Assembly: GCF_000143415.4 (NCBI RefSeq)
Contig: NW_003314264.1
Span: forward strand, 1,380,733-1,444,732
DNA: 64,000 nucleotides
Source of the DNA: Selaginella moellendorffii
Taxonomy: Eukaryota; Plantae; Lycopodiophyta
Reading direction: 5' to 3'
Both the position numbers and the translations under genes were made by a program. Of this stretch, positions 1-64,000 are shown in pieces. Position 1 is the first letter of the stretch. Each line of letters begins with the position of its first letter. The notes beneath the pieces were generated by a model. That model was not told where the DNA came from and ran no database searches. It worked only from the letters and a program-made list of their open reading frames with translations.

Positions 1-449
1 GATTTAAAAATGGAATCTTGGTCGGTTTTACTTGAGTTGACTGGAAGGGACTGTGACCGTGGACTAAAGTTGACTGGGACTGTGACTGGGAGATTCTCTG
101 ACGTGACTTGTTGGAGGGAGCACTAGAGGGGATGCAAATCTTTTGATGCCGCGTTAGTGGAGTGCTGAATCGATGCCACTAGCGCCATTTATCGTCAAGC
201 ACATGAATCTTAAGCTCAGCGCTCTCTAGCAAATGATAAGAGGACAGCAACTTTACGATTTCCTTTGGAATTTCTTAGAGTATCGCTAGCAGTGCCACTA
301 GCACCAATGGAGGATTGCCGGTTCAAGGCCAGGACGGTCGCCATCTGTGCGAATATACGGCGAGAGGGTATAAAAGATGGAACGATGAGCGGGGAGAAAA
401 AATTCTGTGCGTTTCGAGTGTGTTTTCGTGGGGTTGTGTATTAGTTTTA

Positions 450-3400
450 ATGGCTCCAAACCCACAGGAGGGAGCCTCATTTGTCAGCCTTGCGCTATGG
501 CATTGGATGCAACCATTGATTAACCTTGCGAACAAAAGGCCTCTAGAGGTAAGTTTGTCTGAATCACATTAACTCAAGCTAACATTGCTGTGACCAGATG
601 GATGATTTATATGATCTTTGCAAAGAGGAGACCACTGTTTTCAGCGACAAGCGCTGGAACAAAGCCAGGGAGAAGAACAAGAAAGGGTCTGTATGGAGAG
701 TGATGCTCTGGTTTCAAGGAAGAAAACTTTTGTGTTATGCTATGACCACCAGGATTCTGTGGCTTGCTTGTGGAATCTTACAGGTAAATGCCATGTTAAA
801 TTTCTTCTACAATCTTGTTTTATCTGTGTCACAGGTCTACGCGGTCAAAGCTTTGGTACTGACCGTTGAACACCCGTCTTCCATGAGATGGTGGAAAGGG
901 TTTGTACTGCTGCTCGCGGCGGTCGTGTTTCCACTCTTGCAAATGCTGTGTCAAAGCTATCTCTCGGTCGCGTTTATAAGGCTTGGCGTGCAAATTCGAG
1001 CAGCGGTGTGCATGGCCGTGTTTAACAAGGTTGAAATTTGACTGAAAGTGTTGACTGGTCCTTTGACTCAAGTTGACTGAATGGTGCAGATCCTTGTCAT
1101 GAATGCGGTGTCGCTCAGCCACACAAGCAATGGCCAGCTTCTCAACATTATCGGGAATGACATGCAAAAGCTCATGGACTTTTTGAATGCCTTTCCCTTC
1201 GGTAATCATAAATGTCATAGAAACTCTTGTACTAATCTCTAGTGTCTGTGTAGTTGCTGTGCTGATCATCGATGTGCTGGTTATCACTGGTGTTGCGGCG
1301 TATGAGATTGGGATCTCAGCAATTCCTGGGATACTGATAATTCTCCTGGCACAATTCTTTCAAGTTAAGTTCCTCTGAGATTCTCTAAGCTAAAAAGCTT
1401 TTGTCTTTTAGATTGGACTTGGGAGGAGGATCAAGAGCCTCAGGAGGAGAGCACTGGTGTTCATCGATGCCAGAGTCCGAATGGTCGGGGACGTGGTGAC
1501 GGGAATTAGAGTGATCAAATACAATGGTTGGGTTGTGCCATTCTTGAAGCAAATAGCCATCACTCGGGCCCGGGAGCTAAGCTGGATAGCAAAAGCATCT
1601 TTTATGCGGGGAGTGGCCACGGCTGTCGGGGTGAGATATATTATTATACTATTTTTCAAGATTCAAACTATTTTTTCTTTATAGGATGCTTACGTACCAT
1701 TAGCTTGTTTGGCCACCTTTGGCGTCTATGTTTTGCTCCACGGGGGGAATCTAAACGCAAAAAGTACATTTACAGTTTTGCCCTTCTTGGGAGTCTTGTA
1801 TAAATCAGCCGGCTCAGCAAGACCAGGTATGTAAATATCGTTTCAACTTCACATAACAAAGTTGATGCTAGGGTTCTTAATATTTGGAGAAGCAATGATA
1901 GGCATGGATCGTGTACAGAGATTTCTTAATATCCATGTTGAGAACACCAAAGTAATTCAGACAACTTTTTTCAATGCGCCAATTACAATATAATGTATAA
2001 TTGCAGAAATCTGCATTGCACGCAAATGCAACGGTCAAGGCAGTAAGCTGCTCTTTCACCTGGGAACCCTCGGGCACTAAAGGATCCAGCAGGCAACTTG
2101 GTCAACCAGTTCTAAGAAACATCAACCTTGAGGCTAGAAAAGGTGAGCTAGTTGCCATTGTGGGATCCACTGGGAGTGGAAAGAGTTCTTTGCTTCTGGG
2201 ACTGCTAGGCGAACTAAAGGTTTGATGAAATGCAATAATTTAAATTTGAAATTCATTTCTTTTGGTAATAATTTCAGGTACTCAGAGGCTCTTACAGTTT
2301 ACAACAAGATGCTGTTTATGTACCGCAACAGCCATGGATAATAAATGACACTGTTCGTAATAACATTCTTTTCGGCAGTGATTTTGATTTGGAGCGATAT
2401 CAAAGTGTTCTCTCTGCGTGTGCTTTGGATCAGGATGCATCTTGCTTCCCAAATGGGAGCGAATCTGAAATCGTAAGACTTGATTCCTCCTCCATTAGTT
2501 TTTCTTAACTTTTTATACGTCACCAGGGTGAAAGAGGAATAAACTTAAGTGGCGGACAGAAAGCTCGCATAAGTTTAGCCCGGGCATGCTACAATGCCTC
2601 ACCAATTGTTCTTGTGGACGATCCATTTGCGGCGGTGGATGTTCCAACAACACAGCATTTGATCCAGCACGTCTTGGGTGGCGTTCTCAAGGGCCGAACG
2701 GTGATCATCGTCACCAACAACGAGATGTGCTTGACAATGTGTAACAAAGTTTACCGCCTCGAGTATTCCACCCTACATCTCAGCGAGGCCGAGAAGGAGA
2801 TCAACCGAGGCCTGGTCAGTTACAACACTAGATCATCCCTTGAGAGCTCCCAGCAATCGATTGAACATACCTCTCCCGTGGTTCTAAACACCACCAATGC
2901 TCAACTCCAAGGATCTAGTGGATCGCTGGTCAAGAAAGAGATCAGTCTGGCAAGTAGAGGAATCGCTGCAAAAGACTTGAAGGAGTACTTTAATACAATG
3001 GGATGGTAAGTACTTGAATCGATATGAACTTCCTCACTATCTGTTTGTTTTTTTTCTTCAGGGCACTGGTCATCCTTGTGGGAATAACCTTTGTTATCAC
3101 GCAGTGTGCTTTAACGGCTGGGGATTACTGGCTAAGTGTGTGGACGGATAAAAAATACAACTTGCAAGCAGGTCTATATGTTGCAATTTATGCTGCTCTT
3201 GCAGTTGGGTTCCTCATTTTTGCTTCACTTCGAGTCTCTCTATTTACTGAAGCCACAAACAATGCTGCGAGGAAGTTACACTCGAAAATGGCTGAGAATA
3301 TCTTACGCTCGCCCGTCACCTTTTTTGATCACGTGAGTTTTCATCTTTTGAAGCTTCACACTGTATATTCATGAGCATGAGTTCAACTAACGAACGAGCA

Positions 3401-5249
3401 GAACCCCACAGGGAGGATTATCAACAGGTTTACAAAGGATCAGTCAGCAGTGGATGAAATACTACCTTTTACTTTGCAAGTAAGTCGTGATCTGATGCCA
3501 GAGTTTCTTTCTAACTAATTTTGTGTTCTTGGCAGCAAGTTATCGCATTCGTTGGCTCTTGCTTGGGGGCACTTGCTTTGATTGCCATTCTCTTGCCGTG
3601 GTTTATGCTCGTCACTCCAATTTACCTTATGGTTTTTATATACATGAGGCAAAGATATGTGGCTATTTGCTGCGATGTGAAAAGACTTGATGGAGTGTCT
3701 AGATCTGCCGTTTATGCACATTTGGTTGAGTCTATTGAAGTAAGTCTAATTCAAGAACATGGATCCAAAACTAGTTTTCATGTTTTAAAAAAATTCTGCA
3801 GGGAGTTGTTTCTATCAGAGCTTATGGAGCCGAGAAAAGATTCATGGATCGTTTTGTTAATCTGGTAGACAAAAACAACCAAGCAGGCATGATGTACGCG
3901 CATGCGTCGAGATGGTTCGCTACGAGGATGGAGATGACGGTGATTTTCAACTTGGCAGTGGTGGCTGCATTTGTGATTGCACTACGAAACTCCATATCTC
4001 CTGGAATTGCAGGTAAGAGAAATTCAACTCTTGATATCATCTGAAGTTATATCCGAGATTTACCTTGAGCAGGAATAATACTGGTTCAGAGCCTGAAATT
4101 GTCGGGACTTTTCCAGTTTACAGTCCGAAGCAGTGCAGAAGCCGAGAACCAGTTTACGAGCGTGGAGCGTATACAAGAGTACACACATTTGCCTGTGGAG
4201 CCGGATTGCAAAGACTCGAGCAAATTATCTGTCCCCAACGAGTGGCCCCACCAAGGAACCATTGAGTTTAGGAATTACACCATGGCGTACAGAGAGGATC
4301 TATCACCGGCCCTCAACAACATCTCCTTCACGGTATAAGATCATGAGATATCTCATGTTATTAACGTAACCATTCAGGTGGAAGGAGGAGAGAAGCTTGG
4401 GATTCTGGGAAGAACTGGCAGTGGCAAATCGAGCCTTGTCGCTGCCATCTTCCGGATGGTCCAGAACGACGCGTGCAGTGGCTCCATAATAATCGACGAT
4501 CTTGATATCCAGAAAGTTAAGCTGGACGACTTGAGGCGGAGACTATCGATCATCCCGCAAGATCCTGTCTTGTTCCGCGGCAGCCTTAGGTTCAACTTGG
4601 ATCCTTTCTCCGAGCACAGCGACAAGGACATGTACGAGGCCCTGGCCAGGGTTCACGTCGCGGAAAAGGTGAAGAGCATTGGAAATGGATTGGATAGCGA
4701 GGTTACAGAGAATGGAAACAACTTCAGCCTTGGAGAAAGGCAGCTCATATGCTTGGCCAGAACTCTACTACGAAAGTAAGTATATAGAAACCATTTTGCT
4801 CTTTTCTTGATAGTTTTCCTTTCCTGAGTATATGATTGGATTGTGATCAAAGGTCTCGCATTGTCATACTCGACGAGGCCACCGCAGCTATTGACAACAA
4901 GACGGACAGACTTATCCAGTCTACAATGCGCGAAGTTTTCGAGAGCTGCACTTGTTTAACAGTGGCTCACAGGATCAACACCATAATTGACTGCGGCATG
5001 GTGCTTGTTTTGGATACAGGGGGTCATGTTGTGGAGTATGATTCACCCTATAATCTTCTCAAGGCAGAAGGTACATTTTCATTGTGTTTTTATTTCTGGT
5101 TTTTCACTTTCCCTTGATCAGAAGTTTCAACAGATTCTAAGCCAGGTGTCTTTGCAAATATGGTAGCACAGTGTGGAGAAACTATAGCAGCAGAGCTAAC
5201 AAGAATGGCTGAAGATGCAATGGTTGCAAGACAACAAAACCAAATATAA
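450..5249 (+). CDS. ABC transporter C family (MRP-type), multi-exon, TMD1-NBD1-TMD2-NBD2
   Basis: L0 motif [30 protein letters not shown]; NBD1 [32 protein letters not shown]; NBD2 [25 protein letters not shown]; GT-AG introns; last exon ends TAA 5247-5249. Start uncertain. Confidence 0.93.
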
Positions 5250-6235
5250 AAACTTTAATTAATAATTAAGGCAACATCTCTGTGCCTTTCCAAATAATAA
5301 TAATAATTATGCCCATGTAGACACTCATCAAATCCCCCAGACATCTTGCGCATCTCCTTGCCACCTATCCTCCTTGTCCTTTTAGAACCAACGGCCTGTT
5401 TCTCTGCTAATCCCTTACTAAAAAAGCTGACTTTGGGCAGCACAATCTTGTAAGCTCTTTCAGCAATGTGACTATCTCTTTGGTCACAACTCTAATTGTT
5501 CTTCCTACAAGTTATCAAGGAGCAGTACTAAAAAAAAACAAAACAAAGTGAAGCACAACATCAAGTTCGGCCATTTGAAGCAACTCTGAATTTGAGAGAT
5601 CAGTGTTTGTGGACAAATAAGACAGCAACAATGATACATGTCACACGCTTGTGTGATATACAACAAGATCATTGTTTTGATGCGATTTTCTATGTCTAAT
5701 GGCTGATCACCATGAAATTTACAATGCGCCACAAACCAACTGGAACACCAGAAGATCCATGATATTTCAAACATCTGGCGAAATGATTTTCAGTCTGATT
5801 TACTTGTTGGAGACTCCTTGTCACCAAGAACCAAAAAGAAAAAAAATGAATCTCATAAGCTGTCATTGTAAGGACAAACTTACCTCGATTTCCATGCTTG
5901 GCATGGATTGGTACAGCTGGCAGTCCTAGAATGGTGATAAAGATACCATAAAAAATGAGTGAAAGAAAAGATATATATGGCTCCCATGGCCATGAAGCAC
6001 TCTTTCACACCACATAAACTTAGAATATTTTTTCTTGATACCAAAACTGAAATATATAATGCAGTTTATATTTAACTTTTAATCATTATTCAAATGGCAT
6101 ATTTATGAACAAAATAGCCATGAATCAACAAAGCAAAGATGTTACCTTTATCAATAACCTTAATGTTCTTCTCATGAAATAAAAATTTAGGCTAGCTTTT
6201 ATTTTTGAATTTTTTTTAGTTTTCATTTTATTATT

Positions 6236-7000
6236 TATAGCGCACTTTATCTCTCTCCCCTTAAGCTAATTAAAAAAGGGACAATCCTTTAGTGTTTATT
6301 TTATCCCTATTTATCCATAGTGATGATATATTTAAATTTCATCCCATAATTATATAGATTGATGGTATATTTAAATTTTATTCCATAATCATATATGTTA
6401 TATTATCCCTCCATCATGTACTAATTATAAACAACAGCTTTAAAATCTTAACAAGTTTCACTTAAAAGGAGTATAATTCAATATGACCATGGATAAAAGA
6501 TGTGCAAATAACAATATTAACATTACAATAAACAATCACAAAAGAAGTAAAGTAATATATAAATTTCTCACTTAACAATACAATCATTTAATGATACAAT
6601 CATGAAAATAATAGAATAAGAATAGTATAATGAGTCAAATCATTTAGCAATACAATTAAAGAACTTAATTCTCCCCTTCCTAAAAAATGTTATTCAAATT
6701 ATAATTAAAACTCAAAAACACTCTTTTTTTATATCATCCTTAATTTCTTAGGTGTAGTACATGTGATTATGGGATAAGATTTAGATATACTGTCACTATA
6801 GATCTTTAGATCTTTAGAACCTTTAGGGATAAATGGATAAAATAACCATTAAGCTAATTGCCTTAAGTAATTATAGAATGAGATTTGGATATATTATTAC
6901 TTTAGAACCTTAAGGGATAAATGGGGATAAAATAACTACTACATTAAGCAATTGCCCCTTTTTCAGTTAGGTTAAGGGTAGAGAGATTAAATGTGTTACA
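6236..7000. mobile_element. Non-autonomous foldback/MITE-like element with long degenerate terminal inverted repeats
   Basis: 6241-6350 (cactttatctctctccccttaagctaattaaaaaagggacaat...ttttatccctatttatcc) is the reverse complement of ~6915-7000 (gggataaatggggataaaataa...ttaagggtagagagattaaatgtgttaca); AT-rich, no ORF; target-site duplication not resolved. Confidence 0.65.
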
Positions 7001-7440
7001 TCAAGTAATAATCACTTATTTTAATAGAAGTTTCCTCCCTAAAATAAACCTTCTCCAGATTGATAAAGTTTGACACCCATTAAGAAAAACTTCAAAAGCT
7101 TGTTCAGATCCAAGGTAATAAAAGCATTATTGAAAACATCAACAGATGACATATTCCTTACCTGGTAAAGCATTTTACTTGTCTTAACTTGCAGGAATAG
7201 GGGTCATCATGTTGCTGGTATGAGGTGGAGTAAGCAATATTGGTCCCTAAGACTTGTCCTTGACTCTCCCGTGTGACATATCCTAGAAAAACAAAGAATC
7301 TGATGCAACTCTAGATTCACCTATCCATAGGACATCCCTTTAATGTACTTATATCATGATGCATTTACAGCATACACATATGAGCCTTTACTATGCTTGT
7401 ATCTCATTGGTTTCACAAGCTTCACTCTTCTAGTGGAATC

Positions 7441-9247
7441 TCAACTCATATGATTGTGTATTGAGGCAAGATAAGACAAGAGAGAGAATAGACAACTAGT
7501 GCTATATCTCCAAGGAATACTATTCCATGCCCGAACAAGATCAAATTTGCAAGTTGCATCCTGTCCATTACTTTTGCAATCATCTCCACCAATCATTTCA
7601 TATCCTTGGCCAATTCTCGATAAACCTGCTGGCTTGCCAACTGTCAAATAGTACCCTAAGGAATGGAGAACAAGAGGCTCCTCAACAAGTAGAACATTCC
7701 CTGTGTCTGATTTGTCCTTCAAGGAATCCAAATCTTGCATTTCAAGCGTCCAACGGGGATCCAACCTCGCAAGTCCGTGTTGAATTAAACTCAAGCTGGG
7801 GTTCTTGACGGCAACATACGCAGCATTCAATCCATAGAATTGAGTATAAGACTCAGTTTTTCAAGAGCTTGCTAAAAAAGTCCTTCACACTTTTGTAGAC
7901 TGTTCTGTCAAGAAGTGGCGAACTCCGTAAAGTGTTAACTGCCATTGGCCTGTACAATCTAGTAGAAACCTCGTTGGCGTATTCAACAAAGTAAGCAGTT
8001 GCGGTACCTTTTCAGAATAAACGATTCTAATTGTGAAACAAAAAACCTATACCACTAGCGCTGGAATCTTTAAGGATCCGACTAGCATAATCCTTCAGGT
8101 CGGCCTCCTCATACAATCCCCCAAAGTGAGAACACTGCAACTGAAAGTCTCTGTTTGAGTGTAGCAGAAACATTGCGTGCAACAAAAACCATACCTCCTC
8201 CTGTATTCTGGTGCGAAACCCTAACAATGCTGGCACAGACACATCCAAAAGAGATCTTGTTCTTGCTGTAGGTAACTCAAACCTATTAACCAAGGTGTCC
8301 TGCACCCCCTGGCATTCATCGAGTATAATCGGCCCCCTCTTATGCGTCTTGATCAAACGATCAAATACCTCTTCGATCCCGCAGTCACTGGATACTAACT
8401 CGAGTAGTTTAACACTTAGAACGAAAGGTCATTCTGGAACGCAAATCAAACCTGACTTGGCCCTGGCATGCTTCCTACTACCTCCTTCAACTTGTCTAGG
8501 ATGAAGAATTTGCTGAGGCGAACATCTTTGAAGCAGCACCGCGTCACGCGCATCGGAATTGACTGGTTTCCTGGATACAGAACCATTAGCCGGCTAACCA
8601 GCGCATCTAAGTCTGCTGCAGAGCCCTCCGATCCAATCCGTCCCATAGGAACACCAACAAAATATAGAGCCAAACGCAATCTCATATAGTGTTCGAGTCT
8701 TTCCAGAGCCGGAAACACCGAGCTTGTAACATTGCGACCACCTGAATCAGGCAAGGACGTGCTATATCCAATTGATCCAGAATGTATTTGGAGGCCGGAA
8801 AAGGCTCCTCGAGGCAATGCCAGAGAAGGCAAGGTTTGCGAGTGTCAAGGAGCTTGGAAAACCGTCCCTTTGCAAACGTCTGGATAGCTGGCCTTAAAAT
8901 CACTTGGCTTAGCAAGTTCTTGACCTGCTCTATGTATTTGGTTCCATATTTGGTCCAAGATAGCTTGCACATCTGCTTGATAAAGATCAAACAATTAAGC
9001 TTTGAACAAACACATAGAAAGGCAAGGAGAATGAGCATACAAGTAACGATTTGTCAGTACACCAAATCCACAAGGAAGTCCACACACAACATAAGTAAAT
9101 CTTACCAGAATCAGTGGCAGGAGCAGGAGGCGCTGCAAAAACAGAATTTGTCAGCGATGGAAGAAAGCTGCTCTTTCTTTTTCCTCCAAAACCACTTTTC
9201 CTCATCCTCACATATTTTTGCTTCCTAAAAATCACTGGCACAACCAT
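7441..9247 (-). pseudogene. Frameshifted P-loop NTPase resembling Crinkler-associated/fungal AAA-like proteins
   Basis: Walker A LGVSGSGKTRTLYEIA at 8696-8719 in a third frame between ORFs 8682-9038 and 8446-8832; downstream YF...GS.ADL, Walker B IILDECQ (8027-8356 ORF), HGLARL and VEEPLVL motifs (7441-7830). Confidence 0.6.
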
Positions 9248-9998
9248 AAATCAATCGTTCAAAAAACTCAAGTGAATATACTGGAATCAGACAGCTCTAG
9301 TATTTAAAAACACATTTGTTTTCTCGAATTGCATAAAAAAAAACAAAGTTTGCATGGTGTGAAAAGGTGGCCTTGAAAGAATTTAGAATTCCTAAAATAC
9401 TGAAAAAGGAGAATGAAAAATGCTTATTAAAAAAAAGACAACAAAATTTATCTTGAAGAAATGAAGTACATTTTTTATTACTATGTAAGGGCCAAGTGTA
9501 CAATTACGATGCCGTATACTAATATTAGCGTAATGGGATTTTGGTAGCCGTCGGATTAATTTCAATCCGGACCACTCGCTCCTGTATATAAACTAGAGTT
9601 TTTGGGCTAATTGATATGCACATTTCTGTATTCCCTTTCCATATTCCAAACACTCACAACTATTATTATTTAGAAAAAAAAAACAAAAACAATTTACAGG
9701 GAGTGATCATAAATCTATGTAGCAATCTAAATACAGATTAGAGGTAAAAGAACTACAAGGAGCGAAAATATGGGAACTCTTACCATGGTCTAACCCCTGT
9801 AGAGCTCCAAATGATGAATGAACCAGAGTTTAAGCTCACTCTTTCTTGCAAGTGAACATTACTCATAGCAATGCACTGCTGCCTGGATGATTTCTTTTGT
9901 ACTCTCAAAGAGAAAACTTTCACGAAAACAAGTGCAATATGACCAAATTTGTCATCCTGATCCCATGAATCCTAAGCCGTTGATTTCTGCCCCTATGA

Positions 9999-12158
9999 AT
10001 GCCAGCCGTTGATCATTTGGTGCGTTTGCTAAGATCTTACAACTCCGCCAGGGATCTGTGGAAGGGGAGGCAAATCCACGCATCCATTCTCGAGTCCGGC
10101 GATCTGTGTTCCAATACTTTTCTCGCCAATCTCGTTGTCCAGATGTATGGGAAGTGCGGGAGCACAGAGGACGCGAGGAGGGCTTTCGATCGAATCCACG
10201 CGCCCAATGCCTTCTCGTGGAGTATACTCCTCTCGGGCTACATCCACTGCGGCGAGATCAACGAGGCAAAGAAAATCTTCGATAGAATGCCCGATCCCGA
10301 CGTGGTGTCGTGGAATTCGATGCTCGGCGTCTATGCCAAGCAGGGCTCTGTCGAATGCGTTAAAGGCTTCTTCGATCGAATGCCTGTGAGGAGCTTGATC
10401 TCGTGGAATACGGTGCTTTCTGCGATCGCCGATTATGGGCATTTTGATAAGTGCCGAGAGTGCTTTGATCGAATGCCGCAATGGAGTGTTCTATCATTTA
10501 CTGTAGTTTTAGAAGCACTTTATCAAACAGGAAACATAGATGAGGCTGAACGTAATTTTGATTTGATGCCAGAAAGAAACATAGTTTCCTGGAATATGCT
10601 GATTGTTAGAAATGCCCAGACAGGGCACTTTGAAACAGTTGAAAGCATTTATGCGAAAATTCCAGCCACGAACATTGTGACTTGGAACTCAGTCTTGGAT
10701 GCATACAAACAGAAAGGTGATGTTTTGAAAGTGCATAAGTATTTTGAGGAAATCCCAGAAAAAGACGTCGTCAGCTGGAACACTCTTCTGTCTGCATTTG
10801 CCGTGAATGGAAATTATGAAAGTGGAAAAGCGTTGTTCCTTGGAATGCCAATAAGGAGCCTTGTATCTTGGAATATTGCACTTCAGATGTTTTCAAAAGA
10901 AACCTTAAGCACCACCCATGAAGTTTTCATGTCTATGCCGAAATGGGATCCAGTCGCGTGGACGCTTATGATTCAAGCACATACCGCGAACGGGGATTTG
11001 GACATGGCACGGGAATTGTTTGATGAAATGCCCGCAAAGACGATGGCGGCGTGGACGGCCATGATCACAGCGCACTCGCAGAGAGGACGTGTGGCAGATG
11101 CAAGAGCCCTCTTCGATGCCATGGACGAGCGCGATAGTGTTGCATGGACAGCCATGATCGCCGGCTATGCGCTTCATGGCGACAATGGAAGAGCCAAAGA
11201 GCTCTTCGACGCCATGGGTGACGGGAAGACTATCGTCTCCTGGAACGCAATGCTGGGATCCTTGTCCGGCGATATTGCTAAGATGGAGCGATTCATGCAC
11301 AAAATGCCCAGATGGGACGTGATCTCTTGCAACTCAGTCGCGGCCATCCACGCGCAGAGCAAAGGTTCTTGCGATGCTGCCAAGTTTCTATTCGATTCCA
11401 TGCTGGAGCGCAATGTCTTCTCGTGGAACACACTGATCCTCGCGTTTGGATCGAGCGAGCGAGCCGTGGAAGCCAACCGAGCGTTCGAAAGAATACCCCA
11501 CCGGGATTTGATCACCTGGAGCTCCATCGTCGCCGCCAACGCACAGAACAGCCAAATGGATCGCGCGGAGGAGCTATTCGCGAGCATGCCCGAATGGGAC
11601 GTATACTCTTATAACGCAATCCTAAGTCTCTATGCCCAGACCGGGCATATCGATCGAGCAAAGGCATTGTTTGATGGGCTCTGGATTAAAGACTCGATAA
11701 CTTGGAGCACGATGGTGGCAGCGTATGCCCAAGACGGAGGATCACACACCAACTTAGCGATGGAGCTCTTTCGTCTCATGGTTTTGGATGGCTTCTCCCC
11801 TCACGGGCTGTGTTTCGTGAGCTTGCTCGCAGCGTCCAGCCACCTCGGGCTCAAACACGAGACGCGAGAGAGCTTCGCGTCGATGGTCTCGGACTTTGGC
11901 GTGGATCCAAGCCCGGAGCATTTTCTGTGCGTGATCGACGCCTTGGGACGGTCTGGCGAGCTGGGAAGAAGCCGAGAGCTGATTGAAAGCATGCCGTTTG
12001 TGCCGGACGAAGGTGCGTGGAGCACATTGCTTGCCGCTTGCTCTAGAGGCCATGGATCGAGCGTGGAGGAGCTGGCAGCACACAAAACTCTCGAGCTGGA
12101 TCCGCGGAGTAGCCCGACTTATGTTCTTCTCTCCAGCGCTCTATGCTGCCAAGTTTGA
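9999..12158 (+). CDS. PLS-class PPR protein with E domain, no DYW (putative organellar RNA-editing factor)
   Basis: Intronless 719-aa ORF; many short repeats (FDRMP..DVVSWN); C-terminal PEHFLCVIDALGRSG...MPFVPDEGAWSTLLAAC...ELDP..SPTYVLLS. Confidence 0.95.
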   Translation: MPAVDHLVRLLRSYNSARDLWKGRQIHASILESGDLCSNTFLANLVVQMYGKCGSTEDARRAFDRIHAPNAFSWSILLSGYIHCGEINEAKKIFDRMPDPDVVSWNSMLGVYAKQGSVECVKGFFDRMPVRSLISWNTVLSAIADYGHFDKCRECFDRMPQWSVLSFTVVLEALYQTGNIDEAERNFDLMPERNIVSWNMLIVRNAQTGHFETVESIYAKIPATNIVTWNSVLDAYKQKGDVLKVHKYFEEIPEKDVVSWNTLLSAFAVNGNYESGKALFLGMPIRSLVSWNIALQMFSKETLSTTHEVFMSMPKWDPVAWTLMIQAHTANGDLDMARELFDEMPAKTMAAWTAMITAHSQRGRVADARALFDAMDERDSVAWTAMIAGYALHGDNGRAKELFDAMGDGKTIVSWNAMLGSLSGDIAKMERFMHKMPRWDVISCNSVAAIHAQSKGSCDAAKFLFDSMLERNVFSWNTLILAFGSSERAVEANRAFERIPHRDLITWSSIVAANAQNSQMDRAEELFASMPEWDVYSYNAILSLYAQTGHIDRAKALFDGLWIKDSITWSTMVAAYAQDGGSHTNLAMELFRLMVLDGFSPHGLCFVSLLAASSHLGLKHETRESFASMVSDFGVDPSPEHFLCVIDALGRSGELGRSRELIESMPFVPDEGAWSTLLAACSRGHGSSVEELAAHKTLELDPRSSPTYVLLSSALCCQV

Positions 12159-12192
12159 GCGAACGATTCGACTGAAAAGTATGGAGTCATCG

Positions 12193-13436
12193 TCACGGTG
12201 ACATGGATAAAACGCTCGTCAGGGACTTCAAGGCTGCGAGGTAGTTCTCGTCGATAGTATCGTGATCGTATGTAACGTGGGCGAAGTCTACAAGCTTGAC
12301 ACTGACTTTCGATGCTGCTCCATGGTCCTCGTAGATTATCAGCACGGAGCTCGAAAAGAAGTGATAGAACGTCTGCTTCTCAAACCTGTGATGATTCTCA
12401 GCTTCTGAGAGACGTAAAGAAAAAAAGAGATTTTTACCAGCTTGTGAGCTTCTCGAGCTCCATCTTGGCGGCTTCATAAACTTTGGAAGCCAAGAGTGCG
12501 TTTGGATTCTCGTCATCGAATGGATTTGTCGAAACAAAGCGACGGATGGCGTACTCTACGCCGTGGTTGTCGAGCTTCCGGCACCAGTTACGATCGGCCT
12601 TCCATTTAAAGCGAGTTGATGGATCATAGACCTGGCAAAAATGGAGAAATAAAAAGAGAAAAAGGAAGCTTCAACAAAGAAACGTTTGAAAACCTGCATC
12701 CCACTGACGCGAATTCCCAAAGTTCCTGTTGTGGACTCGCGGTCTTTTATCCTGCGCACGAATGCTTCCAGCCATCAAAATCGAAATTTTCAGAGAAGTC
12801 GAAGCTCCAGTCCTAAAACTCACTCGCATTTCTTTCTATAGGCTTCACCAGCCTCCGGGTACCACGTCTGGAATCCCATCTACAATCACAAATCCAAAGT
12901 CTATCACCAAAAAACTAAAAAGGAAGAAAAACACGCACCTTGATATCGATAATGCAAGGCTGGTCGAAGCTCTTGGTCACGTCCTCTAACACGGCATACC
13001 GTACAAGCCAGGTCAAGGAGAAAGAAAGAAAGAAAAGCTACAAAACTAGCAAAGGATATTTGTTGGCGTGGGCGAGTTTGCAGTGTCAACGAGGACGGAG
13101 CCCCGGAACTTTGGGAAGAACTCCTTGATCTCGTCTGGAACTCGCTCGTCCGACCAAAACTGTTGGTAGAACTCAATCTCGCGCTCCCCTCTGGCACCGT
13201 CTTGCAGCGGCTTGTAGAACCAGCCCGAATCATCGACGAGCGAGCCGACATGCCCCTCTGCGAAAGCAAACCAAAATCAGCAAAGCCACAAACAAGGGAT
13301 CTCAAGAAAAAACCTTCAAAAGAATGGCCAGCAACTTGGTTGCTCGAAGGCTTCAATCCCTGTTGCACAAGAGGGCGATCACTTCAATCGCATTGCACTA
13401 CCGAGAGCTTACCGATGCGATCAATCCAGCAGCCAT
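12193..13436 (-). CDS. IPK2: Inositol polyphosphate multikinase (IPK2/IPMK)
   Basis: QVAGH, PCIIDIK, KDRESTTGTLGIRVSGMQV, SSSVLIIYE and VKLVDFAHV motifs across spliced exons; ATG at 13434-13436. Confidence 0.92.
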
Positions 13437-13859
13437 GGTCGCGAAGAAACCTAGTGAAGCAAAGTCAACGAAAAGGGTTTAAAGACAAATGTCAACTATA
13501 GTCAATCAACTCCATACATTAATGCCGACCAGAGTACACGATGTCGAGGCCGAGAGGTGAGAGATACTGGATGGGACTTAATCCCGGCGGCGCTGGCCAA
13601 GAGCGGATTGTGGTGCCTGATCGATGTTACCATGGTCCATCTTGGTGGAAGTTTCCAGTGGAAGAGGATCTTCCTCCCGTGCCTCGTTTTCCCGGTTGCA
13701 AAGAGCCTGGAAGTCTTTGGAGCTCGGGTATCTGACTGGTAACGCAGTGATACCACCACCTCTTCCTGGGAGTAGCCAACGACGAAAAGATCCGGAAGCT
13801 GGTTTCGCGCGCTTGGCGCGTGCGAAGGAGGATGTTGTGATGACGGATCAAACTCCATT

Positions 13860-16800
13860 TCATGGATGATGGTGGCTGCTGCTGCTGCTTCCTTTCCCCC
13901 GGAAGAACCGGCTGAATGCCGACGAGGGGGGCTTCTCCGAGGGCGATCCCATGTCCAAAGACTTGGTGAGATCCAGCTCTTTGCTTGCCGACGCCGCTGC
14001 CGCTGCTGCTTTCAGTATCTTGGACTTGGCCGGGGACGTCGACTTGGAGCGTGGTCTTCCTTCCAGGGGGATGCTAGGCACGAACACCTTGCTTTCACCG
14101 TTTTGTTCGCTACCTTCGGTTGCGAGCTCTGGAGTCGGTTCCGCCGGTTTGGCAGCCAAAGTTTCCGCTTCGTCTGGTTTGAGTTTGGTGTTGTTGGTGC
14201 TTTCTTCCGATGTTGAAGGTTCTTCTGCTGCTGCTGCTGGAGATTGAGAGCTCCTCGACATGCTGAGAGACTGTAGTTGCTCCCCGAGGTTGAGGATAGC
14301 ACGGTGGCACTCGTCCAGTTTCGCCGCGAAATCCACACTCTGCAAAAAGATCGTAATAAGATTTAAAGAGGGAGGGATCACAGTTTTACCTTTTCGGTGC
14401 TCGAGTCTGGAGTAGGCACGACAGGGCTCGAGTTCTTCGTCCTGGAAGAGAAGATTGCGCGTCAGAAAAACAAGGTTTTAATCTGATTTTCTTACCGGGA
14501 GAGTTGCTGCTGAAGAAGATCATCAAGTTCGGCAGCAGCGGCTCGGCTCTTCGACCGTTCCTTCCCAAGCTCCTCCTCTAAAGCTTTTGATCTCTCCTCG
14601 AGTTGACTTGCTGCATGCAATGCTGCTTTCACTTCGTACTGAAGCTCCGCTTTTGCTGAAAAGCTTTCGGCAAGCTGGTCTTCTGCGAGCTGCCTCGATT
14701 TTGCTGACAGAGCTAGCTCCGCCCTGAGCGATGCCACCAATTCTTCAGCTTCAAACACCTGACTCTTCCACGTTACTTGCGACAATGCCAAGTCGTGTTC
14801 CAGTTCCGCCTTGTCAGCCTCCAGAGTCTGGAAGTCCTGAGTGACCTGCTTCAAGCTTTCATTAGCACGTCGCTGGATTTCTTCTTTCTCTGCTTTCAGT
14901 TCTTTCAGTTCTTGCTCCGCTATGGAAAGTCTGCTGCATTCTTCCTTGACACCCTGAACGATCTCGTTTGTTGCGGCCAGAACGTGTTCAAGGTCCATTT
15001 TCTCGTTTTCCAGTCTGCTACATTCTGCTTCCAAACGTTTGAGGTTGTCGGTGGCGGTTTGCAGTTTCTGCTCAACATCCTCGTTTGATCTTTGCAACGC
15101 AAGCACTTCCGTTTCCAGCTTCGAGCAGCTCTCCTTGAACTCCTCTACAATCCTTGTCAAGCCTTCCACCTCAACGCAAAGTCGTTCTTTCTCGGTACTG
15201 ACTTCTCTAAGCTCCTTGTCAGACCGATTGAAGTCACCTTTAACACGCTCAACGTCGTGCATAAAACCATCTTGAATATCTGCGTGCTCGGCTTTCAATC
15301 TCTTGCCCTCCTCCTCTAACGTAGCTATCCTCGTTCTCAGTTGCTGTACGTTCTGTGAAAAGCTCTGCTCCATTTCTTCTTTCTCGATCTTCAGCTGGTA
15401 AAACTCGCTCTGTAAGCTGATAAAACTCGCTTCCTGTGCCTTGAGCTCCTCGTTACTTTGGCAGAGCCTACCTTCCAGCCTAACATTCTGAAGCTCTAAT
15501 CGACCAATATCTTCCTGTAATGTACTCACTCGGCCCCGCTCCATCTTAAGCTGCTCACTGGCCTTCTGCTCCAATAAAGTCCTCTCATCCTTGTGCTTCT
15601 CGAGGCAAAGGTCCATTTCGATACACCGTGCTTCCTTCTCACTGAGAGACCTGTGAAGAGCTTCCTCCCGTAAAAGATACTTGTTGAGAGCTAGCTTGGT
15701 CTCCTCGAGCGACTTTCTACTTTCTTGTTCTTGCTCCATCAAGCGCCTGAGATCTTCCTCCAGTCCGTCAATGGTCTGAAGATGGACGTTCGTTTTGTTT
15801 GAATCCTCATGCCTCTGCTGTGAAGCCTCAGCCAAAGCTTCCTCTAGGTCCTGTTTCTCGTGTTGAAGCTGAACGAAGTCCGCCATCAACTTCTGGATAT
15901 CCTGGTTCACTGCGTCGATGTCTTTTTGAGTTGCTAGCTTGTCCTGTCTGCCGCGTTTCAAATCAGTCTCCAACACTTCAATTCTCATAAGCTGAGACTT
16001 CGCCTGCTCGTCGAGCTTTTCCCTCTGAGCTTCCAGTTCTGCCATGACCCCGTTCATCGTCTGGAGGCTCCTCTCAGCTGTCTCCTTTGCACAAATCTCT
16101 CTGCCAAGGCTCTCTTCGAACTTCTTGCTTAGTTCTTGTACCTGATCACGAGCTTTCACGTCTGCAGCCTTCAGATCATTTTCCAGAACAGATATCCTCG
16201 ACTTAAGCTGTTCGACCAAGACCGTTGATGCCGCCAGCTTTTCTTCCATCTCGCGATTTTGCAAGGTAAGATCGTCCAAAACACTAGCATTCTTGCCAGC
16301 ACTGTCGTGTAGCGAATCCATTAGCACCACCTTCTCAATTTTCAGGGCAGCAAGGTTCTCTTGATGACGAGCCAATTCCTCTCGCAGCAATACTATCTGG
16401 CTGTTTGCCGCTGCTAACGCAGCCTCCATATGCAATTCCGGGCTTCGGTCCCGTTCCAGGCCAGCGAGTACGTCCAAAGTGTTGCAAACTTCGGCGATGA
16501 AACTGAAGAAGTCGGCATTTCCTTGCAATAGAGCGTTGCCAGAAGCAGCCAGCCTTTCAAAACTACCATCGACGTCGGCATTTGTCCATTGCACCTCGAG
16601 AGTTATCTCATCTGTTTTGATCTCGGAGTCAGAAGGTGGCTTCTGCCCGTGCTCAAGCCCACCATCCTGTCCTAAACGCTCTAAACTCCGGAAAATCTTC
16701 CGAGCTAATGGAACCAGTTCCTTCTTTTGCTCGTTTGCTAGCTGATCAACATCTCCATACCTGGATGGTACCCCATCCACCTGTCCCTGTGCATGGCCAT

Positions 16801-18365
16801 TTGCTGCGGTGTTGTTGTGAACCTGACTTTCCAGAGCGGACACTTTCTTTCTTAAAGCGATAATAACTTCGTTGGCGGCATCAAGGTCCTTTTGACTCGG
16901 GCTCCCGCTTTCCTTCCTCTCCAGTGCCTGACCATTTTCGTGTGGCACATTTGACGTGAGCTTCTCCATCTCCAGAAAGTCATCCATGAGTTCGAAGCTT
17001 GTGGTGTCGAGCAGCTTGTCAGGTTTCTTATCTTCTTTCTTAAACTGCGCCAGCTCGGTGATCAGTGCTGAGGCCCAGGCGTCCGCTTCGTCTCCATTGC
17101 AACTTCCATGGGATGCCTGCTGGTTGTCTCCAAAACTTCTCAAAGCCTCTATGTGCCCGTTCAGACCCATCTTGGAGACGTCTTGTTCCCCATAGATACT
17201 TGCGAGTTGCTCTTCCACGTTGAGCAGCTTGCCTGCAGTCCGCGCACACATTATTCTTGCCGCCTGGAGCTCTTTGTTCCGCTTGGCAAGTTCATCCTTC
17301 AGTGATTTGGTTTCTTCTTCCAACGCAAACCTGTCGTCCATATCCTTGTTGCTCATTTCAGAGCAGTCGTCCACCGTTTCAGAGAAAGCTCGTGGTGAGC
17401 TCACCAGCCTTCCAAGTGACTTTCTCCGATCCAGCACGTCCACCTCACGTAGGTGCGGGGACGAACCAGCAGTCTTCTTGCGCAGCTGAATCTTTAGTCT
17501 CTGGCAGTCAGCTTCAAGCTTTGAAACCTTTCGCGACGAATCCAAGAGTTGCTGTTTCGCCGCCTCAGACGCCTTCTTGGATTCATTGTTGAGGCCAACG
17601 AGGTCCTTCTTCAGCGCACGTACGTCATGTTTGAGCGCGGCATTTTCCTTCTCGAGACTCTCCACCTTAGTTGACACCTTCTTCACGTCCAAATCCGCCT
17701 GAACCTTCGCATCGGCTAGACGCTGCTCCAGGGATGCATTCTCGGCTGTTGCTTGGAGCACCTGCTCTTCCGCTTCCGTCAGCCTCGCGTCAAGATCCGT
17801 GCGAACCCGATCCCACTCTTTAGTCTTCTCCTCCAACTCTTCTTGCTTCTGCTCCTGCTCTTCTCGTCCAGTCCGCAGCTGCTTTACACACTCCTTGAGA
17901 GCACCATCCAAGTGAGCAACGCGCTCATCTAGAGCTAGCCTTTGTTGCTGTGCGTTTTCTAGCTGCTGCTTCAACATGGCGGCCTCGGCTTCTGCCTTCT
18001 CCCATCCTGAAGAACAAAAGAGTATCGCAAACTTTCATATCAGCTTCAATGAAGGATTGGAGCATACCTGATATCGCATCCTCGGCAACTTTGGCATGCT
18101 GCTTCACTAAGTTGTCCTTGTTTATAATCTCTTTGAGCGCAACTGTGAGCTTGCTGGTTAGGAGCTGGACGCTTTCATCGCCTTGGTCCTTCTCCATAGC
18201 CGGTGTGTTCTTTCCTAGATCTCCAGTAGCATCACCATTTGGCTCTTTGGCAATGTGGTCGCCATTTTGCGACATGATCAGCTCCTAGAGGAGAAGATCG
18301 CTCAGCCTGTGACAAAGACCAAATAACCCGGAACTACTTACTGGGATATCTACTGCCTCGCTCAT
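13860..18365 (-). CDS. Filament-like plant protein (FPP, DUF869) long coiled-coil protein
   Basis: KDNLVKQHAKVAEDAISGWEKAEAE, LDERVAHLDGALKECVKQLR, WASALITELAQFK, LMDDFLEMEKL, KLDECHRAILNLGEQLQSL; one ~3.5-kb coiled-coil exon. Confidence 0.9.
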
Positions 18366-20164
18366 GGTGTGATCCAGACCTAGCTCTCGATCTGCAAGGA
18401 AAAGTGCGTGATCAGGTGATAGAAAACGGAATCCTCGCAGCTCTCAAGAAATTCTTGGCAGGCGCTTTCGCATGGAACGAGCATTAAACCCGCATTGCCA
18501 GGCTACGCACATTGTCCTCTTGCGATGAGGAACAAGGGAAAGGAGAAGAAATCCAGCATTTACCTTTCCTCGCTTCTGCCTTACTGCGTCGAGCCGCCGC
18601 CCTGGGCCGCCACAGACTCCTCCCAGCAGCACAAATCTTCGCTAGGCATCAGAAATTCGCTGAAAGCTTCGGCGCACGCTCGGACATCGACCGATCCGGC
18701 CGCGGCGGCGCATTGATCCGCGCTGGAGACCAGTGACGCCGCGCTAGGAAGGGATGCGAGAAACCCTGATTCTTTCCTCCCTTTCGCACAGAAAGCCAAG
18801 AGCACAGGAGAAATGATGAACGAAATACTTAGAGAGTGGGAAAGGTAGAAAATCTCCCACTTTCACCTTAATTCCCCCCCATTTTTTCACTCGCTTTTAC
18901 TTTCGGCGCCCATGCGAATCGAACTTTCATGCGCTCTGCCAGTCCGCTGGATCGCGACACGTGGTGGATCGTAGCGCCGGCATCTATCAACGTGGAGGTC
19001 GTTCTCACGCTGTCAAAGGTAGGTCAAAATGGTATAAAATAATTTATCTTGCCTAGTGATCCTTTTCAGGAGGCTATAGAATTAATTAGTCGAGACCGCT
19101 AATTAATTTGCATAGCCAGTGGAATATGAACATCGTTGCTTTTCATGTTTGTTCCAACATCAAAATCACATCGCAAATTTTTTTCGCAGCGTTGCTTTCT
19201 CAACAACTGGCACCTAAATCGCAAAGAGAGAGCGAGAAAAATAAAATAAAATTCATGAGACAATCATAATGTATAAAAACTTGAGAGAGACAACTTACTT
19301 GTCCATCGTACCGTGAATCCGTTGTTGTGTAAGAGCTAAGGAAAAACCATTGAAAACTTCGCGCTCTGTGGATGAAATCAATAGAGTAGCAGCACTTTCT
19401 TGCTGGCAATCAATTGCCGCTGCCTTCCAAGCTAAGAATCCCTGCATCCCAAAAATCATTTGAAAGCAGCAAACGGGAAGCCACTTAACTTCGATGGGAA
19501 TGGAAAGGTCTCCTAGATTCCGGCATTTCTCGCAAAGCCATTATCTATCCCCCTGTTCTTGCGATGCACGGAAGCCAGCCAGCCTCTTCCCTGGGGCCTG
19601 AGGATGGTGCTCACTGCCAAGCCCCTGCAAAAAAGGAAAAAGAGGAAGCTGTCCTGTGAGAAAGAGTTTGGTGGTACTGTCTATGAAAAATGCAAAAAAG
19701 AAATATGTACTAGTGCTCCTACCCACAATGCAAGTGGCAAGGAACCAGAAAAGAGAGGAGGATGAATAAACATAATCCTTGGACTGAGTTTTACGACTGT
19801 CATCAATGTGGGAGCCAACAAACTCATGCACATGGCAATATGGCTAACGTTTGATGATTCCATTCCACTCTCAGTGAATGCAAGCCCAGCAGCAGCGACT
19901 CACATGCACTAGCTAGACGAAAAGAGAAAGAAAAACAGAAAAGAAAACGAGAAAAAGCGCGGAAAGAGATTTTCTTACCTGAAAAATCACTGGGACGAAC
20001 GGAAGATCCATGACCAGTTGTTACTTGAAAACAGGAAGGCAAACGGATGCGTGCAAAACAAAAAAGAAAGAAAACATACACACACAAGGATCATTTTCAA
20101 CTTTGCAGAGTGGCATACCTTCTTTTCCAATTCTTCTTCTCCTTCGTCACATGTAGGTGGCCGG

Positions 20165-21647
20165 CTAATGTCTGCTTTTAGCCTCTGTCAAAGCAGAAGG
20201 TTACCTCCGCATCGCAAGCCTGACAGTGACGCCAAATGTTTAGATGAGTGCGGTGCAGCACTAAAGGTTGGAGTCATACCAGTGACGTGTGCTTTAGAAG
20301 TGTAACAGTGCAGGAATTGTTGTCGTGATCCTTGGCGAGCATCAGACGTACGTGAGGGACCGACTTCCAGCTCTCGCCGAGCGCTGGCTTCAGCTCCTCG
20401 TCCTCCGCGGCAACAGTGTTGTTTGTGATCTTGCAATAAAAAAGCACGTAAGAGATAGAGTCGACTTGGGAGCAAAGCTGCTCACCAGGACACAGATGTT
20501 GCGGTTGATTGCAATGGTTTTCAGGATCTGACCAACGGACATCATTAAAGTGTGTCCTGCATTGCAACAGAAGAAAATAAAAGGAAAGATAAGATTTTGT
20601 TTCGCATCGTCAAGCTTAAAGCAGTTGTTCACGCCTTGAGCGTTGTTGCCACCAAGAATTGGAGAAAGAACAGATGCCAGACAGTCAACAATAACTAGCC
20701 GTAAATGCACCGGACCCGGGAATGAACTGTAAAATGATATGCAATCGGAGAACGCAAATGAGAAACATAGGCACAAACCTTGCGGGATCGTATAGACTAT
20801 GAAGCACTTCCAATAGACCGTGGACATCGTAAACTTTAAAGCAGAAGATCCTTCGCATCGCCTCTTTCACATCGTCCTGCAAAAAATCGCTGACATGAAT
20901 AACTATGTTCGGACCTTACCTCGATAGCTATCGAGCTACATCTTCTGCCACACATCATTTGCAAAACACGCTCGGCTGAGAAAGAACTCGAGGCATCGAC
21001 ATACGCCACAGAAAACTTGTGGTGGTAAGCCACGCATGCGGCAGAGCGCATACACAGCTGAGAACAAAGAAGTGAAACACTCGGTTAGATCAAAGCTAGT
21101 AGAAGACTCTTCGTTACTTGAGTTTTTCCGGAAGAGGAAGGCCCCACAAGTTCCGTGATTGTTCCATCCTTCAAACCTCCTTTCAGCAGAGAATCCAAGC
21201 TACACAGCAACAAGTGAATTGTCAGAAACCACACCCTGGACTTCGAGAGCTTTGAGAGACAAACCTTTCAAACCCTGTAGAAAGGGAGCCGGCTTGCAGA
21301 TTTTTCTGGAGCATTTCATCTCCATTTTCCCATTTTCCATGACATTCTTCCAGAAACGTGGCCAATTCGGACTTAAACTGCTGACATAAACAGCACATCT
21401 TAGCCAAAATCAGGCAAATCAACAAACAAAAACCTTCTGAATTTCTGGATCTTCCACGCCAGAATCTAGTTCCTGTGAAACAAAATCCTCCACTACGAGA
21501 AAGAAAACTTCACAAATTCACGACGGAAAAGAGAGGAAAAAATGTACCCAGCGCTAAGATCATACCTGTGACGATCTTGTTGCGCTCCAGAAACTCCAAA
21601 ACACGAGGCGTGAGAGACGCAAAGCCGAGCGTCCGCAACGGCGCCAT
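20165..21647 (-). CDS. RAD51D: DNA repair protein RAD51 homolog 4 (RAD51D)
   Basis: [27 protein letters not shown] (Walker A), [48 protein letters not shown]; 3' end approximate. Confidence 0.88.
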
Positions 21648-21798
21648 AGCTTAAACCCTAGCTCCCCGAACAAACCCTAAAAACAAAAATTCGCATTTCC
21701 CGCTCGGATCCAACGGTCACTTTTTGCACGAAATCAGACGCTTATCTCCGCGCCACGTGTTACTAACCCTGGGTTTTGAGAAGGTCGGTGTTTTCTCG
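21648..21798. promoter_or_regulatory. Bidirectional promoter of RAD51D/NDC1 with telo-boxes, E2F site, MSA element and G-box
   Basis: AAACCCTA at 21653 and 21672; TTTCCCGC 21696-21703; TCCAACGGTC 21709-21718; CACGTG ~21754. Confidence 0.6.
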
Positions 21799-23618
21799 AT
21801 GACGACCATGGATTCATCGTCTCTCACCTGGGAGCTCACAGGGAAGCGATGGATGCGTGTAGGGTTCTTCACGGCGGCTGTCACATTTGCGGTGTGGATT
21901 CTCTGGGAGATCGCTCTGCCGCAAGCGTCCTGGGGTTCCTTGATCGCCGCCGCCTTCAGGTTCTTGCTCTTTCAGCTAGCGCAGCTCGTCTTCTTGCTAG
22001 GGCAGCGATTGGTAGTCCAGCCGGAGGACCCTAACTCGTCCTCCATCGCCGACACGCTGCTGGGAATGGTATTGCTGGGCAAGGCGGTATTGGGCTGGCC
22101 GCTAGACCCAGATTACACGTATCTCGTCGTCCAGAGGATCCGGGTTTTGAGAAACAGTTTTGTTCTCGCTATCGCAACCATGGTCTCTGGATTCCTGTCG
22201 CTATGCGCACTCACGCTCTCAGTGAAATCGAAGAGCTCGTTCTTCATCGACATGGGTGTTCGTGGTGCCGCGCTGGGGCTGTGCTACATTTGTCTCTACA
22301 CTTGGGGGAAGGGCCATTTGCTCAAGTTTCCGATCATCCAGGTACGAGGGAAAAACACTTGTTTTTGATACTTCTTTCGCTCACAAACTCTTTTTCGTGT
22401 TGTTTTTGTGTTCTCAGAGACAAGTTTACTTCAGTATGAAACTGGGGATGACTTTGGCATTGCGCTCGGCACTTAGAATGGCAGTGCTCTCCATCCCAGT
22501 CGCGGAGGTCCTCGTAAGATCCTTGCACCGATGTCTTGCTGGTAACTGGGGGCCCTTCTCTTTGTGGCACCAAGTCATCTATGTTGTCGGAGCGTTCTTT
22601 GTCGCTCTGATCTGGAACTTGTGCTGCCACTTTATCCAGGTATGCATGACGCGAGTCTTTTTGTGATCCGTTTTGTTGATATGTGTGTTTGTGATTCTTC
22701 AGGTGATTCACACGAGACGGTTCGTGTTTGCGCCACCCCCGGGATCAGCTGCAGCCGAGACTAATCCGACAGAGCCGCTTCTTTCGGTTTTGGAAGACGA
22801 CGAGGACTTGATCAGGCAGTACCTTGGATTCCTGGACCTGTTCATCCTATCAGGAGTCTCCGAGATAAATGTTGAGGCCTGGCGGCGAGCGGCATTCTTC
22901 GAAGAAAGCGGTGAAGCTTACAAGAAGGTCATCACGCTCTGTCTGCGACCACTTGACAGGCTTACAGTGAGGCTCCTGAAGGGTCTGGAAAGTGCGCAAG
23001 TAGGTGGTACCAAAGATCACATACCGGGAGCTGAACAAGGTGTGCATGCCAAGGAAAACTTTCAAGAATTGCAAGTAAGTAGCATGTTTTTTCAGACTGA
23101 ATAGTACTCATCAGCTCCATGCTTGGCAGCTTTGCTCGTGGTGTGCGGGCATTGTGTCTTCGCTGACGGCATTCTCACGCACCGAAGACCGATATGGCGT
23201 TGCGCAGCTTACTGGCTCCAATGCGGCGGTACTGGCATCGCTCATATCCTGTCTGCTTATCCTGGACGTCTACCTGGGACGTCGTAGTGGTTTTGGAGCT
23301 TTGAGCCTCGTCAGCCCGAACGGGATCCGGTGGGCCGTGCCGTTCCGAGGAGCTCTGCTGGACGCGGATAGGAAGCAAAGCGCTCTTTTCAAGAAGAAGT
23401 CTCTCCAGCACAGGAAAGCACACGTAATGGCGGATGTTCTTCGGACAGCAATCTACAGGATCGTGGCAGTTTTCAGGGACGAGATGGTAGTGACTGGCTC
23501 TGGCTCCGTCTCGTATGCTCTCGCGGAACGAGACTGGCTGAGTAGGAACAAGCCTCTCTTTGGGACACCCGAGATGCACCTCCAGAAGCTGGGACAGTTT
23601 ATAGAGTTCCAGGAGTAG
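21799..23618 (+). CDS. NDC1: Transmembrane nucleoporin NDC1 homolog
   Basis: N-terminal TM helices; [63 protein letters not shown] as recalled for plant NDC1; 4 exons. Confidence 0.85.
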
Positions 23619-23747
23619 GATGGAAGAAGACACAGTTTTGACGGGATTTAGTAATGGTGCGGTTTAGATGTATCAACAGGGTTGTGAGGAGAGCTTCCTC
23701 GACTTGTTAGAAGGTTTGTCTTTCTTATTTCTTTCTACACTTGTGTT

Positions 23748-24478
23748 TTATGCGCTGATCGGAGCTCTTGGTGGTGCAGCTGAGTCGGGATCACTCGTTT
23801 GATAGCTATAAGGTGGCGCTTCGCTTTGGAGCTGCATCACCGACGTCATGACTTGCGCGAGCTCCGCCTGCGTGTGGTTGAGCTCCAGCATATGGGACAG
23901 GACAGAGTTGAAGGACTGGAGCGTCTCCTGGACGCTCTGGAGCGTGCTGAGGTTGTCCTTGCTGCCGGACTGGGACTGGATCGCCTCGAGACCCTCCACC
24001 AGGGACAGTGCCTCGATCACTTGGAGCTGAGTCTGATTGAGATCGGGGAAGGACAGGGATTCTCGGATGCTCTGGAGCTGCTGCTGGGTCTCCTGGATGG
24101 CTTCACGCAGGTCAATGAGCATATCTCTAGTGAGGACGCCAGTGTTGTCACCACTCCCCGAAGGTTGATCACCACTGCTGCCACTTCCGCCGCCGCCGTT
24201 GTCACCACCACCACCACTACCGCCACCTCCTCCACCTCCTCCTCCGCCAGGTCCGCCACCAGCGCCAGGACCATTTGGACCTCTCGGGTCCGTCACATTG
24301 GAAGAAGAAGATCCACGAGAGCCACCTGGAAACAAAAGCAAGCACCAGATCGAGTTGGAAAGGTAAAGATCGAGCTCTCACTTTCGGTGGTATTTTCGCC
24401 AAGACAACTTCTCCAGTGGATGGAATGGAGCAGCAGTAACACCAGCAGCAGTAGCTGGAAATTCGAAGCCGGGATCAT
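23748..24478 (-). CDS. Secreted Gly/Pro-rich helical protein, family member 1 (unknown function)
   Basis: Signal peptide MIPASNFQLLLLVLLLLHSIHW; 56-nt phase-1 intron 24326-24381; DPRGPNGPG plus poly-Gly tract; Leu/Gln/Ser helical domain. Confidence 0.8.
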
Positions 24479-24707
24479 CCTGGGAAATTGGCAGTAGCAG
24501 GCATGAGACTAGAAGTGGGCGAAAGTTTCATCCATATATAAGACTGATCGAGGAAGCGTGTCTTTCTCGATCCAAATTTTGTGGAACATGTCCTTTGGGT
24601 TGTCTTGCCAGTACTGAGTGCCTTTCTCGTGAAAGCACACACTTCTTTCTAAAGTCAAACTCGTCAAACTATAGTCAACTTAAGTCAAATCGTATAAGAA
24701 ATCTACT

Positions 24708-25385
24708 CTAGATTCCTAGGGGCGGCGCCGCTCTTGGCGAGGAGGCTCGATCCGGGTCGCGGGCCTGGAAGCTAGCGGGCGGTGTATCGCTCTGGAGCTC
24801 GATGATCGAGGCCATGACCTGGGCGAGATCTTCCTGCGTCTGGTTGAGCCCCAGCATCAGGGAGAGGACATTGTTGAAGTACTCGAGAGTCTCCTGGATG
24901 GCCTTGAGCGTGCTCAAGCTGTTCTTGCTGCTTGCCTGGAGATCCTCAAGCCCCTCCACCAGCGACAGCGCCTCCACGACCTGGAGCTGGGTGGCATTCA
25001 AGGTCGGGAAGGAGAGCGACTGCCGGATGCTCTGGAGCTGCTCCTGGGCCTCCCCGATCGCGTCGCGGAGATCGATGAGCATGTCCATGTTGAGGATCCC
25101 GTTCTCGTCACCTGATGGTTGATCACCACCACCACCACCGGCACCCCCACCTCCCGGTTGACCGCCGCCGCCGCCAGGACCATTCGGACCTCCCGGGCCT
25201 CTTGGATCAGTCATGTTGGAGGAACCACCTACGAAGAACCCAAGAAATAGATGTGACCAAGGAAATGTATGGTGGTTTTTACCATTCTGGGTGGTGGAGT
25301 TTGTGCTGCTACTAGCGTTTCCCGAGTGGATCCAGTGGGCGAGCAGCAGTAGCAGGAGACTGGACGTCCAAATCTTGAGAATCAT
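24708..25385 (-). CDS. Secreted Gly/Pro-rich helical protein, family member 2 (tandem paralog of member 1)
   Basis: Signal peptide MILKIWTSSLLLLLLAHW; in-frame 54-nt phase-1 intron ~25229-25282; DPRGPGGPNGPGGGG; DMLIDLRDAI...EALSLVEGLE almost identical to member 1. Confidence 0.8.
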   Translation of the reverse strand: MILKIWTSSLLLLLLAHWIHSGNASSSTNSTTQNGKNHHTFPWSHLFLGFFVGGSSNMTDPRGPGGPNGPGGGGGQPGGGGAGGGGGDQPSGDENGILNMDMLIDLRDAIGEAQEQLQSIRQSLSFPTLNATQLQVVEALSLVEGLEDLQASSKNSLSTLKAIQETLEYFNNVLSLMLGLNQTQEDLAQVMASIIELQSDTPPASFQARDPDRASSPRAAPPLGI

Positions 25386-25656
25386 CGTGGCGAAATGCTT
25401 GAGCGAATGTGTTTGAGGGCGCGAGTTTCTTATACCGGGGAATGGATGCAATCATAGAGCATGTCCTTTGGGTTGCCAAGCTAATCACTGGATCATTGAT
25501 CCACATAGAACGTCTCCGTGAATCCCAGCGAATATACTCCATGTAGCCCTATTTTTGACCAAGTTTGAATAGCAGAATATACTCCATAAACCTTAATTTG
25601 ACTATGTTTGACTTAATGAATATTCGAAGGATATAGGTTTTGGGTTTGTGTCGGCT

Positions 25657-27530
25657 ATGGCGGTGGTGGGAGCGCTGTTGCTCGTGGCGGCGGCGGTCTT
25701 GTTCCTGGCGCGGCGCTGGGAGTGCAAGCGGGCGATCGCATTCTTCCATCCCTACACCAACGATGGGGGCGGCGGTGAGCGCGTCCTGTGGTGCGCCGTC
25801 CGGGCCGTCCAGGAGATGTTTCCCGATGTCCCTTGCGCGATCTACACCGGGGATGAGGCTACGCCCTCGTCACTGGCAGCTCGAGCATGGGAGAAATTCG
25901 GTGTCAAGCTCCATTCGCCTCCTCAGGTAAAATTCTCTCTAGTTCTTCTTAGTTGTTGTTAGCTCGGTAAAATTCTTCTAGTTCTTCTAGTTCTTCGTTT
26001 CTTCTTGATATTCTTCGATCTCATGCCTGGATCTTCTAGTCCATTCGTGAGTCTAGATGAGTAAGCATTCACTTTGTCACGAACGAAGTTTGCGTGACGA
26101 TAAGCATGCCTGGAACTTTTAGCTCTGATCGATCGTGATTCTTTCTACAGGTTGTGAGACTGCGAACCAGGAATCTGATTGATCCATCGAACTATCCACA
26201 CTTCACACTTCTCTGCCAGTCTTTGGGCTCCATAGTTCTTGGATTGGAAGCACTCGTGAGGCTCAGGCCAGTTTTGTTCTTCGACACAAGCGGCTATGCC
26301 TTAACTTATCCCCTCGCAAGACTGTTTGGCTGCAAGGTGGCGTGCTACACTCACTACCCGACCATCAGCTCCGACATGGTGTCGCGAGTTTCCAATCGCT
26401 CGTCGCTCTACAACAACAGTGGAGTTATCGCGCGCAGGCAAGTTTCGTGTCGAACGTTTGCGTGTTTCTTTTCGTAGTGACTTCGTGCGTTTTCCAGCTT
26501 TTTGTTATCAACTGGGAAGATTGTTTACTACGAATTGATGGCCTTGATGTATGGACTAGCAGGGAGATGTGCCAATCTGGCGATGGTGAACTCGTCCTGG
26601 ACACTATCCCACATAGAGAAGTTGTGGAAGGGAGCACGGATTGTGCGAGTTTATCCTCCGTGTAACACCGAGTCATTGCAGGTATGGAAGAGATCTTCTT
26701 ACGTTTTCCTCTACTTGATAGAGGCATCCATCTTTTCTTCAGGAACTTCCGCTAGAGAGGAGCGAGCGTGAGCTTTATTTCATATCGGTCGCCCAGTTCC
26801 GTCCAGAGAAGGTAAATCCTCCCTTCTCTTCTGGTGCATCCCTTCTGGTGCATCCCCTGACGCTTTCGTTTTCTCGAAGAACCACGACCTTCAAGTGGAA
26901 GCTTTCGCTATGGCCCTCGAGAAACTTAGTGCTGAGAAACGTCCCAGGCTCAAGCTTGTGGGAAGCTGCCGAAATGAAGAGGACGCGAAGAGGCTGTCGG
27001 ATCTCAAGTCTCTGTGCGCCAAGCTTGGAATCCAAGATCACGTGGACTTCCATGAGAATATATCTTACACGTAAGTCTTTTTTGGAGAAGTTTGCTCGCG
27101 ACGCTCATCAGTTGTCTCTCCAGCGCGTTGCGAGACTTGCTTGGAGGGGCCATAGCAGGCATCCACTTCATGATCGACGAGCACTTCGGGATCAGCGTTG
27201 TGGAATACATGGCAGCAGGAGCGATCCCAATCGGTAAGTTGTAAACGTTTTGCGGTTCCTGAGCAGGAGTTTTTGAGTTCTCGGCAATTTGCAGCACACA
27301 ACTCCGCCGGTCCAAGGATGGATATTGTGGTGGACGAAGATGGCGACCAGAAAACCGGTTTCCTCGCAGCAACAGTCCCGGAGCTCGCGAGCAAAATGGT
27401 CGAAGTGCTCTCCATGGCAAGCTCAGAGCGCCTGGAAATCGCCAAGGCTGCTCGGAGGCGATGCCACAGGTTTTCCGAGAGGCAATTTAACGACAGCTTC
27501 AAGCAAGCCATGACGATGTTCCATCTCTAG
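25657..27530 (+). CDS. ALG11: GDP-Man:Man3GlcNAc2-PP-Dol alpha-1,2-mannosyltransferase ALG11
   Basis: [60 protein letters not shown]; includes a GC-AG intron 26438-26497. Confidence 0.95.
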
Positions 27531-27636
27531 AGAAGCTCAGCTTGGCATAGGAGAGGATTGGAAAAACATTGCATTACCAAAACTTACGAACGAAAAAAAG
27601 GAAAACTTAACAAGAGGTACCTCTTGTGTTCCTGGA

Positions 27637-29320
27637 CTACCTCACTGTTACAATGTCGTCTATCTTGAGGATCATGCGGACGCACTCGGTCGCCAGGCTC
27701 ACGGCGCTTGTGCTCACCAGCAGCGGCTGCACCACATTCTCTTCCAGGATGTTTGTGATCTGCCCCTTCCTCACGTTGATCCCAGTGTTGACCTCTCCAT
27801 TCGCGTGATGATTGCGGAGCTCCGTCACGATGGTGATGGGATTCAGCCCCGCGTTCTCGGCTAGAGTGTACGGGATCACCTCCAGTGCCTCCGCGAAAGC
27901 GCGCACGCAGTAGCTCTCCATCCCCTGTAAAGTTTTGGCCCACGCTCCAAGCTGTCTTGACGCTTCGATCTCTGGAGCTCCACCACCTTGTCATCGAAGA
28001 AACAAGAAACACATTAGCTCTCTGGACATCTATCGCTCGAACGAAAGAAACTACGCTCTTGGAGAAGAAACACTTACCAGCGATGAGGAAACGTTTGTTG
28101 ACAAGGCACCGCACGACACAGAGAGCGTCGTGCAAGCTCCGCTCGGCTTCGTCGAGAACCAGCTGGTTCGATCCACGAACCAAGATGGTAGTCGTCCGGC
28201 CCATGTTTTTGATCCCGGATATCTTGACGATCCTTCCGTCGCCCACCGAGACCTCTTCCACGAGCTCGGCCTGTCCCAGCTTCTCGGCTCGGAAGTGCTC
28301 GATGTTGGCGATGGGAAGACAGTTGAGCGTCTTGGAGATGAACTCGATCTCGTCCCTCTCCACGTCTTTCACCACCAAGATCTTGGCCTTGGCGAGATAA
28401 TGCAGCGACAGCTCCGTCACCGCGTCCCGGAGGATGCTCTTCTGGATGAGAAGAACGTTACACCCGGTGGCCTTGATCTTCTTTATCATTCCCAGGATGT
28501 GGTTCCTCTCCTCCTTGAGAATCCTGTCCATCTGCGTGTAGTCCGAAACTATGACGTTCTGCTCGATATCCGTCTTGGGTGGCGAGATCTGGAACTGGAT
28601 CAAACCGATCTTCGCGTTCTCGACACGAGTCGGCCCACCGGCAGTGTGGCTCGCCTTCTTGTCGAAAACAAGCCCCTTGATCATCTCGGTGTCGTCCACG
28701 GTGCCACCGAGCTTCTTTATCACCTTGATATCTCGCAAGTCCACCGAGTCGGGCCTCGCCGGATCCACGACGTTGAGCACCGCGTCCACGGCCAGCGGCG
28801 CCAGCAGCGACGAGTACTGGCTCACCACCTTGCTGTTGAGCGACGTGCTCGCGTTCTTGACGAGCGCCTCGCGGTCCGAGAGCTCCACCGGTATCGCCAT
28901 GGACGTGAGCACCTCCACCGCCTTGAGTGACGCGCGGTGGAAGGCGTCCGAGATGATGGTCGGGTGGACGCCCTTGCCGAGGAGGGCGATGCACTGCTTG
29001 AGCAAGGCGCCGGCGATCACCACCACGGTGGTGGTTCCATCGCCCGCCACGATATCCTGGCTCTTGGAGAGCTCCACCAGCATTTTGGCGGCGGGCTGGA
29101 GCACCTCCATCTTGAGGAGGATGGTGGCGCCGTCGTTGGTGATGATCACCTCGCCGCTGGAGGTGGAGAGCATCTTGTCCATGCCGCGCGGACCCAGGCT
29201 CGTCCGCACGGCGTCCGCCACGGCCTTGGCGGCCATGATGTTGGCCTGCCGCACGTCATCCTTGCGCTTGTTGTCCACGTACGTCTCTGTCTTACCGGAG
29301 ATCATCGGCGCCTCTGGCAT
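27637..29320 (-). CDS. CCT4: Chaperonin TCP-1 subunit delta (CCT4)
   Basis: [55 protein letters not shown]; one intron ~27987-28077. Confidence 0.96.
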
Positions 29321-29543
29321 TCTCGCGTCGCCGCCCTCGCCCTCGCGCCTAGCTCGCTCTCTTCTTGGAGCTCGAGGCTGCCCTAACCCTAGAACCCCGA
29401 TCGCGATCGCGGCCGTTGATCGGGTGACCGCGGGATGTGCGCGGGATATTCGTGGTTTTACCCGGCAATTTTTAGGGCGCGAGGGGGATTGCGCGAGGAG
29501 GAGCACAGCGCCGCGGCTTTTGAGCGCCGCTGTTTCGATCGGG

Positions 29544-30961
29544 ATGGGAGCCACGGGCTCCAAGCTCGAGAAGGCGCTGGGCGATCAGTTCCCGGAGGGC
29601 GAGCGCTATTTCGGCCTGGAGAATTTCGGCAATACTTGCTACTGCAATAGCGTATTACAGGTAAATCTCTTCCTTGCTCTTCTCTTCGAGTTTTTCCTTC
29701 CCTTTGAGTTCTTCCTCTCTGTTCTTGCGTTGCTACAAAAATCTCTTTTTTGTGTGTGTGTAGGCATTGTACTTTTGCATCCCATTCAGGGACCAGCTGC
29801 TGGATTACTACGGTCGAATCAAGACGGTCGGAGAAGCCGAAGAGAATTTACTGACTTGCTTAGCGGATCTCTTCACACAGGTATCTCGCTCAATCTGTTC
29901 CCAAGGTGATGTTTCAATCCTCCCTTTCCAGATAAACTCTCAAAAGAAGAAGACGGGTGTTATAGCTCCAAAGAGATTCGTGCAGAGGGTAAAGAAGCAG
30001 CACGAGCTCTTCCGGAGCTACATGCACCAGGTATTTTTCCATCCTCTCTGAAATAAGCACTCAAAACGAACAAAGCGCGCGATACTTACAGGACGCACAC
30101 GAGTTTCTAAACTTTTTGCTGAATCAACTAGTTGAAACTCTGGAGAAGGAGGCCAAGTCGGACCCGACAGCCCCAGCATCCCCAGAGAAAAAGTCTAGCG
30201 ATAATGGAGCAACTGGAGAAGAGCATCCGCTTACGTGGGTCCACAAAATCTTCCAGGTTTGCGACTTTGTCAAGCTTTTGGCTCCAGCTTACTCACTCAG
30301 CCATGAATCCACAGGGGTGTCTCACCAACGAGACGAGGTGCCTGCGCTGCGAGACGATAACAGCAAAGGACGAGAAGTTCCTCGATCTCAGCCTCGACAT
30401 CGAGCAGAACAGCTCCGTCACAAGCTGCCTCCGCAACTTCAGCTCCACCGAGACGCTCATCGCCGATGACAAGTTCTTTTGCGACAAATGCTGCAGGTTT
30501 CTACCTCTTCCTTTTCCCCTCGCCGTAACACCCCGCTGCCTCGCAGCTTGCAGGAAGCGCAAAAGCGGATGAAGATCAAGACGCAGCCTCGCATCCTCGC
30601 GCTCCACCTCAAGCGCTTCAAGTACATGGAACAGCTGGGCCGATACAAGAAGCTCTCGTACAGGGTGGTGTTCCCGCTGGAGCTGAAGCTGTGCAACACG
30701 GCCGAGGATGCTCCGGGGTCCGAGTCGGAGTACTCGCTGTTCGCAGTGGTGGTGCACGTAGGGAGCGGCCCCAACCACGGCCACTACGTGAGCCTGGTCA
30801 AGAGCCACAACCACTGGCTGTTCTTCGACGACGAGAACGTAGAGATGATCGACGAGAGTTATGTGCAGACGTTCTTCGGCTCCACGCAGGAGTACTCCAA
30901 CAACACAGACCACGGCTACATCCTCTTCTACGAGTGCCTGGATCCCGCAAAGGCATCGTGA
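29544..30961 (+). CDS. UBP3: Ubiquitin-specific protease UBP3/UBP4 (USP12/46-like)
   Basis: [36 protein letters not shown] (Cys box), [28 protein letters not shown] (His box). Confidence 0.95.
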
Positions 30962-31163
30962 AAATTTTTTTCTCTCGCTTTTCTTCCTTCTTTTTTGGTT
31001 TCAAGATGATGACGATGATGGTATGTCCAAAGCTATTCCATGTTTTTGATCGCTAACAATGCCGAGTACGACCGTTGACTTATTTCGCTTGGGAGACTAA
31101 AATCGAGTTATTTACTTTGACAAGCGTTGTCTTTATGGACTTATTTTCTTTGACGATCGATGA

Positions 31164-31943
31164 CTATGGTCCTCCACCGCCGGTGACCTCGCTCTCGAGC
31201 GTGGCGAGCGTGTTGACCGCGTCTGCGAGCTGCTGCTGGACTTGACTGGCGGCAAGCATGCACGACACTAGTTGACTGCTGCTGTTGAGCGCGCTCTGGA
31301 CGTCTCCCAGGATGGTCAATTGCTGCTGACCGCTGGGTTGACCGCTCTGGCCGCCCGGGCGGCCTCCCGGTCCCCCGGGGCCATTGGGTCCCGGTCCACC
31401 AGGTCCACCGCCCGGGCCACCCGGGCCACCAGGTCCTCCAAGCCCGCCGCCACTGCTGCCATCGCTGCCGCTATCGCTCCCCTCTCGCGCCTCTGGAGCT
31501 TCCGCGATGGAAGATAGGCCGTAAGAGACCGAGGACGTGGGAGGCTTTGCCGAGGAGACGGTGGACGAGTTTGAAGATTTCAGGGTGCTGTAGAGGAGCT
31601 GGTCGACCGTGTTCACTATGGACATGGCGCTGGCCAGCTGGTTTTGGGAGGCCTCGAGCGAGTCCAAGGAGATCGAGGAAGTGGCTTGCTGGAGCTCCAC
31701 CATGGAGGCGTTGATCGCGCTCTGGAGCTCCCCGAGCATGTCCATCTCCTGCTCCTCGGTGCTCTCGCTGGAGACGTTGGAGAGAAGGAATCGGCGAGGC
31801 CCTCCTGTGAGATCATAAAAACGCCACGAATGTTTTTAGACCGTGAGAAACTCTATACCTCCAAGGGATCCATGTCCCGGAATGAGAAGCAGCGCCACTG
31901 CTAGAAGAAGGAGAAGAGCTTTCGCTGTGATCGGCGATGCCAT
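31164..31943 (-). CDS. Secreted Gly/Pro-rich helical protein, family member 3
   Basis: Signal peptide MASPITAKALLLLLAVALLLIPGHG; phase-1 intron ~31807-31859; helical halves alignable to members 1/2 and separated by a (GGP)n tract. Confidence 0.78.
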
Positions 31944-32268
31944 GATACGCATCTCTGTTGTGTTTAGAAGAGTGACACCTCGCGGCTTTAAAGGCCAGAG
32001 TCATCCGGCTTCCAAGGGAGATGACACTAAACACACGCGATGCATGGGCGCTCCCAGCGCTCTCGCTCTCATCATTTGCAACGTAAAGATTTTGGTTCTT
32101 GGGTTTCTTGGGTTGACGTGAATTCACCTTACGTGGCTATACCAAGAATATGCCAGTATCTTTCGCAATTACACGAATCAAGATCATTTATTCTATCATG
32201 GTTTTTCTCATACAAATAAATGTTGGGAGAAGAAGTCGATTGACATGAGAAGGAGTGCTGGCTTGGAT

Positions 32269-32879
32269 CTATGGGCCTCCTCCAGGCCCAAACCCAGGGC
32301 CGCCTCCACCACCATTGTTGTTCAGCTGGAAGTAGGACGCGAGCGTGGAGATCAAGTCCATGGCGGAGCCGAGCTGGGAGGCAGTGGTGTTGAGTGACGA
32401 GAGAGCCAATCCCACGCTCCCATCCTGCGACTGCACGTCGCTGAGGCCGGACAAGACCCCGATGGCGCCGGTCAGCTGCTCGTTGACCGTGGCGTTGAGC
32501 GCCGCCACCGAGTCCAGTGCCTGGTCAACGCTCTTCCGGAGCGAGCCCAGCGCGGAGACGAGCGACAGCGCCTGGTTGACCTGCGTCTCCAGGCTGCTCA
32601 GGCTCGAGAAGCTCGTCACGGCCTGGGTGATTCGCGCCTGGGTGGCGTTGACCGCGCTCTGGACCTGGAGCAGCATCTGGAGCTCTTGGTTTTGGTCCTG
32701 GTTTCCACCGCCGCCGGGTCCGCGAGGGCCGTCTGGATCACCAACTTTTGGGGGAAACCACGAAAGCTTTGAGCAATGCTAGAGACCTAGAGAGGCTTGG
32801 GAGACTTACCGGGTTGCGCGAGCTTGGGAGCCGCGAGAAGCGTCGCGAGGAGGAGGACGAGGCTCATTTCCCTGGCCAT
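32269..32879 (-). CDS. Secreted Gly/Pro-rich helical protein, family member 4
   Basis: Signal peptide MAREMSLVLLLATLLAAPKLAQP; phase-1 intron (gtaagt...aaag); DGPRGPGGGG, QMLLQVQSAVNATQ...QALSLVSAL, C-terminal GGGGPGFGPGGGP. Confidence 0.78.
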
Positions 32880-33198
32880 TCCTTTCGATTGGATCAAGAA
32901 GTGGAGCTTGGCGTGGAGATGGAGGAGTTCTTCTCGCGGATTTAAATGGGGGAGAGGCACTAAAGGCATGAATCTTTGCTGCCGCTTTCCAACGCGTCAA
33001 ACCAAGGGTCATGATCGTTAGGCCGGGGAACACAAATGATGCTCGTAGACACACTCGAGCAATCACGTCAAGAGCTCCACTCGAGTGATGAGTATCATCC
33101 AGAAACCAAGGAATTGCACTTCCATCCTGGAAGAACTTTTTAAACCCAACTTAAGAAACGTGAGGTTCTATGCTCTCCTAGGTAGGGTTGCAAAGGCT

Positions 33199-33707
33199 AT
33201 GGAAGCCACGCACGTCTTTCCAGGACTTGGCTCGTCATGGGTCTCGAGACCTTCGGCAGCATTCTTTTCCACTAGAGCTCCAATCCAAGGTACTCACCGA
33301 AAGAGAGATAGATAGCAAACTATCTCCAATCCAAGCTTGCAGGAAGAAGCAGACCACTCGCGATTCGCATTGTTGGTCGTGCGAGCAGCAATCGAGCGAG
33401 CAGCAACACGGGCAGTAGCAGCAGCAGCAGCAGTGGCGGCGGTGGCGGTGGCAAATCCAAATCCAAGAATTTGATCGAGATGGAAGGAGCAGTGACCGAG
33501 TCGCTACCCAACGCCATGTTCCGGGTGAGTCTAGACAATGGGTGTGAGGTGCTGGCGCATGTCTCGGGCAAGATTCGTAAGAACTTCATCCGGATGCTTC
33601 CAGGGGACCGCGTCAAGATCGAATTGAGCCCCTACGATCTCTCCAAGGGAAGGATTACGTATCGGCTTCGCGCGGACACCACACACCAGGAAACCAATAC
33701 CAGCTAG
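33199..33707 (+). CDS. infA: Nuclear-encoded organellar (plastid-type) translation initiation factor IF1 with transit peptide
   Basis: [22 protein letters not shown]...[34 protein letters not shown]; Ser/Arg-rich N-extension joined in frame by intron 33290-33342. Confidence 0.92.
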
Positions 33708-33871
33708 AACGACTGTTTGCTTGCTCCAAAGCTTGCAAAGAATGATCTTTGTTCTTCTTTTTCTCGAAAATGCGTTGCGTAATAAGTTTCTTGGCTCGAA
33801 AAACTAGATTTTCCTTGGAACAAAGCGGTGCCTCTTTTTCTTTATTTGCTAGCTTCCTGTAGGGTTGGTCT

Positions 33872-34318
33872 ATGGCGAAACGATCTTCTTCTTCTCGGCC
33901 TCGCTCTTCTCCTACGCCTCCGCTGAGAAGAATGAGAACTCGCTCTTGCCCTGCGCCAGATGAAGACTACGATTCTGATTGCATGATCATAGAAGTAGAA
34001 GAAGAAGAAGTAGTAGACGTAAAAGTAGAAGAAGTTGTAGATGTGGTAGTAGAAGAAGAGGAAGATGATGAAGAAGAGGAGGAGGAAGAGGAAGAAGAAG
34101 TAGTAGAAGCAGGAAAGGGTGTGGAGAAACCTGCTCCAGCAAAGGCTCATCGCGACGAGGAAAAATCTCAGAAGCCCACGGCTGAATCCAAGTACCCGAC
34201 CATCGTCAAGAAGCAGAGGAAGCCGAGAACCCAGCGAAGCTTGTCACTGGTCAATATGATCATCAAGATCAACGATGACATCCGAGCAAGAAGGGAGAAA
34301 GAAGCGAAAAAAATGTGA
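33872..34318 (+). CDS. Small basic-acidic-basic low-complexity protein, unknown
   Basis: 148-aa ATG ORF with Arg/Ser N-terminus, Glu/Val tract and Lys/Arg C-terminus; no recognised domain. Confidence 0.45.
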   Translation: MAKRSSSSRPRSSPTPPLRRMRTRSCPAPDEDYDSDCMIIEVEEEEVVDVKVEEVVDVVVEEEEDDEEEEEEEEEEVVEAGKGVEKPAPAKAHRDEEKSQKPTAESKYPTIVKKQRKPRTQRSLSLVNMIIKINDDIRARREKEAKKM

Positions 34319-34419
34319 TTTTTAGTAAGCTTTCCGTAGATTCAAGTGTACTGTTCCAGTAAGCAAAGTACCTTGGAAATGAGTATCTTGGAAGTACGTT
34401 CTTAGCAAAGCCAAGATTT

Positions 34420-35130
34420 TTAGAGAGGAAGAGAGGTTTTGGGATGTCATCCCGGCTATGGCTGGGAATGCGAGGATGGATTTTGGGAAGCACAAGGGAG
34501 AGCTTATGGTGGAGCTGCCGCTGGAGGACAGGGTCTTGCACGAGTGGCACCACGGAGCTCGATTCTTCGAGTTGTTTTTCTTCTCAGGCCGGAGGTAAGG
34601 TTCTGGATTGCGAGGAGTATACCGGCGACGAGGCGGGAGCTCTCATTAATTGAAACGAAGAGACAAAAATCTCTCGAGGTCGGATCTTTGGAGCTCGGCT
34701 TCTCTCATCATGTGGCTGGATTGGTGCCGACGCCTCGAGAGATTATTCGTTGGTAACCGGGAGCACAAATCCAGCGATTGCTACGCCGATTTCATCTGCT
34801 GGTGTGGAGACCAGAGCGCCCACCGCAAGAACGAGACGTTCTTGCTAAACTTGCTGTTGGAGATGAAGCCCGGCAGTGTTTGACGTTTAAAAACGTTTTC
34901 TCGTGGAACACGATGCTGCAAGTCCACGTCCAGAACAATCGTCCCCACGAGGCTTCCATTTGGGAGAACGTCGGCTCTGCATTGGAAGAGGCATGGAATG
35001 GAGCTCTTCTCGCAGGTATGGGCTTCTTTGGTTTTTGAGGTGTTGGCATGCTTTCTCGGAAGAATTTCCTTGTGACTATTTTGTAAAGATCCAAGCACGT
35101 CACAAAAAGTTCTGAAGTTGCGAAAGAAAA
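34420..35130 (+). pseudogene. Deleted copy of the 42743 PPR gene fused to a fragment of the TPR gene
   Basis: gaatgcgaggatggattttgggaagcacaaggg matches ~42805; cacaaatccagcg..ctacgccgatttcatc matches ~43505; attggaagaggcatggaatggagctcttctcgcaggt matches TPR exon 1. Confidence 0.85.
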
Positions 35131-35634
35131 ACTTTCAGTTCCGCAACGAGATATTTTTTCTTTCTATGCGTTTACTGATGCTTCCTTGTAACGTTAACTC
35201 GATCTTACCATTTGTCTAAACTCAGTCAATGAAATATTAACATAGTTAATGAAAAGTCAATAGAACAAGCAGCTACAAATCAAGGTAAGAAATCTACTAT
35301 TAATTGGAACCTGTCTCATGGAATCTAGTTTCCTCCATAAGCCTTGTAAAAGGTCCAAACTAAAGCCATAAACTTAAAGAAAAAAATTTGCCATACTGTA
35401 ATTTAGTTTCAAAGGCATATATAGCCGATCATGCATGGCAATTTATGGTAAAGATGAAGCAAAACCTTGCTATACTTCAGAAGTACAGATAAGTGGGTCA
35501 TGTCATAGATAATACTCAAACAATGTCCCATGATCCCAGAGATCTTTTCTTGCCTGGATTTAAAGCAGCAATAAGCATCATGCCCTGTGAAGAGGCCAAA
35601 CATAAGACTAAGTTTAGAGAGTAAAGTAGTATTT

Positions 35635-35935
35635 CATGCCAAATCATTCAAGAGCTTCTCGATCATGTATACAACACGCAGCTGAGGTCACTCATATAAC
35701 ATACTCCAGCCTTAGATTCCATGCTAGCTTCTAGTGCACATTTCTATTCGATGATGGGGCTCAAAACCTTCTTGACTGTTGCTCTTGTCTTTTTTGAAGA
35801 TCATCCCTTCCTCACCCAATAAGTAGCCAATTCTAGCATTGATCACCCTCTTGAGCACATCTCTAGCAGTATTGTCTTGGCTCTCTCAATCAAACTCCAG
35901 TTGATCAGGAAATGCTTGCCTCCTCCTCTTCTAAC
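35635..35935 (-). pseudogene. Highly diverged 3' remnant of the 2OG oxygenase gene
   Basis: cattcaagagctt, ctccagcctt, gtagccaattctagcattgatcacc and ttggctctctcaatcaaact are collinear with 46075-46315. Confidence 0.6.
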
Positions 35936-36780
35936 TTCTCAATGTATTGGACTAAAGATCATATTCTAAGAATATTTTATAGACTAGGGGATTAGGGTGG
36001 TTTACTCTTAAGCAGCCTGTTAAGTGGTTAGAGTTATAGAAAATTATTAATTTTACAACCCTTTAAAGTGAAAATTGACTTTTTTGTGACTAAACTTATA
36101 GACCATGTTTCTTTGTACTGGAAGACCAATTCAAAGTTAACTTTTTGGGGTGATTTGACAAAGATTTTCCATACTTCATTAGTCAAAAAGTTTGAAAAAG
36201 TTAATCTTTTAGACAAGTAATTAGAAATTAAACAAAAGACACTATCTATAAATGCATTTGTTGACAAGTTCTATAATCTTTGCTTTAGTCTAACAAACAC
36301 TTATGATAAATTGTTTAGTGTGTAATGTTTTATCAAAGATTTGAGTTTGATAAATGTCCAGTATGAAGAAGGATTTTGCTAAACAATATTATCACCAAGG
36401 CTTACATTTTTGTGAAACCACTTGTCAACTAGGTCAACTTTGGTCAGTCAATAAATTAATAATGTATAATTAGGGAATAAATAATTATTACCACAAAACA
36501 TTGATCAATGGAGTTATGAGTCTTGACAATCTCTTTTATAGTGCCACCAATTTTGACATTGCACTTTTAATTGATCCTTGGCTTTTTGTCATAGAACAAT
36601 TCCTTCCAAGAATGACATTTATGCAACTAAAATCCATAATCCGAAATAAAAGATGATTAAGAATCTTTTGAATTTTCAAAGAAACACTTAGAGCTTATTT
36701 ATTATTAAACACAAGTGCTATATCTTAAATAAACTATCACATGTTGAATAGTCTAATTTATCAACCCTAAAAAAAACTTG

Positions 36781-36942
36781 CTACATATATACCATAACCA
36801 CTTTATAAATCTCTACATAAGAAAAAAAGTCTTGACTATCTTAGAATTCAAGTTGTATGTAATGCTATATCCATATACCATAACCATTTTATAGATCTTT
36901 TCATAAGAAAATAAAATTTCTGGACTATCTTAGAATTCAAGC
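36781..36942. repeat. Imperfect tandem duplication (~75-80 bp)
   Basis: cat(at)accataacca...cataagaaaa...gactatcttagaattcaag occurs twice. Confidence 0.8.
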
Positions 36943-37289
36943 TAAATATCCCTTCCAGCCTTTAACAGTTCTTTGTGCAATTCGTTTGTAAGCTCCACAA
37001 AGTTGATATAAATTGAAAACTTTGTTTTTCAATATGTCACCATAGCAACCACCATATTAGTATATCCATGATGGATTCTACCACAATCATCTTAACATTC
37101 CTTAACCTTTTCACAAAAAGACATTTGCTTTCCATTTTATAATTTTTTTCATTAGTCTAAACAAAATGTTTTAGCCTTATTGCCATCTTCATTCATCAAA
37201 TCCATTAAGTAATGATATAAAATTGGCATGGGATAGTTTTTTTTTTATGGTATACTCATTTATTTATTTATGTTTGATTTAGAACATAT

Positions 37290-38460
37290 GGGGATCAAGT
37301 GAAATGCATTTAGGAGAGATTTTGTGATGTATTTCTAAATGAGTTACTTGATGGTTTACCTCTATAATATGAGATTCATTATAAAATTTAATTAGTTCCT
37401 AGGGTTACTCCTAATTATAAACTGACTTGTACTAGTCTTGCTGAAAATGAGGAGATTATTAAGGTAGCATATTGAGTATTTTTAAAATAAGTGGTTGTAA
37501 ATGAGCAAATCTCCTTGATCTACTTTAATACTAATGATCAAGTATATGATAGGTATATGATATCTTTGTGTAAATTACAAAGGATTCAATGATAAGATGC
37601 TGAAGAATATATTTCTAAACCCTTATCTCAATAAGTTGTTTAATAATTTTTATGTTGCTCGGTATTTTACGAATATTGATTTAAGGCAAGGGTACCATTA
37701 GATTTGTGTTTAATCAAAGAACATTCAAAAGATGACATTCTAGATAAATATGAGTTCTTACAGGTTTTTTATGATGTAATTTAGTTTAATAAATGCTCTT
37801 GCAATGTTTTAGAGATTGATAAATTAAGTTTTACAGCTTTATTTAGGGAAATTAATAATTATTTATCTTGTTTATATTCTAGTGTTTAGCTCTATAATGA
37901 AGGAACATGAAATTCCTTATTTAATATTAATGTATGGTATAAGAGTTGATTCTGCAAAGATATAAGTTATGTTTATTAATTTATGCCTTCGAAAATGCAT
38001 ATTGTTCAAGTTTTTCAATGGTTTATAAAAGATTTTTGGAGATAGTTGCTCCCTTAACTTATCTTCTCAAGAACATATTAAAACATGCTATTATTTGTGG
38101 TTGAGATAAAAGCTATTATGCTATATTTCAATGGTTAAAGCAATGTTGTATTTCTACTCTAGTATTGAAGCTCTTTAGTGGTTAAAACATATGCAAATGA
38201 CATTGTTATTATGGCTGTATTATTATATATATGAGCTTTAAATTTGATGCCATATAGTGGAATTAACCTACTTGAAACAAGGAGTTGTGATGATATTATC
38301 TGTAAGAATAAACTTTTATATGGATTCAAGATATCATTCTCTCCAATATTTTAGTTGTTAGAAAGATCTTTAAATCCACCTTACTCATTAGCAAGAGTTC
38401 CTTTAATACATGTATAGAATGTATACATATAACAATAAAGTGGCTAATACATTATTCAAG
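37290..38460 (+). mobile_element. Heavily decayed Ty3/gypsy retrotransposon pol (RT-RNaseH)
   Basis: Recoverable motifs DVF.NEL.DGLP, LVP, ARYFTNIDLRQGYH*I, YEF, F(S)L.NA(L)AMF*RL, YL..ILVFS, IVAPLT.LLK; many stops and frameshifts. Confidence 0.85.
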
Positions 38461-40499
38461 ATATCTTGTTTATTTAGGTATATTCTCTTTTCTCTTGTTT
38501 TGCTTTTTAGGTGTGGATCACAAGAAAAGCCCTCTATGCATAGAGAGAGAAATTTTAGATCTCTATATTTCTGATTAAATAAGACAACAATAGAAGGGGA
38601 AAGTGATTCACATACTTTAGAAAAGGAGATTTCTAAAGTTTCAATAATGCTTTAATGACTAATCAACTAAGAGGAGTGTTAGAAATGTATATTCTCCATG
38701 ACATTAGAGGTTTACATAGCAAGAGTTACTATATCACAAATCATAGTCATGACTCTTAAGCAGATATATATATAAGCATAAGTAATGATAATAAACCAAA
38801 GCTACATTATCCACACTATATATTTTGACATATACACTCTCTATGATATAAGAGGTTTATGTGGCAAAAGTTGTCATGTCATAAATCTATATTGGCAAGA
38901 GTTATAACTCTTGAGTAAATTATAAATAATTAAATTTTCTATTCTACTTTAGTCACTTAATCACACCTTTAACCACTTGAAGAAGTTTTATTCACAAGTC
39001 CTCATCCCAACTTGGGGCATTTATTAGTCAAAGATATAATTTCAAAACCACACAAACTTCACACATGGCCCAAGTGTTTTATGTGTTTAATTCTAACCAT
39101 CAACAAACTAACCTCTTACATTAAGGCTATATTCATTTTTATGATCTCATTAGTAGTCCAAGACTACTTATATCATAGTTTTATCTTTCCAAAACTAAGC
39201 CATTCATTCATAACATGATCATAACTTAATATCTCTATGAGATATAAGGAATATCATCCCCCAATATCCTTTCTTCAATACCTATCAAATCCCTCTTTAT
39301 TTATAATAGTGTTCATTAACACCACCACAAGTTTAAAGTTCAAAAGCCCATCCACTAAGTTTTATTAACATCTAAGATTTTTTCGCCATATAATTATACC
39401 TTTGGTCATTAAGGAAGAGGATCATTCCTTTTCTTTTCCACAATCCAAAACTTTGAAATAACATTTGAAAACACTATAGTTTAAAATGAGCTTCATGGGT
39501 ACTCCCCTCATCTTTTGCCACTAAAGTGCCCTAGCCATATGGGTAGAGTGAAGTTCTGATGAACCATATAAGATATCAAAGTAATTAATACCACCCACAT
39601 TTAGATTAGGAGCATTAATCATTCAATCTTTTAAAGGAGTTAGAGTTGACTTTTGAATGCTTCACTGAGTCATTTTATTTGTCTATTCATATTCACTTTA
39701 GGCTTAGACTCTATAGTAGTTATATCCATATAAGTATAACCTTCCTTAGTCATATTGCTTCTTTAACTCTATTAATTCCACTAGAGTCTTCCCTTTATTA
39801 TTTTACATGGACTTATTAAACATTTTATAGGTTAGGAAACAATTGTTTTAAGCTTTCAATTTTGGACTCAAATCCAAACTTTGGGCTTGGACTTGGACAC
39901 AGTCTCGAATAAGGTTTTAAACCTAGACTTGGTCTTTAACTAAGTCTCAAACCCAATTTCAAACTTTTCTTTTATCCTTTTCCAGAAATTCATTTATCAA
40001 TCACTTCATACTCATATTTTAAACACTTCTTTAGGAGTTTTATTCGCATTCTCAACTTTTTAAGTTGGAACTTTTTGTCTAAATGTGTTACATTCATTAG
40101 ACTTTCACTTTGGTCACTACCACTTTGTTAACATTTAACTCCACTTTAGGATTTAGGGATTTATTTCTTACATAAATATATATATATAGACATGAGCCAT
40201 AACAATATATATTGTCCACACTACACTTCCACTATGTCTTGACAAAATCTCATCCTTCTGAACATCATGGCAACATCATGATACCCAAGCAAATAAAGTT
40301 GATTATGTCCTGTATCTTAGCTGAGAAGAATGAGAGCTCACTCCTCAATAAGGAGATCCTCTGTCCACTTATGGACTTTACATCTCTCCAGAAACTGATC
40401 CTTCTGTATTAGCTTGTGTAATGCAGGTCAAGAAGGATGAACAAAGAATCATTTGTGCTCGGCTATGGAAAACATAATGAGAAAACAAATTAAGTAAAA

Positions 40500-42290
40500 G
40501 TCATCCAAGCCAAGTCATTCAAGAACTTATGAAGACTGTTGATCTTGACAGCCAAAGTTCCAGCCTTCGCTATATGATATGCTCCAACCTCATATTCCGT
40601 GCCAGCTTCTGGCATTTGTTCATCATTACTTTTGTCTTCCCAGAATTCTCACATCAATCACCCTCTTAAGCACATCGTCTCATGCCTTACCTCTCTCAAT
40701 CAAACTATCACCTCCTCCTCTTCCCAGTCTTACCAGCATTCTCCATCTAGAGCCACTCCTTGTGCACTTCACTAAAGATCTCACCGTTTCCTCATCACCC
40801 AGCCAAATTGCAACTTCAACCAGCTCCCTCATGTTGCATCCACACTTCTCAAACGTGCCTGAAAAGAGCTCCAAGAAGAGCCATGTAACCTTCTCATTCT
40901 TCTTCACCCCAAACAGCCCGGCCACTTCATGCTCACCACAGTTTTCTTTAGATTCACCCATCTCACTCTGGTTTTCACATCTCCATGGAACTTCTCTGAT
41001 GAAAGCTCTGATACCATGAAAGCAGAGGATGGGTACATATATATAGAAACTACTGCCACGTCTCGTGATCCACATCAGCACATCTCCGCTACTTATCTCA
41101 ATGCCTCTCCTTGCAAATGCCATGGCAGCGTCATGACACCCTTGAAACTCGAGGTCCACTGCTTTCGAAAGCTTTCTCCTTCCTTCTTTCTGGAGCTTAT
41201 CCAGTTTTTGTAGCTTTCCATCTCTTCCATCTCTTCCCTCTTCATATAGACGGAACTTGAGGCCTCCACGATATCCAAAGCCCTGGTGCTGCTTGGTTGA
41301 TCTTCCTGCTTGTTCCTCCCATGAAGCCTTGCAGACTTCCAGCTTCTTCTCCCAAAACTCTTCCATCCGAGGAACGCTGCTCTCTCCCCACTTCTTCACT
41401 ACCCGGACCAAGCATCTAGCGAGAAAGAGAGACACAGCAGGTGCCATGCTCACAATCTTCAATGCCTCCCTGTCATATCCACACTCGACGAAAAATTCCA
41501 GCAAGCGTGCCAAGAACTCGCCACTCTTGCAAACTTAATCCTCGCCCAGCAGCTTTTCTGCGAAGACCACCGCATCCTGCAAGCCACTCTCTCGCAGGCG
41601 CTCCGCAAAGCTTATAATTCCCGGCTTCTTATCTTTGCTCTCCGAGAGGCCCGGCTCAATCGCTCCGCTGTAGCATTCGTCCCATCCATACTTTTGCACC
41701 TGTTTCCATGAGATCAATCCCCTAATTCCTCATGACCGAGAAGGCCGCGTCACGAAAGTCGTGCTTGACACACCGTCCCACGCGTCACCTCGGACAGCTT
41801 GTGCTCGCAATCGCAGAAGAACACCGTCTGGAAGTAGCCCGTCCTTGAAGCAGCGCCAGAGAAATCAAAAGCCACACTCTTCGCGGATCTCCAGCTCGCC
41901 ACCCTCGTGCCCAAACTGCATCGGGCTGCAAGATCATCGTCCCAAACATGCAATCTTCCTTCTCGGTGTCCCTGTGGAACTTGAAGTGGCCACCATGTTC
42001 GTACAACAGCAGCTTGTACGGTCTCACGTCCAGACCAAGCGCAGCGGCGTCGATCTCCATCTCCTCCATGTGACCAAGTCGAGGACCACCTTGGAGAACA
42101 AGTCTGGGACTTGGGGGCAGCTCACCTTGGACGCTTCGACTTGCCGGCGTCGAGGATGGTTTGATCGCCCTTGCCGAAGGGCGCTGGGGAAGCCAAAAGA
42201 GGGAGGGCAAGATCTCCATGCCCACCTCCGGCATGGCGAATTTGGTTGTGTCCTGTGGCACAATCCTGTGGCCTCGTCAGTTGCTGTGAT
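40500..42290 (-). pseudogene. Pseudogene copy of the 2OG-Fe(II) oxygenase gene with deletions and frameshifts
   Basis: YKLLLYEHGGHFKFHRDTEKEDCMFGTMILQ, FDFSGAASRTGYFQTVFF, KYGWDECYS, EEFWEKKLEV shared with 46068-48728. Confidence 0.9.
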
Positions 42291-42742
42291 TCTTCTTTAG
42301 AGAAGCGCTCATCTGCAAAGGGAGACCAAGAAGGAACCAGTTCTTAGTTCTCCATAAGTTTCTTGGCTTATTAGAGTTTTAAAACAGCGCCTCTCACGCT
42401 ATCTAGTTGTTCTTTATCTTCTAGAAACTTAGAACTCTCTCCTCGTCGTATCCTCGGGCATCTTGCCACTTCGCTTGTTATTGGCAGAGCAATTCTTGGA
42501 TCATAACTGGCCCTGCGGAGGAGGAAGAAGTAGTAGAAGAAGAAAGGGATGGTTCTTCTTTCCTGGAGAAACCTCCAGCTCGAGCTACCAAGATCGATAG
42601 AGATATCTTCCGTGGGCTCAACGTCGACAAAACAAGCCCAAAAAATGTAATTTGTTCCCATAGATTCCAATATTGAAATAAATTTTGTCTCCAAGTTCTT
42701 AGCAATTTAGAGACGAGATGGGAGGAAGAGAGAGATTTTAGG

Positions 42743-44998
42743 ATGATGCGAAGCCTGGGAGGTACGGCGGCGGTACTAGATCATCATCCCGGCGATGGGC
42801 TGGAGAATGCGAGGATGGATTTTGGGAAGCACAAGGGCGAGCTCATGGTGGAGCTGCCCGATAGCTACTTGGCTTGGATCTCCCGGCGGCGCAAAGGGCG
42901 ACTGGCGTTGTGGGCGCCGCTGGCGGACAGGGTCTTGCACGAGCGCCACTCTTCGACTTGTTCTTCTTCTCGGCCGCCCGGAGGTAAGGTTCTGGGTTGC
43001 GAGGAGGGCGACGAAGTGGATCCGATCGATGGGTTTAGCCTTGGAGCAGCGGTGGCGCTCTTTGGATGGTGTCCGGAGATCTCCGCTAGCGATGAGACAT
43101 CTCCAGGGAAAGACGATGCAGGAAGAACTTTAGAAAGCGATGGAGGAGATATTTTGGATTCGAATGAAAGAAGAGAAGGGACCGATGGAAACCAAGAGAA
43201 AAAGAAAAGCTCTCTCCACCATGAGTTTAACAAGATTTTTCGGAAGCCTTGGAAGAATGTGGACCAAGGAAGCACTCTCTCCAGGCTTGGCAAGCTTGTG
43301 GTGGAGCTCCAAAGATCCGGGAACTCCACTGCTCGAAGAAAGCCCAGGCAAAAGCTCTACCGGGATCATGATCACGGGAATTCACGAGCGAAGAGGATGG
43401 TCTTTTCTCCGAGCTCCAAGCATCATGGAGACCAAGAACACCATGACAACGCCAAAGCCCTCGATAGATTGGCAGGATTGGTGGCGAGGTTTGATAGCCG
43501 GGGGCACAAATCCAGCGGTTGCTACGCCGATTTCATCCGCTGGTGTGGAGACACCGGAGCCGTGATGGATGGCAAGTTCGTCCACGGCCACCTCGCGAGC
43601 TCCCACCGCAAGAACGAGAAGTTCTTGCTAAACTTGCTGGTGGAGATGTATGGCAAGTGGAGAGACACGCTCCAAGCCCGGGCAGTGTTTGACGCGATCA
43701 AGCGTAAAAACGTTTTCTCGTGGAACACGATGCTGCAAGTCTACGTCCAGAACGATCGTCCCCGCGACGCGATCGAGCTCTTCCGAGCGATGGATTTGGA
43801 AGGCGTGGTGGCGCCAAACAAGCTCACATTCTTTGCTCTAATCGAGGCTTTCTCGGCCATGAGTGATGATCTCGACGATCGCGATCGAGATCGAGAGATC
43901 CAGGGCGATAGAGCTCGAGCCATCCGGGCTCTGGGAGATCGGATCGAGAGCAGTGGGTTTGGATCCGACCCATTCCTCGCGACTGGCCTCGTCAATCTCT
44001 ACGGCAAGAGTGGGTTGGTGGACGAGGCGGTGGGGGCGCTGGATCGAATGCGCAGGGGCGACCGCGACGTGATCGCCTGGACCACCGCGATCGCGGCGCT
44101 GGCAAGGAACCGCGAGTTCCCGGCCGCGATCCACCTCTTCCGGGAGATGGCGCTCGAGGGCGCGCGCGCAAACAATCTCACGCTCCTGGCGGCGCTGGAT
44201 GCTTGCGCAGGGCAGCGGGATCCCCGGAGTGGCGCTGTGATCCACGCCGCGGCCGTGGAGCTGGGATTCCAATCCAATGCCATCGTCGGCACCTCCATCG
44301 CCCACATGTACGCGAAGTGTGGCGATCTCGATCGCGCTAGCGCCGCCTTCGCGGGGATCACCGTCAAGGATTCCGTGGCGTGGAACACGATCATCGCCGC
44401 CCACGTCGAGAATCGCCGGCCCCGCGAAGCCCTCGACCTCTTCGAATCGATGCTCGAGAAGCATTCTTCTTCTTTCTCTTCGAGTTCTTTGAGTTCTTCG
44501 CTAGCGCGGCCCAACGCCGTGACTTTCATGGCGGCGCTGGATGCATGCTCGCTCGCGGAGGCGCCGCTGGGCCATGGGCGATCGATCCACGCGAGGATCC
44601 GCGGGGCGGGCCTGGAATCCAACGTGCTCGTCGCGAATTCGCTTGTGGATATGTACGTGAAATGCGGGAGCCTGGGCGAGGCGAGGGGAGTGTTTGACGC
44701 GATCGAAGCTCCCACTGTGGCGTCCTTCACTGCGATCATCTCCGGCTATGCTTATCAGGGCGACGCGGAGGAGGCGCTGGCGCTCTTCCGCCGGATGCAG
44801 CACGAAGGGATCGTCCCCAATCACGTCACCTTTGTCGTCGTGCTCTTCGTCTGTAGCCACCGGGGACTGATCGAGGAGGGATGGCGGCAGTACGGTTCCA
44901 TGGCCACCGACTATGGGATCGCCCCCACGAAGGAACACTGGGATTGCGTGCTAGATCTCTTTGCTCTTTTGAAAAACAGGGGAGGGAAAAACCCTTAA
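42743..44998 (+). CDS. Chimeric PLS-class PPR protein with an N-terminal FGKHKG (DUF3820/ExoX-C-like) domain; E domain truncated
   Basis: 751-aa intronless ORF; MDFGKHKGELMVELPDSYLAWIS..W..LAD.VL; P-L-S repeats from ~aa 255; ends shortly after PTKEHWDCVLDLF. Confidence 0.85.
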   Translation: MMRSLGGTAAVLDHHPGDGLENARMDFGKHKGELMVELPDSYLAWISRRRKGRLALWAPLADRVLHERHSSTCSSSRPPGGKVLGCEEGDEVDPIDGFSLGAAVALFGWCPEISASDETSPGKDDAGRTLESDGGDILDSNERREGTDGNQEKKKSSLHHEFNKIFRKPWKNVDQGSTLSRLGKLVVELQRSGNSTARRKPRQKLYRDHDHGNSRAKRMVFSPSSKHHGDQEHHDNAKALDRLAGLVARFDSRGHKSSGCYADFIRWCGDTGAVMDGKFVHGHLASSHRKNEKFLLNLLVEMYGKWRDTLQARAVFDAIKRKNVFSWNTMLQVYVQNDRPRDAIELFRAMDLEGVVAPNKLTFFALIEAFSAMSDDLDDRDRDREIQGDRARAIRALGDRIESSGFGSDPFLATGLVNLYGKSGLVDEAVGALDRMRRGDRDVIAWTTAIAALARNREFPAAIHLFREMALEGARANNLTLLAALDACAGQRDPRSGAVIHAAAVELGFQSNAIVGTSIAHMYAKCGDLDRASAAFAGITVKDSVAWNTIIAAHVENRRPREALDLFESMLEKHSSSFSSSSLSSSLARPNAVTFMAALDACSLAEAPLGHGRSIHARIRGAGLESNVLVANSLVDMYVKCGSLGEARGVFDAIEAPTVASFTAIISGYAYQGDAEEALALFRRMQHEGIVPNHVTFVVVLFVCSHRGLIEEGWRQYGSMATDYGIAPTKEHWDCVLDLFALLKNRGGKNP

Positions 44999-45035
44999 TT
45001 TAAGAACCCTAAAAAGGTGACAATCTAGTTTCTAG

Positions 45036-45794
45036 ATGTGGTTCTTGCATCGTCAAAATCAGGGCTTCCATTCGGGAGGCATGGAATGGAGCTCTTCTTA
45101 TATGTTCTTCTTCGTAGCCATCGGTTTTATCTCTTCTTTTGTGGTAAAAAGGGAGATGTGTGCAGATCTTTGGAGCAATTCAACAAGGTGTTGGATGCTT
45201 TCACCCGAAGAACTTCCTTGTGAGTGAATCAATTTTGAAAGATCCAAATGTACACCAGAAAACTGAAGTTGTGAAACACAGATTGGCAAAGGGGACTTTC
45301 ACTGTTTTATCTTGACAGGTTATTCCAGTGGACTCTTCTCCTTGAGCAGAACTTTGCAAAAGATTTGAAGAAGGTGCTGCTCAGTTTCGAGAGGATACAA
45401 AGCTGGAAAACAACGACTCTGAGGAGGTTTGTATATACTTGCATTGGATCTCTCTCAGGCTTTATGGTGCTACTTTTGTGAGGCTGATTTAGAGGAGGCT
45501 CGTCATTTTCTTAGCAGATGGTTGGATTTTCTAAAGGAAGAAGCATTCTTCTATGCTTCCTTATATGCTGGGCTTTACTACGAAGCTTTGGTACATACTG
45601 TTTGTAATGTTTTTCGAAACCTTTCGCTGCTTTTTTTGCTGAAATCAGGGAGAATTGGAACCAGCAAAGTCCGCTACTGTGTCTGCGTGTGAAAGCAGCT
45701 ACACGGATCAACGTAAGAATCATAACGAAAAGTAATCGTTCATACAGGGCCCGAGATTATATGGTGTCTGTGTGAAACACGCAAATGGTGCTAG
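45036..45794 (+). pseudogene. Pseudogene copy of the NlpI-like TPR gene
   Basis: Collinear with 54232-55441 but lacks the 5' exon part, the exon-1 donor and the whole TGKDSRAYM exon; frameshifts present. Confidence 0.85.
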
Positions 45795-46067
45795 TTCGGC
45801 CTTGCGGTTGCAGCTGCGCGATGCGGAGTTACTTTCTTCGAAGCTGAAATGCCTCTTGAAAGGGATCAGGTTCTCTCCCATAGACGAGGGTGTGCGAAGT
45901 GGAACTGTAAGAAGCACGAAGAGCTCCACTTTTGCGACCCAAGAAGCGTTCCGGAAGCAAAGTCGTTTGCAAAAAACCTAGGAGAGTGATTCATGTGTAT
46001 AGCCGATGACAGTCTACATGATTGCATTCTCTTAAACAAGATTAATAAAGAAAAAGATCTCAAGCGT

Positions 46068-48728
46068 TCACACCAACTCGTTCAAGAGCTTACGAAGGCT
46101 CTCGATCTTGGCAGGCGAGGTTTCTAGCATTTGCTCATACTCGACACGCTCCAGCCTTGGGTTTGGCTTCTGGCGTTTGTTTGTGTTCTTATGTTCTTCA
46201 TCGCTGCTGATCACCTCTTCATCGCCGGACAGGTAGCTAATTCGAGCATGGATCACCTCTCTCAACGCATCCCTAGAAACATCGTCCCATTCCTTGGCTC
46301 TCTCGATCAAACTACTGTCGATCCAAATTGTTCTTCGAAGTCTCGCAGGCGGGTCGTCCATAAGTGCTAGAGAACCTCTTCTTATGAGCTTAACTAGAGA
46401 TTTCACCATTTTCTCATCGCCCAGCCATATCGCAGCTTCAAGCAGCTCCTTACTCTCGCATCCACACTTCTCGAACGCGCATGACAATAGCTCCAAGAAG
46501 AGCTGCGTCACCTTTTCATCTTCCTTCAAGCCAAACAGCCCTGCCGCTTTCTTCATGCTCACCACCGTTTCTTCTAGATTATCGCTCTTCTTCACAGCTT
46601 CATGAAACTTCTCGTCCTGAGCCAAGAGCAGCACAAATGCCTCCTCGCTACTAATTTTCATGTCTACGCAGCCAAAGATCTCCTCGAGGCTAATATCCTT
46701 GATAAAGCTCTTCCTTGCGAAGGCCATTGCAGCATCATGACACCCTTCAGACTCGAGTTTCACCGCAAAGTCCGCAACCTCTCCCAAAAACTCTCTCCTT
46801 CCTTTTTGCTGGAGCTTAGCCAGCTTTTCCTTCTTTTCCTTCTCTCTGTCACTTTTTTTTAAACTGTAATACCCATATCCATAGTCAAGCTCTTCTGCTC
46901 GTTTTTCCCACGAAGCCTCGTAGATTTCCAGCTTCTTCTCCCAAAATTCTTCGATGCGAGAGAAGCTGCTCTCTCCCCACTTCTTCACTACCTGGACCAA
47001 ACAGCTACAAGAAAAATAAGAAACCGCCGGTGCGATGCTCACAATCTTCCATGTCTCATCATCACGTCCACACTCGACGAAAAAGCCCAGCAAGCATGTC
47101 AAGAACGCGTGGTCCTTGCAAACTTGATCATCGGCCAGCAGCTTCTGAGCGAAGATCACAGCCGCGTCCTGCAAGCCACTCTGTCTTAGATGCTCCGCAA
47201 ACCTTAGAACCTCCGGCCACTTATTTTTCTCTTCCAAGAGCCCCTCAATCACCCTGCTATAGCATTCGTCCCATCCATACTTGTGAACCGCTGCAACCAT
47301 AGCCTGTGATGTTTCCATGAGCTTAATCCCCCAGTTCTTCATCACCAAGAATGCTGCGTCACGAAAGTCGTGCCTGACGCAAAACTCTAGCAGAGTTTCA
47401 AAAGACTTCTTGTATTCACTTGGGCCTCTGCTTTCCAAGGCAGATATGTATCTCTCTAAATCGCCGCTCGTCCGGCCAGGCTCGCGTTCGTGCTGCTCCT
47501 CGAGCAAGGTGACTACACATCTGACTGGCTGTCTGTTGCATAGCACGTCCACTATGTGCTCCTTCGGCCACACTAACAGAGCCGCGGTGTGATAAAACGA
47601 GTTTTTGTCACCGCCAGCATTCCCATTGTATGGTTCGTATTCCTTAGCATCTGGTGAACCGCCGAAAGGATCTTTGTCGGAATCCTGGCACCTCACGACC
47701 TCTGTGTCTAAATCCAAGCAACAGTCCCGGAAGTGCTCCAGTTTTCGACCATCTATCGCTGTCCAGTTCTTGACGCTGTAGTTCGTCTTGAAGCTGTCAA
47801 ACACTTCGTTACGAGTCTTCTGCTTTACAATCGTGCAAAGATGGACGTCGAGAAAGCTTGTGCAGCTCAGCACAAGCGCCGCCACAACCCTGTCGTGTCC
47901 CCTGAGCCCCGCAAAGCTGAAGCTGTTGTTTGAGTACTTGTGACCAAGCGGAATCGCGAGCATCAGTGATGGCGTTCTCCTGGCCCATTCCTTCAGCTGG
48001 CTTTGAACGCTTCTCACTGTTGACAAGTAGTGTGGAACTTTTCCTGCATCCACGTCTAGAAACTTTGCATTGCTGCGCACCAGGCTAAACACAAGGCAGA
48101 GCCTCGTCCCGCTCGTCACCTCGGCCAGCCTGTGATCGCAATCGCTGAAGAAAACCGTCTGGAAGTAGCCCGTCCTCGAAGCAGCACCAGAGAAATCAAA
48201 AGCTACACCCTTCTTCCCGTGACGAATTTCCAGCGCACCGCCCTCGTGCCCGGACTGCGTAGGGAGCTGCAAGATCATCGTCCCAAACATGCCGTCTTCC
48301 TTCTCGGTATCCTTGTGAAACTTGAAGTGGCCACCCCGTTCGTACAGCAGCAGCTTATAAAGTCTCACGTCCAAGCCAAGCGCGGCGGCGTCGATCCCCA
48401 GCTCCTCCATCGCGGGAACGGCCAAGTTGAGCACCACCGCCGAGAAAAAGTCTGGCATCTGGGGGCAGCTCACCTTGGACGCTTCGACTTGCCATGCGCG
48501 GCGGATGGTGGTGTCGAACAGCGTTTGGTCGCCCTTGCCGTAGGGTGCTTGCTGCGACACAGCCTTGAGCTTGAGGAAGCCATCGCTGGAGAGAGGGAGG
48601 GCGAGATCCCCAGCTCCCTCCACTCGCAAGGAGGTGGGCATGGGGAATTTGGTTCCATCGACCTCGCCTCCACTAGCAAACTTTGGGCGAGAAGACCACA
48701 GTACTTTGAGAAGCGCCTCGTAGTCCAT
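46068..48728 (-). CDS. 2OG-Fe(II) oxygenase (prolyl-hydroxylase-like fold) with a long helical C-terminal region
   Basis: 886-aa intronless ORF; APYGKGDQTLFDT.IRRAWQ, YKLLLYERGGHFKFHKDTEK (HxD), HEGGALEIRH, FFSDCDHRLAEVTSGTRLCLVFSL (distal H and R), NGNAG...YHTAALLVWP. Confidence 0.9.
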   Translation of the reverse strand: MDYEALLKVLWSSRPKFASGGEVDGTKFPMPTSLRVEGAGDLALPLSSDGFLKLKAVSQQAPYGKGDQTLFDTTIRRAWQVEASKVSCPQMPDFFSAVVLNLAVPAMEELGIDAAALGLDVRLYKLLLYERGGHFKFHKDTEKEDGMFGTMILQLPTQSGHEGGALEIRHGKKGVAFDFSGAASRTGYFQTVFFSDCDHRLAEVTSGTRLCLVFSLVRSNAKFLDVDAGKVPHYLSTVRSVQSQLKEWARRTPSLMLAIPLGHKYSNNSFSFAGLRGHDRVVAALVLSCTSFLDVHLCTIVKQKTRNEVFDSFKTNYSVKNWTAIDGRKLEHFRDCCLDLDTEVVRCQDSDKDPFGGSPDAKEYEPYNGNAGGDKNSFYHTAALLVWPKEHIVDVLCNRQPVRCVVTLLEEQHEREPGRTSGDLERYISALESRGPSEYKKSFETLLEFCVRHDFRDAAFLVMKNWGIKLMETSQAMVAAVHKYGWDECYSRVIEGLLEEKNKWPEVLRFAEHLRQSGLQDAAVIFAQKLLADDQVCKDHAFLTCLLGFFVECGRDDETWKIVSIAPAVSYFSCSCLVQVVKKWGESSFSRIEEFWEKKLEIYEASWEKRAEELDYGYGYYSLKKSDREKEKKEKLAKLQQKGRREFLGEVADFAVKLESEGCHDAAMAFARKSFIKDISLEEIFGCVDMKISSEEAFVLLLAQDEKFHEAVKKSDNLEETVVSMKKAAGLFGLKEDEKVTQLFLELLSCAFEKCGCESKELLEAAIWLGDEKMVKSLVKLIRRGSLALMDDPPARLRRTIWIDSSLIERAKEWDDVSRDALREVIHARISYLSGDEEVISSDEEHKNTNKRQKPNPRLERVEYEQMLETSPAKIESLRKLLNELV

Positions 48729-49201
48729 GAAATAAACCCTAAAACAGATTACTAGTAATTGCCCATGATTAGAGGTTCATAAATAAGTAATAAACTTTGG
48801 TTTTTCGAGCACTGGACTTTGCTGAAGTCCACAAGTGCTGCGTGTGCCGAGTTGCATTCTTCCATCCTGAATGCAAAGGGGCAGACAATTGTATCCAGGT
48901 CCGGCTAGGAATTAAGCTCCATAGCCTGAGAGATTGCAGCTATGAAACCGGAAACCATTACACTGCAATGAGAGCCACACTTGGATGAGAAATGCACCTC
49001 TCCCATCAGCATCCGCGCGTTGCCATAACCTAGCCTAGACTGTGGAGCCAGCCAAGTCAGGGGTGCATTGGCCTTTCAAACAGAACTATGCTAGTTTACA
49101 AAGAGAAAAGAGGATGGGAAGAAGCTTTCACAGAAACCATAAGTCTTCATCCCAAACTTTCATCCTAGATCTTGAGATAAAAGAGAAACTCAGCACTCCT
49201 T

Positions 49202-50380
49202 TGCCAAAGTAGCTCACTGTCCATGCAAGACGAGAGGACGAGCTAATAGCCCGTTGCTCCGCCGCAAAATGCAAGGTCCAGCCATGGAATACACGAAAAA
49301 TGCAAACTCATAGAACTCAATCCATGCCATTTGATTTTACGTTGGTGTCATCCCAAAAATGCGGGTGCAGGAGAGGTAAAAGAAATGGAGTAGGAAGTAT
49401 GGTTACTCGGGTTGCTTAGTAAATGGGTCGCTGACCCTTGATCACTTGCCCCCCCGGTGACCAGTCAGTATGGTCAACCCCACCATGATAGCGCTTGGTA
49501 CCCAAAGGAGGCCCAAATATCTTTTTGTAAAAGTTTGAAGTGATCTTCCACACCTTACTGCTCTTCCTCCAGTAACGGCAACTTTATTTTCCACAAACCT
49601 TCACAATGAGCTGCTTGCCATCGTTGAGCTGCACGCCCCCCAACTAGCACCAGCAGTCAATTTTGCACGAGGATCATCCTGGAGCCATTTTGGTCTGAGG
49701 TTATTTTTCGTTCTTGATCCATACTATTTTGATGTCTGTAAGAAACAGCGCCTTAAACCCGAAAAGCATATATGCTCTCATTTGCATCTTCTTCACTGTT
49801 ACTTCGTTCCATGTTGTATCTTAATATCTGCATCTTCATTGTTTGTGCCATAAAATTAACATCAAGCGGTAGAAACAAAAACTTTCGTTTACTGTTTTCA
49901 GGCACATTTCTGTCAAATGGCACCTCTTCTCGGTACTTACTGAGAGTCCCTGTGCCTCTGGTCGTTCGTCTCTGAGAGGTATTCTCCAAGGAAGCTGGAA
50001 TGTAGGCTGTGACAAGAGCCAAAGTTTGAAAACTATGTTTTGTTCGCTCGTTTTGGCCTGCAAGGAGAATGGGAAACAATTATCGAAGAAACCATACCGT
50101 ATCAAACGAAGCCATTGTTGTAAACTAGAGGAAGAAGCTTGTGGCGAACAACTTGTTCTTCTTTTACGTCCTCGAACCAGCCTCCAAAGCTTACCAAGTC
50201 TTCATCCTGGACTTCCCTCCTGCATGAGCGTGATCTTCACCGCAAACAAAAACCAAAGACCTTGCGTGTTTTGTGCTCAGCAAGCGCGCTCCATCGCCAA
50301 AGTAGCTCACTGTCCATGCAAGACGAGAGGACGAGCTACTAGCCGGTTGCTCGGGCGCAAAGTGCAAGGCTCAGCCATGG
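49202..50380 (+). repeat. Dispersed direct repeat (~85 bp) at ~49202-49290 and ~50296-50380
   Basis: gccaaagtagctcactgtccatgcaagacgagaggacgagcta...cgcaaa.tgcaagg..cagccatgg occurs twice. Confidence 0.85.
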
Positions 50381-52593
50381 TGGACAGTCCTGGATTCACA
50401 ACAATACAAACTCATGGAAGTCGAGAGGAAAGAACTACTTACGCGTCTCCAGCTGCGAGTTCTCTGTAAGTTTCGATCGAGTATCCCTTCGCTCCAAGTT
50501 GTCCATCCCTCGGTTCGATTACCAATACGGCAGAGCAAAGTCCGTGTGAGAAACGCACAGAAAGTGGAGCGTGGAGTCTGTTTGTGACGTGAAATCCAAA
50601 ACGCGAGGAAGGATTTTGTTGAGATCAGAGTGCCAGTTGGTGACATTGAATCCTGGGAGCTTGATGAAGAGACAATCCTGGTACAAGCGAACCTACGAAT
50701 TCAGAGACGAAGTTCTTATCTTAGAAGAAGGAAAACGAAAAGCTTATCGATCGACTCTGTTTGATCCCAGGAGCTCCGCTACGGCCTGGCAGACTCGAAG
50801 GTGGAAGACGAATTCGTCCAGAGAAGAAGCTCTTCGGTGGAAATGGAAGAAACCAAGTTCCTCATAACAAGAGAGAAAAGCTGATTATCCAAAGATATGG
50901 ACGCTCTGGGCTACGCAAATCGATGCCCGGGCACAGCACCGAGACGCGGTGTTTGTAAGCCGCAAGCATTTCTTTACATTTGGGCATGGATCCTGCCTGA
51001 GAACCTTGATCTCACCGCTGGAGAACAATCCCGGGGAAGAACAGCTCCAAACCATAGAACAGAGGAGCGGAATTGGCGAGTTTGGATGGATGATCCATTC
51101 CTCCTCTCTTCCTTCTTGCGCAACGAGCAGCAAGTAGAAGATTTCCCTCGCAGGATAGCCAATGTCGATCGACTGATATCTGTAAAAGAAAAAAAAAGAC
51201 ACGACGAGTACACGTGGACGCCTATGATTCCTCGCTACGCTCTCAGTGGCAACACGGGCAAGGCTATGGCTGTGTTCCAGAGCGTCGGCGCAAGAATAGA
51301 ACGCTATAATCTCGGCATTTACCCAGGCTGGGGATTTCTCCATGGCGAAAGATCCCTTTGACGCAATGCCTGCTCCCAATATTGTGTCGTGGAAACTATG
51401 CTGAAAACATACGTGGATGCATGTAACCTTAACGGGCCGAAGCGACTGTTTGCGATTATGCCAGAGCAAAGCTCAATCACCTGGAGCGTAGCATTTGCAT
51501 GGTTTGGGCATGTACAAGATGGCGAGAGTTTTTTTCAGATCATGCGAGAAACCACACTCGACGATCCCAGTTGCGCCGATCACTCCAAGATCGACAAAGC
51601 TCGAGCAGTGTTTGATGCTTTGGCGTGCCTGGACATGGTCTCCTGGAACACTTGCTACGCACCCGACGTCCACCACTGCAAAGATTTCTTTGAGAAAATG
51701 CCCGGCCCCAACCTGGTGTCTTACAACACTCTCTTGTCCTCACTGGTCAGCTGCAGATTATCCGGGGAAGCAGTGAAAATCTTCGTCGAAATGCCAGAGA
51801 TAAACACCGTGACGTCCACTGTGATGATGCAAGCTTATGCGCGGGAAGGCCAGCTTGCCAGTGCCAGGGACATCTACGAGACAATGCCGGATCGCAGCTC
51901 AGTGGCTCTCATCACAGCCCAATCCTTGAGAACAGCCTTTGAGCGATTTGAAAAGAAGCAGGAGGCCTGGAGCTCGATCATCGCGGCCTATGTCCAGAAC
52001 GGACGCGTGAGCGAGGCACTGGATCTCTTTAGAGAGATGCATCTTTCTGGCTTTCAAGCCAGACGAGACCATCTTCACAACAATCCTAGCAGCGGCGGCG
52101 AGCCAGCTCGAGCAGTGTTGCCGAGATTTTTGTCCATGATCGCAGACTTTGGGATCTCTCCCAGGGCGAGTCAGCTGGAGCAATCCAAGCAATCCGGGCT
52201 TGTGGATGATTCTTCTGGGTAGAAAATCCATCGAATTGAAAAGGTTGTCGAAATGTCGGCTGGAAAATCCAATGGTACTTGCAAACTCGGGATAATGCCA
52301 GGTTGAGAACCGACAATCCTAGTCATCCCGGGGATGCGGGTGTTGTGCCATGTAAGCTGAAAACCTATCCCACCAGCCAAGGCGCAGTAGAGGAACAGCG
52401 GTATAAAAGAAATGGAGTTGCAAGAAGGGTCAATCCGGGAGAGCCTGAAAGGGCGCTTGCATCCCTCGGGTTGCTTAGTAAATGGGGTCGCTGACCCTTG
52501 ACCACTTGGCCCCCCTTGTTTGTCGGTGACCCAGTAGTGCTAAGTCGGTATGGTCAACCCCACTGTGACCTACTGGATAGCGCTTGGTACCCA
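49407..52593 (+). repeat. Dispersed direct repeat (~100-125 bp) at ~49407-49504 and ~52466-52593
   Basis: tcgggttgcttagtaaatggg(g)tcgctgacccttg...tatggtcaacccc...gatagcgcttggtaccca occurs twice. Confidence 0.85.
50897..52222 (+). pseudogene. Degenerate PLS PPR gene
   Basis: Broken S-type repeats (FFEKMPGPNLVSYNTLL, AWSSIIAAYVQNGRVSEALDLFREM) with frameshifts. Confidence 0.75.
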
Positions 52594-52841
52594 GGGCCCG
52601 AGAAAGGATAGAGGATTGTGCTCCAAACGTTACACTTCTTTGCAAGTCGGGCAGGTGTTAGCGATTGTGACGAAGGGTCTCCAAGCTAGAGAGGTTTGAT
52701 GAGGGATGTCTTCTACAAGAACAATAGCATGGATGGGGCTAACAGGGAATAGCATGGATGATACAATAAATAATCCATGAAGCTTATGGTAAAAATAAAG
52801 GTAAATAGTATAAATTAAGATTAGAATTAATATCTTTTCAC

Positions 52842-53692
52842 AATCCTTTATGCTAACATCTATCATTTTATTGGCAAACATCTTTTTTGTTTTTTTTTTC
52901 TTTCTTGTACCAATTCACCATAGCCAATTCTCATTTTTGCTGTAATTATTTCCATGGCTTTAATTGCTTGTTAAATTGTGCCAACCTCCTCTACCAAAAG
53001 CAATTGGAAGTTCTTGTTGTCCCCCAATGCTCTACTTGTTATGCAATCATTCAAACCTACAACCAAAAATGGTGAGTGCCAAAAGGGAAACTAATTTGGC
53101 ATCACCAAATTCAAAGAACTTTGTTAGACTTGGTGATCATTGATTCCATGTCTGGCTCTACACACTGGAAAACCCTATTGTCATTTTCCTTTGCTTCATC
53201 AGCATTAGATGGGTTCAACATTGTGTTCCAGTGTGTAGATGCGGGTACATTATATCTCCTTCTTCATGGCTCTCTTATTCCACATATGCCACATTCTTTA
53301 TAAATGTTGGCAAAGTAGTTCCATTACTAGTAGATGCTTTTGAAAGAATAGTAAAGGAATATTAAGCTTCTAATTACAATTAAAATCTCTTTTTCTTAGC
53401 CAACATGTTCCAGTGAATTGCACATTAGTGTTATTGCTATTATTGCCAATCAAAGCCAAAGAAGTTGATGCTATATAGTAACATGGCTTGAGGGAGCTCT
53501 CACCAAACTTCAGTACCTTAAAAAGGACAACTGAGTTCCTTAAAGAGGACAACCAAGCCATTCGACTCTTGACAAATAAGAACATTCTCTAGTGGGATTG
53601 CTAAATAAAGCTTTTTGGATTCTCTCCCAATAGTATATTAAGTTATCTGTAGAAAAAAGGCATTGGTCTAATGATCTTGATGCAAGTTCATT
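52842..53692 (-). mobile_element. AT-rich decayed element (possibly a LINE 3' zf-RVT region), duplicated at 57437-58328
   Basis: Collinear direct repeat from aatcctttatgctaacatctat to tgatcttgatgcaagttcatt; minus strand gives KECGICG...TLEH. Family assignment is weak. Confidence 0.55.
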
Positions 53693-53824
53693 TAGTTGCT
53701 GGGCAATGAGAAAATGAAATGTCTAGTTAAGCTCATGGTTCTCTAGCAGTTATGGGCTACCACCAATATAATCCTGAGATACTATGAAGACAATGCAAGT
53801 TGGATTGACAGTAGTTTGATCCAG

Positions 53825-53972
53825 AGAGAGAGAGGTGATTAATGCTAATTAGCTACTTGTCTGGCGATGAAGAGGTGATTAGCAGCGATGAAGAAGACAC
53901 AAACTCCAGAAGCCAAACCCAAGACTGGAGCAAGATCGAGAACCTTCATAAGCTCTTGAATGAGTTGGTGTG
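53825..53972 (+). pseudogene. Inverted 3'-terminal remnant of the 2OG oxygenase gene
   Basis: aattagctacttgtctggcgatgaagaggtgatt...gctcttgaatgagttggtgtgaacgcttga is the reverse complement of ~46060-46260. Confidence 0.85.
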
Positions 53973-54231
53973 AACGCTTGATTACTAATCTTGATTAAGT
54001 ATGACTTTAAGAGAATGCAATCACGTGAGTGACCTTGCCGTCTTCTTTTCTTTTTCTCGTTTCTCTCCTCTTATCAGGAACGCTAGAAGTTGCTCTTAGG
54101 TCGCAAAAGAGGGAGTCTTATCCAGTCGACTCGTCAACTTTGCACACGTGCTAGTTCGGCCTCGTGGTTGTGAACATACGTTCTTAATGCATCTGAGTCG
54201 ATGTCTGTTACCTCCACAGATGAGGGTGTAA

Positions 54232-55441
54232 CTAGCACCATTTGCGTGTTTTGCAATGTACTTTAGCTACGGACACCATATAATCTTGGGACCTGTTAGA
54301 ACGACTCTGGTGAGTGTTTCTTTTTTGTTTTTTGGTTATATTTCTTACGTTGATCCGTAGCTACTTCCACACGCAGACATAATAGCAGACTTTGCTGGTT
54401 CAAATTCTCCCTAATCTCAACAAAAAACGCAGCAAAAGGTTTCGAAAAACGTCACAAACAATTCGTACCGAAGCTTCGTAGTAAAGCCCAGCATACAAGG
54501 AAGCATAGAAGGATGCTTGACCTCTATCTTCCTTTAGAAAACTAGCCAGCATCTGCTAAGAAAATAGATAGAACTTTGTGTTGATATTGTAGAGAGATAC
54601 CTGTTGAGGATCGCCACCTTGTTTGTAAAGCTTGTAAATTTGGTTCATATAAGCCCTGCTATCTTTACCTGTCTGGAAAAAATGAAAACTAATAGTTGAG
54701 AAATTGATAAGAAATAAAAACCATACGTCTGGGATTCTTTGACGAGCCTCCTCTAAACTATAAGATCGGGCCTCACAAAGGAAGCACCATAAAGCCTGAG
54801 AGAGAGGAGAGAAATCCGATGTACGTTTATAGAAAGAAAAATTACCTCCTCGGAGTCGTTGTTCCCCAGTTTTGTATCCTCTCGAAACTGAGCAGCACCT
54901 TCTTCAAATCTTTTGCAAAGTTTTGCTCAAGCTCTCAAAAGGGAGAAGAATCCACTACTAACCTGTCGAGATAGAACAGTGAAAGTCCCCTCTGCCACAG
55001 ATCTGTGTTCACAACTTCAGTTTTTCTGGTGTGTGTTTGGATCTTTAAAAATTGATTCACTCACAAGGGAGTTCTTCCGGGAAAGCATCCAACACCTTGT
55101 TGAATTGCTCCAAAGATCCAGACACATCTCCCTTTCCACCACAGAAGAAAGAAACCAAGGAAGCTCAGAGGATAAAACGAGTAAAGATGGCTACGAAGAA
55201 CATATACCTGCGAGAAGAGCTCCATTCCATGCCTCTTCCAATCCAGAGCCGACATTCTCCCGAATGGAAGCCTCGACGATGCAAGAACCACGGCTATGGC
55301 AGCAATAGCCGCTCCAGTAACACGCCTCTCCCACGCCGGCCTTCTTCCATCTCCAAACTTCACGGCTCTAGACGCTGGAATGGGCGGAGCAAGCGACAGT
55401 CGTGGAATTCTATACCCAATGGCCACCGCCTTCCACGCCAT
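54232..55441 (-). CDS. NlpI-like TPR protein with organellar-type N-extension (intact, about 9 exons)
   Basis: Spliced reading HGMELFSQ|GDVSGSLEQFNKVLD|YLWQRGLSLFYLD|RFEEGAAQFREDTKLGNNDSEE|ALWCFLCEA|...FYASLYAGLYYEA|...SQDYMVSVAKVHCKTRKWC*; all introns GT-AG. Confidence 0.88.
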
Positions 55442-55544
55442 AGCTCGGCCTCTTTGCACATCGGACTGTCACCTCTTCTTAAATTAGCGTTGCTCTTCGA
55501 TCGGAGCTTTTGAAAAACAAGAGATCTAGCAGCTGGTCACGGAG

Positions 55545-56335
55545 GCGGATGCGGCACGAAGGGATCCAGCGCCTTCTTGGCGTCGCAGCGAGAGATGATC
55601 GCCGTGAAGGATGCCACCGTGCCCCGAGACGACCATGTTGGATATACGTGCTCGCTCGCGGCGGCGCCGCTAGGCTGTGCCGCTGTGGGCGATCGATCCA
55701 CGCTCCAGCCGCCATGAAAGTGGGGATCGCCATCAAGGACGCCGCCCACTTCGAGAATCGCCCTCGACCTTTTTGAATCGATACTCGCTGTGTGAGCGCC
55801 AAGATCACGGTGATGAGTTGAGATCCGGCATTTTCTCGTAGATGTCCCTGGCACTCACAAGCTGGCCTTCCTGTGCATAAGCTTGCATCATCACAGTGGA
55901 TGTCACAGCGTTTATCTCTGGCATTTCGACGAAGATTTTCACTGCTTCCCCGGATAATTTGCAGCTGACCAGTCAGAGAGTGTTGTAAGACACCAGGTTG
56001 TGGCCGGGCATTTTCTCAAGGAAATCTTTGCAGTGGTGGACGTCCGGTGTGTAGCAAGCGAACATGTCCAGGCACGCCAAAGCATCAAACATTGCTCAAG
56101 CTTTGTCGATCTTGGAGTGATCCGCGTCTAAAACAATCATGTTGGAAGCAGCTGGGATCATTGAGTATGATTTCTTGCATGATCTGAAACAAACTCTCGC
56201 CATCTCCGCAAATGCTTGAAGAATCACGCTCCATCACTCTGGCATAATCGCAAACAGTCGCTTTGCCTCGTTAAGGTTACAGACATCTGTGTAAGTTTTC
56301 AGCATAGTTGTCCACGACACAATATTGTGAGCAGC
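55545..56335 (-). pseudogene. Inverted PPR remnants: ~55565-55815 from the 42743 gene, ~55835-56335 from the 51375-51880 pseudogene
   Basis: gagatgatcgccgtgaaggatgccac is the reverse complement of ~44717-44742; gtagatgtccctggcact is the reverse complement of ~51861-51878; gcattttctcaaggaaatctttgcagtggtggacgtc matches ~51665-51700. Confidence 0.8.
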
Positions 56336-57436
56336 AAGCCACTCCCCATTAAGGTCAGCACAAAACATGTCAGGTCTTTGTTTCTCTTTCTGGTATTTCT
56401 TTTTATCCCAAAATCATGATCACATAGCAGCAAAGTTCAGGATGAATACTTAGTAAGCTTAAAAGAATGCACATCCTCTGGTTTATAACAATGTCTTCAT
56501 TAATATGGTGTGGTTTTTGTGATGGTTACATTTCACACTTTGTTCTTCAGACAAAAGGAAACATAAATGAAGGGCCTCAAATGTGGCATTTGTCACACGT
56601 ACATTTCAGCTTCTTTCGGACAAAGGTTGTGGAAACCACTAGCACCGAAATGAGAATGTTAATTTTTAATAGAAAAAGAAAAACCGTGGAGAATATAATA
56701 CATTTTCTTGCTTGATTAGATATGGACAGAAACATGGGACTGAGAAACCATGAACACATAAAAACAGAAAATTCTTAGTACTGAACAGAGTTGTTAGTTG
56801 TTTGCTTTGACAAAAGTGTGATTTGAAAAAGCCATAATTAAATGTTTCTTTGGTGATTGATGATCACAACCTACAAATGATCCATATTGAGTGTTTTCAG
56901 CCATGGAGTCTTAAACTGGAGTCAAGAAAAATCAGTGGATTGATCTACTTTGATACATGCTGTTGACTCGCATAGATGTACTTCATCATAGTCCTCGCAA
57001 AGGCTCAAACTTGGAGGCTGTGATTTGAAAGAAAATAATAATCTTCTGGATTTGAGCTTTAGAGTAAATAAAAACTGAAGTTTACAATGAAAAAGGTTTA
57101 ATATGACAAGTAATTTCTTTTGGTACTGGTTATACAAATAAAACTCTTTCTTACAAGAGAAATGTGAAATTACTGAATGCTATTTGTAAAATAGGCATTT
57201 ATATGTCTATAGAAGCAGTACTAGATTCTCTAGTATATTCCACCAGGGTCAATGGTTAGATGATATGTTTTAACATGGTTTGGGTTGTATGGTTAAAATT
57301 TCTGGTAAATTTATTTAAATTAATCTTAAGTATAGATTAAAAGACTAAAGTTAGAAAAAGCTAAATTTAGATTTAGATCTATAGCCTAGAGTTTTATTTG
57401 TAAGCATTAGCAAATAGGATTCTTTGAATGACTTCT

Positions 57437-58328
57437 AATCCTTTATGCTAACATCTATTGTTTTATTGACAAACATCTTTTTTGTTTTTCTTTCTTGTGG
57501 TTTTTAGCCAATTCACCATAGGTCTCATGTTCTCATTTTTGCTGTAGTTATTTTCATCGCTCCAATTGCTTGTTAAATTGTGCCAACCTCCTCTACCAAA
57601 AGCAATTGGAAGTTCTTGCTGTCCCCCAATGCCTTTCAGCCTCCTTTGTGTCTTCATTAGAAGCAATTGTCTACTTGTCATGCAATCATTCAAACCTACA
57701 ACCAAAATTGGTGAGTACAAAAAGGAAAACTAATTTGAAAATGTGGCACCAATAAATTCAAAGAACTTTGTTAGATTTGTGATTCCATGTCTAGCTCTAC
57801 ACACTAAAAAACACTATTATCATTTTCCTTTGCTTCATGAGCATTAGCATTACTAGTCATGTGTTCAACATTGTGTTCTTTTATATTTCCTTCTTTGTCG
57901 CTTTCTTATTCTACATATGCCACATTTCTTATGAATGTTGGCAAAGTAGTTCCATTAGATGTTTTTGAAAGAATAGCAAAGGAATATTAAGCTTCTGAAA
58001 TGTTAGGAATTTAATTATAGCCAATATGCATAAACTTTTTTCTGGAAATGTGTTACTGTTATTGTTATTATTGCCAATCAAAGCCCAAGAAGTTACTATA
58101 TAGTAGCATGGCTTGAGGGAGCTCTCACCAAACTTGAGTACCTTAAAAAGGACAATCAGGCCATTCGACTTGTGTGATCTCTTGAGAAACAACTTGCCTA
58201 TGAGCATTCTCCAGTGGGATTGCTAAATAGAGGTTTCTAGATTTTCTCCCTATAACATATTGAGTTATCTCTAGAAGAAAGGCATTGCTAAATCTCCAAG
58301 AATTCTATGATCTTGATGCAAGTTCATT
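57437..58328 (-). repeat. Second copy of the 52842-53692 decayed element
   Basis: Collinear with indels; abuts the start of the rDNA fragment. Confidence 0.8.
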
Positions 58329-58344
58329 GTAAGCTCCTGAGTTT

Positions 58345-61198
58345 GGACTTCCCGGGAGGTTTAAAGGACCCTGCTGCATCACGAATCTCTTTTGGCGAGT
58401 CGGGCTGTTTGGGAATGCAGCCTTAAGTGGGTGGTAAATTCCATCCAAGGCTAAATGCTGGTGAGAGACCGATAGTGCACAAGTACCGCGAGGGAAAGAT
58501 GAAAAAGACTTTGAAAAGAGAGTTAAAAAGTGCTTGAAATTGCTAGGAGGGAAGCGAATGGATGCCTTGTGCGCCCCTTGGTTGTGTGTGGAACGGCGAG
58601 AGCTGGTCTGCCAAGAAATGCAAGGGGCTGTCCAGCATGGGAGGACGCGGCGGGATAACGGCTTGTGAGCCTCTGGCTTGCCAATGCCACTGCCGCCTCT
58701 AAAAATGGCAGAGTGCTCTGGTGCCCCACCAGATGCTGGAACTTGGGCGTTCCATCCGACCTGTCTTGAAACACGGACCAAGGAGTCTAACATGTATGCG
58801 AGTCTGTGGGTGTTAAACCCATACAAGCGAAAGGAAACTAATTCATGGGATCCCCTTCTGGGGTGCACCACGGACCGATCTTGATCTTTTGAGAAGGGTT
58901 TGAGTGTTAGCATACCTGCTGGGACCCGAAAGATGGTGAACTATGCCTGAGCAGGGCGAAGCCAGAGGAAACTCTGGTGGAGGCTCGTAGCGATACTGAC
59001 GTGCAAATCGTTCGTCAGACTTGGGTATAGGGGCGAAAGACTAATCAAACCATCTAGTAGCTGGTACCCTCCAAAGTTTCCCTCAGGATAGCTAGAGCTC
59101 TTGCTGAGTTTTATCGGGTAAAGCGAATGATTAGAGGCATCGGGGGTGAAACACCCTCGACCTATTCTCAAACTTTAAATAGGTAAAGCAGCCGGGGTTG
59201 CTCTGTTGAGCCCCGGCCGTGAATGCAAGCTCCAAGTGGGCCATTTTTGGTTAAGAAAATCGACTAGGCTGTTTTCAGTACATTCGTCCGAGGTGTAGGA
59301 TCATTTGCCCGATAACCCGGTACCGACCACGACCAAAACGACTTCCCTAAGCAATTCCTATGTCACCTCCTATGGTTTGGGTGTTCGGGGGGTACCTGTA
59401 TCATGGAAGACGAGGATTAGTAATGCAATCTCTACTAGCTCTATCTCTCATTTTGTGAAAGTACGAAGCTAAGTTTCAAAACTGAACTGAGATTTGCACG
59501 ACTGATGCTCGCGAGCCAATGTACTCACGTACATGCCTGGGCCGCACATCAGAAGTGACTTCCAAAGATTAGAACTAAGGAACATGCTCAACCTGATCAC
59601 TATCCGTTGACTCATGGATCTCGCCATCTGGACCAGTCGCTGTCATCCCGTCTTTTTTCTAAGCAGATGATTAGAAGCTGGAACAGTCGAGAGTACAAGC
59701 ACTACCTGGGCAGAGTTAGTGAGAGCCGCTTGTGTCGTTGTGGTGTTTAGTTCCAGCGCTCTGGCCGAGAGAGATTCCTACAGGCCAAGGGTAAAAAACT
59801 GCAGAAAAACGAATCATTTGTACCCGTTTTTGCATGGCCAGGAATGCAGTAGTGAGATTCCTCGCGACCTTAGTGGTGGGTGTAAGCTCGTTTTGAGCTA
59901 TCCCCAAACAAACACTTCGTTGGCACTGCTCATTCTTGCGGTGTGCAACGAAGTGGCTGTTGATCCTGGAGTGGGCGAGAATTGTGTGTGGTTGTGCTAG
60001 CGCACAGCCTTGCAATGGCCCAAGCTTGCTCTGCTTGTGGATGCGCTCCTGGAGAATGCGGCGGCGGCGGATGCAAGCGAGAAACCCTAACATTAGGGTT
60101 TTTCCCGTTGCTTCATACCTTTCGGTGTGAGAAAATCCAGCACCCACAGCCATGAAGTCGAATAGCTATAGCTTGTAATTAGGTTTGCCTATCTGTATAG
60201 CATGTTTCTTTGCGCGAGATTCTGTGAGGAATCCAAGGTTTTGTTTTTTACCATACCACGTCTACTCATGTATCCCATTAGTTTATTCATGGGGAAAACC
60301 AGAGTTTTCTGTAAGTAAGGTTTCCTTAAAAATTATTTTTAAGGAAGACCTTCCTGTGATTAAGGCGTGGGATATGTCTCACAATGAGAGAACAGCAACT
60401 TGTGTTGTTTTTTTAAAATTTACCAATCAAAACACAGTTGTAGTCAAAGGTGTGCTTACATATTTTAGTTCAACGCATAACCAAGGACTGCATGGTAAGT
60501 TTGGGGGAACTAATTCTTTTGTTTTTCACAGTCCAAAAAGGCATAAATATCAAATCTATTATGTTTCGATATGATGCTAAAGTGATGGATAGTCTTGTCT
60601 AGAAGACAGAGTTCCTGGTGCTCAGCTTGAGTTTGCTGAGTCGTCGAGCTGTGGTGGCCTATTGGCCGGTTCTCTCCAGATGTCAAAGAGAATTTCCAAG
60701 ACTGCTTGCACCGGTGTCAGGGGGCTGGTGAGAATGATACGATCCAGACCACTAAGGATGAGTCGTCTCAATGCATAGCGATGGAATCCTTTTTCCACGA
60801 AGCATTCAACGAGATTATCAATCTCAAGGACGATACCACCGGTGGTATTAATCAGATAGAAAAGTGCAAAGACTTGCCCCAGGATTACTTTGGATGAGTT
60901 TGCAACGGGCCGGTTTGAATCTCGATGAATGTACAGCGAGACTTTGAATGAAAGTGATCGGTGCTTGTCATATTTTGTGGTTAAGAAAGTACCATCAACC
61001 CGTATGATCTGGATCTGAAGGCTCAAGAAGTGAGCGGACAGATTCACAAGCGAGCCATCCGTGCCTATGAAGCAGAACTGGCGATGCAGGATGAACCGAA
61101 AGCCGGGCTACGGTGCCAAAGTGCGCGCTAACCCAGATCCCACAAAGGGTGTTGATTGATTAAGACAGCAGGACGGTGGTCATGGAAGTCGAAATCCA

Positions 61199-61229
<31 letters not shown>

Positions 61230-62158
61230 TCAACTAGCCCCGAAAATGGATGGCGCTTAAGCGCGTGGCCTATGCCCGGCCATCGCGGCGATTGCGAGGC
61301 CCCGATGATTAGGAGGGCGTGGGGGTTGTGGTACAGCTCTGGGCACGAGCCTAAGTGAAATGGCCCCTAGTGCAGATCTTGGTGGTAGTAGCAAGTATTC
61401 AAATGAGAACTTTGAAGACTGAAGTGGAGAAAGGTTCCATGTGAATAGCAATTGGACATGGGTTAGTCAATCCTAAGAGATGGGGAAATCCTGTGTGAAG
61501 GGCGCAATGCGCTCCGCCCATCGAAAGGGAAGCGGGTTAATATTCCCAGGCAGTGGGCGGTAACGCCGACGAATCTAGAGACACTGGCGGGGGCCCCGGG
61601 AAGAGTTATCTTTTCTTTTTAACAGCCTGCCGACCCTAAAATCAGTTCAACCAGAGATAGGGTCTCACGGCCGGCAGAGCACCGCACGTCTTGCGGTGTC
61701 TGGTGCGCCCCTGGCGGTCCTTGAAAATCTGGAGGAGCGAGTGTTGAGCTTGCCCAGTCATACTCATAACCGCATCAGGTCTCCAAGGTGAGCAGCCTCT
61801 AGTCGATGGAACAATGTAGGTAAGGGAAGTCGGCAAAATGGATCCATAACTTCGGGAAAAGGATTGGCTCTGAGGGTTGGGCTTAGGGGTCTGCGGCTTG
61901 ACCCTGTAGGCTGCTGGTGGTCTGCCCGAGCTGCTTGCGCGGCGAGGGCGGGCCCCGGCGTGCCGACCTGGTGAGGGACGCAGAACGCCCCTCCCCGTGG
62001 GGGGCATTCCCTAGGCATCGAACAACCGACTTAGAACTGGAACAGACAAGGGGAATCCGACTGTTTAATTAAAACAAAGCATTGCGATGGTCTCTGCGGA
62101 TGTTGACGCAATGTGATTTCTGCCTAGTGCTCTGAATGTCAAAGTGAAGAAATTCAAC

Positions 62159-62231
<73 letters not shown>

Positions 62232-62317
62232 TGCGCATGAATGGATTAATGAGATTCCCACTATCCCTATCTACTATCTAGCGAAACCACATCCAAGGGA
62301 ACGGGCTTGGAAGAATC

Positions 62318-62357
<40 letters not shown>

Positions 62358-62365
62358 ACTTTGTT
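58345..62365 (+). rRNA. Orphan 26S/25S rRNA gene fragment (likely a pseudogene), interrupted at 59252-61069
   Basis: Universal LSU motifs GTACCGCGAGGGAAAGATGAAAAG, GTCTTGAAACACGGACCAAGGAG, GGACCCGAAAGATGGTGAACTATG, GCAGATCTTGGTGGTAGTAG, GACTCTCTTAAGGTAGCCAAATGCC, GGGGAAAGAAGACCCTGTTGAG; no 5.8S/ITS2 upstream; many transitions at invariant sites. Confidence 0.95.
59252..61069. mobile_element. Unclassified 1818-bp insertion in 26S rDNA
   Basis: Flanks CCATTTTTGGT| and |AAGCAGAACTGGCG rejoin to the canonical rRNA sequence with no bases lost and no clear target-site duplication. Confidence 0.7.
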
Positions 62366-64000
62366 AAATAGGGTATTTTATTTTCCAGTAAAAAACCAAA
62401 AAGACTGGGCATGGTTTTGTTGGGTACAAATCCAGCTAAAGAGCCTTTACCTAGAGGAGCCTACAATGGAAGTACCTACGGAAAGGGGGGTTGCTCGCGA
62501 GCTGGTGCCCGAAGGTCTTCCTAGATGTGACACTTGGAACCATTCATCCGGCGGTGTCCACATCCATTCCCGAGTACCTGCCTCCCCTTGCTTCCACAAA
62601 AAATGCTAGATCTGTGCCTCTTTTTTTGCTTTTTCTGGACCATTTCTCCATCCTCTCTTTTCCAGCTGTAGGACACGGGCTGCTGCTGCAGTTATCATTC
62701 TAGTCCACACCCGTGATGCCACCACCCTTGGTCCTTCTTCCTTGTCATTGAAAATCCTGTTACACCAGGCTTTCCACACTTCCCACATTGTAATTCCTCG
62801 CAATAGATCTACTATCTCTGATGGAATTCCCTCTGTGTCTGTTCTCGTTGTGTTGAGCTGATCGAACCACGGTGCCTCTTCTTCTTTTGAGGACCATTTC
62901 CAAGAGTCTGTTCCATTTCTCATTCCTGTAGCAGCTTCGCCCCACACTGCTGCTTCATACGTGAGGCACACTTGTCTTTGGGAGTGTTGTTGCAGCAACC
63001 AGCACGTGCTTCTCCACACGTCTTGTGTGCTTTCACATTCCCATAGTATGTGCCTTTGTGTCTCCCTCGCTCCGCATTTATCACATGTTTGGTCCAAGAG
63101 ATGTATATTCCGCTTAGATGGTAGTCGGTCTTGCATTGTCAACCACATAAAATATCTTGTTTTTGCTGCCCACTGTCCATTCCGTAGTCCTTTTAAAGTC
63201 TCTTGTTGCATCCTGTCTTGTATGTTAGCTCGTTTCATCCTTGATATCAGCAGCGAGTCACTGCGCGGGCAAATAAGCCTTCTTCCCAATCTTGTTTCGT
63301 ATGCAAAGAACTCTTCTTTTTTTCACCCTTGCCAATTCCATTCCATTGGATCCCAGGTCAGCTCACTTAATTTTTGTTGCCTAAACCAGTACATCCTAGC
63401 TACTAGGCCTTCCGATATCTTCGGGTCCATTGTTGCTGTTTTCTTATCCATTTTTATAACTCGTATCGGCTCTGCTCTTGACATGTCTGGTCGTGGACTT
63501 TCCTCGGGCACCTTGTATGGTAATAGTCGACCTGCCACCCTGACTTCGAAGACAACACACTTTGCCTGGTCTTGAGTTGCCGTATATATCACCTTTTCCT
63601 CGGCTATCCACCATGCTGGTGTCGTTTCTCTGACTTCCCTAATGCTCTGTTTGCAGTTCCTTCGTGCTCCTTCAAAGGCTGTTTCGAACTTTTTCAAGCG
63701 GTGTGCTGAAATTTCCAGCCCGTAGAAAGCTTTTAGTCTATCTCTGTTCATTTCTGTTTCCCCCACTTTTATTATCGAGTTGGCTTCTGCAAATGTTCTC
63801 ATCCCAACCCTGTGGAGATCCCGGCATACCTTGTCTATTTCTCTGTTCCCTGTTTCCCCCAGACTTTTCCCTTTATACTGAAACAGCTTATTAAGGAATA
63901 TTGGTTGTTGGTCCACCTTGTAACTGTTTGCCGGTTTTCTTTTTTCCATCTTGCTCTTGAGTTCTTTCCATAGCCTGAATAATTTTCCAGAGAACGTATT
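62366..64000 (-). mobile_element. L1/Tx1-like LINE, ORF2 C-terminus and 3' end, antisense to the rDNA
   Basis: zf-RVT-type CDKCGARETQRHILWEC and ITMWEVWKAWCNRIFND; ORFs 63323-63949 and 62606-63289 are in frame across one TGA; AATAAA (minus strand) near the junction; runs off the window. Confidence 0.85.

What the first reader, a model, noticed from the sequence alone, without database searches (positions are those of the whole stretch)
23748..32879. Four-member family of unrecognised secreted GPGG-rich helical-bundle proteins
Seen: four minus-strand genes in two tandem pairs (23748-25385, 31164-32879) split by housekeeping genes. Each has a signal peptide followed by a single phase-1 intron, a PR dipeptide in a Gly/Pro context near the mature N-terminus (DPRGP, GPRR, GPRGP), GPGG/poly-Gly tracts and a Leu/Gln/Ser/Ala-rich helical region. 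The helices align across pairs: DMLIDLREAIQETQQQL...QVIEALSLV vs DMLGELQSAINASMVEL...QLASAMSIV vs QMLLQVQSAVNATQARI...QVNQALSLV, and LSTLQSVQETLQSFNSVLSHMLELNHTQAELAQVMTSVMQLQSE vs LTILGDVQSALNSSSQLVSCMLAASQVQQQLADAVNTLATLESE. The mature parts are acidic, nearly Cys-free and carry several N-glycosylation sequons. Known: GPGGX is the elastic motif of flagelliform silk; PMEI/invertase-inhibitor bundles need conserved Cys, which are absent here. Inference: a lineage-specific apoplastic structural or self-assembling (or defence) protein system, e.g. in wall, spore coat or mucilage.
Basis: partly seen in the sequence, partly recalled or inferred. Interest (0 to 1): 0.85.

Follow-up and report, generated by a model that had tools for sequence, protein, structure and literature searches.

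The report
Spikemoss secreted 17-residue-repeat coiled-coil family
Four neighbouring genes of the spikemoss Selaginella moellendorffii encode related, probably secreted proteins built from an unusual 17-residue helical repeat that carries sugar-attachment sites in register, most likely rods that zip together outside the cell, with no relatives found elsewhere and no tested function.

Summary
The window is S. moellendorffii scaffold GL377568. All four genes are intact in both haplotypes and show more silent than replacement changes. The introns of A and B are confirmed in RNA-type runs. Both genes are present in two samples of one study and absent from a third. The two pairs are homologous (A/B profile finds C at E 4e-9, D at 2e-4).

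New here: the helical part looks like a continuous 17-residue repeat (core positions 0,3,7,10,11,14: two heptads plus a stammer), not a compact bundle. N-glycosylation sequons sit in register, three repeats apart in A, B and D. Best reading: secreted, glycosylated, overwound coiled-coil rods with Gly/Pro spacers that oligomerise into an extracellular matrix or coating. Secretion, oligomer state, tissue and function are inferred, not shown. No family, fold or non-Selaginella relative was found, but no other spikemoss appeared in any search. The silk GPGG link is only an analogy. The scan noted this family before on other DNA of this genome (s1-339340, probably the other haplotype).

The parts
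23748..24478 (-). Gene A, 224 aa; exon 1 24478-24382 (leader), intron 24381-24326, exon 2 24325-23748. Public model is truncated to 124 aa
   Evidence: (joint CT..AC, 56 nt)
24174..24290 (-). Gene A DPRGP motif and Gly/Pro, poly-Gly spacer
23829..24125 (-). Gene A helical region, about five 17-residue units; in-register sequons at 24038-24030 and 23879-23871
24708..25385 (-). Gene B, 207 aa; exon 1 25385-25283, intron 25282-25229, exon 2 25228-24708; allele of SELMODRAFT_414772
25125..25208 (-). Gene B DPRGP motif and Gly/Pro spacer
24795..25085 (-). Gene B helical region; four gapless 17-residue units; sequons 51 residues apart at 24998-24990 and 24845-24837
31164..31943 (-). Gene C, 241 aa, SELMODRAFT_404926; exon 1 31943-31859, intron 31858-31805, exon 2 31804-31164 (splice not checked against RNA here)
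31782..31799 (-). Gene C PRRFLL, a candidate SBT6.1/S1P-type RRxL processing site just after the leader (inferred)
   Evidence: motif type from PMC7162652
31581..31742 (-). Gene C N-terminal helical block
31347..31445 (-). Gene C internal GGP/GPGG spacer between its two helical blocks
31188..31319 (-). Gene C C-terminal helical block, aligns without gaps to the C-terminal units of A and B
32269..32879 (-). Gene D, 181 aa (acceptor 32745) or 177 aa (acceptor 32733); exon 1 32879-32810 (splice not checked against RNA here)
32332..32679 (-). Gene D helical region, six 17/18-residue units; sequons at 32649-32641, 32496-32488 and 32391-32383

Best explanation
A small, organ- or condition-specific family of secreted structural glycoproteins. 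After the leader is removed (inferred), each chain forms a long amphipathic helix of 17-residue units, consensus h-N-x-T-Q-x-Q-h-x-x-A-h-S-x-h-x-x (shown as a sequence pattern). The 3-4-3-4-3 core spacing equals two heptads plus a three-residue stammer, about 3.4 residues per turn. That would give a tightly overwound left-handed coiled coil (inferred). One chain cannot bury that stripe alone, so chains should oligomerise (inferred). A stammer lets only partners with the same register pair, so the family members are each other's likeliest partners (inferred by analogy to MITF). N-glycans at position 1 would coat the rod, and the Gly/Pro tracts would be flexible spacers. C has two helical blocks split by such a spacer and could bridge two rods into a network. 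The likely product is an acidic, hydrated extracellular matrix, gel or coating in one tissue. I put the coiled-coil architecture at about 65% and the structural-matrix role, given that architecture, at about 60%.
For: Period-17 column similarity z 6.7 in B and 5.8 in D, above every other period tested; the DNA self-match peaks at 51 nt in D and at 51 and 102 nt in B; B and D align without gaps only at offsets -34, -17, 0 and +17. Hydrophobic period is 3.40-3.46 in five of eight segments, each only marginal. Nine of ten helical sequons follow L/I/V (shuffle mean 1.3; none of 20,000 shuffles reached 9), and they lie 51 residues apart in B and D and 53 in A. In units without Asn at position 1, position 3 is L/I/V/A in 8 of 12, as a core position would be. 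AlphaFold gives D one helix over residues 9-100 plus a second one, pTM 0.31. Selection: 13 silent against 8 replacement differences between haplotypes (about 547 silent and 1625 replacement sites); A versus B dN/dS about 0.25. A and B are present in runs X1 and X2 and absent from X8 of the same study. X1 and X2 need extra words from C and/or D (5.0 and 3.3 SE), X8 does not. Stammers overwind helices and most non-heptad coiled coils lie above 3.5 (PMC4786415); a stammer can restrict partners (PMC6954422).
Against: Both models are low confidence (mean pLDDT 48 and 63) with almost no alignment depth, and no multimer was modelled. The repeat is interrupted (19-residue steps after the first unit in A, B and C, with a Pro in A and B). 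Profiles built from two-unit fragments link the pairs only weakly (E 0.03-3.4). No Tyr/Lys/Cys cross-linking motifs are present (0-2 of each). Secretion rests on hydropathy alone. The tissue is unknown. Co-expression of C and D is indirect.
Confidence: 0.4

Rival explanations
1. Each 17-residue unit is a short helix plus a turn at the glycosylated Asn, so the chain folds as a small helical solenoid or bundle (half-TPR-like, or like the fungal hydrophobic-surface protein HsbA). It would bind a lipid, cuticle or spore-wall surface, or a partner protein, in the apoplast.
For: Position 1 has the lowest helix propensity and is N or G in 10 of 20 units. Sequons often lie in turns (general knowledge). 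Lag 34 equals the TPR length, and the only outside hit was a TPR protein. D has a sub-threshold HsbA match, E 0.035. The model of B breaks into three helices.
Against: No conserved Gly or Pro at the putative turn; position 3 is often a large hydrophobe. No Pfam TPR, PPR or PMEI match even at E 1. Profile comparison with the TPR protein gives 18% probability. No compact model (pTM 0.25, 0.31) and no fold match.
Confidence: 0.2
2. Secreted defence or stress proteins: amphipathic helices that act on microbial membranes or inhibit enzymes, induced through WRKY factors.
For: Young, lineage-restricted, sample-specific secreted family. W-box cores upstream: 4, 3, 1 and 2 in 300 nt against 0.66 expected, and 3, 3, 2 and 2 in the other haplotype.
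Against: The proteins are acidic, almost Cys-free and heavily sequon-bearing, unlike typical plant antimicrobial peptides (general knowledge). Selection is purifying, not diversifying. The W-box excess is post hoc: 2-5% of random 300-nt windows hold as many as A or B, and B shares its upstream region with ALG11.
Confidence: 0.15
3. Precursors of signalling peptides, cut by subtilases, with the helical part as a pro-region or carrier.
For: C has RRFL right after its leader, matching the RRxL type cut by SBT6.1. All four have a Pro-Arg in a Gly/Pro context, with Asp-Pro in A, B and possibly D. C and D both end in GGGP.
Against: Conservation lies in the long helical repeat, not in a short terminal motif; the tails of A and B have diverged more than their helices. 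Only C has RRxL.
Confidence: 0.1
4. Vegetative or spore storage glycoproteins routed through the ER to a vacuole or the apoplast as a nitrogen reserve.
For: Gln/Asn/Ser/Leu-rich, sample-specific, with contig depth above the neighbouring housekeeping gene in X1 and X2 (contig depth is a poor measure).
Against: A strict 17-residue core register and in-phase sequons kept under purifying selection are more constraint than storage needs. No cupin or prolamin match.
Confidence: 0.1

Closest known systems
Hymenopteran (honeybee) coiled-coil silk proteins F1-F4
   Same: Four secreted paralogues of similar architecture; in the bee they form a defined antiparallel heterotetrameric coiled coil (PMC12284834, PMC3032785). 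A working analogy for hetero-assembly.
   Different: No sequence relationship found. Bee silks use long heptad runs (recalled); these proteins are shorter, use a 17-residue period, carry in-register sequons and have Gly/Pro spacers.
Stammer-containing coiled coils (MITF/TFE, LINE-1 ORF1p, Actinobacillus OMP100 stalk)
   Same: A three-residue insertion into heptads, which overwinds the coil and in MITF restricts partner choice (PMC4786415, PMC6954422).
   Different: Those described have isolated stammers; here one recurs every 17 residues in a secreted plant protein. No homology.
Plant invertase/pectin-methylesterase inhibitors (PMEI/INVI)
   Same: Small secreted all-helical apoplastic proteins.
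   Different: They need four conserved Cys and a compact four-helix bundle (PMC8990755); here 0-1 Cys, no Pfam match, no compact model.
Plant glycine-rich wall proteins and hydroxyproline-rich glycoproteins (GRP, AGP, extensin)
   Same: Leader peptide, Gly/Pro tracts, probable extracellular role.
   Different: Gly only 13-16%, PAST 31-37%, 1-6 arabinogalactan glycomodules, no Ser-Pro-Pro-Pro; most of each chain is a helical repeat.
Flagelliform spider silk (GPGGX)
   Same: GPGG occurs in all four proteins.
   Different: 1-6 copies in short spacers rather than long tandem arrays; no spidroin domain match.
TPR / PPR helical repeats and fungal HsbA
   Same: Amphipathic helices with small residues on one stripe; two units span 34 residues.
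   Different: No two alternating helix types, no conserved turn Gly or Pro, no significant match.

Membership tests
PMEI/INVI | Four conserved Cys forming two disulfides | tested here: not met
   0-1 Cys per protein; definition from PMC8990755
PMEI/INVI | Pfam profile match and compact four-helix bundle | tested here: not met
   No PMEI hit at E up to 1; models not compact but low confidence; no PDB fold hit
Classical arabinogalactan protein | PAST above about 50% (42% relaxed) with glycomodules throughout | tested here: not met
   PAST 0.31-0.37, 1-6 glycomodules; thresholds from PMC5266747
Extensin | Ser-Pro(3-4) repeats and Tyr cross-linking motifs | tested here: not met
   No SPPP; 1-2 Tyr
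Glycine-rich wall protein | Gly-dominated mature chain (threshold recalled, not looked up) | tested here: not met
   13-16% Gly
Flagelliform spidroin | Long tandem GPGGX arrays and spidroin terminal domains | tested here: not met
   1-6 GPGG; no spidroin Pfam match
TPR/PPR repeat | 34/35-residue two-helix unit matching the family profile | tested here: not met
   No Pfam hit; hhalign to the TPR protein P0035 probability 18%; the period is 17 with one helix type
Coiled-coil protein (structural class) | Periodic 3/4 spacing of core residues | tested here: met
   Core at 0,3,7,10,11,14 of 17; period-17 z 6.7 and 5.8; heptad signal weaker, z 2.6-3.9
Coiled-coil protein (structural class) | Continuous helix | tested here: inconclusive
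   D modelled as one 92-residue helix at pLDDT 63-77, B as three helices at pLDDT about 48
Coiled-coil protein (structural class) | Oligomer with knobs-into-holes packing | not testable with these tools
   No multimer prediction available
Hymenopteran coiled-coil silk | Sequence homology to F1-F4 | tested here: not met
   The profile finds no such protein among 1.84 billion representatives or in the PDB
Hymenopteran coiled-coil silk | Heterotetramer of the four paralogues | not testable with these tools
   Only indirect co-occurrence of transcripts
Secreted protein | Cleavable signal peptide, no membrane or GPI anchor | tested here: inconclusive
   Hydrophobic leaders and polar C-termini; SignalP not available, cleavage not shown
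SBT6.1/S1P substrate | RRxL-type site after the leader | tested here: inconclusive
   Present in C only; cleavage not testable

The most novel reading that the evidence does not exclude
The four proteins co-assemble into an N-glycosylated hetero-oligomeric coiled coil with a regularly repeated stammer (17 residues per 5 turns), cross-linked by C, and form a silk- or gel-like extracellular material in one spikemoss tissue. That would be a plant structural protein class not built on hydroxyproline or disulfides, and a natural example of a periodicity near the lower limit for coiled coils.
Probability: 0.15. Interest if true: 0.8.

Novelty: new variant of a known kind. Interest (0 to 1): 0.5.

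Why it matters
Known plant wall structural proteins are mostly hydroxyproline- or glycine-rich (general knowledge); a secreted coiled-coil family would add a different building principle. For protein structure, most non-heptad coiled coils have periods above 3.5 and stammers are known as isolated strain points (PMC4786415). A short natural protein with a stammer every 17 residues is an easy test of how far a helix can be overwound continuously, and of whether register alone sets partner choice. The limits: the family is so far seen in one species, and its function is untested.

Tried and rejected
Pfam and NCBIfam: nothing near a cut-off. Three word-index searches: only S. moellendorffii proteins; the other hits to C were bacterial or unnamed proteins, which I attribute to the GPGG tract (checked for P0004 only). 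Full HMMER search of 1.84 billion representatives: A, B, C and one cyanobacterial TPR protein (E 4e-5), rejected as generic amphipathic similarity. Gene D itself was not returned, so coverage is incomplete. ESM Atlas by features: no usable hit for B or D. PDB by sequence and fold: nothing significant. Atlas fold search returned only unrelated long-helix proteins. Phage tblastn of D: none. No paper in the library names the gene or protein ids tried. The expression-atlas supplement is cut before these genes, so the tissue could not be read. The public name 'putative lysozyme-like protein' for C is rejected: no lysozyme domain or fold, probably transferred through the Gly-rich tract. Artefact or antisense shadow rejected: spliced joints in the minus-strand sense, two intact haplotypes, purifying selection. 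Promoter motifs (W-box, CAACCCAA, CATGC) were inconclusive. Two-unit profiles did not link the pairs well; the full-region profile did.
Full report
Source and genes. Exon 2 of gene C matches SELMODRAFT_404926 exactly, on scaffold GL377568.1 of Selaginella moellendorffii. The other haplotype, GL377590.1, carries the same block at about 98% identity. On the minus strand the order is D, C, then a ubiquitin hydrolase, CCT4 and ALG11, then B, A, then Ndc1 and Rad51-like genes. Each of the four genes has a short first exon encoding a hydrophobic leader, one phase-1 intron of 54-77 nt, and a second exon with the rest. Lengths are 224, 207, 241 and 181 or 177 residues. B, C and D have gene calls. A is called as a 124-residue fragment without its leader in this haplotype and is not called in the other.

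They are real genes. All four are open in both haplotypes. Exon 2 shows 13 silent and 8 replacement differences over about 547 and 1625 sites, and the helical regions of A and B give dN 0.20 against dS 0.82. Contigs from RNA-type runs skip exactly the predicted introns of A (runs X1, X2) and B (X1, X2, X3). In X8, from the same study as X1 and X2, B and the first exon of A have no contig while CCT4 and ALG11 do. The runs are guessed to be RNA, but their spliced housekeeping joints fit that. So A and B are expressed in some samples and not others; the labels are coded and the tissue is unknown. Indirectly, X1 and X2 hold more of the region's 31-letter words (0.62, 0.57) than A, B and the housekeeping genes can supply (at most 0.54, 0.52), while X8 needs nothing extra. 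At least one of C and D is therefore probably transcribed in the same samples. This is a rough estimate.

One family. A and B are 65-70% identical. Across pairs, local scores are 79-94 against shuffled maxima of 62-64, reversed sequences at 41-47 and windows of a generic coiled coil at most 65. A profile from A and B alone finds C at E 3.7e-9 and D at 1.6e-4 among 1684 six-frame ORFs, with the next hit at 0.3. Together with the shared gene structure and location, this establishes homology, although such scores would not stand out in a database of billions. No fifth member lies in the window or the flanking loci.

What the helices are. Both are made of one smaller unit. Self-similarity peaks at lag 17 in B and D, with lag 34 close behind. 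Among periods from 7 to 25, period 17 scores z 6.7 in B and 5.8 in D, the heptad only 2.6-2.7. The DNA self-match peaks at 51 nt in D and at 102 and 51 nt in B. B and D align without gaps only at offsets of -34, -17, 0 and +17. Twenty units give the consensus h-N-x-T-Q-x-Q-h-x-x-A-h-S-x-h-x-x, with large hydrophobes at 0, 7, 11 and 14 and small or medium residues at 3 and 10. The spacing 3-4-3-4-3 is two heptads plus a three-residue stammer, or 3.4 residues per turn. The first step in A, B and C is 19 residues, so the repeat is imperfect. Nine of the ten sequons in helical parts follow L, I or V (shuffle mean 1.3; none of 20,000 reached 9), eight of them at position 1 of a unit. They lie 51 residues apart in B and D and 53 in A. 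By geometry a 17/5 coil turns once in about 54 residues, so glycans three units apart would face the same side; that is inference only.

Coil or solenoid. Position 1 has the lowest helix propensity, which fits either a strained stammer or a turn. Two things favour a continuous helix: there is no conserved Gly or Pro at the junction, and in units without the Asn, position 3 is L, I, V or A in 8 of 12 cases. AlphaFold models D as one helix over residues 9-100 plus a second helix (mean pLDDT 63, pTM 0.31), and B as three helices at pLDDT 48. Neither is compact, and neither is reliable. Fold searches return only generic long helices or nothing.

Relatives. None outside this species. Pfam, NCBIfam, PDB, the ESM Atlas, three word searches and a full profile search of 1.84 billion representatives gave only A, B, C and a cyanobacterial TPR protein that fails profile comparison. 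Two cautions apply. D itself was not returned. B's protein is on record from one genome contig only, although RNA contigs hold its whole coding sequence, so plant transcriptome assemblies seem not to be in that collection. 'Selaginella-only' therefore means absent from the annotated proteomes searched; it says nothing of other spikemosses.

How it most likely works. Shown: genes, splicing of A and B, sample-specific expression, homology, the 17-residue pattern, the in-register sequons. Inferred: the leader sends the chains into the secretory pathway, where they are N-glycosylated. The helices zip into an overwound coiled coil. Stammers cause overwinding, and most non-heptad coils lie above 3.5 residues per turn (PMC4786415), so a regularly repeated stammer is unusual. 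In MITF a stammer allows pairing only with partners in the same register (PMC6954422), which makes the family members each other's likeliest partners. The Gly/Pro tracts are flexible spacers. C, whose two helical blocks are split by such a spacer, could link two rods. The product would be an acidic, sugar-coated extracellular matrix or coating. I give this whole account 0.4. Rivals: a helical solenoid or surface-binding bundle (0.2), defence proteins (0.15), peptide precursors (0.1; C has an RRFL site of the SBT6.1 type), storage proteins (0.1).

Comparison with known systems. It is not a PMEI, AGP, extensin, glycine-rich wall protein, spidroin or TPR protein by the defining features tested. 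In working principle it most resembles honeybee silk, where four paralogues form a defined heterotetrameric coiled coil (PMC12284834), but there is no homology and no evidence yet for such a complex here. No paper in the library names the ids tried.

Earlier notes. The scan reported a four-gene family of the same description on another piece of this genome (s1-339340). That is probably the second haplotype and is not independent support. Its short entry does not mention the 17-residue repeat or the sequon register. A note on an RRFLL site in spikemoss Hog precursors (s1-421927) led me to check the same motif in C.

Limits. Searches used exon 2 by reference or protein ids returned by tools; the joined models were not searched.

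Verdict. A real, undescribed, so far single-species family of probably secreted glycoproteins with an unusual 17-residue coiled-coil-type repeat. New variant of a known kind; interest 0.5.

Noticed in passing
window 23600-24261, + strand: The Ndc1-like gene's transcript appears to have a 3' UTR intron (about 23714-23779, GT..AG) and to run antisense over most of gene A's exon 2, also in a run where A itself is off. A natural antisense overlap that might regulate A.
   Followed up: partly
window 24479-24707: In run X1 one contig spans B and A including the 229-nt gap (in X2 a contig spans B, the gap and A's exon 1). B's 3' UTR probably overlaps A's start; A has its own TATA-like box near 24540 and more depth than B in X3. 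A two-gene transcript is not shown.
   Followed up: partly
window 24658-24690 and 25555-25610: Clusters of TTGAC (W-box) cores upstream of A (4) and B (3, opposite orientation); the two stretches resemble each other in inverted orientation. A and B also share a 16-nt upstream element.
   Followed up: partly
window 27297-27984: The 3' ends of ALG11 (+) and CCT4 (-) are joined in single contigs, suggesting overlapping 3' UTRs.
   Followed up: no
window 23748-24478; L001 10921-11649: Gene A is mis-annotated: truncated to 124 aa in one haplotype and not called in the other, although its spliced leader exon is transcribed.
   Followed up: yes
window 32733-32745: Gene D has two in-frame candidate acceptors 12 nt apart (181 or 177 aa); the public model length fits the upstream AAG. 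Not checked against RNA.
   Followed up: partly
window 41785-42261 and 46068-48728, - strand: Two related ORFs, one 886 aa and one fragment, that by eye resemble 2OG-Fe(II) oxygenase-like proteins, with further similar pieces near 40680-41513. Not searched.
   Followed up: no
window 59252-61069: An earlier scan note (s1-388291) reports a 1.8-kb insertion in a 26S rDNA copy here.
   Followed up: no
window 9999-12158, 42743-44998, 51389-52222: Three PPR-type genes or fragments by eye, as expected in this genome; also a long coiled-coil FPP gene at 14492-17977 and retroelement-like ORFs at 62606-63949.
   Followed up: no
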